Shown here: piece by piece, positions 1 through 64,000 of the stretch | How positions within the stretch are numbered: position 1 is the first letter of the stretch | Layout of the letters: each line of letters starts with the position of its first letter | Origin: an uncultured Pseudomonadota bacterium | Lineage (GTDB): Bacteria > Pseudomonadota > Alphaproteobacteria > RF32 > CAG-239 | Direction: 5' to 3' | NCBI GenBank assembly: GCA_902763905.1 | Contig: CACWUA010000009.1 | Location: forward strand, 808-64,807 | Length of the DNA: 64,000 bases | Position numbers and translations under genes: made by a program | The notes under the pieces: model-generated | Database searches by the model: none | Told to the model about the DNA's origin: nothing | What the model saw: the letters and a program-made list of their open reading frames with translations, nothing else

Positions 1-2
1 TC

Positions 3-614
3 CAAAACATACAAGGAGTGCTGAACGCGCCGGCTCATAAGTTGTTGGAAGAAGCGGAATTGAGCCCTAATGCCATAGTTTTATTGCGCCTGATTCATAC
101 TTGTATGCTGCGCTCTTCTTATCAGGGATTTACGGTTTCAGAAGAACCGACTATTTTGAACTGGAGCCAGTTGGAGGAATATTATTGGCAAAAATTGGCG
201 TATAGCGAAATTGAAGAATTTCACGTTTGTTTTTTGGACGAAAGCTGTCATTATAAGGGTGGAAAACGACTTTCCAGCGGTACAATCAATCAGGCGACCG
301 TGCATCCGCGAGAAATTGTTCGTGCAGCCATAGAAAATCAAGCCGTGTATGTTATTCTTGTTCATAATCATCCATCAGGCTCATACAAACCATCGGGTTA
401 TGATATTGCCGTAACAAGAGAAATCGAGGCATTGGCTGAGGTAATGAATTTTGAAGTTTTTGACCACTTGATTATAGCAAAAGACGGTGTTTACAGTTTT
501 CGCAAAGAAGGCTTGATTATACCGAAGAAAAAACGCGACGAGGGTGGCAGATTAATTGATGATGAAACAAATAAAACAGGAAAAACGGTAAAAAAGCGCC
601 CAAGTAAAAAATAA
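3..614 (+). CDS. radC: RadC-family JAMM/MPN+ protein; the 5' end runs off the window
   Basis: The frame is open from the window edge (..QNIQGVLNAPAHKLLEEAELS..). HNHPSG JAMM motif in VILVHNHPSGSYKPSGYD. Basic K-rich C-terminus. Confidence 0.85.
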   Translation, partial: QNIQGVLNAPAHKLLEEAELSPNAIVLLRLIHTCMLRSSYQGFTVSEEPTILNWSQLEEYYWQKLAYSEIEEFHVCFLDESCHYKGGKRLSSGTINQATVHPREIVRAAIENQAVYVILVHNHPSGSYKPSGYDIAVTREIEALAEVMNFEVFDHLIIAKDGVYSFRKEGLIIPKKKRDEGGRLIDDETNKTGKTVKKRPSKK

Positions 615-658
615 CACTTGCAAAATAAAAAATATAGTGTAAATATAATTTCGGTCGT

Positions 659-735
659 CGGGGTGTAGCTCAGCCTGGTAGAGCGCTTGGTTTGGGACCA
701 AGATGTCGCGTGTTCGAATCTCGTCGCCCCGACCA
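659..735 (+). tRNA. tRNA-Pro (anticodon UGG), CCA encoded
   Basis: Cloverleaf read by eye. Acceptor CGGGGTG/CGCCCCG. Anticodon stem CTTGG/CCAAG with loop TTTGGGA (UGG). T-loop TTCGAAT. Discriminator A plus CCA. One T-T mismatch in the T stem. Confidence 0.9.
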
Positions 736-744
736 TTAAAAAAG

Positions 745-778
745 AAAAGGCGGTGTTTATCACCGCCTTTTCTGTTTT
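745..778 (+). terminator. Rho-independent terminator-like hairpin after tRNA-Pro
   Basis: AAAAGGCGGTG-tttat-CACCGCCTTTT followed by a T-rich run. Confidence 0.6.
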
Positions 779-800
779 AAAGAACGAAGTGAATGGATTA

Positions 801-922
801 GAACACGCGAGGGAGCGTGTTTGACAAGGAGGCTTGGCGAGACGGAAGTATCGCCGAAAAAAGCCGACGCAGCGGCGCAGATTTTTTTACAAAAAATCAA
901 GCCAATCTCGTCGCCCCGACCA
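801..922 (+). repeat. Repeat copy 1, ending in an exact copy of the tRNA-Pro 3' end (AATCTCGTCGCCCCGACCA)
   Basis: Near-identical to 986-1104. The 5' part GCGTGTTTGA resembles the tRNA T-arm GCGTGTTCGA. It is followed by hairpin 933-958 plus a T run. Confidence 0.85.
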
Positions 923-985
923 ATATAAAAAAAACGCCACCTAAAAAGGTGGTGTTTTTTTATATTGTTTTTGGGCCGCCGGTTT

Positions 986-1104
986 GAACACGGGAAGAAA
1001 GCGTGTTCGACAAGGAGGCTTGGCGAGACGGGAGTATCGCCGAAAAAAGCCGACGCAGCGGCGCAGATTTTTTAACAAAAAAATCAAGCCAATCTCGTCG
1101 CCCC
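986..1104 (+). repeat. Repeat copy 2, ending in a truncated copy of the tRNA-Pro 3' end (AATCTCGTCGCCCC)
   Basis: Aligns with 801-922 with a few mismatches. Contains GCGTGTTCGA, identical to the tRNA T-arm/T-loop 5' part. Confidence 0.85.
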
Positions 1105-1155
1105 TAATATAAAAAACATGTTTTAACCTAAAGAATCGACTTTAAAACACTATTA

Positions 1156-2901
1156 TTAATCAGCGCTATATCTATCAGCAAAATCATTTTCTGTAAGCGT
1201 TAAACAAGTTGACAAATTGTTTATGGTTTCTTTTGATGTCGGCAGAATTTTTAATGAGGATAACTGATTCTTTATTGCGCTATTTATTGCTATGACCGAT
1301 GCTTTGCTTTTTATCCAGTTTTGCGGTACAAATACTTTACCAGCTTCATAAGAACTCTCATTTGCCGTCTCAAATGAAACATTAAGCACATTTCCCGTAA
1401 ATTCAAGAACAAATTCAAACATTTTTGCATCTGATAGTTGCTTATACACTTTTGCAGGGCTTGGAGTTTTACCCACTTTTTTATTCACTTCGTTTGCTAA
1501 AGCACTAATGGCGTATAATTGATGATACGGAGCATAAGCTTTCATGGCCAACAAAGCTTCATTTAATCCCATTGGATTAGTAGGTTCCCAAAGTTTAATA
1601 ATTGCATCAAACATTTCTTTTAAGGCTTGCATATCCTCAGCCTTATATTCTTTATGGAATAATTGACTGAAATATGTATCAAATATTCGAGTTTCGCCAT
1701 AACTTAAATTAGGTCGCTGACTATGCCATGCAATTAACTCTTTTCCCATAGCCGTCAATTCATTTACATGAAGCATGTTGAATTTTGTTTGATCAACAAT
1801 TTCACCACGTTTTGTAATCAAATATCCGTCGGTATATGTCTGCTCATATGTTTTTTTAAGGCTCAACACAATTTTATCATTACTTCTCATATCCCTTGCC
1901 TTAACAGCACTTTGGCTGTTAGTACTATTGGTAATATTGTCTACCTTAGAACTATCCGCTATTTCATAAAATTTAAATAAGATATATCCGTTTGATTTTT
2001 TTGCTGTCTCGCCACATCCAAAAATAGTACTTAAGCTTTGGCAACCGTTAACAACATTAAAGTCTTTGACTGAAAGCCTTGTTCCATTCTGTTCAATACT
2101 TTTACATATTGCTGTAATACCATTATGATAGAAGAAAAAATCGCCAGAGTCATTTTTAATGGTTCGTGCTATTCCTTTATTAACTTTATTACTACGCCCT
2201 AAAGACTGTCTTACATTTTTTCTAAATAATTTACCATCCTTAATTCCTGGAATGTTAACACACTCTTTTAGTTGAACGGCAGCTAATATGGTTTTGATTC
2301 CGTTCAATTCCATTTGCATACATTTGTCCGTTTCTATTGTAAAGTCATAATTAATATAGCTATTTGTTTTATTAAGTGCTTCATCATATTTTGCCTGTAA
2401 CATTTCATCGTCTACAATTACGAACGAAGCGTTAATATCTTCATTATCAGATATAAATTTTCTGAATATTTCAAAATCAGCGCTTGCCTGTTGGGTTAGT
2501 TTAGATGTTGTGATAAATTCAAAACAAATTTCATAGTCATCTTCAAGTGCTCTACTTATTTCATTTATCTTAACAACTAATTTTGCGTTTGCATTTTCTT
2601 GCAAATGTTCAAGATTTTTTATTTGCATCCAGGAACTAACGACTTCCCTTAATGGCTCTGCGTCTATTTCATCACAGTTATAAAATTTTCCTTGAATTAT
2701 ATAGATTGTTGAATCTTGATTATCAATGTAAACAGCATCTATCTGCTTATCATTAGCACCATCTGTAATACAGTCTTTTGCTTCAATTGTATTTAATCCA
2801 TGGATATTCCTTAAATACCAAGCAATAAAACGTTGACCATCATTAGAATAATTCTGCTGATAATAATCTTGCTTTATGTCCTGTAAAATTCTGTGCCGCA
2901 T
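1156..2901 (-). CDS. AIPR-family abortive-infection protein
   Basis: 581 aa. N-terminal nuclease-like block GANDKQIDAVYIDNQDSTIYIIQGKF. Central FFYHNGITAICKS...VVNGCQSLSTI, typical of the AIPR domain. Confidence 0.75.
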   Translation of the reverse strand: MRHRILQDIKQDYYQQNYSNDGQRFIAWYLRNIHGLNTIEAKDCITDGANDKQIDAVYIDNQDSTIYIIQGKFYNCDEIDAEPLREVVSSWMQIKNLEHLQENANAKLVVKINEISRALEDDYEICFEFITTSKLTQQASADFEIFRKFISDNEDINASFVIVDDEMLQAKYDEALNKTNSYINYDFTIETDKCMQMELNGIKTILAAVQLKECVNIPGIKDGKLFRKNVRQSLGRSNKVNKGIARTIKNDSGDFFFYHNGITAICKSIEQNGTRLSVKDFNVVNGCQSLSTIFGCGETAKKSNGYILFKFYEIADSSKVDNITNSTNSQSAVKARDMRSNDKIVLSLKKTYEQTYTDGYLITKRGEIVDQTKFNMLHVNELTAMGKELIAWHSQRPNLSYGETRIFDTYFSQLFHKEYKAEDMQALKEMFDAIIKLWEPTNPMGLNEALLAMKAYAPYHQLYAISALANEVNKKVGKTPSPAKVYKQLSDAKMFEFVLEFTGNVLNVSFETANESSYEAGKVFVPQNWIKSKASVIAINSAIKNQLSSLKILPTSKETINNLSTCLTLTENDFADRYSAD

Positions 2902-3103
2902 TTGTAATACTCCTTTCTAGCTAATATTTTACAATTAAAATCTAGCATACGTTAAAAATTATTTTTATAACGATTTAATTGCATAAACGATAGTGGGATA
3001 ATACCCTAATGTCAATAATAATTGACAATGTTTTCAGTTTAATAGATGTTTTGCAGCATTAATTTCTCAATAGCCATATTTCCGTATCTAGGCTATAAAA
3101 TGA

Positions 3104-3442
3104 TTTTTTATAGTTTATTATAAAGACGAGATTTATGTCGGCGACGAGGCAGAAGAGCGACATCAGGATAAGCAAATGATTGTGGCTCTGGTGCGGGCTT
3201 TCGGCTGGCAACATAAACTCGAGCGCGGCAATTTGAATATTCAGGAACTGGCGCAACTTGAGCAGATGGACCGCAGTTATATGGGCAAAATCATTCGCCT
3301 GACCTGCCTGGCGCCGGATATCGTCGAGAGTATTCTGGCCGGTCTGCAACCGCGTGATTTAACGTTAAAAGACTTAATTCGCAACACAATTCCGGTGGAT
3401 TGGAACGAACAGCGCAAAATGTTCGGCTTTCGCCAAGAATAA
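3104..3442 (+). pseudogene. C-terminal remnant of a serine-recombinase-family protein; no catalytic N-terminal domain present
   Basis: ..RAFGWQHKLERGNLNIQELAQLEQMDRSYMGKIIRLTCLAPDIVESILAGLQPRDLTLKDL..WNEQRKMF matches, from memory, the conserved tail of alphaproteobacterial recombinase-family proteins. The frame opens right after a stop at 3101. Confidence 0.4.
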
Positions 3443-3460
3443 GCAATAAGAGAAAATTCA

Positions 3461-4234
3461 ATGACAACAGAAAATCAGAATAAATCTGAACGCTTGGCGT
3501 TTCCGGATACAATCCCGTCTGAGTATGGCTTTATTACTATTGACCGGGAATTTGTGAATTGGCCGCTGTTTTACGATGATGCGGCGTGGAAAATGATGTG
3601 CTATCTGCTGATGCGTGCCAATTATAAAACGCGGTTTTGGGGTACACGGACGATTAACCCCGGCGAATACGTGACCAGCTATGCTCATTTGAGCGAAGAT
3701 TTGCACAAATCTCGCGACGAGGTCAAGCGCTTGCTGACCAAACTGAAAAATAACGGCGAAGTAAAGACGATGCGCCTCGGTAACGCCCTACTTATTTCAA
3801 TGCCTAACTATTTGAAATATCAGCGCTTTCGAACGCGTCATCATAAGGACAGCGCCCGACCTGAGCCCGACATAAGCCCGGAACCCGAACTGCAGGCGCT
3901 CACGACTAAAGAAAATAAACCAGGGAATAATTTTAAAAGGAAAGAAAATTATACGCGCCGGCGAAATTTTTCGGACCCGGACAACGGTGGTTTTGTGAGC
4001 TTAGGTTTCTGTGCTCAGCAAATAATACCTCAGGAACCTAAATTTCATTTTAAACAGTTCCCTCCGGATCGGGCAGAAGTGGAATTGTATGTCAAAAAGA
4101 AAAATCTGGATGTTAATCTGGATCATTTCTTCGAGCACTACGAGCGAACCGGTTGGTGTGACCGAAAATACAGAAAGTTGGACGGCTGGCATTTTGCCTT
4201 ACACCGACTGGTTGATCAAGGCATATATATTTAA
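3461..4234 (+). CDS. Hypothetical protein; the N-terminal region resembles phage/plasmid replication-organiser winged-helix proteins
   Basis: 257 aa. Coding-like composition. Pattern W..MCYLLMRANYK...GEYVTSYAHLSEDLHKSRDEVKRLLTKLKNNGEV. No catalytic motif recognised. Confidence 0.5.
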   Translation: MTTENQNKSERLAFPDTIPSEYGFITIDREFVNWPLFYDDAAWKMMCYLLMRANYKTRFWGTRTINPGEYVTSYAHLSEDLHKSRDEVKRLLTKLKNNGEVKTMRLGNALLISMPNYLKYQRFRTRHHKDSARPEPDISPEPELQALTTKENKPGNNFKRKENYTRRRNFSDPDNGGFVSLGFCAQQIIPQEPKFHFKQFPPDRAEVELYVKKKNLDVNLDHFFEHYERTGWCDRKYRKLDGWHFALHRLVDQGIYI

Positions 4235-4245
4235 CCGGTAACACA

Positions 4246-4277
4246 AAAGGCGGTGGCATTCCCCCACCGCCTTTTTC
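4246..4277. terminator. Bidirectional terminator hairpin between convergent genes
   Basis: AAAGGCGGTGG-cattccc-CCACCGCCTTT with flanking A and T runs. Confidence 0.6.
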
Positions 4278-4285
4278 GGGGAAAG

Positions 4286-5152
4286 CTATTTTTTATTATT
4301 AAATGCGGCCGATGACCAAATATCGTAATCATCATCGGTAGGAAGGTAATAATCCAGATATCCGTCGGCCGTTAAACGCCAACGCCAGGCATATTCACCT
4401 TCCACAAATACGTCGCCGGAATCACTCAAAATAACACTTTCCGGCTTACGGTTGAAACACATTCCGATGAGCATTTTCAGGTTTTCAACATCAAGTGCCG
4501 TCAAAATAATCGTTTGAAACTGTCCGCGTCGGTATTGTTTATTCTTGCGCATTGCCGGCAAATAGCACTCAAATCCAAGTTCTACAATCGGCTCCCAATG
4601 GAAAACCATTCGTCGATGATAGCGGTAACCGTTCTGCCACACCGGACGCCAACAAGCAAAATAGCGCTTGCATACGAAAATATCTCCGGTATGCGTAAAT
4701 TGGATAAAAGCTGTCGGACTTTTGAGGCTTTCGGACAGTTTGCCGCGCATCTCTTGAATACTTCCGGCTACGCAAAGGACTTTCTCTTCCTGTGGCTCGG
4801 CTTCTTCTAATGTTTTCAGCACCGCATTGTAGGCCGCCCGTTTATCCTTATCTTTAAGCGTATCGTAGGCCTCGGTTATCTTTCGGAATTGCGAGGCGGC
4901 GTTTTTACTTGAATTATGGTCGGGATGGTACTTCTTTGCCAGCTGACGATAAGACTTCTTTATTTCCTCAAGTGAGGCTTCTTCCGAAACTTTTAATACG
5001 GTATAAAGGCTGTTTTTAGCTTTCTTAACCGTTGGAGCAGACTTATCTTTCTTAGTCTCTTGCTGTTTTACCTTCGGCTTTTTGTTTTTTGAGGCAAATA
5101 AGCCGAGCAAGAAGAAAAACAGCAATATGTATAGAAAAGTTCCCATTTGCAA
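4286..5152 (-). CDS. Membrane-anchored J-domain (DnaJ-like) protein with an uncharacterised C-terminal domain
   Basis: N-terminal hydrophobic helix FLYILLFFFLLGLFA. J domain LYTVLKVSEEASLEEIKKSYRQLAKKYHPDHN with HPD. Confidence 0.8.
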   Translation of the reverse strand: MQMGTFLYILLFFFLLGLFASKNKKPKVKQQETKKDKSAPTVKKAKNSLYTVLKVSEEASLEEIKKSYRQLAKKYHPDHNSSKNAASQFRKITEAYDTLKDKDKRAAYNAVLKTLEEAEPQEEKVLCVAGSIQEMRGKLSESLKSPTAFIQFTHTGDIFVCKRYFACWRPVWQNGYRYHRRMVFHWEPIVELGFECYLPAMRKNKQYRRGQFQTIILTALDVENLKMLIGMCFNRKPESVILSDSGDVFVEGEYAWRWRLTADGYLDYYLPTDDDYDIWSSAAFNNKK

Positions 5153-5198
5153 TCCGTTTCAGATAGTCCTTGCGGCTGTTGTTACAGCAAAACTGTGC

Positions 5199-5543
5199 TT
5201 AAAACATACTTCCGTTCCAGCCCCAGAGGTCGGCCGGATGATAGGTAACGTAGACATTTGCGCCCGGAATTCCGTAGTCGCTTTGCAAAATGTCACAAAT
5301 CTCGCCGGTTAAGCCCTGACACGCTGATTTAGATGCCGAACCAAGCAGTCGGATAGCGATGTAAGCACCTTTTCCCAGCTTTTTCTCCGCCATATACAGC
5401 GCTTTATCGTCCTCAATGTTCGCCATAATATAGGCTTTCGGCTTACCGAACGCGGCTGAAACGGCACCGGTCAGCTTCTTTTGCAGGTCATCTTTCTGGC
5501 GCTCGTCCAGTTTAATACTCATTTTTGCTTCAATATATGGCAT
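5199..5543 (-). CDS. MIF-family (macrophage migration inhibitory factor-like) tautomerase
   Basis: 114 aa. Pro directly after the initiator Met. GKPKAYIMANI and C-terminal VYVTYHPADLWGWNGSMF parallel MIF GKPPQYIAVHV and [21 protein letters not shown]. Confidence 0.7.
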   Translation of the reverse strand: MPYIEAKMSIKLDERQKDDLQKKLTGAVSAAFGKPKAYIMANIEDDKALYMAEKKLGKGAYIAIRLLGSASKSACQGLTGEICDILQSDYGIPGANVYVTYHPADLWGWNGSMF

Positions 5544-5732
5544 TTTTTATCTCCTTTATAAAAATAACAGTTGCTTTAATTATCATCGCAAAATGCGAGA
5601 TGTCAAAAAGAAAAAACTTTTGATACAACATATTCATCGCCGGCGAAAAATTTAACGGGTCCTTCCTGACGATTTTTCGTATGCGGGGCCGCAAGCCGCG
5701 CCATTTTTCTAGTGAAACAGGTTTTTGTTTAC

Positions 5733-5836
5733 TGGTCACCCCTTTGCGGAAACCCTTATTCCATAAGGGTTTTGAGCGATTGTGAAAAATTCTGGCTGGT
5801 CACTGGTCACTTCTGGCTGGTCACTTGCCTGGTCAC
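5733..5836 (+). repeat. Cluster of five TGGTCAC heptamers; TCTGGCTGGTCAC occurs twice
   Basis: TGGTCAC at 5733, 5797, 5804, 5818 and 5830. Intergenic. Hairpin AAACCCTTA-ttcca-TAAGGGTTT lies between the first and second copies. Confidence 0.7.
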
Positions 5837-6290
5837 CCCGGTAAAAAATCTAGTAAATAAATATACTTAAGGCATAAAAAAGAGTGGTCAGTTTTACCTT
5901 TCCACTCTATATCAGTTATGCTTATTAAACATAACGAGCTCCTTTCAAGCAACCTTTACCGGAGAAGGTATTGATTGCGAACAATATTATTCTTTGCCTG
6001 ATTCAACAAGCATTCCGTGATAGCACATTGGATAGTAATGTTAATCACATCATTTAAATTGCGAGCCTGAGTATAGCTATAGATAGTGTTACCCCTTGAT
6101 ACCCAAGTCAGCATATTTAACGCTTCCAACAATTTAATCATCTCCTTACTGTTTGTAGGTTAATTGAAACGATGTACCCACATCGTCCCTTCCGGTGATA
6201 GAATACGATAAAAATTTCAACATGTCAAATTCGCAAATATTGTAACCAGGGAAAATATTATTTATTTCTATCTTTAAGATATTTTTTTTA

Positions 6291-6395
6291 CAATTTGCCA
6301 AACAAAAAAGTCACAAATTACCGAACGAAAAAGTCACAATTTGCCGAACGAAAAAGTCACAATTTGCCGAACGAAAAAGTCACAAATGACCGAAT
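6291..6395 (+). repeat. Tandem array, 4.5 copies of a 23-bp unit CAATTTGCCGAACGAAAAAGTCA
   Basis: Units start at 6291, 6314, 6337, 6360 and 6383 (partial). Units 3 and 4 are identical. Confidence 0.9.
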
Positions 6396-7136
6396 CAGAA
6401 TAAAAATAACTGGAAAAACAATATGATATCTTCTTGGGTGGTGATCGACATCTAAATGATAATTTATCGGCGGAAGTGAGAGCAGAAATATCAACGTTTG
6501 AAACATCAATTTCGCCTTTCATAAGTTTTGGTAACAATGTGTCCCGAAGTGCCGCTAGCCGTGTATTTTCTAGAGAATTATTCCATATAAGCCTGTCTAA
6601 TACAGAACATGTATTTTCAAATTTTATCATAATTTCATTTGTAGGGATAGTAACCGGCATATTATACAATGAATCTTTATTCACTGAACCAAAAACAGTT
6701 CCTTCTCCGTTAAAAATATTTAATCTATCTTGAGATGCCCAAATGGTGTAAAGGATAAACGATTGACAATTTTGTTTTGACCGAATTGCACATAACCCTC
6801 TTCCAATACAACAATTATCCATGGCTACATTAAAATCTCCTACAGGTGCTCGAACGCTCATGATTACATCACCTGTTTGGGCCATACGTTTGGGTTCTGT
6901 TGTATATAATCTAACTCTAGGAAATCGGGCTCCAAATTCGGCTCTGCCTTGAAAAAAAATGCAACCGTTTTTTTCTTCATTATAACTACTGCCATTTGGA
7001 GATTGACCCATTATAATTTCTGCAATTTCACCAAGTTTTCCAACTTTCCAATCTTCCGGCATAACTCCGCCGAAAGGTTCAAAATCCACAAACCATGACT
7101 TAAATAGAGCCTGTGCCTGTTGTTCTAAATTATTAT
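6334..7136 (-). CDS. hsdS: Promoterless type I RM specificity (HsdS) half cassette: alternative TRD2 plus conserved regions
   Basis: The translation ..INNNLEQQAQALFKSWFVDFEPFGG..TRD..RLAALRDTLLPKLMKGEIDVSNVDISALTSADKLSF parallels the second half of the full hsdS at 12809-14062. It has no start codon at the conserved-region boundary. The 3' tail of the ORF runs into the 23-bp repeats. Confidence 0.8.
6452..6516 (-). repeat. Inverted repeat IR-C (left copy), partner of 13988-14052
   Basis: Its reverse complement matches 13988-14052 at 62 of 65 positions (counted by eye). Confidence 0.9.
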
Positions 7137-7141
7137 TTATC
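7106..7141 (-). repeat. Inverted repeat IR-M (left copy), partner of 13351-13386
   Basis: Its reverse complement GATAAATAATAATTTAGAACAACAGGCACAGGCTCT matches 13351-13386 at 35 of 36 positions. It overlaps the recombinase stop codon. Confidence 0.9.
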
Positions 7142-8126
7142 CAATGAACTTGCGGTGGGCGAGCTTAACATTACTCTGTTTAACCATTGCGTATTGCAAA
7201 GTTGTGTCAATTCTTGAGTGACCGAGCAATTTTTGAAGCTGTTCTATTGGCATTCCTTTATCAATGGCCATTGTTGCAAGTGTTCGGCGGAATTTATGCG
7301 GATGCACCTTTGGAATATTCAAACGCAATCCAAGCTCACGAAGCCTAACCTCAATTCCGCTAATTTCTAAACGATTATATGGCGATTTTAAGGATACAAA
7401 CAGCGCGGCATTACTATCTGTCCGGCTTTCCAAATAATTCTGTAAATGAATTTTTGTTCTGGCATCAAAATATACTATCCGTTCCTTATCACCTTTCCCA
7501 AATACCACACATTCTCGTTCCGTAAAATTTATGTCCTCGCGATTAAGTAACACCATTTCTCCAACGCGCATTCCGGTAGAGGCTAACATATCAATCATAG
7601 CCAAATCACGTAGATTTCCGCATTCATCACGCATTAGCTCCAACATTTCATCTGAATATGTTTCTTTGATATTGGTGCCGGTTTTAACCTTATGTATCCG
7701 ACGCACCGGACTTTTAATAATATAATTTTCATCTTCAAGCCATGCGAAAAAACTAGATAATATGCGCCGGATATTATCAATAGTTACTCGGCTTGAATTA
7801 TTATTTATTTGATAGTCTGTTAAATAAGTACGTAAATCATCGGTAACAATTTGTTTGATATTTTTATTTACGATTTTCAGCATGTTAGTAATTGTAGCAT
7901 TGTAATATTTTATTGATTTTAGAGAGCATCCCTCAATTTTTTTTGCCGATAGAAATAGTTCAATATATGATGCATTTGATATTTCTGTATCTTCAAAATC
8001 AATTTTTTCCTTGATTTCATAACCATCAAACACCCGTTGCAATGTATCTCTCAATTCAATTAATTGACTGTTATCAATTTTGGTTTGCATTTCCAAAATA
8101 ATTTCATTTATTACTGTATCATTCAT
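7137..8126 (-). CDS. Tyrosine site-specific recombinase (XerC/D-integrase family), probable hsdS invertase
   Basis: 329 aa. Catalytic pattern STGMRVGE (R), HPHKFRRT (H-x-x-R), LLGHSRIDTTLQY (H, Y). It sits between the hsdS cassette and hsdM. Confidence 0.9.
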   Translation of the reverse strand: MNDTVINEIILEMQTKIDNSQLIELRDTLQRVFDGYEIKEKIDFEDTEISNASYIELFLSAKKIEGCSLKSIKYYNATITNMLKIVNKNIKQIVTDDLRTYLTDYQINNNSSRVTIDNIRRILSSFFAWLEDENYIIKSPVRRIHKVKTGTNIKETYSDEMLELMRDECGNLRDLAMIDMLASTGMRVGEMVLLNREDINFTERECVVFGKGDKERIVYFDARTKIHLQNYLESRTDSNAALFVSLKSPYNRLEISGIEVRLRELGLRLNIPKVHPHKFRRTLATMAIDKGMPIEQLQKLLGHSRIDTTLQYAMVKQSNVKLAHRKFIG

Positions 8127-8186
8127 TTTAAGTCTCCATTTTAAGAATTGTTACCGTAGATTCCAGAGTAAATCTTTATATTTATT

Positions 8187-8215
8187 TTGACTCTTAACAC
8201 CATACCGAATATCAT
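8187..8215 (+). promoter_or_regulatory. Candidate sigma70-type promoter for the hsdM operon
   Basis: TTGACT, 17 nt spacer, TATCAT, about 55 nt upstream of the hsdM ATG. Confidence 0.4.
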
Positions 8216-8271
8216 GTAGCAAATGCGTTTATGCGTTAGTTTGTAAAGGTTACAATAAAAAGAGGTCTGAA

Positions 8272-9780
8272 ATGGCAGGAAAAAATAACGCCAATATCGG
8301 TTTTGAAAAGCAAATTTGGGATGCGGCTTGTGAACTTTGGGGACATATTCCGGCGGCGGATTACCGTAAAGTTATCATCGGTCTTATCTTTTTGCGTTAC
8401 ATCTCATTTGCGTTTGAAAAGCGTTATAATCAACTGGTGGCGGAAGGCGATGGTTTTGAGGACGAGAAAGATGCCTACACAATGGAAGGTATATTTTATG
8501 TGCCGGAAGCCGCACGTTGGAGCAAAATTGCTGAAGCCGCTCATACACCGGAAATCGGTATGGTTATAGATGAAGCTATGCGGGCAATAGAAGCCGAAAA
8601 CAAAACGCTCAAAAACGTTCTGCCTAAAAATTATGCCAACCAAGACCTTGATAAACGTGTTTTGGGAAATGTAGTTGACCTGTTTACCAATAATATTGAT
8701 ATGTCGGAAACAGATGAGGATAAAGACCTGCTAGGGCGCACTTATGAATACTGTATCGCCCAGTTTGCCGCATACGAAGGCACCAAAGGCGGTGAATTTT
8801 ACACGCCGTCAAGCATTGTTAAAACCATTGTGGAAGTATTGAAACCGTTTGATAACTGCCGCGTTTATGACCCTTGCTGTGGTTCCGGCGGAATGTTTGT
8901 TCAGTCAGTTAAATTTTTGCAGGCACATGGCGGTAATCGGGATAAAATCTCGGTCTATGGACAAGAATCTAATGCCGATACTTGGAAAATGGCTAAGATG
9001 AATATGGCCATTCGCGGAATTGATGCTGATTTTGGGCCTTATCAAGCCGATACATTTTTTAATGACCTGCACCCGCACGAAAAGTTTGATTTTATTATGG
9101 CAAATCCTCCGTTTAACTTATCCAACTGGGGACAAGACAAGCTCCTTGATGATGCGCGTTGGAAATATGGTACGCCGCCGGCCGGTAATGCCAACTATGC
9201 GTGGATTCAGCACATGATACACCACCTCGCACCGAATGGAAAAATCGGTTTAGTGTTAGCGAACGGTGCGCTTTCTACTCAAACCAGTGGTGAAGGTGAA
9301 ATCCGCAAAAATATCATTGAAGCCGATTTGGTTGAGGGAATTATCGCTCTGCCGCCGCAACTATTTTATAGCGTAACAATTCCGGTAACATTGTGGTTTA
9401 TCAGCAAAAATAAACAACAAAAAGGACGCACTGTATTTATAGATGCGCGTAAAATGGGTTATATGGTCGACCGTAAGCACAGAGATTTTACTGACGAAGA
9501 TATTAAAAAATTGGCGGATACTTTTACGGCATTTCAAAATGGCAAGTTGGAAAATGTCAAAGGTTTTTGTGCGGTGGCAACAACGGCAGAAATTGCGGCA
9601 CAGGATTATATTTTAACCCCTGGACGTTATGTCGGTATTGAGGAGCAGGAAGATGACGGCGAGCCGTTTGAAGAGAAAATGAAACGCCTGACCGGCGAAC
9701 TTTCCGAGATGTTTAAGCAGTCCGACACTCTCCAAAACGAAATCCGCGAAAAACTAAAAGCCATCGGCTGGGAGATTTAG
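8272..9780 (+). CDS. hsdM: Type I RM DNA methyltransferase subunit HsdM
   Basis: 502 aa. N-terminal HsdM domain (EKQIWDAACELWGHIPAADYRKVIIGLIFLRY). AdoMet motif DPCCGSGGMF. Catalytic NPPF. Confidence 0.95.
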   Translation: MAGKNNANIGFEKQIWDAACELWGHIPAADYRKVIIGLIFLRYISFAFEKRYNQLVAEGDGFEDEKDAYTMEGIFYVPEAARWSKIAEAAHTPEIGMVIDEAMRAIEAENKTLKNVLPKNYANQDLDKRVLGNVVDLFTNNIDMSETDEDKDLLGRTYEYCIAQFAAYEGTKGGEFYTPSSIVKTIVEVLKPFDNCRVYDPCCGSGGMFVQSVKFLQAHGGNRDKISVYGQESNADTWKMAKMNMAIRGIDADFGPYQADTFFNDLHPHEKFDFIMANPPFNLSNWGQDKLLDDARWKYGTPPAGNANYAWIQHMIHHLAPNGKIGLVLANGALSTQTSGEGEIRKNIIEADLVEGIIALPPQLFYSVTIPVTLWFISKNKQQKGRTVFIDARKMGYMVDRKHRDFTDEDIKKLADTFTAFQNGKLENVKGFCAVATTAEIAAQDYILTPGRYVGIEEQEDDGEPFEEKMKRLTGELSEMFKQSDTLQNEIREKLKAIGWEI

Positions 9781-9783
9781 TTT

Positions 9784-10770
9784 ATGGTAGAACAACAGAA
9801 AAACATTGCGATTTATCAATCAGCAGACGGAAAAATGCAGATAGATGTTCATCTGCAAGAACAGACTATTTGGCTTTCTCTTGATCAAATTTCATCTTTA
9901 TTTCAAAAGGATAAATCAACAATATCTCGCCATATTAAGAATGTTTTTTTATCAGAAGAATTAGATAAAGAATCAGTTGTTGCAAATTTTGCAACAACTG
10001 CCAAAGATGGCAAAACCTATCAAGTTGATTACTATAATTTAGATATGATAATTTCGGTTGGTTATCGTGTAAATTCAAAAATTGCCACTCAATTTCGCAA
10101 ATGGGCAACTTTCGTCTTAAAACAATACCTTGTGGATGGATACGCTGTCAATGAAAAACGGCTACAGGAGCAAAAATCCAAAGTTGCTCAATTACAAAAT
10201 GCAATCAAACTCTTAAATCGGAGCATAGAGCATCAGGCAGATAATCTAGATGATGCTAAAAAATTAAGTGCCTTAATGGCAGATTTTGCTTCAGGTCTTG
10301 GTTTACTAGATGATTATGATAACAAAACTCTTGATACTAAAGGGAAAACAATCAAACCCGCGGTGGTTATTAAAAAAGAAGAATTTTTGAACGTTATTGA
10401 TAAAATGAAGCCGGAGTTTGGCTCAGACGTTTTTGCAAACCCCAAAGATGAGAGTTTTGATAGCTCAATTAATCAGATTTATCAGACATTCGGAGGACAA
10501 GAATGTTACCCTTCGTTAGAAGAAAAAGCGGCAATGTTGCTCTATTTTCTGGTAAAAAATCACAGCTTTACAGATGGCAACAAACGGATTGGCGCGGCTT
10601 GTTTCCTGTATTTTCTGGATAAAAACGGAATTTTATATCAAAATAATGTACAGATTATTGATAATGCGGCTTTGTTTGCACTCACTGTTTTAATCGCTGA
10701 AAGTAAGCCGGAAGAAAAAGAAATGATGAAACAGGTTATTATCAGCGTATTGAATAAGGAGGAGATTTAA
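9784..10770 (+). CDS. RhuM-like N-terminal domain fused to a Fic/Doc-family domain
   Basis: N-terminus TYQVDYYNLDMIISVGYRVNSKIATQFRKWAT (RhuM-type). C-terminal Doc-type Fic motif HSFTDGNKRIGAA. Confidence 0.8.
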   Translation: MVEQQKNIAIYQSADGKMQIDVHLQEQTIWLSLDQISSLFQKDKSTISRHIKNVFLSEELDKESVVANFATTAKDGKTYQVDYYNLDMIISVGYRVNSKIATQFRKWATFVLKQYLVDGYAVNEKRLQEQKSKVAQLQNAIKLLNRSIEHQADNLDDAKKLSALMADFASGLGLLDDYDNKTLDTKGKTIKPAVVIKKEEFLNVIDKMKPEFGSDVFANPKDESFDSSINQIYQTFGGQECYPSLEEKAAMLLYFLVKNHSFTDGNKRIGAACFLYFLDKNGILYQNNVQIIDNAALFALTVLIAESKPEEKEMMKQVIISVLNKEEI

Positions 10771-11598
10771 ATGCTATATGTTAGGAATTTCTTAAGATGG
10801 TGTTTCCTTACTGTAGTAGTTGGACTATCCTTGTCTTTACTCGGAGCTCACATTTATTACAAACATTTCCAAGCGCCAGAGTTATCATTTATACGTAGAA
10901 CATATGCTATATTCTCTGATGTAAATACTCATAATGCCCATATAGCTCTGTTTATAAATGAAAAACAAGTTAAAAATCTGTATATGACTACTATAAAGAT
11001 AGAAAATACTGGTGGTGTTGTATTAGAGCGTGGAAACTTTTCCGCAGAAATGAATCCATTACGAATAATCGGAGAAAATATAGAATCTGTTTTTATTGAT
11101 GAAAATAATTCTAATTTTAATTCTACAACACAAATTGTGAAAAAAGACGGAGAATTTTTGATTAATTTTAACTGGTTGAATCCTGGGGATTATATAACAA
11201 TAAATGTCTTCCACGAAAACAAAAATTCAAAAATAAATCTAATAGGTAGTTTTGAAAAAATAGGAACTTTAAAAGAAATCTTTATAAAAGATTTAATAGT
11301 GAAGCGTAATTTGCCCCGTGCAATTATTATCACAATCATTGTAATGGTAGGAACGTTATTAATCGTTGGATCAGTTTTTGTTATCTCTAACAAACTATCT
11401 TATGGTGCATTTTTGCTTTCGTTTAAGCAGCAAATAGCATGTGCATATGCAACAGTTCTTTATGAAAATGACAAGAAAAAAAGAACAAAAATCCTCAAAA
11501 AAATTATAAATACAAAAGAAGATAAGAAGCTTCAACAAATAGTAAATGAATGCTATAAGGATACATATAACAAAGAGAAGCCAAATAGGAGAAAATAG
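10771..11598 (+). CDS. Hypothetical two-TM membrane protein (gene B of the RM-embedded cassette)
   Basis: AAGGAGG RBS. The start abuts the Doc-like stop. Hydrophobic helices FLTVVVGLSLSLLGAHIYY and AIIITIIVMVGTLLIVGSVFVI flank a beta-rich segment. K-rich tail. Confidence 0.65.
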   Translation: MLYVRNFLRWCFLTVVVGLSLSLLGAHIYYKHFQAPELSFIRRTYAIFSDVNTHNAHIALFINEKQVKNLYMTTIKIENTGGVVLERGNFSAEMNPLRIIGENIESVFIDENNSNFNSTTQIVKKDGEFLINFNWLNPGDYITINVFHENKNSKINLIGSFEKIGTLKEIFIKDLIVKRNLPRAIIITIIVMVGTLLIVGSVFVISNKLSYGAFLLSFKQQIACAYATVLYENDKKKRTKILKKIINTKEDKKLQQIVNECYKDTYNKEKPNRRK

Positions 11599-11600
11599 AA

Positions 11601-11951
11601 ATGGAAAATAGTATTACATTGAATTCATTTACTGCCGGAGCGGTTGCCGGTATGGTTATTGCGGAGCTTCGTGGCTTCAATAACTATTTAATGAACAATT
11701 TTGATATGCGGCAGGAACGGTATCAAACAGCCATAAAAATATCTGAAAGCATAATCTCTATGCTATCACAGCAACCTTTTGAAAATCGCTCAAAAGAGGA
11801 AATGAAATTTTTGATAGACGTTTATAAAGAGGCTAGAATTCATCGAGATCCTTACGATAAAGACAGATTAGAAAACATCGCATCTTTAATGAAAGCAACA
11901 CTTGATTGGCTGGATGAGCAAAAACAATCGCAGGAGCAACAGCATGACTAG
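11601..11951 (+). CDS. Hypothetical small, mostly helical protein (gene C)
   Basis: 116 aa. AGGAG RBS. The start is 2 nt after the stop of gene B. Confidence 0.55.
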   Translation: MENSITLNSFTAGAVAGMVIAELRGFNNYLMNNFDMRQERYQTAIKISESIISMLSQQPFENRSKEEMKFLIDVYKEARIHRDPYDKDRLENIASLMKATLDWLDEQKQSQEQQHD

Positions 11952-12008
11952 CTGGCAGGAAATTAAATCAGAAGAATTTATTTTTTATAACTGTATGTAA
12001 TAAAGAAA

Positions 12009-12806
12009 GTGACTAAAATGACTGAAAATCAATATGATATTTTTTTATATTTTAAGGAATACATAGATTTATTCTTAAAGACAGTTATTCCGTATCTAGC
12101 TGAACAGACTGTTTCTCTATTAAAAAGTTGGTCATTTATTATTTTATTGGTGTTTTTATGCCTAAAGAAACCCATTATTGATCTTATTAATAAAATTTAT
12201 GAAATTCATTTTTCCAAAGGAAAAATATTTATTCAAAAGCAAGTTGAACAAGAAAAATCAGGGCTGGATACAAATCTTTTAACTACAAATAACGGTATCC
12301 CCCAGACCATCAACACAGGAAATACAGAATTATCACCCAAACTAAACAAAAATAAAAAAGGAATACATTTACCTGCCCTTCCAGATGACAATGTTTTTAA
12401 GGGCGTTTTCAATGATCAAGAAAAAATTATTAAAACAGAACTAACTAAGACTCCTTTCATTAAAGAAGAAGTGCTGATTCGTGAATTAGCTTCTTATCAA
12501 ATTGCATTAGATTATGAGCGAATTTTTAAGGATATGTTTAAGAGTCAAATTGATGCTCTAGAATACATAAATTCAAACGAACAAGGCGTCACAAAAAATG
12601 ATTTATTAAAATTTTATGATAAAGCCAAACAACAATACCCTGTTGCTTATCAAGATTTTTCTTTTGAAAATTGGTTTGCTTTCTTTGATATTCATAATTT
12701 CATCGAGCAAAAAGATAATAAACTTTATCCAACAGAGAAGTCTCAAGCATTCACATATTATATCATCGTTCAAAGACGGTATAATATTTTGTATAAAGGT
12801 CTATAA
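12009..12806 (+). CDS. Hypothetical membrane-anchored protein (gene D)
   Basis: 265 aa (GTG start; an alternative ATG lies at 12018). One hydrophobic helix SWSFIILLVFLCL. Helical C-terminal domain. The stop is 2 nt before the hsdS ATG. Confidence 0.6.
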   Translation: MTKMTENQYDIFLYFKEYIDLFLKTVIPYLAEQTVSLLKSWSFIILLVFLCLKKPIIDLINKIYEIHFSKGKIFIQKQVEQEKSGLDTNLLTTNNGIPQTINTGNTELSPKLNKNKKGIHLPALPDDNVFKGVFNDQEKIIKTELTKTPFIKEEVLIRELASYQIALDYERIFKDMFKSQIDALEYINSNEQGVTKNDLLKFYDKAKQQYPVAYQDFSFENWFAFFDIHNFIEQKDNKLYPTEKSQAFTYYIIVQRRYNILYKGL

Positions 12807-12808
12807 AT

Positions 12809-14062
12809 ATGACTAAATGGCGGGAAGTTAAATTAGGAGATATTTGTCTCATTATCGATGGGGATAGAGGTAAAAATTACCCAAGAGAAAATGAATTTTC
12901 AAGAGATGGATATTGTTTATTTTTAAATACAAAAAATGTTCCTAATATCAAATTTGATTTTTCAGAATGTGTTTTCATATCAAAAGATAAAGATGCACTT
13001 TTACGTAAAGGAAAACTGAAATTTGAGGATATTGTTGTAACAACTCGTGGTACATTAGCTAATTTTGCTTATTACACAAGAGAGTGTATATACAGTAATA
13101 TTAGGATAAATTCAGGTATGGTTATCCTACGAAATGAAAATCAAAATTTATATACTCCTTATTTGTATCATTTTTTGATGTCGAAAAATTTTAAACAGCA
13201 AGTAAGCTCTTTTGCAACAGGCTCTGCACAACCACAACTACCAATTAAGGATATGAAGAACATTTTGATATCATTACCACCTTTTGAGGTTCAGAAGAAG
13301 ATTGCGGGGGTGTTGGGTGCGCTGGATGATAAAATTGAGCTGAATAATAAGATAAATAATAATTTAGAACAACAGGCTCAGGCTCTTTATGTAAATAATA
13401 TAGAACTGTATAAGGAAAGAAATATCAAAGTTGAAGATATTGTAATAACTGCTAACACCGGTGCGGACGCTATACAAAAGGCTCCTATAGTTGATTACGA
13501 TACAGGAGTAAAGTGTGTAAGAGTTGGCGACATGTCAAATAAACGGAGCTATTCTGATTGGGGATATGCTAAAGTAACTGATGACGTATTTTCTCAGTAT
13601 CAATTAAAAAAAGATGATATAATTGTTACTAGAACTGCATCATTAGGACTAAACACAATCATTTCTAAAAATTTAGATGCAGTTTATAATAATGGTCTTA
13701 TCCGGCTAACCATAAATAAAGACGTAATAGTTCCTTTGCTTGTATATAGACAATTTCAGACGGATGATTTTAAGAATTACATATCAAAAATAGAAGGAGA
13801 AACATCCGTGCGACCTAATATGAAAATAAACTATTTATTGCAATATTCTTTTGCCGTAATGAATAAAGAAAAACAAAAGGAACTTATTAAAGTGCTTGAA
13901 CCTCTGTGGAATAAACAAGAACAATTAATAGAAGAAAACGCCAGACTGGCGGCGATACGGGATACGTTGTTGCCGAAACTCATGAGTGGCGAAATTGATG
14001 TTTCAAACGTGGATATTTCGGCTCTCACTTCCACCGATAAATTATCATTTAGTGGGGAGTAA
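12809..14062 (+). CDS. hsdS: Type I RM specificity subunit HsdS (full length: TRD1, central conserved region, TRD2, C-terminal conserved region)
   Basis: 417 aa. Central FEVQKKIAGVLGALDDKIELNNKINNNLEQQAQALY and C-terminal RLAAIRDTLLPKLMSGEIDVSN conserved helices. Confidence 0.9.
   Translation: MTKWREVKLGDICLIIDGDRGKNYPRENEFSRDGYCLFLNTKNVPNIKFDFSECVFISKDKDALLRKGKLKFEDIVVTTRGTLANFAYYTRECIYSNIRINSGMVILRNENQNLYTPYLYHFLMSKNFKQQVSSFATGSAQPQLPIKDMKNILISLPPFEVQKKIAGVLGALDDKIELNNKINNNLEQQAQALYVNNIELYKERNIKVEDIVITANTGADAIQKAPIVDYDTGVKCVRVGDMSNKRSYSDWGYAKVTDDVFSQYQLKKDDIIVTRTASLGLNTIISKNLDAVYNNGLIRLTINKDVIVPLLVYRQFQTDDFKNYISKIEGETSVRPNMKINYLLQYSFAVMNKEKQKELIKVLEPLWNKQEQLIEENARLAAIRDTLLPKLMSGEIDVSNVDISALTSTDKLSFSGE
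13351..13386 (+). repeat. Inverted repeat IR-M (right copy) inside the hsdS central conserved region
   Basis: See 7106-7141. Confidence 0.9.
13988..14052 (+). repeat. Inverted repeat IR-C (right copy) inside the hsdS C-terminal conserved region
   Basis: See 6452-6516. Confidence 0.9.
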
Positions 14063-14065
14063 AAC

Positions 14066-14539
14066 ATGGATTGGGCAAGTTGGATTAATGTAGCTTTATC
14101 GGGAGCAATGTTATGGTTAACCATTGCCATACTCAAGCTTAATAAAACTATGACTAAAATAGCAGAAGATGATAAACTAGAAAAAACTGGTCATGATTTA
14201 TCAATAACATTACCAACATTGTATCTTGGCAAAAATGAAAATACAGGAGTTTTAAATAATTTTTGCATTATAAATCATAAAAATAAAATGGAAGCCATTT
14301 ATCGTATATATGCTAAAGAACAAGGAAATGATAAAGAACTTGGTTTTTGGATTGCTGATAAAGAACCGATTATGATTTCCCCTTATAGTTGTTCTTATGT
14401 AACTAAGAATGTTACTCCGTCCCTAAAAATGTTTGATATAGATAAAATAGAGTTATATGCTATAACTAATGATTGTACTGTCAAACTTAATAAAAACATT
14501 GATTGCTTTAATAAACCTATGGAAGCGAAAAAAGAGTAA
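14066..14539 (+). CDS. Hypothetical single-TM protein (gene E)
   Basis: 157 aa. GGGGAG RBS. The start is 3 nt after the hsdS stop. N-terminal helix INVALSGAMLWLTIAIL followed by a beta-rich domain. Confidence 0.6.
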   Translation: MDWASWINVALSGAMLWLTIAILKLNKTMTKIAEDDKLEKTGHDLSITLPTLYLGKNENTGVLNNFCIINHKNKMEAIYRIYAKEQGNDKELGFWIADKEPIMISPYSCSYVTKNVTPSLKMFDIDKIELYAITNDCTVKLNKNIDCFNKPMEAKKE

Positions 14540-14630
14540 TATTTATGCGTAGCAAAATTGATGTTGACAAGGTAAAGATATAAGAATTAAAAATATAAGT
14601 AACATTTAATATAAGCAAAGAGAGGAAAAG

Positions 14631-15374
14631 ATGTTTTTGAATGATACTATATTACCTATGTTGGCTGTCATAGTTACAGGATATATATCTATGATTTATA
14701 CGTTACTGATATTTTTAAGAAAAGGAAGAGAACGAAAAAAAATAATAGATAAGTATTTAGACTCTGTTAAACATCTTAATAGAGATGATGCTTTAGCCTT
14801 TTTAGAAAAAATAGATAATAGATACTATAGTAAAACATCATCACAAAAAAAGCTAGAAGATATTACAGCAAAAAGTATATATGAAAATTACAGATTAGCT
14901 TCAGAAAAAGAAGCTATTCAGTGTAATTTTTTTAGGACCTTATTAATTTCTACAATTGTCATTTTTACAATCTTAATTATGACATTGCAGTCTGTATTTT
15001 TCATAAATGATATAACTGTTTTGGCTTTGGCAAATAGAACTCTTATAGTGCTTCCATTTTTAGTTTTAATCTTATTTGCGGCAAGAGAGGCTTCTAGACA
15101 TAGAAAATCTTTTATTATTAATAGGCAAAAATTTTTAGACTTAAATACAATTGACGAATATATTAAGGGATTTTCTGAAAAAGATAAAATAGCAGTAAAA
15201 AAAGATTTGTGCAGACATTTTTTTAATCATAAAGAATTTGATTATAAATGTAGAGAGGAATTACTATCTAGAAATCTTGTAAATGTTATAGAGAAGATAA
15301 ATGCTAATAGCAATGATGCCATGGAAAAAATATTAAAAACGATTAATCAAACATCTTCGAACAAAGGAGCATAA
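14631..15374 (+). CDS. Hypothetical multi-TM protein (gene F)
   Basis: 247 aa. AGAGAGG RBS. Helices ILPMLAVIVTGYISMIYTLLIFL, LLISTIVIFTILIMTLQSVFFI and LIVLPFLVLILFAA. The stop is 3 nt before the hsdR ATG. Confidence 0.6.
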   Translation: MFLNDTILPMLAVIVTGYISMIYTLLIFLRKGRERKKIIDKYLDSVKHLNRDDALAFLEKIDNRYYSKTSSQKKLEDITAKSIYENYRLASEKEAIQCNFFRTLLISTIVIFTILIMTLQSVFFINDITVLALANRTLIVLPFLVLILFAAREASRHRKSFIINRQKFLDLNTIDEYIKGFSEKDKIAVKKDLCRHFFNHKEFDYKCREELLSRNLVNVIEKINANSNDAMEKILKTINQTSSNKGA

Positions 15375-15377
15375 CTC

Positions 15378-18300
15378 ATGACATACACAAATCCGGTGAA
15401 TGAAGAAGCGTATGAAAACTCGATTATAGAGCTGTTTCAAGAACTCGGCTATACGCATGTTTATGGGCCGGATGTGGAAGATAGAGATTTTACTTCGCCG
15501 CTTTATGAGCCGGTGCTGATAAATGCTCTCCACCAAATCAATCCGAAATTGCCGGAGGAAGCGATAAATGAGGCTCTGTTTAAGCTCAAAAACTTTGAAA
15601 ATGCCGAACTGACGCAGAAAAACGCGTTGTTTATGGATTATTTGCAAAACGGCATCACTGTCCATTATACCGAAAAAGGCGAACCTCGCGATACACTGGT
15701 TTATTTGATTGATTATGAAAAGCCGGACAATAATTCATTTATTGTTGCCAACCAATGGACATTTGTTGAAAATAGTGAAAAACGTCCGGACGTATTGTTA
15801 TTTATTAACGGTTTGCCACTGGTATTGATGGAACTGAAATCGCCTTCACGCGAAGAAACTGATGCCTCCGAAGCATATCGCCAAATTCAGAATTACAAGC
15901 ATGAAATACCATCAATGTTTGTTTATAATGCTATTTGCGTTATGAGTGATTTGGCGGTATCTAAAGCCGGAACGATAACATCTGACGAAACTCGCTTTAT
16001 GGAGTGGAAGACGGTTGACGGTTCTTATGAAAATACCAAATATGCCCAGTTCGATACATTTTTTAACGGTATTTTTGAAAAGTCGCGCCTGCTTGATATT
16101 TTGAAAAACTTTATTTGCTTTTCTAACGAAAACAAAGGAGCAGCAAAGATTTTAGCTGGCTACCACCAATATTTCGCGGTTAAAAAAGCGATTGAATCAA
16201 CCAAACACGCGACACAAACTGACGGTAAAGGCGGTGTATTCTGGCATACACAAGGGAGCGGAAAGTCGCTTTCTATGGTGTTTTACGCGCATTTGTTACA
16301 AAGTGCATTAAACAGCCCGACAATAGTTGTCATTACTGACCGTAACGATTTGGATGACCAACTGTATACGCAGTTTTCTAAATGTAAAGACTTTCTGCGC
16401 CAAGAACCGGTGCAGGCTACCAGTCGCGCTCATTTGAAACAGCTTTTGGATGGTATCAAAGCCAACGGTATTTTCTTTACCACAATGCAGAAATTTGAGG
16501 AATCACCGGAACCGTTGTCAGAGCGTCGTAATATTATCGTAATGGCGGATGAGGCACACCGCGGGCAGTATGGCTTAAGCGAAAAGATAGATAAAGACGG
16601 AAATATCAAAGTCGGTACAGCGCGAATTATTCGTAATTCTCTGCCAAACGCAACATATATTGGTTTTACCGGAACGCCGCTTTCTCTTGATGACCGCAAC
16701 ACGCGAGAGGTATTTGGCGATTATATCGATATTTATGATATGACACAAGCGGTGGAAGATGGTGCAACACGTCCGGTTTATTATGAAAGCCGCGTGATAA
16801 AACTTCACTTAAAGCCGGAGATTTTGCAACTGATTGATGCTGAATATGATTTAATGGCGCAAAATGCCGATCCGGAAGTTATTGAAAAAAGCAAAAAACA
16901 GCTTGGGCAGATGGAAACTATTTTGAGCGATGACGACACAATCAATTCGCTTGTCTGCGATATTTTGGATCACTACGAGAACTATCGCGAGAATTTATTG
17001 ACAGGTAAAGCCATGATTGTGGCTTATTCTCGACCAATTGCTCTAAAAATTTATCATCGGATTTTGGAGCTTCGTCCGGCATGGAAGAATAAAGTTGCGG
17101 TGGTTATGACTTCGGATAATAAAGATCCGGAAGATTGGCGTGCCATTATCGGTAATAAATCGCATAAAGAGGAATTGGCTCGTAAATTTAAGGACAATTC
17201 GGATCCTTTGAAAATTGCAATTGTCGTTGATATGTGGTTGACCGGCTTTGATGTGCCGTCACTTTCTACAATGTATGTTTATAAGCCGATGGAAGGTCAT
17301 AATCTGATGCAGGCGATTGCTCGTGTTAATCGTGTGTTTGAAGATAAAGAAGGCGGCTTAGTGGTCGATTATATTGGCATTGCAAGTGCTTTGAAAAAGG
17401 CTATGAATGACTATACCATCCGCGATAGAAAGAACTACGGCAACATGGACATTGCCACCACCGCATTTAACAAATTTAAGGAAAAATTGCAGGTCTGCCG
17501 CGATTTGTTGCATGGTTTTGATTATAGCGAATTTGCGACCGGAACGAATTTAGTCAGAGCTAAGTTAATCAGCGGTGCGGCAAACTTTATTATCGATAGA
17601 GAGAAAAATAAAGAAAAGGATGCCTTTATTAAGCAAGCTCTCATGTTGCATCAAGCACTGTCGCTTTGCTCATCCATTGTTGAAGAAGGATTGCGTATTG
17701 AGGCGGCATTTATTGAAGCTGTTAGGATTATGATTTTGCGCTTTACCGAAAGCGGTGGTCACAAGAAAATATCATTACCGGAAATGAATAAGCGTATCAA
17801 TGAATTGCTGGAAAAAAGCATAAAGAGCGATGGTGTTATCAATCTGTTTTCGGATATAAAAGAAGAATTCTCTCTGTTTGATCCGAAATTTTTGGAAGAA
17901 ATATCCAAGATGAAAGAGAAAAATTTGGCGGTGGAATTGTTGAAAAAGTTAATAGCAGAGCAAATTTCAATCTATCGCCACACAAATGTTGTTCGCTCCG
18001 AAAAATTCAGCGAAATGATACAAGAAGCAATGAATCGTTATCTTAACGGTATGCTGACAAACGAACAAGTTATTGAAGAATTGCTTAATTTGGCAAAACA
18101 AATCGCGTCAGCACAAAAAGAAGGTGAAGATTTAGGACTTAATGCAGAGGAAGCCGCATTTTATGATGCATTAACCAAACCAGAAGCTGTCAAAGATTTT
18201 TATGAAAATGACGAATTAATTGCTATAACAAAAGAACTTACAGAAACTTTACGCAAAAACAAAACAATTGACTTTCAAAAACGCGAACCAGCACGAGCTA

Positions 18301-18425
18301 AAATGCGCATGATTGTTAGAAAATTGCTTAAAAAATATAAATATCCTCCGGAAGGAGTGGAAGATGCTGTCCAAACAGTAATGACGCAGTGCGAATTGTG
18401 GGCAGATAATGTAATGGCTGTATAA
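15378..18425 (+). CDS. hsdR: Type I RM restriction endonuclease/helicase subunit HsdR
   Basis: 1015 aa. Walker A HTQGSGKS. DEAH box MADEAHRGQYG. Helicase C-terminal motifs. Confidence 0.95.
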   Translation: MTYTNPVNEEAYENSIIELFQELGYTHVYGPDVEDRDFTSPLYEPVLINALHQINPKLPEEAINEALFKLKNFENAELTQKNALFMDYLQNGITVHYTEKGEPRDTLVYLIDYEKPDNNSFIVANQWTFVENSEKRPDVLLFINGLPLVLMELKSPSREETDASEAYRQIQNYKHEIPSMFVYNAICVMSDLAVSKAGTITSDETRFMEWKTVDGSYENTKYAQFDTFFNGIFEKSRLLDILKNFICFSNENKGAAKILAGYHQYFAVKKAIESTKHATQTDGKGGVFWHTQGSGKSLSMVFYAHLLQSALNSPTIVVITDRNDLDDQLYTQFSKCKDFLRQEPVQATSRAHLKQLLDGIKANGIFFTTMQKFEESPEPLSERRNIIVMADEAHRGQYGLSEKIDKDGNIKVGTARIIRNSLPNATYIGFTGTPLSLDDRNTREVFGDYIDIYDMTQAVEDGATRPVYYESRVIKLHLKPEILQLIDAEYDLMAQNADPEVIEKSKKQLGQMETILSDDDTINSLVCDILDHYENYRENLLTGKAMIVAYSRPIALKIYHRILELRPAWKNKVAVVMTSDNKDPEDWRAIIGNKSHKEELARKFKDNSDPLKIAIVVDMWLTGFDVPSLSTMYVYKPMEGHNLMQAIARVNRVFEDKEGGLVVDYIGIASALKKAMNDYTIRDRKNYGNMDIATTAFNKFKEKLQVCRDLLHGFDYSEFATGTNLVRAKLISGAANFIIDREKNKEKDAFIKQALMLHQALSLCSSIVEEGLRIEAAFIEAVRIMILRFTESGGHKKISLPEMNKRINELLEKSIKSDGVINLFSDIKEEFSLFDPKFLEEISKMKEKNLAVELLKKLIAEQISIYRHTNVVRSEKFSEMIQEAMNRYLNGMLTNEQVIEELLNLAKQIASAQKEGEDLGLNAEEAAFYDALTKPEAVKDFYENDELIAITKELTETLRKNKTIDFQKREPARAKMRMIVRKLLKKYKYPPEGVEDAVQTVMTQCELWADNVMAV

Positions 18426-18883
18426 TGATCAAAGTTTTGTTTGTATGTTTGGGAAATATTTGTCGGTCGCCGATGGCGGATTTTGTGTTTAAACAAATGG
18501 TCGCCGCAAAGGGGCTGTCGGAGCAGTTTTATATTGATTCTGCCGCCACCGAGCGCTTTAACGAAATGTGCCACGCCGGCATTCATCACGGCACCCGCGA
18601 CAAGCTGAAAGCCATGCAAATTCCGTTCGAGGAGCATTATTCGCGGCAAATTCGCCCGCGCGACTACGTGTATTTCGACTACATTATCGCGATGGACGAT
18701 AGTAATATTGATGACATTTTGGAGATTGTCGGACCGGATACGGAGCGCAAAATTTATCGCCTGCTTGATTTTACGGACCATCCGCGCAATATCCGCGATC
18801 CATGGTATACCGGCAATTTTGACGAGAGCTATGATGATATCAGCGAGGGTTGTCAGGCGTTTTTGGAATATTTAAATCTATAA
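18425..18883 (+). CDS. Low-molecular-weight protein-tyrosine phosphatase
   Basis: P-loop VLFVCLGNICRSPMA (CX5R-S) and the DPWY acid loop. The ATG overlaps the hsdR TAA by 1 nt. Confidence 0.85.
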   Translation: MIKVLFVCLGNICRSPMADFVFKQMVAAKGLSEQFYIDSAATERFNEMCHAGIHHGTRDKLKAMQIPFEEHYSRQIRPRDYVYFDYIIAMDDSNIDDILEIVGPDTERKIYRLLDFTDHPRNIRDPWYTGNFDESYDDISEGCQAFLEYLNL

Positions 18884-18974
18884 TAGAAAAAATTTTTAAT
18901 ATTCCTTATTGCATTTTTAGTATTTAGCATATTAAAATACATCCTGTACTTAACATCATTGATAAGGTTGGACT

Positions 18975-19898
18975 ATGTCAGATTTAAAGCTGTTTAATAT
19001 CAAAAGTGGCAAAGCTGTTGAGCTCAATAGCTTAATTGTTAGCAAAGAGCGTAATATTCAAAGGATTGTAGAAGAAAATAGCGATATACTATTGAATGTA
19101 CGCTTTTTGAAAAGTGAGCATGCTTTCAAAGCAGAAGATGGACATAATGCTCGTATTGATACTTTAGGTCTTGATGAAAATAATTGTCCTGTGATTATTG
19201 AATATAAGAGAGATGGCAAAGATACGGTTATCAATCAAGGTTTATTTTACATGGATTGGTTGGTAAAGCACCCCAAGGATTTTGCTTGGTTAGTATTAGA
19301 AAAGTTTGGGAAGAAAGTTGCTGATGATATCGACTGGTCTCAACCACGTTTAATTTGTATTGCACAAGATTTTAGTCGTTATGATGAATTTGCAATCAAA
19401 CAGATGCAAAAAAATATTGATTTAATGCGCTATCGTATATATGAGAATGACCTCTTACTATTTGAATTAGTCAATAGTTCTAGCGACGAAAATAATAAGT
19501 CTACTACTAACAGTATGTTAAAAAAAGAACATAGCACCAATAAAAAAGTTAAAACGGTAATAGATAAATTAGATGCGGCATCTTCAGATATTAAGTCCCT
19601 ATATAATGAATTGGATGATTATCTCCTGTCTTTAGGGGATGATGTTCAAAAGAAGGTTCTAATGCATTATATTGCCTATAGGCGGTTGAAAAATTTTGCC
19701 TCTGTGCAATTTAATAAAAACGAAATACAAATATATGTCAATGTTGATGCGGAAACAATTAATTTAGAAAAAGGTTTTACGCGTGACGTTCGTAATCTTG
19801 GGCATCTTGGAACAGGAAAATTGGAAATAACAATTAAGAATTTAGCGGAATTAGAAAAAGCAAAACCTTTGATAGAGAAAAGTTTAACTCGATCATGA
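18975..19898 (+). CDS. PD-(D/E)xK (NucS/DUF91-like) N-terminal domain protein with a DUF5655-like C-terminal half
   Basis: RIDTLGLDENNCPVIIEYKR gives a D...E-x-K pattern. The C-terminal HYIAYRRLKNFASVQFNKNEIQIYVNV pattern was recalled from memory. Confidence 0.5.
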   Translation: MSDLKLFNIKSGKAVELNSLIVSKERNIQRIVEENSDILLNVRFLKSEHAFKAEDGHNARIDTLGLDENNCPVIIEYKRDGKDTVINQGLFYMDWLVKHPKDFAWLVLEKFGKKVADDIDWSQPRLICIAQDFSRYDEFAIKQMQKNIDLMRYRIYENDLLLFELVNSSSDENNKSTTNSMLKKEHSTNKKVKTVIDKLDAASSDIKSLYNELDDYLLSLGDDVQKKVLMHYIAYRRLKNFASVQFNKNEIQIYVNVDAETINLEKGFTRDVRNLGHLGTGKLEITIKNLAELEKAKPLIEKSLTRS

Positions 19899-20147
19899 TT
19901 TTTTAGATTTCCTCTTCTGATATTCCGCTTTTAGTTCGGTTTCGCATTGTTTATATCGGGCGACCATTTGTTCCAGCTTATGTCGCACGCGGAATAAACG
20001 GTCCTGTGACTTTATCGGTAGCGGATTGACGTAGGCCTGCTTTAACAGCGTTTCAATTTGAGTTAAGGTTCTGCCGGCATTATAATACAACATCCGAAAA
20101 GTTGTCCGGTTGCTCGGCTCAATTTCTTCGTATCGCTTCATTTTCAT
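19893..20147 (-). CDS. Hypothetical 84-aa helical protein
   Basis: Its start overlaps the stop of the upstream 101-aa gene by 4 nt (ATGA). Confidence 0.4.
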   Translation of the reverse strand: MKMKRYEEIEPSNRTTFRMLYYNAGRTLTQIETLLKQAYVNPLPIKSQDRLFRVRHKLEQMVARYKQCETELKAEYQKRKSKKS

Positions 20148-20449
20148 GGCTCAACTCCCATATATCGGCAGTAACTCGACCCGGACGGATCCACATAAAG
20201 TGTCGGCCGGCCGGCGCATTTTAATTCGACTACTTGGCGGTGGTTTTCGTTATCATAACCGCCTTTGCCGGATAAAAAGATGTAATCGTCAAGTGGCGCT
20301 CGGCATATTGCATCATACCAGACCGGAGGCAGGTTGACTATTTCCGCTACCGTCACTTCTTCGGCCTGATTGTTATAGCGCTGGCATAACTCCGTTACTT
20401 CGTCGATGTCTGAGGGCTTCCTGACCATATAAATTTTTACTGTTTTCAT
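20144..20449 (-). CDS. Hypothetical 101-aa protein
   Basis: Start moved to MKTVKIYMV, which has an AAGGA RBS. No motif recognised. Confidence 0.45.
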   Translation of the reverse strand: MKTVKIYMVRKPSDIDEVTELCQRYNNQAEEVTVAEIVNLPPVWYDAICRAPLDDYIFLSGKGGYDNENHRQVVELKCAGRPTLYVDPSGSSYCRYMGVEP

Positions 20450-20835
20450 GGTTTTTCCTTTCGTTACAACCCAATGAATGCTTGGAAATGGGGCAATATC
20501 AAGTACAATATGACGTTTGTTGCACAATTCTTCAAAATTTCAGAGAAATACTGATTTTTTGAGCGGCTGTATTGGGCATACAGTGCGAGGAAAATTGGTG
20601 TTTATATGAAATTTTGAAGTTTGCCCTTCGGGTTTGCCTGCAAAAGTGTTCTGCTTTGTCATTAAACTTGAAAATATGCTCTATATTCTCGGCGTTTAAC
20701 TCCGCGCATAACGCTTTTGCAGAGCAAATGCAACAATGTTATACTGCACTTGGTATTGCCCATCAGTCCAGTGAAATAGGTAAAAAAATGCAGATTTTCT
20801 ATAGCCCGCCATCGTTTTTGGAAAGTATGCTTTTT

Positions 20836-22866
20836 TTATTTATACAAATAGTGCAACAGACTTGCATCATGTAAGGCATCTGCATCATAAAGTATTGAAA
20901 TTTCTTCATCCGGTGTAAATTGCGGAATTTTCCCATAATTTACATAATTATGTAATTTTATGAGAGCTTCATTTCTAACACTTTTTCCGAATTCGGGAGC
21001 CGGACCGTTTGTTTTTAACATATATGTATGAATTTCAAGCAAATAATTATCATCAATCAAATCCAGCACTCCGTTTGTTTTCTTATCTTTTTTAAGTGTA
21101 GCATAGATTCTTTTAGCTTGATTGGCAACTTGCGGAGCGTGTATTTCTTCAGGAATAACAAACCACTTTCTCTTTAATAAGCCTAAACCAATACTTTCAT
21201 AAGATGAAAGTGATGCCAGCGGAATAGAAAACATCAATCCGATGGTAATCGGCAAAATCCAATAAAAAAGCGAATTAAGCTGAAAATAGACGAGCAAGGT
21301 TGTTGCAATTCCTAAAATCGTGTGTCCGATATATCTGTTGAAGGCAGTTTTCCAATTTGTTCGCCCGTCACGATTTTGTGTACTCCAACCGGAATCCTTG
21401 CCAGACAGAATTTCCAAAACTATTTTTGTTTGCGAAACCATCATAATCGGCGCAATTAAGGCCGAAAACAAAATTTCAAATATAAAGCTTTTTATTGCTC
21501 CGAAAACTCCTCCTATTTCTACCTTTTTATAATTTTTAATATATATTATCAAACCAAGAAATTTCGGAAAAATCAGCATAAACATTGAAATTGCAAATAA
21601 TGTAATAGTTCCCATTTTGTTGAAAATGGGCCAATTGGGAAATAATGTTTCCTCCACTGGAAAATATTCAGGAGGAAAATAAATTCGTCCTAAGGCTACT
21701 AAAATGCCAAAAATTAAAAACGAAAACCATAAAGGAGAAGATAGATATGACATAATCCCTATTGTAAAATGTATACGGCTTATCGGATGAATATGCTTAG
21801 AAAACAAAATTTTTAAGTGTTGTATATTACCCTGACACCATCTTCTATCCCTAATTGTAAAGTCTAACATACTTGGAGGGCATTCTTCATAGCTACCGGA
21901 TAATTCCGGTACCAACCAGGCAAACCAACCTCCGCGTCTGATGAGGGCTGCCTCCACAAAATCATGACTCATTATATATCCGCCAAACGGTTTAGGACCT
22001 TTCAATACCGGCAGACCGCAACAGTTTATGAATGCCTGCACCCTTATAATAGCATTATGTCCCCAATAATTACTATCATGTACTTGCCAAAAACTGGAGC
22101 CGACAGCGACAATCGGTCCATATACTTTTCCGGCAAATTGCTGAATGCGAGAGAATAATGATTTACTGTTAATACACAATGGAGGCACCTGAATAATACC
22201 TGCGGTTTCATTAACCTCCATAAGTTGCGACATTTTAACAATTGTTTCACCACTTAATAAACTGTCTGCATCTAATACTACCATAAAATCATATAAGGCG
22301 CCCCATTTGTGGCAAAAATCCTCAATATTACCGCTTTTACGCGCAATATTTTTTGAGCGTCTTCGATAATAAAGATTGATGTCATCAGGCATTTGTTTAC
22401 GTGCATTAATCCAAGTATTTTCTTCTTCAATCCAAATTTTAGGATTATTAGTATCACTCAAGATATAAAAATCATAGGCTTTTGCCTGACCGGTACGTTC
22501 AATTGACTGCGCCATTGACACAATATTAGCAAAAACTCTTTTTGAATCTTCATTATATATCGGCATTAAAACAGCTGTTCTGGTAGAAAGAGCAGAATCC
22601 TTTTCAGGCCAGTTTAACCCTGCTTGATTTTTATATCGTAATAATTCAATAAAACCACAAACGCTTGACCAGAAAAACATTGATATCCATGCCGTAGTAA
22701 GCATATACAATAGCGTCAATATAAACTTGACAGTTATTGAGGATTCGCTTGGCATATATAGCGTCCACTTGAATGTTAAATAGGCAGTGGTCAAAGCCAT
22801 CAGACCGAAAATAATAATTCGGCGCCATTTAATTGTTGATTCTGTAATTAAGCGAGTTTTAAACAC
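20836..22866 (-). CDS. opgH: Osmoregulated periplasmic glucan glucosyltransferase OpgH (MdoH)
   Basis: 676 aa. GT2 motifs VVLDADSLL and RDRRWCQGN. Multiple TM helices. Confidence 0.9.
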   Translation of the reverse strand: MFKTRLITESTIKWRRIIIFGLMALTTAYLTFKWTLYMPSESSITVKFILTLLYMLTTAWISMFFWSSVCGFIELLRYKNQAGLNWPEKDSALSTRTAVLMPIYNEDSKRVFANIVSMAQSIERTGQAKAYDFYILSDTNNPKIWIEEENTWINARKQMPDDINLYYRRRSKNIARKSGNIEDFCHKWGALYDFMVVLDADSLLSGETIVKMSQLMEVNETAGIIQVPPLCINSKSLFSRIQQFAGKVYGPIVAVGSSFWQVHDSNYWGHNAIIRVQAFINCCGLPVLKGPKPFGGYIMSHDFVEAALIRRGGWFAWLVPELSGSYEECPPSMLDFTIRDRRWCQGNIQHLKILFSKHIHPISRIHFTIGIMSYLSSPLWFSFLIFGILVALGRIYFPPEYFPVEETLFPNWPIFNKMGTITLFAISMFMLIFPKFLGLIIYIKNYKKVEIGGVFGAIKSFIFEILFSALIAPIMMVSQTKIVLEILSGKDSGWSTQNRDGRTNWKTAFNRYIGHTILGIATTLLVYFQLNSLFYWILPITIGLMFSIPLASLSSYESIGLGLLKRKWFVIPEEIHAPQVANQAKRIYATLKKDKKTNGVLDLIDDNYLLEIHTYMLKTNGPAPEFGKSVRNEALIKLHNYVNYGKIPQFTPDEEISILYDADALHDASLLHYLYK

Positions 22867-22889
22867 TCTAAATCTCCTGATAATACTGA

Positions 22890-23282
22890 TTATTTATGCA
22901 ATGCAATAGGCTCTATTTTCTGAGTTGGAATAACTGATACTTTGTAATAAGGAACAATAAAAAATGCTGATTTCTTAAAATATTCATCGCTTTTATCAAA
23001 ATCAGGTAATAGCGCATCAATTCCGTACTTCTCAGCATTTTTGCCTTCAATAAACAGAGCTTTATACAAAGCTACAGACTGCATTTTGGATAAATCTTTA
23101 GAAAAAACTTTTTTAGCTTTGCTATAGATTATATCATCAAATGACTTGCTTATATCATCTTGCTGGTTCAAACTTTCATATGAAGCCAAAAGCTTGGAAA
23201 TATCAATATCAGCACCATACCCCAGTCCTCTTAAATAAGCTTTTATGATATCATCACGCGAATGAACTCTTATTTTAACCAT
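22890..23282 (-). CDS. Hypothetical protein between opgG and opgH
   Basis: Start placed at MVKIRV with a GGAG RBS 6 nt upstream. It overlaps the opgG stop. Confidence 0.5.
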   Translation of the reverse strand: MVKIRVHSRDDIIKAYLRGLGYGADIDISKLLASYESLNQQDDISKSFDDIIYSKAKKVFSKDLSKMQSVALYKALFIEGKNAEKYGIDALLPDFDKSDEYFKKSAFFIVPYYKVSVIPTQKIEPIALHK

Positions 23283-24829
23283 TGATAGCTCCATACTTCA
23301 GAAATAGTTTTTCCGTTTTGCTCCAGCGATATTCTAATTTCATCATTGTCGCTATGCGGAGAATAATCTACATATACCGTAATTCCTTTTGTTATAGGGT
23401 TATATATTGCACTGACATTGATTATTTTGCCACTGATTGCAGAAACATTAGGAGTAATACCTTTTTGGGAAAAATCAGAACCTAAATTTTTACCTGTAAA
23501 ATCTATAACAAATTTTCTGGTTTCGGAAATACCCTCTGTTCCGGAAATTCCTCCTTGTCCTGTTCTTGTTGCAGAAACATAAGCAATATCTTCTTCTTTC
23601 ATCACATCATTGAGCCAAATCAAACGATAAGAAAATTTATATTCTTTTGCTGCTTCAATAGGTGTTTTCGGTACCCAATAGGCTACAATATTATCATGGA
23701 TCTCTTGGCGAGACGGAATTTCTACAAGTTGCACAATACCTTCATTCCAATTTTCAAGAGGCTCAACCCAAGCACTCGGGCGACTTTGATAATTTGCTTC
23801 AAAATCCTGATAATTTGATAAGTCTCTATCTCGTTGCAACAAGCCAAATCCTTTCACTCCATTATCAACAAAACTGCTGATACGTAATTTTTTAGAATTA
23901 TCAAGCGGACGCCATAACCACTCACCATGACCATTATGGACCAATAATCCATCACTATCATGAACTTCTAGGCGAAAATCGTCAAAATCGCTTTTGTTAT
24001 TTTCACCAAACAAAAACATTGATGTCAAGGGAGCAATTCCTATTTTTTGAATATTTTCACGCGGAAACAAATGAGCTTCGATATTCATAATTGTATTAGC
24101 ACCAGGAATAATTTCAAAGCTATAAGCTCCACTCACACTTTTACTATCTAATAGGGCATATAAGGTAATTACTTTGTCTTTAGTTTTTGGTTTTTGCAAC
24201 CAAAATTCTTTAAAAATAGGAAATTCTTCTCCAATCATTTCCGCAGTGTTAATTGCTAATCCACGAGCGGATAAACCATATTTTTGCCCCTTTGCTAAAC
24301 CGCGAAAATAACTGGCTCCCAAAAAAGTTACCAACTCGTCATAATATGCTGATGTATTGAGCGGACTATGAATTCTAAAACCTGCATAACCTAAAATTTC
24401 ATCATCATTTTCATTAAATTTATTGTTTCCGTAGTCAAAATATTTGGCTGAAAAATTGATTGGTTTTGAAACGTTATTGACAACCTCATTTATTTTAACC
24501 GGAATCTTAAAAATACTTCCTAAATGAAAAAACTGAACTTCATACGGCAATTTTTGATTATACCAAGGCCCCGCTTCTCTTACAAAGCGAATATCACGAT
24601 ATTGGTCATATGACAGATTTAACAATTCTGAAGAGCCAATTGTATCTGGTACAGCATAAGGCATTTTTGATAATTGTTTAGCCTTATCAATAACATTCTG
24701 AAATGAAAAATTTGTAACCACTAAATTCGGGGGCGTCTTATCTGTAATTTGTCTGTAATAAATCAAGCCGTAATAACAACAAAAACAAAGAATAATGCTT
24801 AGTAAACAAATCAAAAAATTTTTTAACAT
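23270..24829 (-). CDS. opgG: Periplasmic glucan biosynthesis protein OpgG/OpgD (MdoG family)
   Basis: 519 aa. N-terminal signal/anchor. MdoG-like sequence throughout (AGFRIHSPLN, VEIPSRQEIHDNIVAYW). Confidence 0.9.
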   Translation of the reverse strand: MLKNFLICLLSIILCFCCYYGLIYYRQITDKTPPNLVVTNFSFQNVIDKAKQLSKMPYAVPDTIGSSELLNLSYDQYRDIRFVREAGPWYNQKLPYEVQFFHLGSIFKIPVKINEVVNNVSKPINFSAKYFDYGNNKFNENDDEILGYAGFRIHSPLNTSAYYDELVTFLGASYFRGLAKGQKYGLSARGLAINTAEMIGEEFPIFKEFWLQKPKTKDKVITLYALLDSKSVSGAYSFEIIPGANTIMNIEAHLFPRENIQKIGIAPLTSMFLFGENNKSDFDDFRLEVHDSDGLLVHNGHGEWLWRPLDNSKKLRISSFVDNGVKGFGLLQRDRDLSNYQDFEANYQSRPSAWVEPLENWNEGIVQLVEIPSRQEIHDNIVAYWVPKTPIEAAKEYKFSYRLIWLNDVMKEEDIAYVSATRTGQGGISGTEGISETRKFVIDFTGKNLGSDFSQKGITPNVSAISGKIINVSAIYNPITKGITVYVDYSPHSDNDEIRISLEQNGKTISEVWSYQWLK

Positions 24830-25025
24830 CTTGTCCCCGTAATATTATCAACTATTTACATATTTTGGTGTACAATATGCAGATTATTTTCGTTAGTCAA
24901 TAGAAAATACATACTTTAATTTATATATGCGGGAAAAACTTAAAAAATGTCGTTTTTATGTGGAAAAAATACATAAAAATGATTCTAAAGATGTATATGT
25001 TTCTAAATAAATTATAGTAAAATTA

Positions 25026-26183
25026 CTACACGCCTGTTTTAACAATCCCTTTGCCGAATTTGGCTTCCAGCTTGTCCACCAAATGCGAGAGTTTGTCGTC
25101 ATGAGGTTTTACTTCCTCAAACAGCGATTGTTGCACTTCGCCATAGGTCAAATGTGTCAGAGTTACGCCGGTTGAGCGATAAATTAAATTCGGGCGGTAG
25201 AGTTGTTTTAAGATGTTTATGGCGGTCATACGCACCTCTTGGTCGCCGTTGGTTGGGTTGGGCAGTTTCGCCTCAATGGCGAGATATTTGAAGTCTTTGG
25301 TGCGGAGCATAACTTCCACCCCTTGGCAAAAGCCGTTCCACCGCCGTAACTTCTGACACGCCTCGTGAACATGTCGATTTAGTTCGTGTTCCAAATATTC
25401 CAAACTTTGCGTGAAGTCCTCAAAACTGCGGGTAACCTGTATGCTCTGCGGGGCGGTGGGTTCGTTGTTAACCAAAGATGTCGCAACACCGGTCAGCTCA
25501 CTTTTGAGATTTAAGCCGTTGATTCCGAAAGCTTTTCTGATCCAACCGTTTTCTTTCTCCACAAAATCTTTAATCGTGAAAATCCCGCTGAACTTCATGT
25601 GTTCGCTGTTTTTGCGCCCGATACCGCTGACGTCCTCAATCGGCATGCTACCTACAATATCCAATATTTTATCCGGCGGAATAACGAATATGCCGTTGTT
25701 ACTCTTGGCCTTATCACTCGCCAATTTCGCCAGCGTTTTGGAGGTTCCTAACCCGATGGACACCGGAATTCCGACCTTATCCCACACGGTCTTCCGGATA
25801 TTTTTAATAATGTCGGTATAGGTGGAGTGATAGACCTTGTTGAGGCTGGTTAAATCGATAAATGCTTCATCAACCGATGTCACTTCGACATCCGGGCTGA
25901 AAGTTTTTATGGTATCCATTACCTGTTTGGAAATCTCGGTATAGCGGTGGTGGCGCGCCGGAATACAAATCGCGGTCGGAAAGTTCGGTTTAACCTGAAA
26001 ATACGGCTGCCCCATTTTAATCCCGAGTGCTTTGGCTTCTTTGGAACGGGAAACGATAATGCCTTTACTGGTGGCACCAGTCATAACGCACACCGGCTTT
26101 CCTTGCAAATCTGGGTTATCCTTTCGTTCGCAAGAAACGAAAAAGCAGTCGCAATCAACCAAAGCTATAACGTGCTGGCGCAT
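25026..26183 (-). CDS. Y-family DNA polymerase (UmuC/DinB-like)
   Basis: 385 aa. ALVDCDCFFVSCE and SVDEAFIDLT catalytic motifs. GIG HhH motif VSGIGRK. Confidence 0.85.
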   Translation of the reverse strand: MRQHVIALVDCDCFFVSCERKDNPDLQGKPVCVMTGATSKGIIVSRSKEAKALGIKMGQPYFQVKPNFPTAICIPARHHRYTEISKQVMDTIKTFSPDVEVTSVDEAFIDLTSLNKVYHSTYTDIIKNIRKTVWDKVGIPVSIGLGTSKTLAKLASDKAKSNNGIFVIPPDKILDIVGSMPIEDVSGIGRKNSEHMKFSGIFTIKDFVEKENGWIRKAFGINGLNLKSELTGVATSLVNNEPTAPQSIQVTRSFEDFTQSLEYLEHELNRHVHEACQKLRRWNGFCQGVEVMLRTKDFKYLAIEAKLPNPTNGDQEVRMTAINILKQLYRPNLIYRSTGVTLTHLTYGEVQQSLFEEVKPHDDKLSHLVDKLEAKFGKGIVKTGV

Positions 26184-26184
26184 T

Positions 26185-27243
26185 TTACCTCTTCAAAATA
26201 TAGTATGTTCCTTTGGTAGAACCTTGTTTTTCAAGCAAGTCTTTCTTGACGAGATTTTGCACGGTCTTTTTGACGGTCTCGCTGTTTTTGCTTAAAGCCT
26301 CTGCCATTTCTGAAACAGACCAATTTGTTTTATCTTCAAAGAGGTCTAAAACGGCTTGCTCGGCTTTGCTTATTCTCGTTGTGTCCGCTTTCAAAGCTAA
26401 AGCAATTTTATCTTCTAAATGGCGCTTTTGCTTGGCAAGCGAGGTAATAAAGAACGTCAGCCACGGCTCATAATTAACCTTATCGGTCCATATCGTCTTT
26501 TGCGTAGCGCGCAGAGCTCTGTAATATGCGTCTTTGCTTGCTTCAATAATAGATTCCATTGAAGCGTAAGGCATATAATTATAGCCGTTTTGCAGCATAA
26601 GCATTGTCGTTAAAGCGCGTGAAAGCCTGCCGTTGCCGTCTGTAAAAGGGTGTATTGATAAAAAATGCACAACAAACACCCCGATTGTGATAATCGGGTG
26701 AAAATAGCCGTCCTTAAAATTAATATTCGTCCAGTCCACTAATTCCTGCATTAAGCGCGGCGTATCAAAAGGCGTTGCCGTTTCAAAAATTGTACCAATT
26801 TCATTGCCGTCAGCATCAAAGGCTGCCACGCGATTTGAATCTTTTTTATATTCGCCGCGATGACGCTCGTCTTTGTCTGAATACGAAAGCAAGATTTTAT
26901 GCAACTGCCGAATATAATTCTCGGACAGATTGATTTCTTTATAATTCTCAAAAATCGTTGAAAGCAAATCGGCATAGCCGGCGACTTCTTGCTCATCGCG
27001 CGTTTGAAATGACTTTTTGTTGATATGATTAAAGACAGTTTCAACCTCTGTATCATTTAATTTGTTGCCCTCAATACGATTTGACGAGCCGATAGATTCA
27101 ATCGTCGCAATGCGCTTCATGGCTTTTAATTTATCAGGCTTAATCTTTATACCGCCGCTGTTAAACGCCCCGTTAAAAGCATCGATTTCTGCTATTTTCT
27201 TAAGCATATCCGGCGTAATTGTAATATCTGTCATATTCGGCAT
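26185..27243 (-). CDS. Fic-family protein with a C-terminal winged-helix region
   Basis: Canonical motif HPFTDGNGRLSRAL. The stop is 1 nt from the polymerase ATG. Confidence 0.85.
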   Translation of the reverse strand: MPNMTDITITPDMLKKIAEIDAFNGAFNSGGIKIKPDKLKAMKRIATIESIGSSNRIEGNKLNDTEVETVFNHINKKSFQTRDEQEVAGYADLLSTIFENYKEINLSENYIRQLHKILLSYSDKDERHRGEYKKDSNRVAAFDADGNEIGTIFETATPFDTPRLMQELVDWTNINFKDGYFHPIITIGVFVVHFLSIHPFTDGNGRLSRALTTMLMLQNGYNYMPYASMESIIEASKDAYYRALRATQKTIWTDKVNYEPWLTFFITSLAKQKRHLEDKIALALKADTTRISKAEQAVLDLFEDKTNWSVSEMAEALSKNSETVKKTVQNLVKKDLLEKQGSTKGTYYILKR

Positions 27244-27281
27244 TTTAATATCCTTTGCTAATATAACTGACCGATTGCCCT

Positions 27282-28007
27282 TTAGTTATTTTGTGAATTA
27301 TACTCAATGAAATCATTCAACGCTTTTCCATCTTCAGTACGCCAATAATATTTACCATTACAAGCTCCACCACCGACAAACTCACCTGCAGTAGAAGGCG
27401 ATGTAAATTCTAAATCTTTTGTTGTTACATCGTTCACAATATATTTTGCATAACTATCCCGCAATTTTTTCACAGAATCCCGATTACTATAAATTTTACT
27501 GTCAATGCGTGAACCAGATAATACAATGTAACGATTGCCATCCAAAACCATCATTTTAGCATCTGTTGAATCACGTAAAAACTTGAATATCTGGTCAGTA
27601 TTAACCGTATATTTTCCTTTGTAATGGATAGTTTTCTTTTTATTGGCATCGCAAACAATAGAAGCTTTATCAATATCATCTGGAACATTTAATTCTGCAT
27701 CTTCTATTAGTTGTGCACAACGAGTTAAATGTTTTAATGCGTCTGCTGGCTTTATATTAAAAAACTCACGACCTTTGCGAATTCGTTTATCAGCTAAATC
27801 AGTTAAAATTTCATGTAAGTGCTTTTCAAGTTCATTATATTTTGATGTTTTGATTGTAGCATATATTTCAAATGGTAAAGGGACAGCTGTGTTATCTAAT
27901 TCTTTTGAACGAACATCAACTTCGCGAGAGCTTTTTCCTATTTTTATCCAATCTTCCCTAAAACTTGGATTTGTTAAAATATAAACATATCCTTTTTCTT
28001 TCGTCAT
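27282..28007 (-). CDS. GIY-YIG-like (T5orf172/MUG113) domain protein with a DUF4357-like C-terminal domain
   Basis: GYVYILTNPSFREDWIKIGKS...REFFNI N-terminal domain. C-terminal FTSPSTAGEFVGGGACNGKYYWRTEDG pattern. Confidence 0.65.
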   Translation of the reverse strand: MTKEKGYVYILTNPSFREDWIKIGKSSREVDVRSKELDNTAVPLPFEIYATIKTSKYNELEKHLHEILTDLADKRIRKGREFFNIKPADALKHLTRCAQLIEDAELNVPDDIDKASIVCDANKKKTIHYKGKYTVNTDQIFKFLRDSTDAKMMVLDGNRYIVLSGSRIDSKIYSNRDSVKKLRDSYAKYIVNDVTTKDLEFTSPSTAGEFVGGGACNGKYYWRTEDGKALNDFIEYNSQNN

Positions 28008-28032
28008 GGCAAAATCCTTTCATTTTGTTTTA

Positions 28033-28083
28033 TTACCGAAATGTTACCGAATAATTCCCGAAAAGTCAAGAAAAATTCCCGAA
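28033..28083 (+). repeat. Four phased TTMCCGAA octamers (spacing 11, 11, 21 bp) in the T5orf172/GNAT intergenic region
   Basis: TTACCGAA at 28033 and 28044. TTCCCGAA at 28055 and 28076. Homologous to 38316-38366 and related to the 23-bp repeat at 6291-6395. Confidence 0.8.
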
Positions 28084-28201
28084 TATCTACATTATTTAAG
28101 TCCGGTCGCCGGATATTTTTTATATCCTCAAATATTATCAATCGGAAAATCAGGCGCATTGGAGGAAAGAGATCGGCAAAGGCGATTGGTCGGCGGCGGA
28201 A

Positions 28202-28567
28202 TTGTTGCACGACTGGCTAGAGAACGATAAATTAAAGCAGATGTGCGGGGAAGCGACTGAAGTTTATCTGCTTACTGACGGCGATAAACTGGTTTCGTTT
28301 GCGACTTTGGCACCGCAAGATGAGATTGACGCACCGGAACTGTCGCCGTGGATCGGGTTTGTATATACGTTTCCGGCCTATCGCGGTCATCGCAACGCCG
28401 GCAAGTTAATTGCCCACATTTGCGAAGTTTTAAAATTCGCCGGAACCGAAAAAGTTTATATTTCCACTGACGAAATCGGCCTCTACGAGAAATACGGCTT
28501 TACCTTTTGGCAGACCATGACCACCCGCGAGGGCAAACCAACTCGGGTGTATGTGAAAAAGTTATAA
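28202..28567 (+). CDS. GNAT-family N-acetyltransferase; the true N-terminus is probably upstream
   Basis: PWIGFVYTFPAYRGHRNAGKLI...GLYEKYGF acetyl-CoA-binding region. The frame stays open back to 28100 with family-like sequence (..YYQSENQAHWRKEIGKGDWSAAELL..) but has no ATG/GTG/TTG there. Confidence 0.7.
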   Translation: MLHDWLENDKLKQMCGEATEVYLLTDGDKLVSFATLAPQDEIDAPELSPWIGFVYTFPAYRGHRNAGKLIAHICEVLKFAGTEKVYISTDEIGLYEKYGFTFWQTMTTREGKPTRVYVKKL

Positions 28568-28570
28568 TTT
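28532..28570 (+). repeat. Direct repeat DR-L (last 11 codons plus stop of the GNAT gene)
   Basis: 33 of 38 positions match 38139-38177. Both copies translate GKPTRVYVK(K/R)L-stop. Confidence 0.8.
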
Positions 28571-28671
28571 TCTCACTTAATTTTGTATCTAAATATTTCA
28601 ACACGTCATAATCTGTCGTGTTTGTATGTTTAATTGTTTTCGTAAAGTTCAACAAACAACAGGAGACGAAA

Positions 28672-28875
28672 ATGATTGAAGATGTGACGCTTAAAGATGA
28701 CTGCTTAACTATTGTCAAAGACGGAAGTAGGATGGGGATGATGCTCACGGGCATGATGACTGCACCTTATCGGCTTGAACATTGGGACAGCGAAAAAATA
28801 GTGATTATTGCCAATGAAGAATATAGGCACGTTCTCGATGAACAAGGACATTTTATAAAAAGCGAACCGTATTAA
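28672..28875 (+). CDS. Hypothetical small protein
   Basis: AGGAG RBS before the ATG at 28672. First of a tightly packed co-directional gene string. Confidence 0.45.
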   Translation: MIEDVTLKDDCLTIVKDGSRMGMMLTGMMTAPYRLEHWDSEKIVIIANEEYRHVLDEQGHFIKSEPY

Positions 28876-28885
28876 GGAGTTATCT

Positions 28886-29116
28886 ATGCAAGACGATATA
28901 TATAAGGTAAAAATGGAGGCGATGACTTCATTAGTTAAAGCATTTTACCACGATTTTATGCCGATGATACAACAAATAAAAGATGATGTATCGGCACTCC
29001 ATATCGGTGAACAAGACAAGGAAGCACTTGGCCGGATAAATGAACAATTACGGCAAGCCGAAAGTTTGCTTCGTCAGTTAATGACGATTACAACCCCAAA
29101 GGAGCCAAAGAAATGA
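28886..29116 (+). CDS. Hypothetical small helical protein
   Basis: AAGGAG RBS. 76 aa. Overlaps the next gene by 4 nt. Confidence 0.5.
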   Translation: MQDDIYKVKMEAMTSLVKAFYHDFMPMIQQIKDDVSALHIGEQDKEALGRINEQLRQAESLLRQLMTITTPKEPKK

Positions 29117-29364
29117 TAGAATATATCAGGGATACGATAAAATTCAGCCGGCCGATTGATAAATTTCCACACACTCTAGAGGGCATGATTGCGATTGTTT
29201 ATAACGGAAAGAATACACGTTGTCCGGCATGGGGTATGGGTAAAACGATTGTCAAGGTCGATAAAGACTACGTTTACGTTCAGTCCGATACGGAAGGAAA
29301 AATCGATTTATTCAACGAACACGGCGACAAAGTCAAACAAATCGGTACAGAGGAATTAAAATGA
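29113..29364 (+). CDS. Hypothetical small protein
   Basis: AAGGAG RBS. 83 aa. Overlaps the next gene by 4 nt. Confidence 0.5.
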   Translation: MIEYIRDTIKFSRPIDKFPHTLEGMIAIVYNGKNTRCPAWGMGKTIVKVDKDYVYVQSDTEGKIDLFNEHGDKVKQIGTEELK

Positions 29365-30065
29365 TAAAAACGGGCTTTTCTTTCATTGATACGGATTTAG
29401 GCGGTCTTCACGCCGGCGATTTGGTGACAATGCAAGGTGATTGCATACAAACAGAGCAATTTATAATCAGCTTAACACAAAATATTACGGACAATAACGA
29501 CGGTTTTGCGTTGATAATGAACACTCTTGATTTTCCGTTGTTTACTTCCACTATTTTTGACAATAGTCCTGCTGATGGCGATTATGCGCTGATTGGCAAC
29601 AGAATTTCGAAAGACAGCCTTTTAACACGACATGGACTACCTATGCAAGATGACCCGACACAAGGCGTTGATTTGTTGCTGAGAAGTTATTCCGCATGGC
29701 TAAACTTAAAAAAATTTCAACACCTAAAGAATAAAAAACTGCTGGTGATTATTACGCCGATATACAAGTTAAGATATGGTCTTGATGAAGATGGGGCAAC
29801 ATTGATGTTGAAAGATGTGGCGCATATTCTTGATATTCCGGTGATATGCTGGCAGCGAGATTCTTCGGAAGATTTAATTGCGACGGATATAACTTTCAAA
29901 TTGACGGCAGAAAGAGGTTACAAAGAACCGATAGATATTGAGGTTATTAAGCAACCTGGGAATAAAGCTTTTCGTATCCGCGCAAACGAATCATCGCTGA
30001 AATATAAGGAATACCTGAAAGATTGTCCTAAACTTTGGTTTTATGAGGAGAAATATGATGATTGA
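29361..30065 (+). CDS. Degenerate DnaB-C-terminal/RecA-fold-like protein lacking a Walker A motif
   Basis: The N-terminus TGFSFIDTDLGGLHAGDLVTMQGDCIQTEQF parallels DnaB TGF..LD..tgGl..g.L.iiaaRPsmGKT, but GKT is absent. Confidence 0.4.
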   Translation: MIKTGFSFIDTDLGGLHAGDLVTMQGDCIQTEQFIISLTQNITDNNDGFALIMNTLDFPLFTSTIFDNSPADGDYALIGNRISKDSLLTRHGLPMQDDPTQGVDLLLRSYSAWLNLKKFQHLKNKKLLVIITPIYKLRYGLDEDGATLMLKDVAHILDIPVICWQRDSSEDLIATDITFKLTAERGYKEPIDIEVIKQPGNKAFRIRANESSLKYKEYLKDCPKLWFYEEKYDD

Positions 30066-30576
30066 TAACAGAAAAGTTATAATAAATACTGAAGTTACCG
30101 GCTTATATCCCAAAGACGGCCACAAAATGGTGGAAATCGCCGCCATTGAAATTGATGAAAACGATATCCAAACCGGCGTGGTTTTTCACGCTTATATCAA
30201 TCCGAAACGTCGGATACCAAAAGATGTTACGGCGATACATGGTTTGGACTATAAGTTTTTGAAGAATTATCCGTCGTTTGCGGCGTATAAAGACGGATTT
30301 TTGTGTTTTATCGAGGGTAAAGAAATAATCGGGCATAATGTGCAATTTGACATAAGCTTCCTTAATAATGAGGTCGGCTTTGAACTACCGAACAATGTAA
30401 CCGATACATTGGAAATGGCACGAACAGCGTTTCCAGCACAAAGGAACAATTTGGTTGCGTTGAGTGAACGCCTTAATATTAAAATCAAACATTCGCCTTA
30501 CAACGGCGCTTTGCTTGATGCTCTGTATGCATACGAAGTTTATAAAAGGCTGAAAAATGGGAAAAATAAAATTTGA
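30055..30576 (+). CDS. DnaQ/epsilon-like 3'-5' exonuclease-fold protein with substituted catalytic residues
   Basis: ExoI NTEVTG (usual DTETTG). ExoII GHNVQFDISFL. ExoIII NGALLDA (usual HGALLDA). Confidence 0.7.
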   Translation: MMIDNRKVIINTEVTGLYPKDGHKMVEIAAIEIDENDIQTGVVFHAYINPKRRIPKDVTAIHGLDYKFLKNYPSFAAYKDGFLCFIEGKEIIGHNVQFDISFLNNEVGFELPNNVTDTLEMARTAFPAQRNNLVALSERLNIKIKHSPYNGALLDALYAYEVYKRLKNGKNKI

Positions 30577-32107
30577 TATAGCCGGATGGAAAGAAAAGCT
30601 CCTAAACGGTGCGGATATTAATAAGCCGGATAAAAAAGGTTGGACTGCTTTAGATTATGCAATTCGTGCCGATAGCATAGAAGGGGTTGAATTTTGTATT
30701 AATAAGGGCGCTGATGTTAATAGAGAAATTGAAAAACATGACTATGCAACACCTTTACATTTTGCGGCAAAATATAGCAAAAAACCTGAAATGATTGAAA
30801 TATTGGTAAAGCACGGGGCTAAGATAGATGCATTGGATATGTGCGAATATAGTCCGCTAAACTATGCTGCGTTTCATAATGCCAATCCGGATATTATTAA
30901 AAAATTGGTAGAATTGGGATCTGATATTAATGAATATAACGTTTTTCTTTCTGCTTTTCAATCGGCATGTTTGAGCAACCCCAGTTTGGAAGTTATTAAA
31001 ACAATTATACGATTGGGTGCTGATTTTGATGTACAAGATGCTTTGTGCTTTGCCGCAGTGAATAAAAATTTATATATCTTAAAATATATGTTAAAATTGG
31101 GCGGAGATATAAACACCAAGAGCAAAACGTTAGGAAAAGATTTTCCATTGCATAATGCAGTTTACAATAAAAACTCCGAAGTCCTAAAATTTTTGCTTAA
31201 AAAAGGTGCTTATAAGACTATCAATGCCAAAGACGAATTTGGAAATACACCTCTGATTTCTGCAGTATTTCCTGGAAATTTGGAAAATATAAAAATATTG
31301 CTTGAGGCCGGTGCTAATGTTAATGCAAAAAATAACTATGGCGAAACACCCCTTATGAAAGCCTGTTCTAGTAATAAGAATATTGAAGTTATTCAGACAT
31401 TATTAGATGCTGGAGCAGATATTTTAGCTAAAGACAAAAGAGGCAAAACGTGTTTTAATTATGTAGTGTACTGTGCGAGAAATTACGCAATTTTTAAGCT
31501 TTTGCTAATGCGTATTAAAAATGTTAAGACCAGAAGAAAATATGGATATATTATCGCAAATCATGGTAAAATAACGGCAGATTTAATTATGGTATTGAGG
31601 GAATGCCATGTAGATGTATGTAAATCGGAAGATCTGTCCGATTGGATATTTTGTCTGTGTGTTGATAACCATAAAATGGCAAGAAATGTGATTAAGACTG
31701 GTATAAAACTTCATATTTCTTTTTTCCATTTATCATTCAGAATTTTAGATAACCCTAAAGGAATATCCGCAAAAATTTTATCACTATTGACTGATATCAA
31801 CGTCAGAGATGAAAACCAAAATACGGTATTGTTTGACTTTATTAAATGTAATAATTTTCGTATAGTTAATATGCTGATTGATGCAGGTGCTGATGTTAAT
31901 GCAAAGAATAACCAAGAAGAGACACCGTTAAGCTATGCCGTAAAATATAAAGCAAAAGATAAGATATTTGAGAAGTTGCTAGCCAGCGGAGCCAATGTTG
32001 AAACCGAAGATTATATGGTAAAATCAGCCGTAGCTGCTTTTTTGGAGCGACAGAAAATTAAGTCTTCTTCTACGCAATTAAGGCTGTTTGAGGATAAGAA
32101 AGGATAA
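30557..32107 (+). CDS. Ankyrin-repeat protein
   Basis: Many repeats of the G.TPLH.A......E.V..LL..GADVNAK type (for example GNTPLISAVFPGNLENIKILLEAGANVNAKNNYGETPLMKA). Confidence 0.9.
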   Translation: MGKIKFDIAGWKEKLLNGADINKPDKKGWTALDYAIRADSIEGVEFCINKGADVNREIEKHDYATPLHFAAKYSKKPEMIEILVKHGAKIDALDMCEYSPLNYAAFHNANPDIIKKLVELGSDINEYNVFLSAFQSACLSNPSLEVIKTIIRLGADFDVQDALCFAAVNKNLYILKYMLKLGGDINTKSKTLGKDFPLHNAVYNKNSEVLKFLLKKGAYKTINAKDEFGNTPLISAVFPGNLENIKILLEAGANVNAKNNYGETPLMKACSSNKNIEVIQTLLDAGADILAKDKRGKTCFNYVVYCARNYAIFKLLLMRIKNVKTRRKYGYIIANHGKITADLIMVLRECHVDVCKSEDLSDWIFCLCVDNHKMARNVIKTGIKLHISFFHLSFRILDNPKGISAKILSLLTDINVRDENQNTVLFDFIKCNNFRIVNMLIDAGADVNAKNNQEETPLSYAVKYKAKDKIFEKLLASGANVETEDYMVKSAVAAFLERQKIKSSSTQLRLFEDKKG

Positions 32108-32108
32108 T

Positions 32109-32672
32109 ATGATGAAAAAGGCAATTTTATACATTTTGACGGTATTTCTTATCGGATGCAGTTCAAATAAACAATTGTTAGAACAAAGCGTTAAACACTA
32201 TAGAGCAGACGGCGGGGCGTATTTGCTGTATGACATGCAAAGGGATGAAATGACGGATAAACAATCTGTTAATTTCAATCTACAACAGAAATATCAACCG
32301 AATTTTTCCCTTATCGGATTGAAAGGTAAAATGACGCCGGAGCAACTTTTGAGGGAATATGTCGGTATTGTTAAAAACAACTCTGATTTGCTAACTGTTT
32401 TGCGGCAAAATGTTCTATCCGGCGAAGCTAAAAAAGCTCAAGTAAATGGTGTTGAGGTTTTTGGTATGACGACAACAACGAATAAAAACCAGACCAAAGA
32501 AGTTATAACAACATTTTTGGGGCATTTTATTAAGGGCGAAAATACGTATGCAATATTAATACTTTTGGATAATCCGAAACCAATTAAAGAAACATACGGA
32601 TTCAGCTCTGCCGGTTGGAATGTTGTTAATATTGCTTGCGATTTAATAACCGCGTTGACAAGCCCAAAATAA
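32109..32672 (+). CDS. Lipoprotein resembling only the C-terminal third of a class B PBP transpeptidase domain; KTG motif degenerate
   Basis: Lipobox-like LTVFLIGCSS. VNGVEVFGMTTTT..FLGHFIKGENTYAILILLDNPKP..YGFSSAGWNVV parallels the FtsI-type V.G..V.GKTGT..F.GFaP..P..av.v.ldeP..yGg..AaP. Confidence 0.4.
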   Translation: MMKKAILYILTVFLIGCSSNKQLLEQSVKHYRADGGAYLLYDMQRDEMTDKQSVNFNLQQKYQPNFSLIGLKGKMTPEQLLREYVGIVKNNSDLLTVLRQNVLSGEAKKAQVNGVEVFGMTTTTNKNQTKEVITTFLGHFIKGENTYAILILLDNPKPIKETYGFSSAGWNVVNIACDLITALTSPK

Positions 32673-32712
32673 TGAAATAGGATTTTGATAACGAGATAAA
32701 GGAGTTAGGTCT

Positions 32713-33681
32713 ATGGAAAAAGAAGAGTTGATTAAAAAAATCATGAATTGTTGCTTTGCCGATGATAGCGGAAATTTTTGGGAAAAGTTCAAAAATTGGG
32801 AACCAGGACAGACTTTTTATACTTCTAGCATTGATCCTGATTATAGAAGCAAAAGATTATACGAATTTCATAAGTTTCTTTGGAATAAACAAGAACAACA
32901 AAAAGTTGAGGTAATTTGGAATGGATATGCATACGAATTGGTTGGTATTGATGATAAAGAATTCAGATTAGGCAGCGATTCAATTATGAGTATTTATTGG
33001 CATTGTTCAGATAAATACGAGCCTTATGCAACAATAGTAAATAATCTTCGTCAAATTAAAAATATTGAAAATACAGATGAATATAAAAAACTATGCGAGA
33101 AACATAAAGGTTCTCATTTTGGCGAAGATATTACTGGCTATTGCGCACTGAAAAAGTTCATTTGTTTATATTTGCAAAAAGCCAATACTATCGGTGGCTT
33201 TATTGTTTTTCCGAGGCATGATGTGTCTACAGTAAACACTGTTCGCGGAAAATCAGGAAAAATTCGTGACCGTTTTGATTTAACTCTTGAATGCATCCGA
33301 AGATATTACCAAACTAGAGATTATAATCCATTATTTGATGTTTTGGAAGAAAATAAAATGTATTTTGGGAAAGATGAAGATTTCTTCGATATATTTAGAA
33401 AAGGTAAATCAGGCTTCGAAAATTATGCGAGATTTTTCTGTTTGAATGAAAGTTGGGTGAAAAACGGGAAAGTTTTATGCTTAATGAATAAGGATAATAA
33501 ATCACTTGATACATATGATTTTAGTCAAGAACCTTTACCTAAAAGTACTAAGCAATGGTGGACATTTTATCGCAATATTATAGATAGATTGGATGCCCGC
33601 AATCAGCAAATTGCAAAGATTTTATCAGACTGTTCTGAGGATGATTTACAACGACTATGTGACGATTTAAGACTAGATTAA
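32713..33681 (+). CDS. Hypothetical protein (322 aa), no family recognised
   Basis: AAGGAG RBS. Conserved-looking core IGGFIVFPRHDVSTVNTVRGKSGKIRDRFDLTLECIRRYY. Convergent with, and overlapping by 4 nt, the WYL regulator gene. Confidence 0.55.
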   Translation: MEKEELIKKIMNCCFADDSGNFWEKFKNWEPGQTFYTSSIDPDYRSKRLYEFHKFLWNKQEQQKVEVIWNGYAYELVGIDDKEFRLGSDSIMSIYWHCSDKYEPYATIVNNLRQIKNIENTDEYKKLCEKHKGSHFGEDITGYCALKKFICLYLQKANTIGGFIVFPRHDVSTVNTVRGKSGKIRDRFDLTLECIRRYYQTRDYNPLFDVLEENKMYFGKDEDFFDIFRKGKSGFENYARFFCLNESWVKNGKVLCLMNKDNKSLDTYDFSQEPLPKSTKQWWTFYRNIIDRLDARNQQIAKILSDCSEDDLQRLCDDLRLD

Positions 33682-34640
33682 TTTTTCTTTTTATACCAAT
33701 CTTTTGGCTTGATGACCTTTACGTCATCACCCCAGGTGTATAAAAACCAATCCATTTCGAGATGGCCGCCGGCTTTGAATTTAACCGTCAGCGTGCCATC
33801 CGGATTGCGGGTTAATTTTTGCTTCGGATGGAAAATAAAATTTTCGGCCTCATTGGCCACATCGGCACTAAACAACCATTCCACATCAAAAGGTTCTTCG
33901 TGGAAAGCTCCGAAAGATTCCAAAGCATAGGCGTTCAAATCAAATTCGGAACTGTCAAAAATATCCGGCAGAATTTCGACGCTTTTAATACATTGTAGCG
34001 AAAAATTGTGCGCTTTGCCGTTGTCATAGCCGTCACTGTGCTTAGCCACTAAGTAGTGGTCGCGTTGACCGTATAAGAAACCGTACGGAACGAGCCTGTA
34101 AACATGACTTTTGCCGGAATTTTTGGCTTCATATGCCATTTTGATATGATGACATGATAAAATAGCTTGGCGCAAGGTATTCAAAATATCTTTATTTAAT
34201 TCAATTCGGGGCCCCGGACGCAAAACCAGACCTTCGGCTTTCATCAATTCATCGGCATCGACTTCGATTTTATTTTTCTGCTCCGGCTTTAAGAGGTTGC
34301 GCAACTTGATTTCAATTCTGGACAGAGTATCGGCTTTTTCCTGCAAATTGCTTTGTTTTAGGTTATCAATGGCGGTTTTAAACACGGCTAACTCTTCGGC
34401 CGAAAACGAAATAAAACTGTTCAAACTGCGCTGGGTAATGCGCCAGCGCTTGGTGCGCTCACCGGTAGCAACTTCTTCCATTTGCGGAAAATAGTTTAAC
34501 AGTGCATCGCGCATACGCTCGGCAGTTCTGCGTGAAACGTTGTATTTTCGCTGAATATCCTCAAGCGACAAACCCTCGCTGGATTCCTGCATTGCCATCG
34601 CCAAATCAAACAAGTCATACATCTTTTCATAATTAGCCAT
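33678..34640 (-). CDS. HTH plus WYL-domain transcriptional regulator (YafY-like)
   Basis: Start moved to MANYEKMYDLF (AGAGG RBS). HTH LSLEDIQRKYNVSRRTAERMRDAL. WYL-type segment VYRLVPYGFLYGQRDHYLVAKH. Confidence 0.75.
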   Translation of the reverse strand: MANYEKMYDLFDLAMAMQESSEGLSLEDIQRKYNVSRRTAERMRDALLNYFPQMEEVATGERTKRWRITQRSLNSFISFSAEELAVFKTAIDNLKQSNLQEKADTLSRIEIKLRNLLKPEQKNKIEVDADELMKAEGLVLRPGPRIELNKDILNTLRQAILSCHHIKMAYEAKNSGKSHVYRLVPYGFLYGQRDHYLVAKHSDGYDNGKAHNFSLQCIKSVEILPDIFDSSEFDLNAYALESFGAFHEEPFDVEWLFSADVANEAENFIFHPKQKLTRNPDGTLTVKFKAGGHLEMDWFLYTWGDDVKVIKPKDWYKKKN

Positions 34641-34819
34641 TTTGTGCCTCTGTTGAAATTTACAAATATTATGCGCCATATTTTGTCGTATTTAGATTAT
34701 ATAACAAAATTTAATAAATGGTGTAATTTTTTTATATAAATCCACGGTTGACTTTAAGTTAATATCGGATAAACTGAATACAAAGATTTCGTAAAACTAT
34801 AAACGAAAGGAGAGGAAAA

Positions 34820-35893
34820 ATGAGTATGGAACATAATATTTTTAAGTACGCAACCAGTGAGCTTTCTCAAGATGCGGTTATTTGTTGGATATTGAGCTTT
34901 TATAATGATAAAAACAGCAAATTATATAATTTAGCTAAGGAATTATTATCTTCGTTTGTGGATCTTGAGACCGAAGATAATAAAATTGAAATAAAGCAAC
35001 AATTTTATAAAACAGATATTTTAATTCATTTTCCAAATACGAAAAAAGTCGTAATCATAGAAGATAAAACATACACTAGCGAACATGATGAGCAAATTGC
35101 AAAGTATGTAGAAAAAATATCAAATAGCGACAAATATAAGGGATGTAAAATATATGTCGTTTATTTCAAAACCGGTTTTTATTACGATAACGATAAATTA
35201 GTTGAATATAAATGTCAAAATAACAAAGATAATAAATTTGACGGCTTTACTTCTATTCACGGAGAAGATTTCCAAAAAATTTTGCAAAAATATAAAAATA
35301 TTGATGCGATATTGGATATGTATATAGAATACTTGGATAATTTAATAAAGTGGTATGATACTTATGGCAAGTTTGACGATATCAGCCACGAAAGTTTTTG
35401 GGATTGGAATGTTTCAAAAGAATATATTGCTCAATATAAGCTAATGAGAGAAATTTTTCCGGAAAAGATGTGGAATAAAGATGACGAAAGTGGATTGTAT
35501 ATGGTGTATTCCGGCTCCAGCCGCGGACGTCCATGGACAGAGATAAGAATTCTAAATAAAACAGGCCATAGAGTATTTTGGCGAATAGATACTGATAACA
35601 AAGGACCTTATTTATCGCTTCGCTATTATAATCCGTATAACAAGGATAACGATGAAGAACATAAAAAACATACAATTGAATACCAAAGATATTACGAATA
35701 TGCAAAAGAAGCTATCGGAGATGGAACAAAATATTATGAAGTTGGAAAGAAAGAAAATTATTTCGAAGCTACCTTGCTACATATTCATATTAGCGATGTA
35801 TTGGCTAACTGGGATGAAAATGGAACTAAATTTGTTGAAGAAATCAGAAAGATTACAGATGAATTTATAGCTGAAGTCTCAAATAAAAAATAA
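34820..35893 (+). CDS. PD-(D/E)xK nuclease superfamily protein
   Basis: AAAGGAGAGG RBS. YKTDILIHFPNTKKVVIIEDKTYTSEHDEQIAKY gives D..(I/V)IEDK plus a Q..KY pattern. Confidence 0.6.
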   Translation: MSMEHNIFKYATSELSQDAVICWILSFYNDKNSKLYNLAKELLSSFVDLETEDNKIEIKQQFYKTDILIHFPNTKKVVIIEDKTYTSEHDEQIAKYVEKISNSDKYKGCKIYVVYFKTGFYYDNDKLVEYKCQNNKDNKFDGFTSIHGEDFQKILQKYKNIDAILDMYIEYLDNLIKWYDTYGKFDDISHESFWDWNVSKEYIAQYKLMREIFPEKMWNKDDESGLYMVYSGSSRGRPWTEIRILNKTGHRVFWRIDTDNKGPYLSLRYYNPYNKDNDEEHKKHTIEYQRYYEYAKEAIGDGTKYYEVGKKENYFEATLLHIHISDVLANWDENGTKFVEEIRKITDEFIAEVSNKK

Positions 35894-35956
35894 TGAGTTA
35901 ATTGGTTCTTACCGGCCTTTCATCTAGAAAGGCCAAAATATATTTTCACGTAAAAA

Positions 35957-36664
35957 CTAAATCATGCATTGAATGATTTTTTTCACATCCCCATCGTTAT
36001 ATTCAAAATAAGGGAACGGACAAATTATAATTTGTTTTATAAGCGGCGACGGATTATAAACGGCAAAAATGCGATAATTTCTTGATGTCCTGCCGACGAG
36101 AGTAAACCTATCTTCCGGAATATTAAAAGCTTCGGCAAAAAAATTTTTGTATCCGGTTCCGAAACAAAAAATTGTTTTAGGCCGATCCGTTAATTTCAAT
36201 AAATTATCAAAACATTTTTGCCGAGCTTTAATTACACCTTTTTGATAGGACTTAAACGAGGAAAATCCGGTTAACTTTTTATAAGGTTCATTTTCACTCC
36301 AAATTCCTTTTTTTCGCTTATCATCATTTCCTTTAAAAGGTAACGGAAAGAGATTGAGCTTAAAAGAGTCAGAGCCAGAGGAAAAAATCTTACTTCCGTT
36401 TTTAGATTTGGTAATTTTCTGATAAAGTTTATTTAATTTCTTTTCAAATTTCCAAATTTCTTTGTTGTTATTATCTTTTTTTTCAATATCTATATTTGTA
36501 TATTCCGGTTTTTCAACAGGTATCCATTTATCATTTTTATAATATTTGGTTATACCTTCATCTCCCCAGTCTGCCCATTCCATACCGACAAACCAGTATT
36601 GTGCGTTAACATCACCGCCATCAATTCCAGAATAGCTCTCGCAAAAATTTAAGAAATCAACCAT
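35957..36664 (-). CDS. Hypothetical protein; possible UDG-superfamily-like fold (speculative)
   Basis: 235 aa. Order and spacing of FVGMEW, LNLFPLPF, IFCFGTGY and YNPSPL loosely recall UDG motif A, the Asn loop, the GxxA strand and HPSPL motif B. Confidence 0.45.
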   Translation of the reverse strand: MVDFLNFCESYSGIDGGDVNAQYWFVGMEWADWGDEGITKYYKNDKWIPVEKPEYTNIDIEKKDNNNKEIWKFEKKLNKLYQKITKSKNGSKIFSSGSDSFKLNLFPLPFKGNDDKRKKGIWSENEPYKKLTGFSSFKSYQKGVIKARQKCFDNLLKLTDRPKTIFCFGTGYKNFFAEAFNIPEDRFTLVGRTSRNYRIFAVYNPSPLIKQIIICPFPYFEYNDGDVKKIIQCMI

Positions 36665-36741
36665 TTCAAATTATCCTTCTCCTTGTTTGTTTTTTAATAT
36701 TCTATTTTGTTCGGTAATGTGAATCAAGCAGAATATCCAAT

Positions 36742-37083
36742 TTATACCGAGTGTCGATATTGTAGATTTCTTTGAGTTTTTGCACATAAAATGCCTGCGC
36801 CAAAATCTTTTTTATCGGCCATTAATTTAAAGGTTCCGCTCTTACCTCCATCTTTGGAAATAAAAGTTATGCGTCCGCGCGGATATTTTTCGTAAGGTGC
36901 ATTTTTCAGCTCCGGATATTTATGCAAAACTTTCGGCCAACATTTAATATGCTCAAATGTTGAATCATAATACATGTCGGTATGACTTGCTTTTTCTATA
37001 TCTTGAGTAAAACAGGCCAACGTTTGTTTTTCTCCAATCGGTATAAGCCAAAAAATTCCCACTTTCGATCGCATGGATTTCAT
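36742..37083 (-). CDS. Hypothetical 113-aa protein translationally coupled to the DnaB-like gene
   Basis: Start moved to MKSMRSKV. Its ATG overlaps the upstream TGA (ATGA). Confidence 0.45.
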   Translation of the reverse strand: MKSMRSKVGIFWLIPIGEKQTLACFTQDIEKASHTDMYYDSTFEHIKCWPKVLHKYPELKNAPYEKYPRGRITFISKDGGKSGTFKLMADKKDFGAGILCAKTQRNLQYRHSV

Positions 37084-38051
37084 CCTCTCTTCTCTTCCCA
37101 AAATAATCCGGTGGCCCAATCGAAATGCAGTTTAATTATGCCGCAATAGCCGCCGGAATTGCGAGCGATGATTATTTCGCACAAATTCTCAACTTCTTTG
37201 CAACGTTTTTGCCATTTATCATGCCTTTTAACAAATTTTTCGGCGGTTTCGTTTTTGCGTTTTATCGGTTCCGCAAATTGAATATAATAGCTTTCGCGAT
37301 ACAAAAAGATGACATTATCTGCCGCATTCTGATTGCGCATAATCCCGCGAATATCACTCATAAGCGGGTGTTTATCGGCTCGGCTTTCCAACTTCCGTTT
37401 CAACTGCGAAAGCACCACAATCGGCACGTTTAACTTTGTTGCTAAAGTTTTAAGCTGCATAACTATTAAGCTGTAATCTTCTTTTGTTTGATATTCTTCG
37501 CCCAAGAGTTGTAGATAGTCGATAATCACGCATCCGATTTGCTTCTGCTGAGCAATTTTTTGCAATTCTTGAGCAATACCGTCAACTTCAAATACATCCG
37601 CCAGATAATAAATCGGCAATTCCTTAAATGCACGCTCGGCTTTGCAGATTTTTTCAAAGTTTTCTGCCAAATCCTCGCCAAGGCGTAATTTATACGCCGG
37701 AATTGCGGTTTGCAGAGCCAGTAAACGATTGGCAAACAATTTCGGTGCCAAATCCAGGCCGATATACACCACACATTTATCATCTTCGGGATTTTGTTGA
37801 TGCGCCAGATAAAAACCGGCGGCGATATTATACGTCAAATTGGCGGCCAAAGAGGTTTTACCCATCGCCGGTCTGGCCCCGATAATCGTCACTTCTCCGG
37901 ATTTCAGCCCGCCTAATTTATAATCCAAACAATCATAACCGGTAGAAATACCGCATAATTTACCCGGATTTTGGTATTTAAACTCCAACTCTTCCACATA
38001 TTCCCTCATAATTGCGGAAATATGGTTGTTAGGTCTGCAAACTTCGCTCAT
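37080..38051 (-). CDS. DnaB-family ATPase consisting only of the C-terminal RecA-like domain
   Basis: GISTGYDCLDYKLGGLKSGEVTIIGARPAMGKTS (Walker A). VIIDYLQLL (Walker B). LSQLKRKLESRADKHPLMSDIRG. At 323 aa it lacks the DnaB N-terminal domain. Confidence 0.8.
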   Translation of the reverse strand: MSEVCRPNNHISAIMREYVEELEFKYQNPGKLCGISTGYDCLDYKLGGLKSGEVTIIGARPAMGKTSLAANLTYNIAAGFYLAHQQNPEDDKCVVYIGLDLAPKLFANRLLALQTAIPAYKLRLGEDLAENFEKICKAERAFKELPIYYLADVFEVDGIAQELQKIAQQKQIGCVIIDYLQLLGEEYQTKEDYSLIVMQLKTLATKLNVPIVVLSQLKRKLESRADKHPLMSDIRGIMRNQNAADNVIFLYRESYYIQFAEPIKRKNETAEKFVKRHDKWQKRCKEVENLCEIIIARNSGGYCGIIKLHFDWATGLFWEEKRG

Positions 38052-38138
38052 TTTCTGCTCCTATAATAAACCATTTACTTAAAACGATTATATTATAAGA
38101 GTATATTACGACAGTTTCTGACGTATTGTGTACCTTTA

Positions 38139-38177
38139 GGCAAACCAACCAGGGTGTATGTGAAAAGATTATGATTA
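38139..38177 (+). repeat. Direct repeat DR-R (orphan copy of the GNAT 3' end)
   Basis: See 28532-28570. The differences are mostly synonymous (ACT CGG versus ACC AGG). Confidence 0.8.
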
Positions 38178-38294
38178 AGTACTAATCTAATGCTCTTTGC
38201 GGTTAACACTTTATCATATTCTCTCATTTTAGATTTTTCCGATTTTTCGGAATTTTCTAAAATGGAAAAGATTATATTAAAGGATTTAATGAAA

Positions 38295-38366
38295 ATACCG
38301 AAATTGCGACAATATTTACCAAAATATTCCCGAATAATTCCCGAATAATCAAGTAAAAATCCCAAA
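38295..38366 (+). repeat. Second cluster of phased TTNCCGAA-type octamers
   Basis: Sites at 38295, 38316, 38327 and 38338, plus a degenerate one near 38359 (spacing 21, 11, 11, 21). 38316-38366 aligns with 28033-28083. Confidence 0.75.
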
Positions 38367-38367
38367 T

Positions 38368-40431
38368 TTAATAATAATTCTGCTTGTTATCGTGTTCTAC
38401 TTCGCGTTCCAGCGTTGCTAAAATTTCAGGTTCGCAAGCGTCATCTTGCACACAATGATCAAGCACATTAGGTTCCAGACTGTAATATATGGTTACTTTA
38501 TCCTTATAATAATGAGAAATTGCAAAAGAAACATCAAATTTATTTTTATCGCCTTTATCCGGCTCAAAAATACAATTAAAAACGTTGCGAGAATCTTCTT
38601 GTGCATCACATTCAGCCCATACGCCACGTTCATTTTTAATAATTAACAAAGGCTTATCGGTATCGTTATTTTTTTCAAAAACAGCCGTTTCTTCTTTTTC
38701 TTCTGATTCCCATTTTCCAGCCAATACTTCGGCAATTTGCGGCTGTTGATGGAAATATAAGCGGTTATACAATTCATCATATTGTTCTTTCGGTAGCTTT
38801 TTATTATCTTCCGGCTCTCGCCATTTTGCTTCACCTCCGTAAATTGTTCCGGTTCGGTGTGTACTGAATTTCGGCGCTTTTTTCATCAAATAATCAAGTG
38901 CCGTCATTTCTTGTGAATCGGTTAAAGTTATATCGGCACCTTTTTCCAGTAAATATTTTGCTGTTTCATACTGATTTTCTTGTAAGGCATACATTAAAGC
39001 CGTGCGTTTGCCGTTATGAATACACTCAATTTCAAAATCCGAAAAACAATTGGAGTCAACAGTTTGGTGATTGATATCCGCACCGGCATCAAGTAAAATT
39101 TTAATACTTTCCAAATAGCCGTATTGTGCGGCGGTTTGCAATGGAGTTTTACCAAAACTGTTTGGTTTATCAACATTTTTTGTTAGTTTTACGAGTTGTT
39201 TTAAGTTCTGCGGATGGGCAATACTTAATTCCAACAATTCTGCTATGTCATTGTTTTCAGGTAATTGCTCTTTAATTTTTTCCCAATCGGCTCCGATTAG
39301 CAAAAGATAGTTCAAATTATCCGGCGTAATGCGCTTAAAATCGTATGAAGACGGTGGATTCAGTGTTGCTAAAGCCGCGTTTAAGGCCTGTTCCGGTTTG
39401 GCTTTAAATACTTTTACATAATGGTCTTTAAGCATATCAACGGCCTTCTTATAACCGATACCTTTATTGATAACACTATTGAATTTTTTGAAATTATAAT
39501 ATGATTGCACCGCCCACTCGGTATAAGGAAACTCACGCCAATCGGCTATTTTATCGGTTTCAAAATTCGGTTGATATTTTATATCCCAATAATGGGCATC
39601 GGCATTGGCATAAAATACATTAACTATTGAGCCGGAACTGTAAGGTATGGTTTCGGAAATCACATTATCTATGTAAGCATCAAGCTCAGGTGCAAAATCA
39701 TATTTTTTATCAATTACACAGTCGGAAATCATAATTGCCTGAGCTCCGGAACCGCCTCCGGCAATATCGTAATAATACAGCAAATCATGAACCTTGGCAA
39801 AATCGCACGGCAGAATAACTTTCATCGGAATACGCAAGTCCATCCAATATGGAATAGCTTTTACCAAGCAATCTTTATCGGCATAACACTTTTGAAAATC
39901 GTCTTGCACAATTTCTTCATATTCCTCACGGCGCCACGAAGCCTGCCAATTATCATCATCAGCCAAATATTCCATTGTTTTGTTATGCGCGGACTCGGCA
40001 ATTTTTTTATACTCTTCAGAACCGACTTTTTCCGGTTTATAAATCTGCCATAAAATCAACAATTGATATTTTTGTGCCAAAGTGCGTGCCGGAATTTTTT
40101 CCAAATATTCAATAAAATATGCGGTGTCATAATAACTTGCCAACCATGGGTTTAGTTTTGCGGCCGGAGAATATTGCTGTTTGATATCTTGCTCATATTT
40201 CTCAATATATTGCGGATTAATTTTACGCTCTATTGAAAAACCGGCGACAGATTTTTGTTCTTCTTCGGTTAAATCAACCAATGGTTTTTGCTTAAAACGA
40301 TGTAAATCTTCTTCATAAGTTCCGGTAAAATTAATAAACCGGTCAAACATCTCTTTTTCTTTTTCATCAATAGCCTGCGCATTTTTAAGCAAAGCAAAGA
40401 ATATTCCGAGCATTAAGAGTATTTTTTTCAT
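38368..40431 (-). CDS. Secreted ankyrin-repeat protein
   Basis: Start moved to MKKILLMLGIFFALLKNAQA (signal peptide). Ankyrin repeats near the C-terminal third (GKTPLQTAAQYGYLESIKILLDAGADINHQ, KRTALMYALQENQYETAKYLLEKGADI). Confidence 0.85.
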   Translation of the reverse strand: MKKILLMLGIFFALLKNAQAIDEKEKEMFDRFINFTGTYEEDLHRFKQKPLVDLTEEEQKSVAGFSIERKINPQYIEKYEQDIKQQYSPAAKLNPWLASYYDTAYFIEYLEKIPARTLAQKYQLLILWQIYKPEKVGSEEYKKIAESAHNKTMEYLADDDNWQASWRREEYEEIVQDDFQKCYADKDCLVKAIPYWMDLRIPMKVILPCDFAKVHDLLYYYDIAGGGSGAQAIMISDCVIDKKYDFAPELDAYIDNVISETIPYSSGSIVNVFYANADAHYWDIKYQPNFETDKIADWREFPYTEWAVQSYYNFKKFNSVINKGIGYKKAVDMLKDHYVKVFKAKPEQALNAALATLNPPSSYDFKRITPDNLNYLLLIGADWEKIKEQLPENNDIAELLELSIAHPQNLKQLVKLTKNVDKPNSFGKTPLQTAAQYGYLESIKILLDAGADINHQTVDSNCFSDFEIECIHNGKRTALMYALQENQYETAKYLLEKGADITLTDSQEMTALDYLMKKAPKFSTHRTGTIYGGEAKWREPEDNKKLPKEQYDELYNRLYFHQQPQIAEVLAGKWESEEKEETAVFEKNNDTDKPLLIIKNERGVWAECDAQEDSRNVFNCIFEPDKGDKNKFDVSFAISHYYKDKVTIYYSLEPNVLDHCVQDDACEPEILATLEREVEHDNKQNYY

Positions 40432-40673
40432 AACACACCTCAATTTTGTTATATCAACCAAGAGTTAATATATTATGAAAATACCAAGCGGACTAGGAGT
40501 TCGCATTTTATGACCAAGGGAGCTTGGAACCGGGGCTTTCCTTTAAAACGTGCCATATACACGACCAATATCAAAAAATAAAAACGGATACATTTAAATT
40601 AATCATTGGTATTTAACGGAACTTGTGTCTGGTATCACAACTATGAATATCTTCAAGCCAAATATTATTGTTT

Positions 40674-40955
40674 TTAAAGGCAACTTTCCTTCGTTATTGT
40701 GCAAGGCTTACCATTTCCACAATCATTAAAGGCAAAACCTTCTTTACATATTCCGGTATCCATGCAACCATCTATATCATAAGGATCAAGGAATGAAGAA
40801 ATTATATTGATGCTCATGCTCAAAATATATATTCCAGTTATAAGCCATGCTGTATAATAAAACAAACTGCCGATAATCATTTCAAGATACCGAATAAATT
40901 TATTTGTAAACAGTTGCAAAATTTTATGTTGCTCTCTGATTTTTTTCAGAAACAA
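40674..40955 (-). CDS. Hypothetical small membrane protein with a Cys-rich C-terminus
   Basis: 93 aa. Helix WLITGIYILSMSINIISSF, then C-x4-C-x9-C-x5-C-x7-C spacing. Weak evidence. Confidence 0.3.
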   Translation of the reverse strand: MFLKKIREQHKILQLFTNKFIRYLEMIIGSLFYYTAWLITGIYILSMSINIISSFLDPYDIDGCMDTGICKEGFAFNDCGNGKPCTITKESCL

Positions 40956-41103
40956 TATATAAACAAAAAAAAGAATTGATGCATATTATGATGGAGATAT
41001 TCCGGAGCGATGGATAACAATAAAGTAAGAAAACTGATAATGCAACAATTATGCAAGTAATTGTTTCATGAGCTATGTATGGTAACAATGCAATTAATAA
41101 GAA

Positions 41104-41136
41104 CCGCCGGCTAAGCCGGCGGGTCCCCTTTTTTTG
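41104..41136. terminator. GC-rich hairpin terminator
   Basis: CCGCCGGC-taa-GCCGGCGG followed by a T run. Lies just downstream of the DUF1013 gene. Confidence 0.6.
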
Positions 41137-41148
41137 ACATTCGAAAAA

Positions 41149-41934
41149 TTATTTTTTCTTGGCAGCCGGCTTTTTGGCAGCGGCAGTTTTCTTAGCCGGA
41201 GCCTTTTTCGCCGCAGTCTTTTTTACGGTTGCCGTTTTCTTGGCAGCCGGCTTTTTGGCAGCGGCAGTTTTCTTAGCCGGAGCCTTTTTCGCTGCAGTCT
41301 TTTTTGCAGTTGCCGTTTTCTTGGCAGCCGGCTTTTTGGCAGCGGCAGTTTTCTTAGCTTTCTTTATTTTTGGGGTAGCTTTCTTTTCCGACGCTAAGCG
41401 GGCTTCCTCCAGATCTTTTTCGGCAAAAAAGCCGAGATGAATAGCATTCTTAGGTTTTAAGTCTGCATATTCAGGATCTTTGTTTGCAACACCTTCACGG
41501 ATTTTGCGGATGGTATTGTCGGTTGTTTGTAATAAACGACGAATTTCTTTGTCGGCAACTTCCGGATAATTTACCATCATCCACAGAATAGCGGCCGGTT
41601 TCTCTGCGCGTTGTGTCGGTGACAGTACTTTTTTAGCTTTGGCATTATGTTCACGTACGTCATTTTCGAGCTTATTAGGAACAAGGTTGGCGCATGGATC
41701 GGCTTCGCAACGATGAATTTCTTCCCACGAGAGCAAACCGGCTTCTATCGGGCTTTTGCCACGAAGAGATGCTGCAGGAGTTTTAACTCTATCTTTATCT
41801 TTATCGGAAGCGTCCGCAAATGTTTGAACTTCCAATTCGTGAATTTCACAAAATACTGCAATTTGACGGAAGGTCAAGCAAGTGTTTTCAATAAGCCATA
41901 CTGCCGTGGCTTTCGGCATCAAAGGAGCTACCAT
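41149..41934 (-). CDS. DUF1013-family protein with a repetitive Lys/Ala/Pro-rich (histone H1-like) tail
   Basis: The N-terminus MVAPLMPKATAVWLIENTCLTFRQIAVFCEIHELEVQ matches the conserved DUF1013 start recalled for Alphaproteobacteria. The tail is (AAKKPAAKKTATAKKTAAKKAPAKKT)n. Confidence 0.75.
   Translation of the reverse strand: MVAPLMPKATAVWLIENTCLTFRQIAVFCEIHELEVQTFADASDKDKDRVKTPAASLRGKSPIEAGLLSWEEIHRCEADPCANLVPNKLENDVREHNAKAKKVLSPTQRAEKPAAILWMMVNYPEVADKEIRRLLQTTDNTIRKIREGVANKDPEYADLKPKNAIHLGFFAEKDLEEARLASEKKATPKIKKAKKTAAAKKPAAKKTATAKKTAAKKAPAKKTAAAKKPAAKKTATVKKTAAKKAPAKKTAAAKKPAAKKK
41158..41358 (-). repeat. In-frame 81-bp tandem repeat, about 2.5 copies
   Basis: Units start at 41161, 41242 and 41323. 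The two full copies differ at 3 positions. Confidence 0.9.
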
Positions 41935-42072
41935 ATTTTATATCCTTTCATTATTAAATTAGCTTGATGTTTATACAATAGTCGTACTGCACAGAATTTA
42001 CAAATATTTTTTTTAATTTATAAACGCAAAAAGCCCGCAATTTTGCAGGCTCATATTTGCTGTAAGCAGAAA

Positions 42073-42312
42073 TTAATTTGTTTTCAAACCGAAGGCGGCA
42101 AACTTGCTGTTAAATTTGCCAACCTGACCGCCGTTGTCAACAATACGGCGAACACCGGTCCATGCCGGATGCGACTTTGGATCAATTTCCAACTTCATTG
42201 TGTCACCGGCCTTGCCCCAAGTGGATCTGGTTTTAACTTCTGTTCCGTCTGTCATCACATAAGTAATCTCGTGATAATCAGGGTGAATACCTTTTTTCAT
42301 TTTTATCTCCAA
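42073..42312 (-). CDS. rpmE: 50S ribosomal protein L31
   Basis: [30 protein letters not shown]... Confidence 0.95.
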
Positions 42313-42403
42313 TTCAAATACTTTATATAAGTTTTTACGCTTTTATACATTAAGCAATTTAAATACGCAAGCATTATTTTTATGATTTTTAAATTTTTTT
42401 TAA

Positions 42404-43186
42404 TTATTTTGCAACAGCATCGGCGATCTTTTGCTTTAAGGCCTCGTTGGTGGCAAAAATACTGCATCCGTACAGGGCGTTTTGCAAGTTTTCCGACCTA
42501 GTATCTGTTTCACCGAGAGCAAAAACATAGCCGCCGGCTTCTTTAACCAGCAAAGTACCGGCGCTTCATGCGCAAAAATCGCTTTCTGCGGCAATTGCTA
42601 CATCAATTTTGCCGGCTGCAACATATGCCAAATCCAACGATGTTGATCCGCTGATTCGCAGATTAGTGCTAACGGATAAAGCACTTTGCACTGCTTTGGC
42701 ATCAGTATTAGTCGCAATCAACGCTCTTTCGGCATTTTTGCAAGCGGCAACGCGTAAACGTTCGTGGTTGCGGAAACCTTCCTTAAAAGCGCCACTGCCT
42801 TTTTCGGCAAAAAATAACTCGTCATTAATCGGGCTGTAAATTACCGATGCTACGGCAATGTGGTTTTCAATCAGCGCAGCAGAAATAGCAAAAGTTGCAT
42901 TGCCGTGGGCAAAATTGGCAAAGCCGTCAATCGGGCAAATGGCAAAACAATTGCCGCTTAAAACACTGTTTTGCTGTGTGCGCACAACGCTATAACCGGA
43001 TTTGATTTTACTCAGTTCTTCCTGCAAAATTTTTTGTGCTTTTTCATAAGAACGCAGAGCAAACGAATTATCTCCGTGTATTGAGTTTTGCAGATGCTCC
43101 AGTTCGTTAAAATCACGCCCCAATGCAGATGCCGTTTTTTTTACGGCACTTATCATCAGGTTCAATGTCGGGGAAATATAAGCCAT
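42404..43186 (-). pseudogene. suhB: Inositol monophosphatase/SuhB-family gene interrupted by an in-frame TGA (42563-42565), with degenerate catalytic motifs
   Basis: The ORF 42566-43186 ends ..ESDFCA-TGA. The same frame continues SAGTLLVKEAGGYVFALGE...VAK-TAA. That gives the family's xAAGxLLVxEAGG motif and a normal total length. Confidence 0.75.
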
Positions 43187-43749
43187 TATTTTGCTCTTTC
43201 CACATAATTTGCTTCGGATGTGCCGACCACAATTTTATCGCCTACATTAATAAACGGCGGAACACCGATGCGAACACCGTTATCCAAAATTGCCGGTTTA
43301 TACGACGAAGAAACAGTCTGACCTTTCAGCGCCGGTTCGGTTTCTACCACGGTGCAGACAACCTGCAACGGCAAATCAACCGAAATCGGACGACCGTCAA
43401 TATAAGAAACGCGAACTTGCATACCATCGGTCAAAAACGGACGAGAATCGCCCAAAATATCGGACGGCATTGAGAATTGTTCGAATGTGTCATTTTCCAT
43501 AAAAGTCAATCCGGCGGAATCTTCAAACAAAAATTGGCAATCTCTGTCTTCCACCATCAATTTTTCAACCGTATCCTCGGTGCGGAAACGTTCGTTGGTT
43601 TTGGTACCGGCCTCAACTTCTTTCATTTCGACCTGCATAAATGCACCGCCCTTACCCGGCTTGATGTGTACGGCTTTGGTAATGGTCCACGGTTTACCCT
43701 TATATTCGATAACCCAGCCGATTCTGATGGCTCCTGCAAGTTGTTTCAT
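43186..43749 (-). CDS. efp: Elongation factor P
   Basis: 187 aa. ..HIKPGKGGAFMQVEMKEVEAGTKTNERFR.. typical of EF-P. Confidence 0.95.
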   Translation of the reverse strand: MKQLAGAIRIGWVIEYKGKPWTITKAVHIKPGKGGAFMQVEMKEVEAGTKTNERFRTEDTVEKLMVEDRDCQFLFEDSAGLTFMENDTFEQFSMPSDILGDSRPFLTDGMQVRVSYIDGRPISVDLPLQVVCTVVETEPALKGQTVSSSYKPAILDNGVRIGVPPFINVGDKIVVGTSEANYVERAK

Positions 43750-43979
43750 ATTAGTATCTCCTATTCACAATTTTAAAAAAGATTGATTTATTTCAAGCGC
43801 TAAACGATTCGCTTTGATGAGCGCAACATAAAATATTTTTTTTTATTTGGCAAGCAGAATCGTACTTTTTTAGCGGTTTTTTTGCAAAAAACTATTGACA
43901 AAATTGCGGAGAATGGTAAGCTGGAAGTAACATGATAAAGTAATCTCGTGATGAGCATGTTATGTAATTGGAGAAGCCT

Positions 43980-46900
43980 ATGTCATTAAAAGATGTTAAA
44001 CAAAAATTTTCAGAACTCCGAGATAATGTCATTTCCTCTTCATACTCAGAACAAAGAGAAACGGCAAAGAGTATGATTGATTTATTAAGAGAATACCCTA
44101 CACTTTGCTCTGATGCTCTGGATATGATAGAGGAAAAATCTTATTTAATTGATTACGATTGTGAAAAAGACCTGTTAAACAGCATTACAGAAATCAAACC
44201 AGAGTTAAGTATTAATATAATTCAACGATTTGATAAATTTTCCATTGACTATGAATACATAATATCTAAAATTGGGGACATTTTGCAAAAACAACCTGAT
44301 TTGGCGGAACAAGTTATTGAAAGCGTAACAAACTGGGAGGAGGACGAGCGCAATAAGGCTCTTACAACAGTCTTAAAAAATCGGCCGGATCTTTTTTCAA
44401 AAATCGAAGATGACGCACAAAATAAATCTTCTCTTATTCTTGAATTTATTAAATCAAAAAATGAACTTTCTGAAAAAGATATTAATTTAATCTTAGGGGA
44501 ATTTTCTTATAAAAATTTCTGCAAATTATATAATCAATACAAATACATAAATAGCTATATAACATCTAGTCAACAAGCAGGACTTAACTTTATAGAGAAA
44601 GTGGCAAAAGGTAATCCGAATAATAAAGAAATCTTAAAAAAATGCCTTCTGATGATGTATGATTTTGATGCCGATAAAACTAAGAAAGTTACCAATGAAA
44701 TTTTAGCTCTGCAACCGGAACTTAAGGATTTTTCAGACCGACTTAATATTCTTAAATTACGGATTCCTGACTTTCCCAAGCTGGAGAAAATTAAGAATAC
44801 TCATAAGCACCCGTTTGTTTATACAACAGGTAATTCTGATTTAACACAATTACAATATCGGATAAATGTAAGAGAAGACGCACAAAATACATTTGTATCT
44901 CCCATTAAAAAAATAAACGAACAGCAAGAATCGGTATTTGCTGAAATAAGTAAAATCGAAAAAGCCCTCGATGAAAATGCTGATTTAAACGAAATAATTA
45001 AACGCTTTAATTCTTTGGCAGAGCAAAACAAAGGAAAAAATTATATTGACGACGTCAATCAAAAACTTAAAGAACAAAGAGCTAAAATAGGCCTAAAAAT
45101 AAAACAAGCCCACCAATATTATGGAAAACAAATACAGCAAATATTAAATTCACCTGAAAAAATAAATGGGCTCTTAAAAGAAATAGATTTTTCAGACGAT
45201 ACATCAACTGTGCTTGCCTCTACAATTTGTACATTGGCAGAGCGTACTAAAAATCAAGATGTATTGAAGTTATTATCACATAAAAAAGAAGAAGCCTATG
45301 GAGTATGGGATTACAGAGATATTAGCGAACTTGAAGATTCTTTAGCTCAAAAAAATTATATTGCTGAAACCTTAAATAAAAAATACCCTAATCTATCTTT
45401 AGAAGAACAGCTCATTCAAGCCGCTTATGATGTTGTCAAATCAGGCGATGAGCAAAAGAAAAAAGAATTCAATGATTTAATCCTTGCGGAAGGTGAACCT
45501 CGACTCGCTGAATTAGACGCTAAAGTTATGGATTACTTACACAAAAATTGCACCCAAGATAACTTAGATAAAGTCAATGCCTTGCGTTCTTTTTACGGCT
45601 TAAAAGTTGAGTTGGCAACCGGTAAAGAGGTAAATGCCGATGAGCGCACCGCCGTCAGAAAAGTGTTTGACCGAACTTGGAGTTCTTATGAAAGAGGTAA
45701 AAATACCGAAACCGGAGAACCATATTACAGTGAAGCAGAATTGGAGCAAGCCCGAAAAGAAAATCCGGATAAAGTAGAATCTAATCCGTATTATGAAAAT
45801 TCTGTCAGTCCGGCATATAGAAAATATTTTGAAGAAAATGATATTTATCAAATATATCATAGCAATAAATCTAGCAATGAAAAAAAATATTCGGCACAAA
45901 ATTATTTTGATCAGATGATTGATAAATCGTCATTTAAAGCTTTGCGAAAACATGGCTTATATAATGATATGAAAATTATTTGCGATACACTGGAAGCATT
46001 ACAAATAGAGCCGGAAATTGCCACTCAGTTTAATTTGAAAGATTTGAGTGATATGGTGGTAAATTCTCATAATACGCTGGAAGACAGAAAGGTTTACAAC
46101 CAAGAGACTGGGGATTATATGTTTACCAAAAGTCCGCATACCGACGAACTTAACGGTAGTTGGCGCAGTCCTTATTATTGGTATGATGATGATAACGATG
46201 ATGACGATGAATATGACGACAAACGGGACTCTGATGAATATAGTGACGATGATAGCGAAGATGAGAAATCTTCTGTTAAAAAAGAATATGATGAAGAAGG
46301 TTTTGAAATTATACCTGTTACCGGTTATTATTCGGAATATGATGAAGAACCGGCAGCACGTGATACTTGGTGGGAAAATTTAGCTGATCATAACCCTAAG
46401 GCAGTAAAACACATCAGTGAAGCCATGAAACGTCATGGTAGGGAAGATGATGCTATTTCCGGATTTTGGAAAGCGGCAAGTTATGGTACTCCGGGAGTTG
46501 GTAGTCGTCGAGATTGGCGTTTACTTTCAGCAACTTTGCACCATGCAGAAGCAATTCAATATGGTGGAAACGATGACAAGAAAAATTTTGTAGGTACAAC
46601 AAGGTATTACGATTACTACGGTGATACTTTTGCCAAGGATGATCTTCATATTGATTATCATAAATCATTTCATCGACGTGATACACCATTTGACGCACTA
46701 TATATAAATCCGAATGCAAAATCCGCCGGAGATAAATTGGCAACGGAAAATAAACCTGATGAAAGTGCGCAAAAAGCTTTTCTGATTACCTCTTTTACCG
46801 ATCCGCATATGCATTTTTATGCCGGATTCCGTAAGAAAGACCAATACACAGCACCGCTTTACCACATGAGAAATATTGAAAAAGAAAAACAAGAAAGAGT

Positions 46901-47120
46901 GAGAAAAACCGAGCAACAACTAACTTTTTTAACCAATTTGGCCAATGCTGTTACCAGTATTGCAATTTGCACATCAGAAGCCTGCAGAACAGAGGAAAAA
47001 ATTAAAAAATCCACTCAAAAAATTGCTAAAACAATAAATATTTTATCCGATTCCGAGAAGAAATCTCCTTCCGGAAAGCCTCCGCGTTTCACAAAAGCGA
47101 AGAACAAGCAATATGCGTAG
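43980..47120 (+). CDS. Large hypothetical protein (about 1046 aa) with an extreme acidic tract
   Basis: Start placed at the ATG with a GGAG RBS. D/E-rich run YDDDNDDDDEYDDKRDSDEYSDDDSEDE near 46180-46350. No known domain recognised. Confidence 0.7.
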   Translation: MSLKDVKQKFSELRDNVISSSYSEQRETAKSMIDLLREYPTLCSDALDMIEEKSYLIDYDCEKDLLNSITEIKPELSINIIQRFDKFSIDYEYIISKIGDILQKQPDLAEQVIESVTNWEEDERNKALTTVLKNRPDLFSKIEDDAQNKSSLILEFIKSKNELSEKDINLILGEFSYKNFCKLYNQYKYINSYITSSQQAGLNFIEKVAKGNPNNKEILKKCLLMMYDFDADKTKKVTNEILALQPELKDFSDRLNILKLRIPDFPKLEKIKNTHKHPFVYTTGNSDLTQLQYRINVREDAQNTFVSPIKKINEQQESVFAEISKIEKALDENADLNEIIKRFNSLAEQNKGKNYIDDVNQKLKEQRAKIGLKIKQAHQYYGKQIQQILNSPEKINGLLKEIDFSDDTSTVLASTICTLAERTKNQDVLKLLSHKKEEAYGVWDYRDISELEDSLAQKNYIAETLNKKYPNLSLEEQLIQAAYDVVKSGDEQKKKEFNDLILAEGEPRLAELDAKVMDYLHKNCTQDNLDKVNALRSFYGLKVELATGKEVNADERTAVRKVFDRTWSSYERGKNTETGEPYYSEAELEQARKENPDKVESNPYYENSVSPAYRKYFEENDIYQIYHSNKSSNEKKYSAQNYFDQMIDKSSFKALRKHGLYNDMKIICDTLEALQIEPEIATQFNLKDLSDMVVNSHNTLEDRKVYNQETGDYMFTKSPHTDELNGSWRSPYYWYDDDNDDDDEYDDKRDSDEYSDDDSEDEKSSVKKEYDEEGFEIIPVTGYYSEYDEEPAARDTWWENLADHNPKAVKHISEAMKRHGREDDAISGFWKAASYGTPGVGSRRDWRLLSATLHHAEAIQYGGNDDKKNFVGTTRYYDYYGDTFAKDDLHIDYHKSFHRRDTPFDALYINPNAKSAGDKLATENKPDESAQKAFLITSFTDPHMHFYAGFRKKDQYTAPLYHMRNIEKEKQERVRKTEQQLTFLTNLANAVTSIAICTSEACRTEEKIKKSTQKIAKTINILSDSEKKSPSGKPPRFTKAKNKQYA

Positions 47121-47130
47121 AACAACACAT

Positions 47131-47655
47131 TCAGCTTTGCTTTTTCTCTAAATACTTTACATCATCCAAAATGATAAAATCGGCGTTGAGGGCGGAAAAG
47201 TCGCAATCATCTTCAATTTGCGCCGCGTTCTGAATCAAAAACAGCTCGGCATACCAATCAAGCAACTCTTTATTGGATTCAAAACCGTCTTTCCAAAACT
47301 TAAAAATCACAAAATCCGGCTCGCATTCGCTGACAATCATCGCCTCATGCCGCCGGTTACGCGTTACTGCGCCGAGCACTGCTTTCGGTGCTTTTTTCTG
47401 CACTTCTTTAATCAGTTTTTGCGGCTTTTCCGCTTTTACGGTATTTAAAATCAGCCCGTCTGGATTATATTGAAAATAAAAATCGAGTGCTTTTTCGCCT
47501 TCAGCCAAAACCAACTTATCGACCTCGTGTGCCCTTTTGATAAACTCGAGAGCAAACTCCGGCGAAGCCGTATCCGGCAAAATAAAACAACCGATTTCGG
47601 CGCAATTTAACAACTTAAAATTTTCTTGCGTAATTCTGATGATAAAGTTTTGCAT
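47131..47655 (-). CDS. Hypothetical protein; weak resemblance to ThiE/TenI-like proteins
   Basis: 174 aa. PDGLILN and LGAVTRNRRHEAMIVSECEPDFVIF loosely parallel GADGVHL and lGaS.h...Ea..A...gaDYi.f. Confidence 0.35.
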   Translation of the reverse strand: MQNFIIRITQENFKLLNCAEIGCFILPDTASPEFALEFIKRAHEVDKLVLAEGEKALDFYFQYNPDGLILNTVKAEKPQKLIKEVQKKAPKAVLGAVTRNRRHEAMIVSECEPDFVIFKFWKDGFESNKELLDWYAELFLIQNAAQIEDDCDFSALNADFIILDDVKYLEKKQS

Positions 47656-47734
47656 TTTTATAATCTTTGTGCTAAAAGTGTTAGTGACTAGATTAGATAT
47701 ACAACAATTTTAGATAAAAGGAAGTGTTTTTATT

Positions 47735-48394
47735 ATGGGTATGGAAAATATGGAACAAAGCCGCAATTCTCTTATTCGTTTGAACAATGCAATTGATGAG
47801 CTGTATAACGTTATCGGGCAACAGAAACAACGTTTTGCTCAAGCCTTGGATGAACAGAAAAAACACAAAGATGCCGCTGAAGCAAAAGTGGCGGTTTTGG
47901 AGTCACAGTTACAGGCTTTGAGTGATGAAAAAGATAAATTGCAAGTGGAATTGATTGCCGCTCAAAACAATACCGAAGCAGAAAATAAAATCAAAGAATT
48001 GCAAGCTGAAGCCGAGTCCCGTAATAACAAAATGAGCGGTTTGCAAACCGAAATTCAGAATTTGAATACTGCGTTGAGCAATCGTAAAGCGCAAATAGAG
48101 GAATTTGTCGCAAAAAACGATGATTTAAAACAGCAGCTCAGTACAGCGCAGAATCGTATTGCTGAGCTCGAAAGTGCCGCAGCTGCAGCCAACAATGCCG
48201 ATACACAAATTCAGGCTCGTTTGGATGAGGCTTTGCGGCAAAAAGATGAATTGGCACAGAATTATCAGCAAGCAGAACAAAAGCTTGCCGAAATGCAACA
48301 AACAATAACTCAAACAACCGAAAACATCGATGATGTTGTCGCCAGACTGGAAAAGGTGTTAGAAGAAAATGGGGCAAGTAACAATAACAATTGA
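47735..48394 (+). CDS. Coiled-coil protein (DUF4164-like) upstream of zapA
   Basis: 219 aa. Q/E/A-rich heptad-like sequence. Overlaps the zapA start. Confidence 0.6.
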   Translation: MGMENMEQSRNSLIRLNNAIDELYNVIGQQKQRFAQALDEQKKHKDAAEAKVAVLESQLQALSDEKDKLQVELIAAQNNTEAENKIKELQAEAESRNNKMSGLQTEIQNLNTALSNRKAQIEEFVAKNDDLKQQLSTAQNRIAELESAAAAANNADTQIQARLDEALRQKDELAQNYQQAEQKLAEMQQTITQTTENIDDVVARLEKVLEENGASNNNN

Positions 48395-48686
48395 TAAGCG
48401 TGAGTATGTGATTGCTTGCGGAGATGGGCAAGAGGCGCATATTATGAAGCTATCGCGCATTTTGGATGAGAAAGCTAAGCAGCTTTCTGCCAATTCGGCA
48501 ACAATTAATGAAAATATGAAACTGGCAATGGTTGGTTTGCTTTTGGCCGATGAACTCTCAGATATTACCAACGGCAGAGCAGTTGAATTTGATGCACCGG
48601 ATAAATTACAAAAGGCTGATGCAGAAACATCCAAAGTTATTGATGCGCAAACCGCAAAAATTATTCAGATAATGCAAAGTATCTGA
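48369..48686 (+). CDS. zapA: Cell division protein ZapA
   Basis: VTITIDKREYVIACGDGQEAHIMKLSRILDEKAKQL typical ZapA N-terminus. 105 aa. Confidence 0.85.
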   Translation: MGQVTITIDKREYVIACGDGQEAHIMKLSRILDEKAKQLSANSATINENMKLAMVGLLLADELSDITNGRAVEFDAPDKLQKADAETSKVIDAQTAKIIQIMQSI

Positions 48687-48765
48687 TTTGCACTATTTTG
48701 GCGACTTTTGTCCGTTTTTTTTGCTTGTAAAACGAAAAGCTTTGTGTTATGTTTAAAACATAGAT

Positions 48766-48928
48766 GGGAAGACTGTCTGACACGTATTAACCGCATGTCT
48801 CTCGAGCCAACATTATCAATTCGGGAGCTGTCACTGTCCGGATCGTGGTCCGGTTATATGGCGCCCACCTAGTCATAAGCGGTTCGGTCTGAATGTAAGA
48901 GGATACGGTCAGATGGTTTTCTCTTTTT
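48766..48928 (+). ncRNA. ssrS: Candidate 6S RNA
   Basis: Lies immediately downstream of zapA, the conserved position. The 5' GGGAAGACTGTCTGAC pairs with the 3' GTCAGATGGTTTTCTC to close a roughly 160-nt structure. Followed by a T run. Confidence 0.6.
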
Positions 48929-48934
48929 AAATAT

Positions 48935-50023
48935 CTATTGTATGCGATCGAAATTTATGCGCGGATCGACCAGAGAGTAGGTTAAATCACTTATAAGTTT
49001 CAGCACCAATCCGAGCAACCCGAAAATGTAGAGAGTTCCGAACACCACCGGATAATCGCGAGTGGTAATGGCCTCATAGCCCAAAAGTCCCAAGCCGTTA
49101 AGCGAAAAAATTACCTCAATCAGCAGTGAACCGGTAAACAGCATTTTGATTAAAAGGGATGGGAATCCGGCAATAATAATCAGCATAGCATTGCGAAAAA
49201 CGTGCCCGTATAAAATTTTATTTTCCGGCACTCCTTTGGCCCGAGCCGTCAAAACATATTGCTTATTTATCTCATCCAAAAATGAGTTTTTGGTCAGCAT
49301 GGTCAAACCGGCAAAACCGCCAATGACGATTGTCAGCACCGGCAAAGTGATGTGCCGAAAATAATCCAAAATTTTTGCTCCTAATGTCAGCGTATCCCAA
49401 TTGTCAGAAACCAATCCTCGTAGCGGGAACCACTGCCAATATACACCGCCGGCAAAAAATACGATGAAGAAAACAGCCAGCAAAAACACCGGCATCGCCG
49501 AGCCCACCACAATCATAAACGAAGTAATTGTATCGAATTTCGAGCCGTCTTTTTGGGCCTTGCGGATGCCTAAAGGAATGGCAATCAGATAAATAATCAG
49601 AGTTGACCATAAACCGAGTGAAATCGAAACAGGCAACCGCTCTTTAATCAGTTCGGTAATACTTTTGTCGCGGTAATAACTTTTGCCGAAATCAAAACAA
49701 AGATAATCTTTCAGCATTTTACCGTAGCGATAGTACCATGGTTTATCGAATCCGAATTGTTGTTCCAGTGCTTTGATTAAATCTTCAGGTACTCCTTGTG
49801 CACCCACGTATTTTGAGGAAGATGATTCGGAGCTGGTGCTGTTTGTTACTTCGGCCGTGCCGGTAATTTGCGATTTGGCATCGGTATTCATGCCGCGGTA
49901 TTGTGCCAAAACATAATCAACCGGTCCGCCCGGCGCAAGTTGAATAATGGCAAAATTGACCGTAATAATCCCCCACAAGGTAAACGGAATAAGCAACAAA
50001 CGTTTTAATATATACCGCTGCAT
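48935..50023 (-). CDS. yejB: ABC transporter permease, YejB/peptide-opine-nickel family
   Basis: [36 protein letters not shown] typical N-terminus. Six hydrophobic segments. Confidence 0.85.
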
Positions 50024-50024
50024 A

Positions 50025-51818
50025 TTATTTCTCCTTTATCCACCAGGTGAACGGCTGAAAACCAACTTTTATATCAGTTTGCGGCTGCCCGAATTTATCA
50101 CGATAGGCTACCCGAGAATAAGGCGAGTACCACTGAAAAATCATGTAGTTCTCATGTAGAAGCACTCGGTCAAGAGCTTTTACGTGGGCAATATAGTCCT
50201 CTTTTTCTTGTGCTGATACTAGGCCTTCAATCAGAGCATCAACCACTTCGTTTTTGATACCGATAATATTGTTGCTACCTTTAATGTCTGCGGATTTTGA
50301 ACCCCAATAATCACGTTGTTCGTTACCGGGCATTTGAGATACGCGGTATGAAACGATTGCCATGTCAAAATCGAAATTATCAAGCCGGTTTTTAAAAATA
50401 TTTACTTCTAAGTTGCGAAATACCGCTTTAATGCCGATTTTGCGCAGATTTTCGATAAATGGCAGCATTACCTTGGTAAAAGTCGCACCGTTGGCAGAGT
50501 TGCTCAAAATCTCAAGCTCCAACGGTTCTCCGGTCTGCAATTTGGTCATTTTGCCGTCAACAAAGTCGTATCCGGCTTCTTTTAAGAGAGCAACAGCTGC
50601 TTTAAGATTTTCGCGCGAATCATAGATGTCGGGATTGGTGGTGAGCTTGTAAGGCTCGGTAAACACTTCCTTCGGCAATTTATCGCGATATTGCTCCAAA
50701 ATTTTCAATTCGCGTCCATCAGGCAATCCGGTTGCTTCCATTCCGGTATTGGTAAAATAGCTGAATAAACGACGATATTGATTATAAAACAGTTTTTCGT
50801 TTGCCCATTCAAAGTTGAAGGCAAGATCAATAGCTTTACGGACACGGCGATCTTGGAATTTGTCGCGTCTGACATTATAGGCAAAGTTTTGCAAAATGGC
50901 CGGATTGTTGTGTTCTATATTTTCTTTTTTGATTGCTCCCGATTTGATTAAGTCATTATCATATCCGGTCATCCAAATTTTGGCGATATACTCCTCTCTG
51001 GCATCAATATTTCCCGAAAACAGAGCTTGCAAAGTAACGGTGGTATCTTGATAATAGTCATAACGAATGGTGTCAAAATTGTTGAAACCGCGCTGAGTAG
51101 GCAAATCTTTACCCCAATAATCCGGATTTTTTTGTAATTCCACATATTTATTTACCTGAAAATCTTTAACCACGTATGGACCGCTGCCGAGTGGAATCTG
51201 TAAAGTAGGTTTATCAAATTCACGTCCTTCCCAATCTTTTTTCGAAAAGATTGCGAATTGAGCTAAAATCATCGGTAATTCTTTATTGTTTGAATCTTTC
51301 TTAAAATAAAAACGCACTTCATGTTTGTTGATTTTTTCAACCCTATCGACATCAGCGTAATATACTCTGTAAATCGGCGATCCTTTTTCCATAATAGAGT
51401 TAAAACTGAAAACCACGTCATCGGCGGTTACTGATGAACCATCGGAGAATTTTGCCGCTTTGTTTAAGATGAAACCGATATAAGACTTGTCTGCCGGCAT
51501 ATCAAATTTTTCGGCCAAAAGCGGATATACCGTGAACGGGTCATCAGTCGGAGAAATTCCCAGCGTCTCAAAACTGAGGCCCGCCACAAAAGTTGCGGCT
51601 ACACCTTTGAAAATGTAAGGATTAAAGTTATCAAATGTGCCGTATGCCGGTAAAACGATTTTACCGCCTTGCGGCGCGTCGGGGTTGACGTAAGAGAACG
51701 CTTTGAAATTACTGCCGTACTTTGCTTCTTCATATAAAGCTATACGATCAGATATTTTAGCTTCGGCGCATGCAACACCGCATAGCCAAATAAGACTAGC
51801 TGCTATAATTGTTTTCAT
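50025..51818 (-). CDS. yejA: ABC transporter substrate-binding protein, family 5 (YejA-like)
   Basis: Start moved to [20 protein letters not shown] (signal peptide). Family-5 SBP sequence throughout. Confidence 0.85.
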
Positions 51819-53157
51819 CTGTCCACCCGCCGAAAGGGTATACCAAATCTTCGTCTTTTTCTTCTTGATGCTGTGGCTGCGATACTGGAACAGATTGCTC
51901 CGGACGAGCATTTGCGTCAGCCACAACTGTCTGTTCGGAAGTACTCGTATATAGTGCAGATGTTGTCGATTTGATTTCGTTTTGCGAACGCAATGTATTT
52001 AGTGTGTTTTGCAAATTTCCGAAAGATGCGGCTGTTGTTTCCATACGAGGTTCTGCGGAAACAATCGGTTCGTTAGAGGTATCAAAAACCGGTTCCGAAG
52101 GCAAAGAAGGCTCGTGAGCCGTGAACGGCGAATCCATGGAAGTACCGTTAAATCCTTTATGTAAAGCCTGAAAGAACGGATCCTGTTCTGCTTCATCATT
52201 ATTATTATAATCAGATTCTGTTTGCCGCGAACGGAAAGGATTGAGGCGGGTGAAAAATGATGGACGCTTGTTTTTAGGTTCATATTCATCATCGGTGCGC
52301 TGATCTTCTATTTCATCATCGTTGCGGTCGACATTGACTATGGTTTCATTAGCTTTAGGTTCCTCCATATTGGCAAGTTTAAGAACTGAAGCGTAATCGT
52401 TATTTTTGTGTTCGGTTGGTGTCGAATGCAGCGGACGCTCCGCTATATTGGCGGATAAACTTTTTATTCCGTCGCTGAGAGGGGCAATAATGGAATATAC
52501 TTTGCCGTAAACGCCGCTTTCAATCATACTTAGGAATATACGGTCATGATCGTGTTTTTCAAGCATCTGCAGCAAATTTTGGTAGCGGGCGCAAAATTCG
52601 AGCAAAGATCCGCGGAATACCTTATCGCGATTGGCTTTTTCGCGTACCCAAGCATCAAAAGTACTTTGATTTTTGCTGGCATCCAAAATAGCTTTGCCGA
52701 GAGACCATTTTTCACCGCGTTTTACACGCTGCCACAATAAGTCAAGTTGCGCCGAAGAAGCAATATTGCAGCGTTGAATGATTTCGCTCAAAGTTTCATT
52801 CATGTCCTGAATGAAAATATCAAACTTATTTAAAACGAATCCATCTTTTATTTCGTGTTCAGCATCAAGCATAACTCGAACAACCAGATCGGTATAATCC
52901 TGATTTTTTTGTAATTGTGTAAGTAATTCCGAATGTTTGCGCAGAGTATCACGGTTGGATAAATATTGATTGAGATAACCAAACATCATCCAAATTACCA
53001 ATATAGGCAATACCGTAATGGTCAGCAAAATAAGGATGGTTTGCGGCTCTTGCTCAAACAAGCGTGCATCGGCCAACTGAGTATGGGTAAACATAATCGA
53101 ATAAATCAGCCAGATTGCCGAAGAAAACACAGCGGAAACAAACATAAAAAACAGCAT
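51796..53157 (-). CDS. Hypothetical membrane protein with a low-complexity C-terminal half
   Basis: 453 aa. Two N-terminal TM helices. No motif recognised. Confidence 0.6.
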   Translation of the reverse strand: MLFFMFVSAVFSSAIWLIYSIMFTHTQLADARLFEQEPQTILILLTITVLPILVIWMMFGYLNQYLSNRDTLRKHSELLTQLQKNQDYTDLVVRVMLDAEHEIKDGFVLNKFDIFIQDMNETLSEIIQRCNIASSAQLDLLWQRVKRGEKWSLGKAILDASKNQSTFDAWVREKANRDKVFRGSLLEFCARYQNLLQMLEKHDHDRIFLSMIESGVYGKVYSIIAPLSDGIKSLSANIAERPLHSTPTEHKNNDYASVLKLANMEEPKANETIVNVDRNDDEIEDQRTDDEYEPKNKRPSFFTRLNPFRSRQTESDYNNNDEAEQDPFFQALHKGFNGTSMDSPFTAHEPSLPSEPVFDTSNEPIVSAEPRMETTAASFGNLQNTLNTLRSQNEIKSTTSALYTSTSEQTVVADANARPEQSVPVSQPQHQEEKDEDLVYPFGGWTDENNYSS

Positions 53158-53321
53158 CTCGATACCTTTGTTATTAAAAATATTTCTAAATTATGCTTAT
53201 TATATCTGTAATTCCCAAATTTTTTATTAAAAAAAGAGGAATGATTAACAGATTAAAAATTAAAGCTAAACATTTGCAAAAAATGTGTTAAACTATCGCC
53301 GTAATTTTGATGAGGTAAAAA

Positions 53322-54308
53322 ATGAGCGATACGGAAAATTTTGTTCTTGATTTTGAAAAAACCATCGTGGAAATAGAGGAAAAAATCAACCATTTGCAAT
53401 CTATGGCGCGTACTGAGGATTTGGATATCAGCCGCGAAATCAAAAAATTGCAGAAACATTTGCAAACTCATACGGAGCATGTTTATCGCCATTTGACACC
53501 ATGGCAAAAAGCGCAAATTGCACGGCATCCGCAGCGTCCGCATTGTATTGATTATATCAAGGTACTGATTACTGATTTTACCCCGTTGGCCGGAGACAGA
53601 CGCTTTGGAGATGATGCGGCAATGGTATGCGGTTTGGGTACGTTTGAAAATATACCGGTTGTTGTAATCGGACAGGAAAAGGGCAATGATTTGGATTCCC
53701 GCATAAAGTATAATTTCGGAATGGCTAAACCTGAAGGCTATCGCAAGGCTCAGCGCCTTATGGATATGGCAGAAAAATTTAAATTGCCGGTTTTGAGTTT
53801 TGTTGATACGGCCGGTGCGTATCCGGGAGTTGATGCCGAAGCCAGAGGGCAAGCAGAAGCTATTGCCTCATCTATAGAAAAATGTCTGCAAATTAAAACC
53901 CCGATTATCGCTACGGTTATAGGTGAGGGCGGTTCCGGTGGCGCAATTGCCATCGCAGTGGCCGATAAAGTGTTGATGTTGGAACATTCCATTTATTCGG
54001 TAATTTCACCTGAGGGGTGTGCTTCTATTTTGTGGCGTTCTGCGGATAAAACCAAGGAAGCAACCGAAGCATTGCATCTGACTGCACAAGATTTGAAAAA
54101 TTTGGGAATTATTGATGAAATTGTACCGGAGCCTGTTGGCGGGGCTCACCGCAACCCACAGGAAACAATTGAAAATCTACGTACGGCTCTCAAGCGAAAT
54201 CTGCAGGATTTGTCGGCAATAGGCTATGATAAACTCAAAAAGCAGCGTACCGAAAAATTTATGAAAATAGGTTCGCAATTTGTGGAAGTAAAAAAGGCTA
54301 AAGGGTGA
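53322..54308 (+). CDS. accA: Acetyl-CoA carboxylase carboxyltransferase alpha subunit
   Basis: ..LTPWQKAQIARHPQRPHCIDYI..FTPLAGDRRFGDDAAMVCGLG..GAYPG..AEARGQAEAIA.. Confidence 0.95.
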   Translation: MSDTENFVLDFEKTIVEIEEKINHLQSMARTEDLDISREIKKLQKHLQTHTEHVYRHLTPWQKAQIARHPQRPHCIDYIKVLITDFTPLAGDRRFGDDAAMVCGLGTFENIPVVVIGQEKGNDLDSRIKYNFGMAKPEGYRKAQRLMDMAEKFKLPVLSFVDTAGAYPGVDAEARGQAEAIASSIEKCLQIKTPIIATVIGEGGSGGAIAIAVADKVLMLEHSIYSVISPEGCASILWRSADKTKEATEALHLTAQDLKNLGIIDEIVPEPVGGAHRNPQETIENLRTALKRNLQDLSAIGYDKLKKQRTEKFMKIGSQFVEVKKAKG

Positions 54309-54344
54309 GCTGCAAATATACTGTTTTTATAATATGTCGAAACA

Positions 54345-54373
54345 AAACACGGCAGAGGTAGCTGTGTTTTTTT
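54345..54373 (+). terminator. Terminator-like hairpin after accA
   Basis: AAACACGGC-agaggta-GCTGTGTTT plus a T run. Confidence 0.5.
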
Positions 54374-54490
54374 CTATTTTACAGATAGTTAGAAGATGTT
54401 TGCCGTTATTTTTTAATATGTATGTTGACAAATTGAGAAAATCAATTATAATTGCGCTGTAATATTTTATTATTAATTAATTTTTTGCTT

Positions 54491-55174
54491 ATGGATAACA
54501 TATTAAGAATCTACGAAAGTATGCAGAAATTCGGTGTAAAAGACACTGAGTTGGAGGACTTCTCTGAAGGGTATCAATTTTATTTGGAGCGCCGCAGGAT
54601 GGAATGGATTCCGCTTGAGCATCCGTGCCGACTGGTATATCGGACTAAATCGGCGATATCTATGGTTATTATGCCTTTTTTGATTCCCATGTTTGCCAAT
54701 AAAATCTGGGGTATTGAGGTGTGCGGCGTGATATTCAGCTGCTCTCACAAAGAGGCTAAGTCTAGGAATGACGGCGATGTTTCCGCTTACCTTGATGTAT
54801 TGAGTCAAAAGGAGTTCGGCGAAGATTGGGTTAAACGTCGTTTCGAGTTGCCGATATATAACAATTTTTTGTTGTTTAAACGGTATGAAGCGGCAGTTGA
54901 GGACACCGCAACATTGTTGGCATATCATAACGTGCATTTCAAGGATTTCGGCAACAGTCGCTACTGGATTAGTGATAAAAACTGCGAGTTTCCGTTGCTG
55001 ACTAAGTTTGACGGCGAAAGATTTTTACCGCCGTTTAAGGACAAACACGGTAAGCTGCGCTTTGTGTTGCACGCAAATCCAAACTTGGACTGCTTTTGCG
55101 CAATCAACAATAAGTTTGCAACGCCTAAGACTGAGGCCTTGGAAAATTGTCTGCGTATGCTTTGTGAAAAGTAA
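54491..55174 (+). CDS. Hypothetical protein
   Basis: Start placed at the first ATG (MDNILRIYES). 227 aa. No motif recognised. Confidence 0.5.
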   Translation: MDNILRIYESMQKFGVKDTELEDFSEGYQFYLERRRMEWIPLEHPCRLVYRTKSAISMVIMPFLIPMFANKIWGIEVCGVIFSCSHKEAKSRNDGDVSAYLDVLSQKEFGEDWVKRRFELPIYNNFLLFKRYEAAVEDTATLLAYHNVHFKDFGNSRYWISDKNCEFPLLTKFDGERFLPPFKDKHGKLRFVLHANPNLDCFCAINNKFATPKTEALENCLRMLCEK

Positions 55175-55176
55175 AA

Positions 55177-55216
55177 AAATACCGCTGAGATTAGTAGTCT
55201 CGGCGGTATTTTTTTG
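55177..55216 (+). terminator. Rho-independent terminator
   Basis: AAATACCGCTGAGA-ttagtag-TCTCGGCGGTATTT plus a T run. Confidence 0.65.
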
Positions 55217-55310
55217 TTGCTATTTGCTTAAAAAAAGATTGATTTTTGTCAAAAATAGTGTATGATATGAAAAAATAAGCATTGCTGCAGATATATATGG
55301 GGGATTTGCC

Positions 55311-57902
55311 ATGAGTAAATTTAAGACAGTAAGAAATGGGCCGTCATACTATAATGACGGCATGGGTTCAGTTAATATATACGATGAAGAAAATGAATCC
55401 AATAATGTCAAAATCCATCAGGATAACTGTGTTATCAATGAAGCGCAAATCATCAAATTGTATGAGTTTATACGGCAAAATCCGCAAATAGAATCCATTA
55501 GCGTATACAATAAAAAATATGGCAGTTATGACAAAGCCGATGAGGAGATTATCGTGGCTTTCCGCGATAAAGACGGTAAGGAGTTCTCAATGCTGTTGTC
55601 GGAAATTCCCGCTGCCGAAAATCCGGAATTGGCGGCAGCACTCGCTGATGAGCCTGAAAGATTAAAACGTGAAGAAGCCAAGAGGAAAAAAGATTTTGAA
55701 AGAGCTTTGCTGGAAAAAAATAATCCTTATGTAAAACATAGTGACAGATATATTCAAAAGCATTCCGTTGTTCGTAAAAATGAGGGTAAAGCTGAAACCA
55801 GAGTTCAGTTTTTAGGCGGTAATAACCCGTACCGAATCGGTGCCAGTTCAATTATGGTTGAACATAACGAGCCGGGCAAGCCGACCGTCCGTATTTTGAT
55901 TGATGACGGTGCGATGTTTCCGCCGGATTGGATAAGCTATAATTCGGCGATTCCGGATATGCGTCCGTATTTTGAAAATCCGTACAGTCAGGCAGATAAG
56001 CCGATTGATGCCATATTTATTACACACTGCCACGAAGACCACATCGGTGCTTTGATATATTTGGCAGCAGCCAAATTTAAGCTTCCGACCATTTATACCA
56101 GCGAGTATACGGCTCGTCTTATTCGTGACCAGATGAAGAATAACAGCGTGCCGGAAGAATTTATGCCGAAAATTGAGATTATTCATCAGGGCGAAAGTGT
56201 GGAAATCGGTGATAATATGCGAGTTTCACCGATGAATGTTTCGCACTCTACCGCCGGTCCGTTGGCTTTTCATATTGCAACCAAAAGCAAAAGCGGAGAA
56301 TACAAAGAAGTTGATATATTGGGTGCGATGATGTCCGGCGACTATCACTTGGATAAAGTGCCGTTCGGTGCCGGATATAATGAAGAAGACCATAAAGAAT
56401 TTATGAAAGATAAGTTTGTAAATGCAATTATGCAGGATTCTACTTCTTCTGCCACCGAAATGGTTGATGAACAAGGTGAAAGACAAATTCCGGATTTTGA
56501 TAAGGCATACGAAAATACTTTGCGCGAAGTGCAAAAATATCCGGATATGCAGATTTTTTCGCCGGTTATTGCCCGTAGTGTGGAAAATTTGGCGATTGAT
56601 ATCAAAGTCGCTGCCGAAAACGGTCGCACGGTTTTAATCGGCAGTCGCGGTTTGCGTCAGGCGGTGAAAGATTTGTTGGAAGTTACCCGCAATAAAGATA
56701 AGTGGATAAAAGACCGCGTAGCGCAGATTAAACAGGAAATACTTAATTATCACAATGAAATCGATGCCGAAAACGGCAATAAAGTTCGCACGGTTATCTC
56801 CAATGAAAAATTGCTGACGGAAGATGTTATGCGTGAAGCCGATGCCATAACCGAATTGATGCGGCTTCCGTCGGGAGAAATCGTTGACTTGGAAAAGGTT
56901 ATATATAATGCGCACGACTTGGAACATACCGATATTGAAAAATATTTAAGCAAGTATCCGCGGGAACAACGCTATATGATTATCAGCGGAGCGTTTGCCG
57001 AAAATAAAGACGGCCGCAAGTCTACGCTGGTGATGATTAGCGAACAGGATAAGGTAACGACGGATGATAAAGGCAGAATTAAGGGCAAAGGAATGAGCGG
57101 GCATCCGCTGTTTACGGCCGATGATAAAACTCTGTTTTTCTTGCGGCAACGTCCGATTGAATCAATTAACGGACCGCAACATCGAGCGGTGGTTGCCAGA
57201 TTGCAGAGTTTGGGCTCAACCGTGATTGTTAACGGCGATTCGATTGATGAAAAATATCAGCGCACCGGGCACGCCACATTGCAGGAAACGCAAAAATATC
57301 ATGAAACAACGGTAAAATATTGTAAGAATCACCACGAAATCGAGGACGGAACCACACAACTTTATAATGTTGCGGTGCACGGCGATCCGGAACAATTGGC
57401 GGCAACGGCAAAAGTTTTGCGTAATTATAAAGGCAAACCGATGTTATGCTTCAATTCCGATGTGTTGGTATTTACTCCGGACGGAATGTATAAAGAAAAA
57501 GGGATTCCGTTTGAACAGCAAGAGTGGCTTTGTGTGCAGGCGATGAGTATTGCCGGTTCGGGCTCCAATAATTTGTTTGTGTTTGATTTGTGTGACCATA
57601 ATCTGATGCAAAAAGAGCATTTGTTCACGGTTATCAATGTGCAATCGGCCAAAGGCAATCGGTTGGATAAGGATTATATGACCGACAGAATGATTGAAAA
57701 CGCCGAAAAACTGATAGAGGATGAGGGCGGTTCCATGTCTAACGCAGTGATTCGTTTCCGCAAACAGAATAAAGATTTTCGCGGTAAAACCGAGGAAATG
57801 AGTTATGAAGAATATAGGGAAATGAAGGCGCGCGAGCCGAAAGGAAAGTTTAATCGCAAGCGCAAATTCAGCAAACGCGGCGGCAAAGGTTACGAATATT
57901 AA
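55311..57902 (+). CDS. rnj: RNase J-family metallo-beta-lactamase/beta-CASP ribonuclease with a long N-terminal extension and basic tail
   Basis: ITHCHEDHIGAL (HxHxDH). VQFLGGNNPYRIGASSIMVEH start of the MBL domain at about residue 165. 863 aa in total. Confidence 0.75.
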   Translation: MSKFKTVRNGPSYYNDGMGSVNIYDEENESNNVKIHQDNCVINEAQIIKLYEFIRQNPQIESISVYNKKYGSYDKADEEIIVAFRDKDGKEFSMLLSEIPAAENPELAAALADEPERLKREEAKRKKDFERALLEKNNPYVKHSDRYIQKHSVVRKNEGKAETRVQFLGGNNPYRIGASSIMVEHNEPGKPTVRILIDDGAMFPPDWISYNSAIPDMRPYFENPYSQADKPIDAIFITHCHEDHIGALIYLAAAKFKLPTIYTSEYTARLIRDQMKNNSVPEEFMPKIEIIHQGESVEIGDNMRVSPMNVSHSTAGPLAFHIATKSKSGEYKEVDILGAMMSGDYHLDKVPFGAGYNEEDHKEFMKDKFVNAIMQDSTSSATEMVDEQGERQIPDFDKAYENTLREVQKYPDMQIFSPVIARSVENLAIDIKVAAENGRTVLIGSRGLRQAVKDLLEVTRNKDKWIKDRVAQIKQEILNYHNEIDAENGNKVRTVISNEKLLTEDVMREADAITELMRLPSGEIVDLEKVIYNAHDLEHTDIEKYLSKYPREQRYMIISGAFAENKDGRKSTLVMISEQDKVTTDDKGRIKGKGMSGHPLFTADDKTLFFLRQRPIESINGPQHRAVVARLQSLGSTVIVNGDSIDEKYQRTGHATLQETQKYHETTVKYCKNHHEIEDGTTQLYNVAVHGDPEQLAATAKVLRNYKGKPMLCFNSDVLVFTPDGMYKEKGIPFEQQEWLCVQAMSIAGSGSNNLFVFDLCDHNLMQKEHLFTVINVQSAKGNRLDKDYMTDRMIENAEKLIEDEGGSMSNAVIRFRKQNKDFRGKTEEMSYEEYREMKAREPKGKFNRKRKFSKRGGKGYEY

Positions 57903-57931
57903 AGATTTTTTCATTGTTGACAAAAAAGATG

Positions 57932-57960
57932 TTGCAAACCGCAAAAGTTTGTGCTACAAT
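57932..57960 (+). promoter_or_regulatory. Candidate sigma70-type promoter
   Basis: TTGCAA, 17 nt spacer, TACAAT. About 275 nt upstream of the next ORF. Confidence 0.4.
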
Positions 57961-58236
57961 GCTTTTACAAAAATACATATTGTGGAGGTTATTATAGGAA
58001 TTATTGTCAATGAAAACAGAAATTCTTCATACCTCCGCATATTTTTCAAAAAATATGTTTCACTTGTAGCAAACTGGGACGATTAGTCTGTTGCACACAT
58101 AAATAACGTAATCACGAACTGTATCCGATCGGCCTAAGACGATATGTCCAAAGGTGTAGTAGCTCGGTATATAAGTCGAAAGATGCGTTGTGAAGGTGTG
58201 TGATAAGGAATAGTGTTAAGTGCTACGCAAAAAAAA

Positions 58237-58797
58237 ATGAATATGGGTAAGAGAATTTTATGTTTCGTCTGCGCACTCATCTGCGCAGTAATGAGCCTTT
58301 CGGCTCAGAAGTTTTTTGAGATCACAGATCTCAAAGCCCAACCGAATGGTACCGAGTTCGAGGTGGTTGCCGGTGCCCAAAGACTGCGGGTAAACCCGAT
58401 CGTATTTGGTCGGGTAGAAAAAAACCCGGCGGCGTATTTTCTCGCCATCTATGTCGGCGAGAAAACGTCAAAGATTACTGTCGTCCGTAAAGCGGATGTA
58501 CAGTATATAGTGACGGAGGTGGTCTCCGTCGAGAAAAAAAATAACAAGTGGGCTGTTAAGCTCGCTTCCGGTGAGTTTGATGTGTATACATCATCCAATC
58601 CGGAATGGGAGACGGTACAGCCTGGACAGCACGTCTCTTACTGCACTTTCGTCGGTGAGACAAAAGCGTTGGCAGTTAAGCCCCATACGGTTGGGCGAGA
58701 CGTGGAGCTGACCGATAAAGTTCCGGTGTCTCCGAGTCCAGAGGTACCGATTATTCTCCTCGACAAGGAGAATAAAATAATCGGTGTAAATCTGTAA
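58237..58797 (+). CDS. Hypothetical secreted protein in a visibly GC-richer segment
   Basis: Signal peptide MGKRILCFVCALICAVMSLSA. Codon usage (GTC, CTC, GGC, CCG) differs from neighbouring genes. Confidence 0.6.
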   Translation: MNMGKRILCFVCALICAVMSLSAQKFFEITDLKAQPNGTEFEVVAGAQRLRVNPIVFGRVEKNPAAYFLAIYVGEKTSKITVVRKADVQYIVTEVVSVEKKNNKWAVKLASGEFDVYTSSNPEWETVQPGQHVSYCTFVGETKALAVKPHTVGRDVELTDKVPVSPSPEVPIILLDKENKIIGVNL

Positions 58798-58838
58798 TTT
58801 CAGACCAAAGACACAGCGGTGTCTGAGGTTTCAAAGTA

Positions 58839-58878
58839 AATCCCGCGCTTTTAATCAAGGCGCGGGATTCGCTATTTT
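58839..58878. terminator. Bidirectional terminator hairpin
   Basis: AATCCCGCGC-ttttaatcaag-GCGCGGGATT between convergent genes. Confidence 0.6.
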
Positions 58879-58894
58879 AAATTCTCAAATTTTT

Positions 58895-59236
58895 TTAAGC
58901 CAAATTCGGCATCAGGTTTTTAACGTTTTGATTATAGTATTCTTCGGCCCATTGACGCATCGAATCGAGAACCGGCTTCAAATTATAGCCCAGATTGGTC
59001 AGCGTATATTCGACTTTTGGCGGAATTTGCGCATATACCGTACGAATCAGGATTCCCTTTTCTTCCAGTGCGCGCAAGTTAGCAGTCAGAACTTTCTGCG
59101 TAATATCGCCAAGCTCTTTTTTGATTTCGCCAAAGCGTTTGGTGCCGTCCATCAGTTCTTGTATAATCATCACTTTCCAACGGTCGCCCATGGTTTTGAG
59201 CGCCATTTCAACCAGATTTTGCGGCATTTCAATCAT
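58895..59236 (-). CDS. HxlR-family transcriptional regulator
   Basis: Start moved to MIEMPQN (GGGAG RBS). MGDRWKVMIIQELMDGTKRFGEIKKELGDITQKVLTANLRALEEKGILIRTVY..PPKVEYTLT. Confidence 0.85.
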   Translation of the reverse strand: MIEMPQNLVEMALKTMGDRWKVMIIQELMDGTKRFGEIKKELGDITQKVLTANLRALEEKGILIRTVYAQIPPKVEYTLTNLGYNLKPVLDSMRQWAEEYYNQNVKNLMPNLA

Positions 59237-59333
59237 TTTTCTGCTCCCAAAAAATAAACCTACACTTCCATAAATATCATGCAGGAACGCGGATTGCAAG
59301 CAAAAATATGGATTTTTCGCAAAAAACACCGCA

Positions 59334-59690
59334 CTATGCATACCAAGCATTGGGTATATGGCGAATCGAAAACGGCAGCTTAATTAATACAGCATCGAAT
59401 CTCATATTGCAGCAACGATATTGCGGATGGTTCTTGATAAAATTCTCGGCGCCGCGAATCAGCCGCTGTTGTTGATTGCGGCTAATGGCATAGGCAGCAT
59501 TGTCCAAGCTGGAGCGTTGTTTAACTTCAGTAAAAACCAGCAAATTACCGCGTTTGGCGATGAAATCTATTTCGCCGGCGGTGGTGCCGCGGCCGGAAAC
59601 ATAATTTTTTGCCACTATGCCGAAGCCGTGCAAACGCATATAGCAACGCGCCAGAAATTCCGCATATTTTCCGCGAGAATAGTTATTCAT
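59334..59690 (-). CDS. yraN: YraN-family (UPF0102) endonuclease-like protein
   Basis: Start moved to MNNYSRGKYAE, overlapping the rsmI stop by 8 nt. GEIDFIAKRGNLLVFTEVKQR. Confidence 0.85.
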   Translation of the reverse strand: MNNYSRGKYAEFLARCYMRLHGFGIVAKNYVSGRGTTAGEIDFIAKRGNLLVFTEVKQRSSLDNAAYAISRNQQQRLIRGAENFIKNHPQYRCCNMRFDAVLIKLPFSIRHIPNAWYA

Positions 59691-60516
59691 TTTTAAGCTC
59701 CAAAGCCAGAGCGTAGACTTCGTTTTTGTTGAGCCCGTATTGGGTACAAATTTCCTTAACCGCTGTTTTAAGCGAAGTTTCTTGCAGCCTTTTTTGCAAA
59801 ATCGGACGAATATCGGCCGCATTATGCGAATCGGCAATCGGCGGGGCTATCATCAACACAAATTCTCCGCGCGGTTCGTTTTGCTCAAAATATGCTATGA
59901 CTTCGGCAATAGTGCCACCGACAACTTCTTCATACATTTTAGTAAGTTCACGGGCAACTGCAATTTCACGTCCGGCAAAAATAGGTGCAGCCTGTTTCAG
60001 GGTTTTTAAAAGGCGCGGCGCGGTTTCATAAAAAATCAAAGTTGTATCTGTACTTTTTAGCTCATTGAATAAGTCGATGCGAGCTTTATCTTTGTTGGGA
60101 ATAAAACCGGCAAACATAAAGCGATTGGTCGGCAAGCCGGAGAGTTGTAAGGCAGTGATGACGGCGCAAGCACCGGGGATTGCCGTAACAAAAACGCTTT
60201 GTTCGCGGCATTTATGCACCAGTTTATAGCCCGGGTCGGAAATCAGCGGCGAACCGGCATCGGAAATCAAAGCAACCGAAGTACCTTCATTTATTAGGTC
60301 AATCAGGTTTTGTGCCTGTTTTGCTTCTGTGTGGTCTTCGTAGCGGATAAATTTTTTATCCAAAGGCAAGCCTAACAGGGAAAACAATTTTTTGGAAACA
60401 CGTGTGTCTTCGCAGGCAATAATGTCGGCTTGGCGCAGAATTTCTACGGCACGCGGCGATATGTCCTGCAGATTGCCGATGGGAGTGGCGATGATATACA
60501 ATCCGTTTCTTAACAT
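59683..60516 (-). CDS. rsmI: 16S rRNA (cytidine1402-2'-O)-methyltransferase
   Basis: LYIIATPIGNLQDISPRAVEILRQADIIACEDTR typical RsmI N-terminus. Confidence 0.95.
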   Translation of the reverse strand: MLRNGLYIIATPIGNLQDISPRAVEILRQADIIACEDTRVSKKLFSLLGLPLDKKFIRYEDHTEAKQAQNLIDLINEGTSVALISDAGSPLISDPGYKLVHKCREQSVFVTAIPGACAVITALQLSGLPTNRFMFAGFIPNKDKARIDLFNELKSTDTTLIFYETAPRLLKTLKQAAPIFAGREIAVARELTKMYEEVVGGTIAEVIAYFEQNEPRGEFVLMIAPPIADSHNAADIRPILQKRLQETSLKTAVKEICTQYGLNKNEVYALALELKNE

Positions 60517-60592
60517 TTTATTAAACTTTGACTTTACAAAAAGATTATTTGGAATTATTACTATGGCATATTGTTGGTTATTTTGAGGAAAA

Positions 60593-61855
60593 ATGCAAGT
60601 GTTAAAAAAAATTAGTCTGATTTTATGGTGTTTTTTGTTTTGCAGTTGCTCGATTTGGCAACGTACGCCGTTTTATCGGCCTTCATATCGTTATTTGCCC
60701 GATCAAAATTCAATGGAAATGGTTGAAACAACCGATTACTCTCAGGTGGATTTAGGACACGAAGGGAGTTTTAGAGTGGCAATGCTGTTGCCGCTCAGCG
60801 GCGCGGATGCCGGTATGGGGCAAAGCCTTAAAAATGCGGCAATGATGGCCATAGGTGATATTAACAACAATAATTTGGTGGTGCAGTTTTATGATACCAA
60901 AAGTACGGGAAGTGGAGCACGGATTGCTCTGGAAAATGCACTTAATGCCGACAGTGAGTTGATTTTGGGCCCGCTCAGAAGTGATGAAGTCGCTGCCATC
61001 AGCAGCGAAACCAGAGCAAAAAATGTGCCGGTTATCAGTTTCTCTACTTCTCCGAGTGTTTTACAATCGGGTGTATATTCTATCGGATTAATGCAGGATA
61101 ATCAAGTAGATCGAATCGTAAAATATGCGACTGATAACGGTCGTATGCGTATTGCCGCCGTGCTTCCGAGCAATCAGAACGGTGCCAATATATATCATTC
61201 ATTATTGAAGGCAGCGCGTAAGAACGGTGCAAACTTATCGAAAGTAGGTTTTTATTCTCCGGAAAGTATGGACTTTACGGGACTGGTTACGCAAATGAAA
61301 AGCGGCGGAGTCGATTTTGATGCCTTGCTTATTCCGGAGACAGGAAATCGTTTGAAAGCAATTTCTTCCATGTTTAGCTATTATGATGTGGCTGCGCCGG
61401 AAGTGCTGTTTATGGGGACTTCCGTATGGGATGGCAGCTCGCTCAGTAAAGAAACGGAATTATATGGTGCCGCTTATCCGGTGATGTCGCTTAAGAAACA
61501 GGCAAAATTTGCGCAAAAATACAATGATTTATTTGGTGAAAAACCGAGCGGATTGAGTATATTTGCGTATGATGCGGTGGCGTTGGCTTCGGTGTTATCA
61601 CGCAGCAATGGTAATATTTATGAGCAAATCGAACGTCCCGAGGGGTATAACGGTATGAGCGGTTCGTTCAGAGTTTTTGCCAATGGTTTGAATGAACACG
61701 GATTGGATGTGGTAAAAGTTTCGTCTGGTGGAAAATATGTGGCTGAATATGCTCCGGAACAATTTTACGCTTATCCGCAGGCTTATGAAAGTGCCGATGC
61801 CGACGGTTATATGATGACACCGCAGATTGTCGGTAATGCTCCGGCCGGATTGTGA
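60593..61855 (+). CDS. Periplasmic-binding-fold lipoprotein (LpoA/LppC-like penicillin-binding protein activator family)
   Basis: Signal peptide with Cys. Type I periplasmic-binding-protein-like sequence. Divergent from rsmI, as in many Proteobacteria. Confidence 0.6.
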   Translation: MQVLKKISLILWCFLFCSCSIWQRTPFYRPSYRYLPDQNSMEMVETTDYSQVDLGHEGSFRVAMLLPLSGADAGMGQSLKNAAMMAIGDINNNNLVVQFYDTKSTGSGARIALENALNADSELILGPLRSDEVAAISSETRAKNVPVISFSTSPSVLQSGVYSIGLMQDNQVDRIVKYATDNGRMRIAAVLPSNQNGANIYHSLLKAARKNGANLSKVGFYSPESMDFTGLVTQMKSGGVDFDALLIPETGNRLKAISSMFSYYDVAAPEVLFMGTSVWDGSSLSKETELYGAAYPVMSLKKQAKFAQKYNDLFGEKPSGLSIFAYDAVALASVLSRSNGNIYEQIERPEGYNGMSGSFRVFANGLNEHGLDVVKVSSGGKYVAEYAPEQFYAYPQAYESADADGYMMTPQIVGNAPAGL

Positions 61856-61935
61856 AAATTATCGATGAATGTGCAATAAGTCAGTTTTTTTCTTGCAAAA
61901 TCGGCAGTTTTGCGCAATATGAATAAAGGTTTTAT

Positions 61936-62021
61936 GAAGGGCTCAGGGTTACGCTGTCGCCAACTCGGTCAGGTTCGGAAGGAAGCAGCCGTAACGATGA
62001 GTGTAAGGTCTGAGTTCCTTC
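61936..62021 (+). ncRNA. ffs: Signal recognition particle 4.5S RNA
   Basis: Contains the conserved GGTCAGGTTCGGAAGGAAGCAGCC domain IV motif. The 5' GAAGGGCTCAG pairs with the 3' CTGAGTTCCTTC. Sits directly upstream of dnaX. Confidence 0.8.
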
Positions 62022-62044
62022 ACCTCAAAATTTAAGAAGGTTAA

Positions 62045-63715
62045 ATGGCAGAAACAAACGAAAATAGTCAGTATGTGGCTTTGGCACGCAAATATCGTCC
62101 GCAAAATTTTGAAGATTTGCTGGGACAGGATGCTTTGGTGCAGACTTTGACCAATGCCATAAAAAGCAATCGCTTGCATCACGCATATATCTTGACCGGT
62201 ATTCGCGGTGTGGGAAAAACTACAACAGCCCGTTTGATTGCCCGTGCCATAAACTGTATAGGGCCTGACGGTAATGGCGGGCCGACAATTCATCCTTGCG
62301 GTGAATGCGAAAACTGCAAAGCAATAGCCGCTGACAGACATATTGATGTGATTGAATTGGATGCCGCTTCCAAAACAGGTGTTGATGATATGCGCGAGAT
62401 TTTGGACGGCGTGCGTTATAAACCGGTAAGCGCTCGATATAAAGTTTATATAATTGACGAAGTGCACATGCTCTCAAAAAGTGCGTTCAATGCATTGTTG
62501 AAAACACTTGAAGAGCCGCCGGCTCATGTCAAATTTATTTTTGCTACAACAGAAATTCGTAAAGTTCCGGTAACTATTTTATCACGCTGTCAACGTTTTG
62601 ATTTGCAGCGCTTGAGTATTGAGACGTTGATGGCTCTTTTCCGTAAGGTGCTGACGGCAGAGAATCTGGAATTTGAAGAAGAGGCTTTGCATGCGGTGGC
62701 ACGAGCGGCAGATGGTTCGGCACGTGACGGTTTATCGATGCTGGATCAAGCCATAGTATTGGGAGACGGTAAAGTGTCGGCACAAACCGTTAAAGATATG
62801 TTGGGATTGGCAGACAGACAGCAAAGCGGTATGCTTTATGAACAGCTTTTGAGCGGTGATGTGGCAGCGGTTTTGAATACGCTGCAGTCGCTTTATACCG
62901 ATGGAGCAACGCCGATGCTGGTGTTGCAAGATTTGATTGAACTAACCCATTTGGCCGCTAAAGTAAAGGTTTTACCAGAATTCATCAATGATGCTTCACT
63001 GAGCGAAACAGATCGTGAATTATGTAAAAAAATCAGCAATGCTCCGATGAGTATTCTATCAAAAATCTGGCAGATGCTGATTAAAGGTTTGAGTGAATTA
63101 CAGTATGCGGCGGTGCAGATTGATGCATTGGAAATGATATTGATACGCATAGCTTATTCCGCTTCTCTTCCTACTCCTGCGGCATTGCTTGAGGAATTAA
63201 AAAAAAAATCAAGACTGAAAGCTGATGCCGGAGGTTTGGTTCATGAGGATGCAGCTCTCGGACATGCCGAAGCTATGGGAATTACATTAGATTCAACAGA
63301 TGATCTGCTTAAACTAATGTCGGCAAAAAAAGTACCGATGCTGATGTTTGCAGTTAAAAACGATATATCGTTCAAATCCTTTTCTCATGGGCATATTCAT
63401 ATAGCTGTTTCTGAAAAAGCAGATAAAAATTTGGTTATGAATTTTCGCTCGTTTTTGGAGAGAGAAACCGGTACCCCGTGGCAAATTGATATAGACTACG
63501 AACCGCTGGGAGAAACATTGGCTTTTATAGAGGCTAAGGAATTAAATCGCGATAAGAAAAATATCTCTGAATATCCTTTGGTAAAAGCTATACTTAGTGA
63601 ATTTAACGGTGCTAAAATAGAAACAATTATACGTCGTCAGATTCAAGAGGCAGAGGATGAAGCTCCGGCAGAGTTTGCGGCGGAAGAAACAACAACGGAA
63701 ATTTATGAGGATTAA
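62045..63715 (+). CDS. dnaX: DNA polymerase III subunit gamma/tau
   Basis: HAYILTGIRGVGKTTTARL Walker A. Zn module CGECENC. VYIIDEVHML. Confidence 0.95.
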   Translation: MAETNENSQYVALARKYRPQNFEDLLGQDALVQTLTNAIKSNRLHHAYILTGIRGVGKTTTARLIARAINCIGPDGNGGPTIHPCGECENCKAIAADRHIDVIELDAASKTGVDDMREILDGVRYKPVSARYKVYIIDEVHMLSKSAFNALLKTLEEPPAHVKFIFATTEIRKVPVTILSRCQRFDLQRLSIETLMALFRKVLTAENLEFEEEALHAVARAADGSARDGLSMLDQAIVLGDGKVSAQTVKDMLGLADRQQSGMLYEQLLSGDVAAVLNTLQSLYTDGATPMLVLQDLIELTHLAAKVKVLPEFINDASLSETDRELCKKISNAPMSILSKIWQMLIKGLSELQYAAVQIDALEMILIRIAYSASLPTPAALLEELKKKSRLKADAGGLVHEDAALGHAEAMGITLDSTDDLLKLMSAKKVPMLMFAVKNDISFKSFSHGHIHIAVSEKADKNLVMNFRSFLERETGTPWQIDIDYEPLGETLAFIEAKELNRDKKNISEYPLVKAILSEFNGAKIETIIRRQIQEAEDEAPAEFAAEETTTEIYED

Positions 63716-63719
63716 TAAT

Positions 63720-64000
63720 ATGTTTAATATTCAAGGTATTATGAAACAGGCTCAGCAAATGCAGCGCAAAATGCAAGAAACACAAGCCAAATTAGGGCAA
63801 GAAGAACGCGATGGTACTTCCGGCGGCGGTTTGGTTAAAGTTGTGTTGAACGGTAAATCGGAAATGAAGAGCCTGAGTATTGATAAATCTTTACTTAATC
63901 CGGAGGAAGTTGATGTGCTGGAAGATTTGATTTTGGCAGCTTATAATGATGCGCATCAAAAAATCGATGTGATGATGGATGAGGGTATGAAAGAAGCAAC
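63720..64000 (+). CDS. ybaB: YbaB/EbfC nucleoid-associated protein; the 3' end runs off the window
   Basis: MKQAQQMQRKMQETQAKL...GGGLVKVVLNGKSEMKSLSID typical YbaB. dnaX-ybaB synteny. Confidence 0.9.
   Translation, partial: MFNIQGIMKQAQQMQRKMQETQAKLGQEERDGTSGGGLVKVVLNGKSEMKSLSIDKSLLNPEEVDVLEDLILAAYNDAHQKIDVMMDEGMKEA

Follow-up and report, generated by a model that had tools for sequence, protein, structure and literature searches.

The window, the whole stretch of 64,000 nucleotides that was analysed, contains a complete type I restriction-modification (RM) operon with full domain sets in hsdM, hsdS and hsdR (Table 1). The gene order is hsdM-RhuM/Fic-B-C-D-hsdS-E-F-hsdR and the whole set lies on the plus strand. 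We refer to the interval between hsdM and hsdS as slot 1 and to that between hsdS and hsdR as slot 2; hsdS is the right border of the former and the left border of the latter. The domains of hsdR (HSDR_N, ResIII, SWI2_SNF2, T1R_D3-like and T1RH-like_C) were taken from a precomputed list for the identical gene of L001 (L numbers denote individual loci throughout). The RhuM/Fic gene is a further embedded cargo gene and already a PADLOC candidate, PDC-S23.

Table 1. Genes and inverted repeats of the type I RM operon and its left flank, in window coordinates.
Feature	Position	Strand	Description and basis
Silent half-copy hsdS'	6334-7141	-	PF01420 match
Inverted repeat pair 1	6452-6571 / 13933-14052		84%
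Inverted repeat pair 2	7106-7141 / 13351-13386		97%
Tyrosine recombinase	7137-8126	-	PF00589 match
hsdM	8272-9780	+	Type I methyltransferase subunit, left border of slot 1; PF02384 (2e-109), PF12161
RhuM + Fic/Doc gene	9784-10770	+	PF13310 (1.8e-24), PF02661 (2.7e-12); PADLOC PDC-S23 (9.8e-129)
Gene B	10771-11598	+	275 aa; ORF, GGAGG Shine-Dalgarno (SD)
Gene C	11601-11951	+	116 aa; ORF, AGGAG SD
Gene D	12018-12806	+	262 aa from ATG; start set by homologue alignment
hsdS	12809-14062	+	Specificity subunit, two target-recognition domains; PF01420 in two stretches
Gene E (slot 2)	14066-14539	+	157 aa, one TM; ORF, hydropathy
Gene F (slot 2)	14631-15374	+	247 aa, three hydrophobic helices; ORF, hydropathy
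hsdR	15378-18425	+	Restriction subunit, right border of slot 2; domains from the identical gene in L001

Conserved full-length homologues exist for all three of B, C and D, which are intact genes under purifying selection. The tight packing reported by the first-pass annotation was borne out: B follows the RhuM/Fic stop codon with no spacer (0 nt), and 2 nt separate both B from C and D from hsdS. The single larger gap lies between C and D and measures 57 nt to a GTG codon at 12009 or 66 nt to the ATG. The corresponding longer frame of D (12009-12806, 265 aa) is less likely because all homologues align from the ATG at 12018. Of the good ribosome-binding sites claimed for all three genes, those of B and C stand and are well spaced, whereas D is preceded only by a weak GAAAG. 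The three genes are, as also noted earlier, more AT-rich (GC 0.29, 0.37 and 0.28 for B, C and D) than hsdM (0.44) and hsdR (0.40), but low GC is not special to them because hsdS (0.33), E (0.29), F (0.26) and RhuM/Fic (0.34) are AT-rich as well. We found no convincing terminator within 10771-12806, which makes co-transcription of B-D with hsdM and hsdS plausible.

The silent half-copy hsdS' and the adjacent tyrosine recombinase together represent a predicted hsdS inversion switch. The central and C-terminal repeats of hsdS match the silent copy, and the predicted invertible segment spans ~6.2-7.4 kb, comprising hsdM, RhuM/Fic, B, C, D and the first half of hsdS. A short direct repeat shared by 6413-6435 and the start of D was set aside as chance-like when the sequence was read by eye. 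In slot 2, F gave weak PADLOC matches to RTasSLATT (E 1.3e-3) and Csx1 (E 2.8e-4) and none to Pfam SLATT; it contains a two-helix hydrophobic hairpin at ~104-148, and slot 2 of L019 likewise holds an F homologue (E 6.5e-60).

Predicted architecture of B, C and D

The first-pass annotation had recognised no family for B, C or D, and our searches agreed, with all three proteins falling below threshold in Pfam, PADLOC, NCBIfam and PHROGs. Among the 5027 models of PADLOC-DB v2, including 145 PDCs, no family reached E ≤ 1 for any of them. A motif scan of the three proteins identified neither a Walker A motif ([AG]xxxxGK[ST]) nor a nuclease motif, no enzymatic or pore-forming motif was recognised, and we found no homology to validated defence proteins.

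B is predicted to be an inner-membrane protein composed of an N-in transmembrane helix (TM1), a periplasmic beta-sandwich (~38-158), a second transmembrane helix (TM2) and a cytoplasmic tail. The hydrophobic helices span residues ~10-28 and ~185-203 on either side of the sandwich, and the tail that follows TM2 is basic (+11, pI 9.8) and contains three helices. Hydropathy, charge and the AlphaFold2 (AF2) model match the topology first proposed, namely two TM helices around a beta-rich domain and a lysine-rich tail. The AF2 models of B and D, built on 7-sequence alignments, are of moderate confidence (mean pLDDT 64-67) and give generic fold matches. The sandwich of B itself was modelled at pLDDT 75-87, and Foldseek returned only generic Ig/CBM-like sandwiches (E ≥ 3e-3). 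Only seven clusters of B homologues were found, with dN/dS of 0.16-0.42, and a 600-bp patch of the gene (10819-11418) is 95-100% identical to L013 between flanks of 70-78%. Comparison with described holin and Sie families gave PHROG 1350 holin (E 0.12) as the sole match, and searches of phage genomes, plasmids and IMG/VR viral contigs gave no match to B.

C is small and acidic (pI 5.0), and its N-terminal segment is hydrophobic, rich in Gly/Ala and below the TM threshold; the helical character ascribed to it comes from the first reading of the sequence alone. Among the fetched loci, C is present only in the window contigs and in L013, where its homologue is 68% identical and positioned after B. 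Its divergence from L013 equals that of the RM genes; pN for C is 0.18, compared with a pS of 0.74 that is saturated. No match to C was found in plasmids, phage genomes or viral contigs. The 90% identity cluster of C has 22 members on dozens of contigs, compared with one member for B. In one NCBI metagenome-assembled genome, C (MBR3662835.1) lies three accession numbers past RhuM/Fic (MBR3662832.1), with no B homologue on record. Based on these cluster sizes, and because the search with B yielded no matching number of relatives, we infer that C is commoner than B and usually occurs without it.

The N-terminal part of D consists of a helix and one hydrophobic anchor (~38-52) and is followed by a disordered linker (67-115) and an acidic C-terminal domain (~165-255) modelled at pLDDT 83-91. 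The one TM segment anticipated for D was thus recovered, and the C-terminal domain, described only as helical, could be specified as a winged helix based on its predicted elements (H193-206, H216-225, E229-232, E235-238 and H240-254). Foldseek matched this domain to the winged helices of CggR, MepR, IclR, MarR and Sso10a with probabilities up to 0.99 and E ≥ 0.067; nothing significant was retrieved from viral structures. The domain has a pI of 5.8 and its “recognition” helix is hydrophobic. At the sequence level, 13 of 60 D relatives match PF14947 HTH_45 (best E 1.1e-5) and 10 of the 60 match NF053610 Sso10a_fam (best E 2e-5). D itself matches neither model, and in this HTH_45/Sso10a-like test its homologue in L019 scores 22.7 bits against a cut-off of 25.5.

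A profile search with D returned 1291 representative clusters (50% identity clusters, E ≤ 1e-3), which places D as one branch of a large unnamed family of ~200-260-aa proteins with at least 1291 clusters. Its members combine an N-terminal membrane anchor with an acidic winged helix, and the family has no model of its own in Pfam, NCBIfam or PADLOC. Repeating the homologue search with the 60-sequence D profile added one protein, and locus scans with narrower D alignments returned one locus apiece. PADLOC gave no meaningful match for the 60 relatives. No match to D was found in phage genomes, plasmids or IMG/VR contigs apart from a weak D-family one on Legionella plasmids. The dN/dS of D is 0.11-0.20.

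Gene turnover in slot 1 and contexts elsewhere

Operons with hsdM and hsdR 84-95% identical carry eight distinct arrangements of slot 1. The contents of related operons include RhuM/Fic with D, D with a 159-aa protein, B and C with PIN_12, and D with 179-aa and 151-aa proteins; the two slots together hold ~15 different unnamed families. D lies between hsdM and hsdS in six distinct arrangements, one of them at only 41% identity (L019), and B and C also occupy this interval in L013. Mining of type I RM loci thus shows relatives of all three genes recurring in the same position; this recurrence partly reflects shared descent because many of the loci come from closely related genomes. In L007, hsdM and hsdR are each 95% identical to those of the window, hsdM at the amino-acid level. 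Relative to L007, the window contains a clean 1.25-kb insertion (10774-12023; B, C and the following gap) that extends exactly from the RhuM/Fic stop to the D start.

The three genes do not travel together. Neither B nor C accompanies D in L007-L012, L014/15, L028 and L019, whereas L013 has B and C but no D. In L003-L006, L026 and L027, B is found with neither C nor D, the absence of C there being judged by profile search of all six-frame ORFs. With C probably lacking B elsewhere, every pairwise combination is broken in some locus, and the first-pass view of B-C-D as one system did not survive. Smaller fixed modules fared no better. RhuM/Fic and D were rejected as a unit since D comes straight after hsdM in L019 and L028 and is solitary in L018. 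The pairing of B with C, suggested by the window and L013, is weakened by the six loci with B alone and further by the difference in cluster size between C and B. The idea that a whole B-C cassette was recently transferred had to be narrowed, as only the 600-bp patch within B is near-identical between the window and L013. The dN/dS of the cargo is 4-10 times higher than that of hsdM and hsdR and, together with the patch in B, would be consistent with arms-race-like dynamics.

Outside type I RM operons, B was identified in L003-L006, L026 and L027. It is present alone in an island with AIPR, Z1, DUF4420 and a C5 methylase (L004), beside a gene encoding a NERD protein (L026) and beside a HaeIII-type RM system (L027). 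D was found outside such operons in L016-L018: in L016 and L017 it follows an AAA_25 gene and RhuM/Fic with RM genes absent, and in L018 it is solitary, has its own SD and lies next to HipBA. Among distant D relatives, one adjoins PhdYeFM-PIN, one is flanked on a Legionella plasmid by a RelE/HTH pair and a HEPN gene, with type I-F CRISPR-Cas nearby, one is located in a Bacteroides element between a lysis-type amidase and an integrase, and one directly follows rpoBC. Homologues were thus not predominantly outside defence or RM settings, the additional contexts being mostly RM, toxin-antitoxin, HEPN, CRISPR and islands. For the D family, the enrichment near defence genes is anecdotal because only a handful of contexts were read among 1291 clusters.

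Possible functions and relation to known embedded systems

We favour, with a probability of roughly 55%, a reading in which B, C and D are separable cargo and probably stand-alone anti-phage or anti-mobile-element genes, a function predicted for each gene singly. The RM genes would form a conserved frame with two cargo slots, of which the first, a hypervariable one, holds B, C and D and the second E and F, and cargo would be swapped gene by gene at exact gene boundaries. We infer a defence function and a membrane-level mechanism for the three genes, in which each cargo gene would borrow the operon promoter and act at the inner membrane, independently of the RM complex. B may display its Ig-like sandwich in the periplasm and block or sense phage entry in a manner resembling superinfection exclusion; alternatively, its basic tail on the cytoplasmic side could serve in signalling. 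D is pictured as a winged-helix protein tethered to the membrane; given the acidity of this domain, a protein or ligand is a likelier binding partner than DNA, and the family of D may be typical of accessory or defence neighbourhoods. C would be a small acidic cytoplasmic protein, perhaps a partner of whichever gene precedes it.

A broader proposal, which we hold only tentatively and consider doubtful, is that the D family is a widespread undescribed family of membrane-associated single-gene anti-phage or anti-plasmid proteins, that B is a new periplasm-facing exclusion or sensor protein and that the operon is a two-slot “cassette carrier”. Such a carrier would present ~15 unnamed families for expression, with slot 1 inside a recombinase-invertible segment.

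Of the alternatives, the one that survives best, though we judge it rather unlikely, is that B-D hitch-hike, neutrally or selfishly, or that they serve the envelope or some other purpose than defence; in either case, they would accumulate in the slot only because it tolerates and expresses insertions. B-D resemble no known defence protein, they belong to very rare orphan families (seven clusters for B), one D relative sits beside rpoBC, and low GC with a patchy distribution is a generic sign of horizontally acquired accessory DNA. Against this stand the purifying selection on all three genes and their outside contexts, which are again RM, toxin-antitoxin, HEPN, CRISPR and NERD neighbourhoods. 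In published screens, most of the non-mobilome genes that were tested from within type I RM, BREX and Hma loci also prove to be defensive (bioRxiv 10.1101/2024.01.29.577857).

Considerably less probable is an accessory role in the RM system, in regulation or localisation, for D and perhaps also C, in which D would control the operon as a C-protein or RptR does, or tether the methyltransferase or DNA to the membrane. Small RM-proximal regulators such as RptR are known (PMC12255303), and the winged-helix fold of D, its position right after hsdM or RhuM/Fic in six RM arrangements and its travel with hsdM inside the invertible segment would agree with this role. However, the acidic character of the winged helix and its hydrophobic “recognition” helix argue against it, as does the membrane anchor, which sets D apart from RptR and the known C-proteins. 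Both D and the wider family are also found where there is no RM system, and L013, the same kind of operon, has no D. The earlier suggestion of a novel accessory of the RM complex is weakened in the same way, since near-identical RM operons manage without B-D.

PrrC is an anticodon nuclease of the EcoprrI type I RM locus and combines an ABC-type NTPase domain with a nuclease domain. By analogy, the first-pass annotation had suggested that the three genes could act as a single set of membrane effectors guarding the type I RM complex, abortive infection being triggered once a phage anti-restriction protein inhibits the enzyme. The shared strand and tight packing within the hsdM-hsdS transcription unit, the two membrane proteins and the predominance of D at this position (six arrangements, one at 41% identity) would fit such a guard, but the distribution of the genes largely refutes this model (most operons have D with neither B nor C, L013 lacks D, B is alone elsewhere, C probably lacks B in most cases, B and D occur with no type I RM system nearby, and orthologous RM operons lack them), which is the least probable of all. 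The likeness to PrrC lies in the embedding and fails on content, since neither an NTPase nor a nuclease motif was found in the three proteins and PADLOC matched them to neither PrrC nor any other system. PrrC is also almost exclusively RM-embedded (bioRxiv 10.1101/2024.01.29.577857), whereas B and D are found away from type I RM as well.

Embedding itself, as originally reported for these genes, was confirmed and is the basis of the guilt-by-embedding approach, in which the PADLOC PDC and HEC genes were identified as nested in type I RM, BREX, DISARM and Hma (Payne et al, 2024, bioRxiv 10.1101/2024.01.29.577857). For more than 50% of embedded genes, an assignment is still lacking (bioRxiv 10.1101/2024.01.29.577857). 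Like those candidates, B, C and D share the strand of the subunit genes between which they are nested, those of a complete type I RM system, and are neither mobilome nor housekeeping genes, and their neighbour RhuM/Fic is itself PDC-S23. Unlike the named PDC and HEC candidates, they match none of the 5027 PADLOC v2 models; the survey left these families unnamed, probably owing to their rarity in, or absence from, RefSeq isolates.

Genes lying within type I RM operons have repeatedly turned out to be defences in their own right. Two characterised examples are TgvAB, a GmrSD-like nuclease pair embedded in the VPI-2 type I RM operon of Vibrio cholerae (PMC11411939), and DarTG2, a toxin-antitoxin system with known enzymology embedded in the type I RM system of EPEC (PMC12255303). 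Both lie between hsd genes, are expressed with the operon and act independently of HsdR (PMC11411939, PMC12255303). B-D are likewise unrelated genes inserted between hsd genes, but no catalytic domain can be recognised in them, and B and D are membrane proteins. If any of B-D defends against phages, membrane-level mechanisms without a recognisable enzyme domain, a class under-represented among known defence systems, would join the defence repertoire. Of greater use is the locus as a whole, an operon lineage of uncultured bacteria from gut and rumen metagenomes in which a conserved type I RM frame carries ~15 unnamed families, most of them membrane proteins. It offers a compact candidate list for functional screening, in which the unit is each gene singly rather than B-C-D jointly as first read, and indicates that RefSeq-based embedding surveys miss metagenome-only cargo.

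The frame also resembles two arrangements described elsewhere. The rlo genes of Campylobacter jejuni are interspersed in hsd loci (Miller et al, 2005, as cited in PMC11411939) and, as far as that account goes, share with our locus a conserved hsd frame with strain-variable unrelated ORFs between hsdR, hsdS and hsdM. The gene families and host differ, and the likeness is one of descriptions rather than sequences. A silent hsdS copy in inverted orientation and a recombinase are also features of phase-variable type I RM systems, as outlined in PMC7672463 and PMC7394358; their counterparts here are the silent hsdS' half-gene, the tyrosine recombinase and the two inverted-repeat pairs within hsdS. 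In contrast to the systems outlined there, the silent copy in the window is located upstream of hsdM, and the predicted invertible segment therefore goes beyond hsdS halves and takes in hsdM and all of the slot-1 cargo.

Gene array of the type I RM operon

Between 8272 and 18883, the + strand carries a single closely packed gene array, in which the unnamed genes B, C and D separate the RhuM/Fic gene from hsdS. The spacers of 0, 2, 57 and 2 nt reported in the first-pass annotation were reproduced, with the C–D gap widening to 66 nt for a D start at the ATG used by all its homologues. The good ribosome-binding sites attributed to all three genes were found for B and C (strong Shine-Dalgarno sequences) but not for D, where this sequence is weak. 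B, C and D are indeed more AT-rich (GC 0.29, 0.37 and 0.28) than hsdM (0.44) and hsdR (0.40), but this also holds for hsdS, E, F and the RhuM/Fic gene. As also stated, none of the three belongs to a recognised family, with no significant match in any library searched. Judged by full-length homologues and mainly synonymous substitutions, B, C and D are genuine genes; dN/dS was 0.16–0.42 for B and 0.11–0.20 for D, and 0.03–0.04 for hsdM and hsdR. Near-identical HsdM, RhuM/Fic and C proteins come from Alphaproteobacteria MAGs from rumen and human-gut metagenomes.

The RM locus is preceded at ~3.4 kb by an abortive-infection-like AIPR gene, and a DUF5655 gene follows just downstream of the operon, which places the operon in a defence-island-like region. 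The LMWPc gene, which abuts or overlaps the hsdR stop, is also found 3′ of hsdR in L007, L008, L009, L010, L011 and L014 (L numbers denote fetched loci carrying homologues of B, C or D), and may either belong to the operon as a conserved member or be its fixed chromosomal neighbour.

Features of the RM locus and its surroundings (window coordinates unless marked)
Feature	Position	Strand	Remark
AIPR gene	1156-2901	-
23-nt tandem repeats	6290-6404		3′ end of hsdS′
hsdS′ half-gene and tyrosine recombinase	6334-8126	-	silent half-gene
Inverted repeat, first pair	6452-6571 / 13933-14052
Inverted repeat, second pair	7106-7141 / 13351-13386
hsdM	8272-9780	+
RhuM + Fic/Doc gene	9784-10770	+	PADLOC PDC-S23
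B	10771-11598	+
Insertion relative to L007	10774-12023		1.25 kb
Patch in B	10819-11418		L013 ~957-1556
C	11601-11951	+
D	12009 or 12018 to 12806	+
hsdS	12809-14062	+
E	14066-14539	+
F	14631-15374	+
hsdR	15378-18425	+
LMWPc (low-molecular-weight phosphatase) gene	18425-18883	+
DUF5655 gene	18975-19898	+
PIN_12 gene	2111-3064 (L013)		317 aa

Separate occurrence of B, C and D

Operons related to that of the window (hsdM/hsdR products 84–95% identical in protein sequence) were collected by exact-sequence look-ups and locus scans, and compared for the content of the hsdM-to-hsdS interval (slot 1) and the hsdS-to-hsdR interval (slot 2).

Occupants of the two slots (sizes denote unnamed genes)
Locus	Slot 1	Slot 2
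Window	RhuM/Fic, B, C, D	E, F
L007/9/11/12	RhuM/Fic, D	279 aa, 111 aa
L008/10	RhuM/Fic, D	271 aa
L014/15	RhuM/Fic, D, 260 aa	289 aa, 112 aa
L028	D, 159 aa	off contig
L019 (Alphaproteobacteria MAG; D 41% identical)	D, 179 aa, 151 aa	F-like 237 aa, 118 aa
L013	B, C, PIN_12	218 aa, 284 aa
L016/17 (without RM genes)	AAA_25, RhuM/Fic, D, 164 aa	none

Most operons contain D and lack B and C; compared with L007 DNA, the window has a clean insertion running exactly from the RhuM/Fic stop to the D start. D occurs without RhuM/Fic in L028 and L019, and without any RM genes in L016/17 and L018; in the latter it is preceded by an AT-rich region and a Shine-Dalgarno sequence of its own, and its neighbours are the LMWPc phosphatase gene, which is divergent from it, and a DUF2924/HipBA cluster. 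Three other settings hold B without C or D, and a C profile search of these loci found no C. In L003–L006, B is within a small block common to two different islands, one (L004) with AIPR, Z1, DUF4420 and C5 methylase genes and the other (L003) with integrase, N6/N4 methylase and T5orf172 genes; in L027 a HaeIII-type endonuclease/methylase pair is oriented divergently to it, and in L026 it is flanked by a DUF805 gene and a NERD nuclease-domain gene. L013, the sole other operon found with B and C, has in place of D a PIN_12-domain protein gene that overlaps the hsdS start, a candidate for a further embedded effector.

C is by far commoner than B or D in public metagenomes. Clustered at 90% identity, C has 22 members spread over dozens of contigs, compared with one member on three contigs for B, and the B homologue search did not return relatives in matching number. 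Some C variants are on contigs of 333–346 kb, and one has an N-terminal extension that reveals sequence unlike the tail of B upstream of the C ribosome-binding site. From contig-length fingerprints and adjacent accession numbers, we infer that these C variants share their contigs with the same RhuM/Fic gene and recombinase gene and do not adjoin B; in one case, RhuM/Fic MBR3662832.1 and C MBR3662835.1 are both on a 37,643-bp contig.

A coherent three-gene guard system, as first proposed for B-C-D, is made very unlikely by these separate occurrences: D without B and C, B without C and D, and B with C but without D. The analogy with PrrC likewise failed, as a motif scan of all three proteins found no Walker A motif and none is PrrC-like.

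Within B, 600 bp spanning the end of TM1, the periplasmic domain and TM2 are 95–100% identical in DNA between the window and L013, whereas hsdM and hsdR are 75–78% identical and the B tail and all of C 65–77%. Such a stretch amid divergent flanks points to recent recombination or gene conversion limited to that part of B which is exposed, and is a sign of rapid turnover.

The alternative slot occupants tested had no Pfam or PADLOC match. E and F, in slot 2 of the window, encode two further unnamed membrane proteins. In F, an N-terminal TM is combined with a hydrophobic hairpin; its match to SLATT is weak (E 1.3e-3), and its homologue (E 6.5e-60) occupies slot 2 of the distant L019; slot 2 of other operons holds unrelated genes of 279/111, 271 or 218/284 aa.

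Predicted proteins and interpretation

The B model (mean pLDDT 67; 75–87 across the sandwich) comprises helix 2–33, a nine-to-ten-strand beta-sandwich (38–158), helix 172–206 and three short helices. Hydropathy and charge predict a cytoplasmic N-terminus and +11 tail, with the sandwich periplasmic; Foldseek returned only generic Ig-like or carbohydrate-binding-type sandwiches. C is a small acidic protein (pI 5.0), whose Gly/Ala-rich N-terminal segment falls below the transmembrane threshold. The D model (mean pLDDT 64; 83–91 at residues 170–250) has long N-terminal helices with one hydrophobic stretch (~38–52), a disordered linker (67–115) and a C-terminal winged helix, and every top Foldseek match was a winged-helix protein (CggR, MepR, IclR, MarR, Sso10a). 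Given the acidic character of this domain (pI 5.8) and its hydrophobic third helix, DNA binding is not assumed.

A D profile searched against 1.84 billion representatives matched 1291 clusters (E <= 1e-3), of which 217 reached E <= 1e-10. All are unnamed, and the majority share the layout of D at a length of 200–245 aa. Sixty members gave no meaningful match in PADLOC, nothing beyond sub-threshold Sso10a similarity in NCBIfam, and three weak matches in PHROG (one PHROG of unknown function). PF14947 HTH_45 was touched by 13 of the 60 (best E only 1.1e-5) and not by D itself. One relative of D lies 3′ of rpoBC and precedes a PhdYeFM-PIN pair. On a Legionella plasmid, another is flanked by a RelE/HTH pair and a HEPN gene, with type I-F cas genes ~5 kb away; a second such plasmid has one among hypothetical genes close to a recombinase, and a Bacteroides element has one between a lysis-type amidase and an integrase. 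Anecdotal as these few contexts are, they are suggestive of accessory or defence neighbourhoods.

B, C and D fit an established pattern in which type I RM operons harbour unrelated defence genes. It was formalised as guilt-by-embedding by Payne et al, who report that over half of embedded genes lack an assignment (bioRxiv 10.1101/2024.01.29.577857). TgvAB in V. cholerae (PMC11411939) and DarTG2 in EPEC (PMC12255303) are tested nested defences, independent of HsdR. B, C and D are new, rare families of the embedded-gene kind. In the favoured mechanism, B would be an envelope protein for exclusion or sensing, bearing an Ig-like domain in the periplasm, and D would be a membrane-tethered winged-helix sensor or effector. 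The main rival explanation is that some or all of B, C and D are non-defence accessory cargo. The observation behind the first-pass annotation stands, and its interpretation is supported in part, for the embedding; the value lies in the locus as a candidate source and in the large unnamed D family, rather than in a new type of system.

Predicted hsdS inversion and upstream repeats

A silent hsdS′ half-gene and a tyrosine recombinase gene lie upstream of hsdM, and two pairs of inverted repeats correspond to conserved hsdS regions in the centre and at the C-terminus. The segment predicted to invert (6.2–7.4 kb) would hold hsdM, RhuM/Fic, B, C and D together with the first half of hsdS; inverted once, the hsdM-hsdS unit would point away from E, F and hsdR. 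This recombinase and repeat recur in L028. At the 3′ end of hsdS′, a 23-nt unit, ACAATTTGCCGAACGAAAAAGTC, is repeated in tandem about five times; L015, which lacks the hsdS′-recombinase insert, has one or two copies directly upstream of the hsdM promoter region. By comparison with the RptR direct repeats, these could be operator repeats for a regulator.

Follow-up and report, generated by a model that had tools for sequence, protein, structure and literature searches.

Two small membrane-protein genes at the hsdS-hsdR junction of a type I restriction operon are independent cargo of a hotspot and probable candidate defence genes

What are two small membrane proteins doing in the middle of a type I restriction-modification (RM) operon, in the slot between hsdS and hsdR that is occupied by PrrC in the classical case? 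In the window, by which we mean the full 64,000-nt stretch along which all positions are counted, this slot is bordered on the left by hsdS (417 aa; 12809..14062, + strand; Pfam Methylase_S, E = 4e-25) and on the right by hsdR (1015 aa; 15378..18425, + strand), whose domains, recorded on the identical gene of locus L020, are HSDR_N, ResIII, T1R_D3-like and T1RH-like_C. Gene E (157 aa; 14066..14539, + strand) begins with an ATG at 14066, 3 nt after the hsdS stop codon (14060-14062), with its Shine-Dalgarno sequence GGGGAG within the 3' end of hsdS, and it stops at 14537-14539. Gene F (247 aa; 14631..15374, + strand) has its ATG at 14631 with GAGAGGA upstream, and its stop codon (15372-15374) is separated by 3 nt from the hsdR ATG at 15378. 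The Shine-Dalgarno sequence of hsdR, AAGGAG, overlaps the 3' end of F. Thus, the two 3-nt spacings and the placing of the genes at a PrrC-type junction, which had been put forward in the original prediction, were confirmed. It had also been held that E, F and hsdR stay together when the upstream segment inverts, and the two pairs of inverted repeats (I1 and I2; 6452-6571/13933-14052 and 7106-7141/13351-13386) do leave all three genes in place. On the + strand no terminator-like site was detected from the hsdS stop codon to the start of hsdR, which makes it probable that the operon and its cargo are transcribed together; the count of promoter-like sites in this interval was not above that expected from shuffled sequence. 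The same operon carries a RhuM/Fic gene that corresponds to the PADLOC candidate PDC-S23 (E = 1e-128).

E and F are real, conserved genes and are more than chance open reading frames; a sequence search for relatives of solved structure returned none. Hydropathy gives E a single N-terminal transmembrane (TM) segment at residues ~5-25 (nt 14078-14140), which is followed by a conserved linker, KLNKTMTKIAEDDKLEKTGH, and by an Ig-like beta-sandwich at residues ~45-143 (nt 14198-14494). The AlphaFold2 model of E (pLDDT 78.7) has a helix at residues 3-40 and then an eight-strand beta-sandwich. Ten homologue clusters of E were found, with dN/dS values of 0.16-0.34. There was no match to E in Pfam, NCBIfam or PADLOC, and Foldseek searches with the model returned generic Ig-like or pilin-like sandwiches alone (TM-score <= 0.46), so the fold as modelled is generic and gives no functional hint. 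An N-terminal anchor common to E and to other TM occupants of the junction (L036, L042, L063) is suggestive by eye and non-significant, with an hhalign probability of 2% and no match in an HMM search. The proposal that E and gene B are related or paralogous did not survive: the best BLASTP E-value was 0.78, the E profile compared against B by hhalign gave a probability of 0.13%, and HMMs of the N-terminal and beta domains of E did not match B at E <= 0.05.

In F, hydropathy gives three TM segments at residues ~8-29 (TM1; nt 14652-14717, + strand), 101-123 and 135-152, the last two of which form a hairpin (TM2/TM3; nt 14931-15086, + strand). The charge distribution marks residues 30-100 as a basic cytoplasmic helical linker, with seven K/R among the 15 residues that follow TM1, and five K/R among the 15 that follow TM3, where the basic stretch REASRHRKSF is located. 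The tail carries two cytoplasmic motifs, REASRHRKSFIINRQK (nt 15084-15131, + strand) and HFFNHKEFDYKC (nt 15216-15251, + strand). F is a three-TM inner-membrane protein with its N-terminus outside and both its linker and C-terminal tail in the cytoplasm. The membrane architectures that had been predicted for the two proteins, namely one TM helix plus a beta domain for E and three helices with REASRHRKSF for F, are those found here. Nine homologue clusters of F were found (dN/dS 0.25-0.35), and tblastn of F against plasmids gave no match. The AlphaFold2 model of F, made from 10 sequences, was poor (pLDDT 57), so it lends no structural support, and it was kept out of the fold search because matches at that pLDDT would be meaningless.

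The explanation for the presence of these genes begins with the junction itself. A census of 80 related operons, in which the HsdR N-terminus is 74-97% identical, yielded 68 with hsdS upstream, and in 58 of these 68 the junction is occupied (at least 150 nt between hsdS and hsdR) while in 10 it has no occupant. The occupants fall into at least 45 unrelated clusters of open reading frames, and this shows that the junction is a hotspot for cargo, of a type already familiar from the "embedded defence gene". Among them are TIR proteins, an AbiL-like ATPase, Schlafen and HEPN proteins and PADLOC candidate families; representatives matched CAP12-PCTIR_TIR, TIR_2, AAA_21/AAA_15, FRG, SLFN_AlbA_2, HEPN, HipA_2, DUF4238 and DUF2971 in Pfam, and AbiLi, AriA, ThsB and PDC-S15/S34/S35/S50/S66 in PADLOC. 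E and F are thus two among at least 45 alternative occupants of a hotspot that the original prediction had missed. Neither gene is among the 145 PADLOC candidates or in any of the 80 census loci, and with genes this rare enrichment statistics are anecdotal. Because the same site in related operons holds many anti-phage-type genes, E and F are probably new candidate defence genes and not housekeeping genes. A housekeeping membrane family was considered and rejected, as E had no match in Pfam, NCBIfam or PADLOC, those of F did not rise above sub-threshold noise, and both genes are conserved in related RM loci.

The borders of the cargo could be read from a sister locus, L024, with 97% identical HsdR, which has two different soluble genes instead of E and F. 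Homology between the window and L024 ends at 14063, just after hsdS, and resumes at 15363, so that the right edge of the cassette (15363..15377, + strand) contains the hsdR Shine-Dalgarno sequence. We propose that accessory genes, mostly of defence type, would swap in and out of the junction as cassettes by recombination, the exchange taking place between the conserved 3' end of hsdS and the hsdR ribosome-binding site. The sequence at that 3' end (GEIDV...) is the inverted repeat of the shufflon and is also where cargo is recombined, one repeat serving both cargo exchange and specificity switching. A crossover of cargo in this conserved end leaves a relic, and one is seen in the E-F spacer at 14543..14599 (+ strand), which reads ...SKIDVDKVKI* and is what is left of an older hsdS 3' end, as seen from its alignment with the hsdS 3' ends of L001 and L002. 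The blastn homology with L001 runs from 14543 through F into hsdR at 88.8%. It follows from this relic that F was once directly 3' of hsdS and that E arrived after F. Homologues of F (33-86% identity) are ordered hsdS, F, hsdR in six of seven clusters read. F is found without E in L001-L009, L017 and L110, and E without F in L010-L013. E and F are therefore two independent cargo genes of new, unnamed families, and the idea that they are an obligate pair is ruled out by this distribution and by the relic. E stands alone in the hsdS-hsdR junction of L011, follows a reverse-transcriptase gene in L010, and is beside a type II RM system in L012 and L013, which suggests a membrane-anchored Ig-like sandwich protein travelling alone between defence neighbourhoods.

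F leads into a much larger family. Its core, two TM helices and a cytoplasmic 'REASRHRKSxIINRQK...HFFN' motif, belongs to a large unnamed superfamily of which 553 representatives at E <= 1e-3 were aligned (alignment A3); the TM hairpin is conserved throughout this alignment, and the common core reads 'ES[KR]HR..NR..ELELA...FFG'. Most members have long N-terminal coiled coils of 200-300 aa, and the superfamily has no Pfam, NCBIfam or PADLOC model. Member names such as 'hypothetical', 'coiled-coil domain-containing', 'gas vesicle protein' and 'apolipoprotein A-I' are uninformative and composition-driven, and PADLOC matches of coiled-coil relatives to ZorA, JetC and LeoBC were judged artefacts of coiled-coil composition because they are confined to the N-terminal coiled coil. 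F itself gave only sub-threshold noise in Pfam, NCBIfam and PADLOC, and it has no SLATT match in Pfam at E <= 1; its PADLOC matches are weak ones to Csx1 and RTasSLATT alone, the latter at a sub-threshold E = 1.3e-3. RTasSLATT matches four of 10 F family members (best E = 6.9e-5), and these matches are collinear over profile positions 14-128 of 176. SLATT_1 is the commonest Pfam family among A3 members (6/26; best E = 7.9e-4), and one relative scores 18.8 bits against a cut-off of 26.3. The earlier likening of F to the two-TM effectors of conflict systems is borne out to the extent that SLATT models are the most frequent Pfam and PADLOC family matches, always below threshold, and these matches could stem partly from generic TM-hairpin composition. 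The superfamily is one of SLATT-like two-TM proteins borne by plasmids, prophages and RM operons, all of its SLATT matches being sub-threshold. Most of the wider members are outside RM systems. One directly follows the gene for the CI repressor in a P2/186-like Vibrio prophage, another is within the lysogeny module of a Microcystis phage, and on two IMG/VR contigs members occur as lone opposite-strand genes (two loci from the narrower alignment A5); two coiled-coil relatives are in settings that do not look like defence, after a LytTR two-component pair and beside a deaminase gene. No linkage of the superfamily to SMODS, SLOG or reverse-transcriptase genes was seen.

We therefore favour, with some confidence though by no means with certainty, a reading in which the junction is a hotspot of swapped defence cassettes, E and F are independent cargo, and F is a latent membrane effector. 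Judged from its context, F is most likely a membrane-disrupting abortive-infection effector, that is, a latent membrane-permeabilising abortive-infection or exclusion protein. The trigger would be an infection cue in the cytoplasm that opens or oligomerises F through its conserved juxtamembrane segment. For E, likewise judged from its context, the likeliest role is that of a single-gene candidate for defence or exclusion in its own right, with the conserved TM-plus-linker as its putative working part.

The position of F next to hsdR leads to the question whether it is coupled to the restriction enzyme. By analogy with PrrC, F could be a guard that HsdMSR keeps latent and that opens the membrane once the enzyme has been disabled by an anti-restriction protein of a phage. 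F is in the same slot as PrrC and has kept it even where F itself has diverged to 33% identity and HsdR to 74%; it is tightly coupled to hsdR, with the 3-nt gap here and a 4-nt overlap in L001; and a distant superfamily member takes up the corresponding hsdS-hsdR position in a distantly related type I RM system on a Vibrio plasmid, where HsdR is just 39% identical. However, the seventh of the F clusters read (L111/L112) keeps an intact F homologue although 34 codons are all that is left of hsdR and neither hsdM nor hsdS was found, sister operons with 97% identical HsdR are without F, and superfamily members stand alone in prophages. Moreover, the synonymous divergence of F (0.24) is lower than that of the adjacent hsdR (0.86), which suggests that F moves between operons. 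We consider the guard unlikely, and we are just as doubtful of its fuller form, in which F would be the founding RM-linked member of a large and undescribed membrane-effector family built from a two-TM hairpin and an invariant basic juxtamembrane switch, a PrrC-like second line of defence that the restriction complex keeps closed and that permeabilises the inner membrane once a phage anti-restriction protein or a failure of DNA translocation has put the enzyme out of action. That one or both genes encode accessory subunits of the restriction enzyme and are not defence genes in their own right, for example for tethering the enzyme to the membrane or for control of restriction alleviation, would fit the stable position of F over long operon divergence and the probable co-transcription, but at least 45 unrelated alternatives are found in the junction and 10/68 loci have none, and therefore the enzyme needs neither F nor E. 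Relatives of both are also found outside RM systems, and to this explanation we give the least credence of all.

The two-gene system, with E as the membrane sensor and F as the effector, is suggested by two adjacent, co-oriented genes that both encode membrane proteins and that are found together on all four contigs bearing this exact locus; against it stand the loci that have one gene without the other, the separate acquisition indicated by the relic, and another F subclade, where a Trypco2-like small gene (E about 0.004) takes the neighbouring place instead, and we regard it as very improbable. A somewhat better but still poor prospect is that E and F bring the host no benefit and are passengers, whether selfish or neutral, for instance toxins of the addiction type or what is left of decaying mobile elements. 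Both are rare, with 9-10 homologue clusters each, a GTDB scan for F found one locus only among 185,579 species representatives, in an uncultured Alphaproteobacteria MAG, and turnover at the site is high. Passengers of this kind are difficult to reconcile with purifying selection on both genes (dN/dS 0.16-0.35), with frames that are intact in all homologues read, with a cassette that has no transposase or integrase inside it, and with strong motif conservation over the 553-member superfamily.

If this reading is true, the locus adds two candidate families to the defence genes found by embedding. The larger return would be the F superfamily, with hundreds of diverged members in which a cytoplasmic motif is sharply conserved beside a TM hairpin and which recurs in restriction operons and prophage immunity regions; it is a tractable candidate for a new single-gene mechanism of membrane abortive infection or exclusion. 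The locus also gives a clear view of cargo exchange through a repeat that is also used by the shufflon. Because F has resided beside hsdR for so long, one can test directly whether restriction enzyme and membrane effector are coupled as in the PrrC case, and if F were such a guard of a restriction enzyme it would be the first to act at the membrane.

How does this compare with what is known? Type I RM operons harbour embedded defence genes such as PrrC in EcoprrI, TgvAB in V. cholerae VPI-2 and the PADLOC PDC candidates of Payne et al.; for such operons guilt-by-embedding has been described and the PrrC paradigm summarised (bioRxiv 10.1101/2024.01.29.577857). Like these genes, E and F are co-oriented and nested between hsd genes, F shares the hsdS-hsdR slot with PrrC, and the company they keep is similar, with PDC-S23 in the same operon and PDC-S15/S34/S35/S50/S66, TIR, AbiL and similar genes as sister-locus occupants. 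Unlike PrrC, which combines an ABC-type ATPase with an anticodon nuclease, E and F are small membrane proteins without ATPase or nuclease domains, and searches of Pfam, NCBIfam and PADLOC matched neither of them to PrrC or to any nuclease or ATPase model; no published PDC HMM matched them. SLATT proteins are mobile predicted pore-forming effectors with 2-3 TM helices (PMC9226505), and their models are the most consistent, though weak, profile matches of F, all below gathering thresholds. F resembles SLATT_1 (PF18181) and the RT-associated SLATT of DRT10/DRT3 in that it is small and highly mobile, has 2-3 TM helices and is associated with conflict systems, its superfamily being linked to type I RM junctions and prophage lysogeny modules. 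It differs from them by a distinctive cytoplasmic segment, 'EASRHRKS-IINRQK...HFFNHKEFDYKC', that is invariant, by one more TM helix at the N-terminus, by the 200-300-aa N-terminal coiled coil of most of its relatives, and by its partner, which is a type I RM system or none rather than a nucleotide cyclase or a reverse transcriptase. A literature search on SLATT and restriction-modification turned up no account of an RM-embedded SLATT-like gene. By sequence, F is not related to named exclusion proteins in Pfam, PHROG-independent libraries and PADLOC as searched. What the F superfamily does share with moron-type genes, single genes for membrane proteins of exclusion or abortive infection that prophages carry beside a repressor or integrase gene, is its setting, since its members are found by a CI repressor gene, within a lysogeny module and as lone genes on the opposite strand.

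[quoted passage not shown] Both ORFs are real genes. Homologue clusters for E (n = 10) and F (n = 9) were obtained from a collection of 5.8 billion proteins, and pairwise dN/dS was 0.16-0.34 for E, 0.25-0.35 for F and 0.035 for hsdR. By hydropathy E has a single N-terminal transmembrane (TM) segment and F has three, the third followed at once by the basic stretch REASRHRKSF, and this bears out the membrane architecture proposed earlier. A good Shine-Dalgarno sequence precedes every gene and for E and hsdR it lies inside the preceding gene. No terminator-like hairpin was found on the + strand between hsdS and hsdR and promoter-like matches from hsdS to hsdR were not more frequent than in shuffles, and therefore co-transcription of hsdS-E-F-hsdR is plausible from the sequence.

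The operon order is hsdM, RhuM/Fic, B, C, D, hsdS, E, F, hsdR and a low-molecular-weight phosphatase gene, and upstream on the other strand are a tyrosine recombinase gene and a spare half-hsdS. The spare and active hsdS share two inverted repeat pairs, one of 120 nt at 84% identity (6452-6571/13933-14052) and one of 36 nt at 97% (7106-7141/13351-13386). Inversion at either pair would flip the recombinase, hsdM, RhuM/Fic, B, C, D and the first hsdS half; E, F and hsdR would stay put, and the repeat positions thus give the same inversion geometry as the original prediction. In this shufflon (6334-8126 and 13351-14052) the invertible segment is unusually large, 6.2-7.4 kb, and its inversion would separate hsdM/hsdS from hsdR. 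At the other end of the operon the start of the phosphatase (LMWPc) gene (18425-18883) overlaps the hsdR stop codon, a coupling that is present in the related loci L001-L003, L011 and L020 and absent in L004, L007 and L017. DUF5655 and DUF4268 genes recur in association with type I RM: a DUF5655 gene lies downstream of the window operon (18975-19898), a DUF4268 gene near the L011 operon (9212-10144), and another separates hsdR from the F-superfamily gene of a Vibrio crassostreae plasmid (L104 7686-8834).

The classic occupant of the hsdS-hsdR slot is PrrC. In a census of 80 metagenomic loci, all with 74-97% identity to the window in the HsdR N-terminus, 68 had a same-strand upstream hsdS, and the hsdS-hsdR gap was at least 150 nt in 58 of these 68. 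The intervening ORFs fell into at least 45 unrelated clusters, with neither E nor F among them. When 27 representative junction ORFs were scanned, the Pfam matches were CAP12-PCTIR_TIR, TIR_2, AAA_21/AAA_15, FRG, Schlafen AlbA_2, HEPN, HipA_2, DUF4238 and DUF2971, and the PADLOC matches were AbiLi, AriA-like, ThsB-like TIR and, as embedded candidates, PDC-S15, S34, S35, S50 and S66. In L024, the nearest sister locus (97% identity in HsdR and the same C-terminus of hsdS), two unrelated soluble genes take the place of E and F, and DNA homology with the window ends at the hsdS stop (14063) and restarts at the hsdR ribosome-binding site (15363). The junction is thus a cargo hotspot. It is an instance of embedding of defence genes, a phenomenon known from type I RM, BREX, DISARM and Hma systems (bioRxiv 10.1101/2024.01.29.577857), of which TgvAB of Vibrio cholerae is an example with experimental proof. 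The RhuM/Fic gene is the PADLOC candidate PDC-S23 (E = 1e-128), a family defined by embedding within defence systems (bioRxiv 10.1101/2024.01.29.577857), and it occupies a second cargo site, the hsdM-hsdS junction (9784-12806), together with B (two TM segments) and C and D (one each), none of which had a family match. In sister loci this second site holds other genes: a PIN_12 gene (L011), proteins of 162 and 475 aa (L001) or a 223 aa protein (L004). In another related locus (L096 2557-3369) the hsdS-hsdR junction has an extra ORF for an HsdR N-terminal fragment before the full hsdR, which is a duplication or recombination remnant.

The structure model of E was good (pLDDT 78.7) and has an N-terminal helix (residues 3-40) that includes the TM segment, followed by an eight-strand sandwich, for which Foldseek against PDB and viral models returned only generic Ig-like, pilin-like, ApaG and PCuAC sandwiches (TM-score ≤ 0.46). 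Conservation is highest in the TM helix and 'KLNKTMTKIAEDDKLEKTGH', and one homologue (P0021) has only these 44 residues in common with E (75% identical) and then a different multi-TM C-terminus. Homologues of E were found in three settings: in L011 (85% identity in HsdR) alone between hsdS and hsdR, in L010 downstream of a reverse-transcriptase gene and upstream of a DUF2513 gene, and in L012/13 next to a type II RM pair and ahead of a 318-aa gene. E is thus a gene of defence neighbourhoods that moves on its own. The suggestion that E and B are related was not upheld, as BLASTP found no similarity (E = 0.78), profile-sequence hhalign gave a probability of 0.13%, and HMMs of both E domains did not match B; the likeness is one of general architecture only. 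Other junction occupants (L042 3726-4969, L036 4331-4969, L063 3281-4072) have a short 'D-[WC]-x-N' tail and a single E-like TM helix at the start, followed in that of L042 (178 aa) by a beta-rich domain, and their similarity to E was not significant (hhalign probability 2%).

The order hsdS→F→hsdR is kept in F homologues of 86, 50, 47, 43 and 33% identity, in operons whose HsdR and HsdM are 74-95% and 81-95% identical to those of the window. This fidelity to the slot makes it attractive to suppose that F is coupled to the restriction enzyme as PrrC is. The exception is P0004 (49% identical; L111/L112), where hsdR is a 34-codon 3' relic (L111 7076-7177), hsdS and hsdM were not detected, and an intact F homologue with a Trypco2-like neighbour adjoins a 616-aa AAA_15 ABC ATPase gene. 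In the P0003/P0004/P0006 branch a small gene of 83-104 aa follows F (L004 10740-10991; L007 10719-11030; L111 6722-7036), with Trypco2 (PF19631), a domain described from conflict systems, as its best, sub-threshold Pfam match (E about 0.004). The window lacks this gene, which may partner F in its own subclade.

Between the window and L001 (F 10001-10741) synonymous divergence was 0.24 in F and 0.86 in the adjacent hsdR, and hence operons seem to have exchanged F, or its border with hsdR, after the enzyme genes diverged. The sequence of the 91-nt E-F spacer is not random: within it, 14543-14599 (reading ...SKIDVDKVKI and a stop) is about 90% identical both to the genuine hsdS 3' end and to the pre-F spacer in L001 and L002, and the window hsdS 3' end with the start of E (13932-14194) matches L011 at 84%. 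E thus arrived after F. In the simplest history the ancestor would have been hsdS→F→hsdR, and a crossover within the conserved hsdS stretch 'GEIDV', which is also the shufflon repeat, would have brought in a new hsdS end and E together. The locus displays this cassette-exchange mechanism clearly.

It also exposes a sizeable uncharacterised superfamily of putative effectors. A search of 1.84 billion representative proteins with the F-family profile (E ≤ 1e-3) yielded 553 proteins, none of which has a name in Pfam or NCBIfam or an informative one from its source. Most have 350-520 aa, with a long N-terminal coiled coil and the F-like part as the C-terminal 170 residues. In an alignment of 26 sequences this core comprises four parts, namely an amphipathic helix, a pair of TM helices, the juxtamembrane segment 'Y-A-A-[RK]-E-S-x-[KR]-H-R ... 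N-R ... E-L-E-L-A' and the motif '...L-P......K..L...F-F-G'; the F counterparts of the two motifs, REASRHRKSFIINRQK and HFFNHKEFDYKC, are invariant across the F family. F has 7 K/R within 15 residues after TM1 and 5 within 15 after TM3, and by the positive-inside rule its N-terminus is predicted to be outside and its linker and conserved tail cytoplasmic. AlphaFold2 of F from ten sequences was all-helical and unreliable (pLDDT 57). A conjugative plasmid of Vibrio crassostreae carries a 424-aa member (profile E = 1e-35) in the order hsdM-hsdS-[member]-DUF4268-hsdR, and since the HsdR of this type I system is only 39% identical to that of the window, the member was embedded in that slot independently. 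Of the others, one (480 aa) begins at the CI repressor gene stop of a P2/186-like Vibrio prophage, one (415 aa) lies within the lysogeny module of a Microcystis temperate phage, one has an IS630 transposase beside it on a plasmid of Parageobacillus, and those of two IMG/VR contigs are lone genes on the strand opposite to their neighbours, the usual look of morons; two metagenomic members have neighbourhoods without obvious defence flavour. Free-standing relatives, the sister operons without F and L111 all weaken a PrrC-like coupling, which we consider unlikely.

The most likely reading, of moderate probability, is that a defence hotspot took up E and F as separate cargo, F as a latent membrane effector and E as a membrane-anchored protein. 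In abortive infection or in exclusion F would then permeabilise the membrane, with gating through the conserved juxtamembrane segment in the cytoplasm. SLATT proteins are mobile, have 2-3 TM segments and are predicted to be pore-forming effectors or accessories (PMC9226505), associated with CBASS, RADAR, DRT3 and DRT10. The window F had no SLATT match in Pfam, and it matched the PADLOC RT-associated SLATT profile collinearly over positions 14-128 of 176 at a sub-threshold E = 1.3e-3. This profile was matched by 4 of 10 F-family members (best 6.9e-5, below the curated threshold), and Pfam SLATT_1 was the commonest family match in the superfamily alignment (6 of 26 sequences, best 7.9e-4, sub-threshold). 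The likeness of F to two-TM effectors in the original prediction thus gains a weak profile signal, with all scores under the curated thresholds. F may be distantly related to SLATT and, as a latent membrane effector, would act like these proteins, but it is not classed as one of them.
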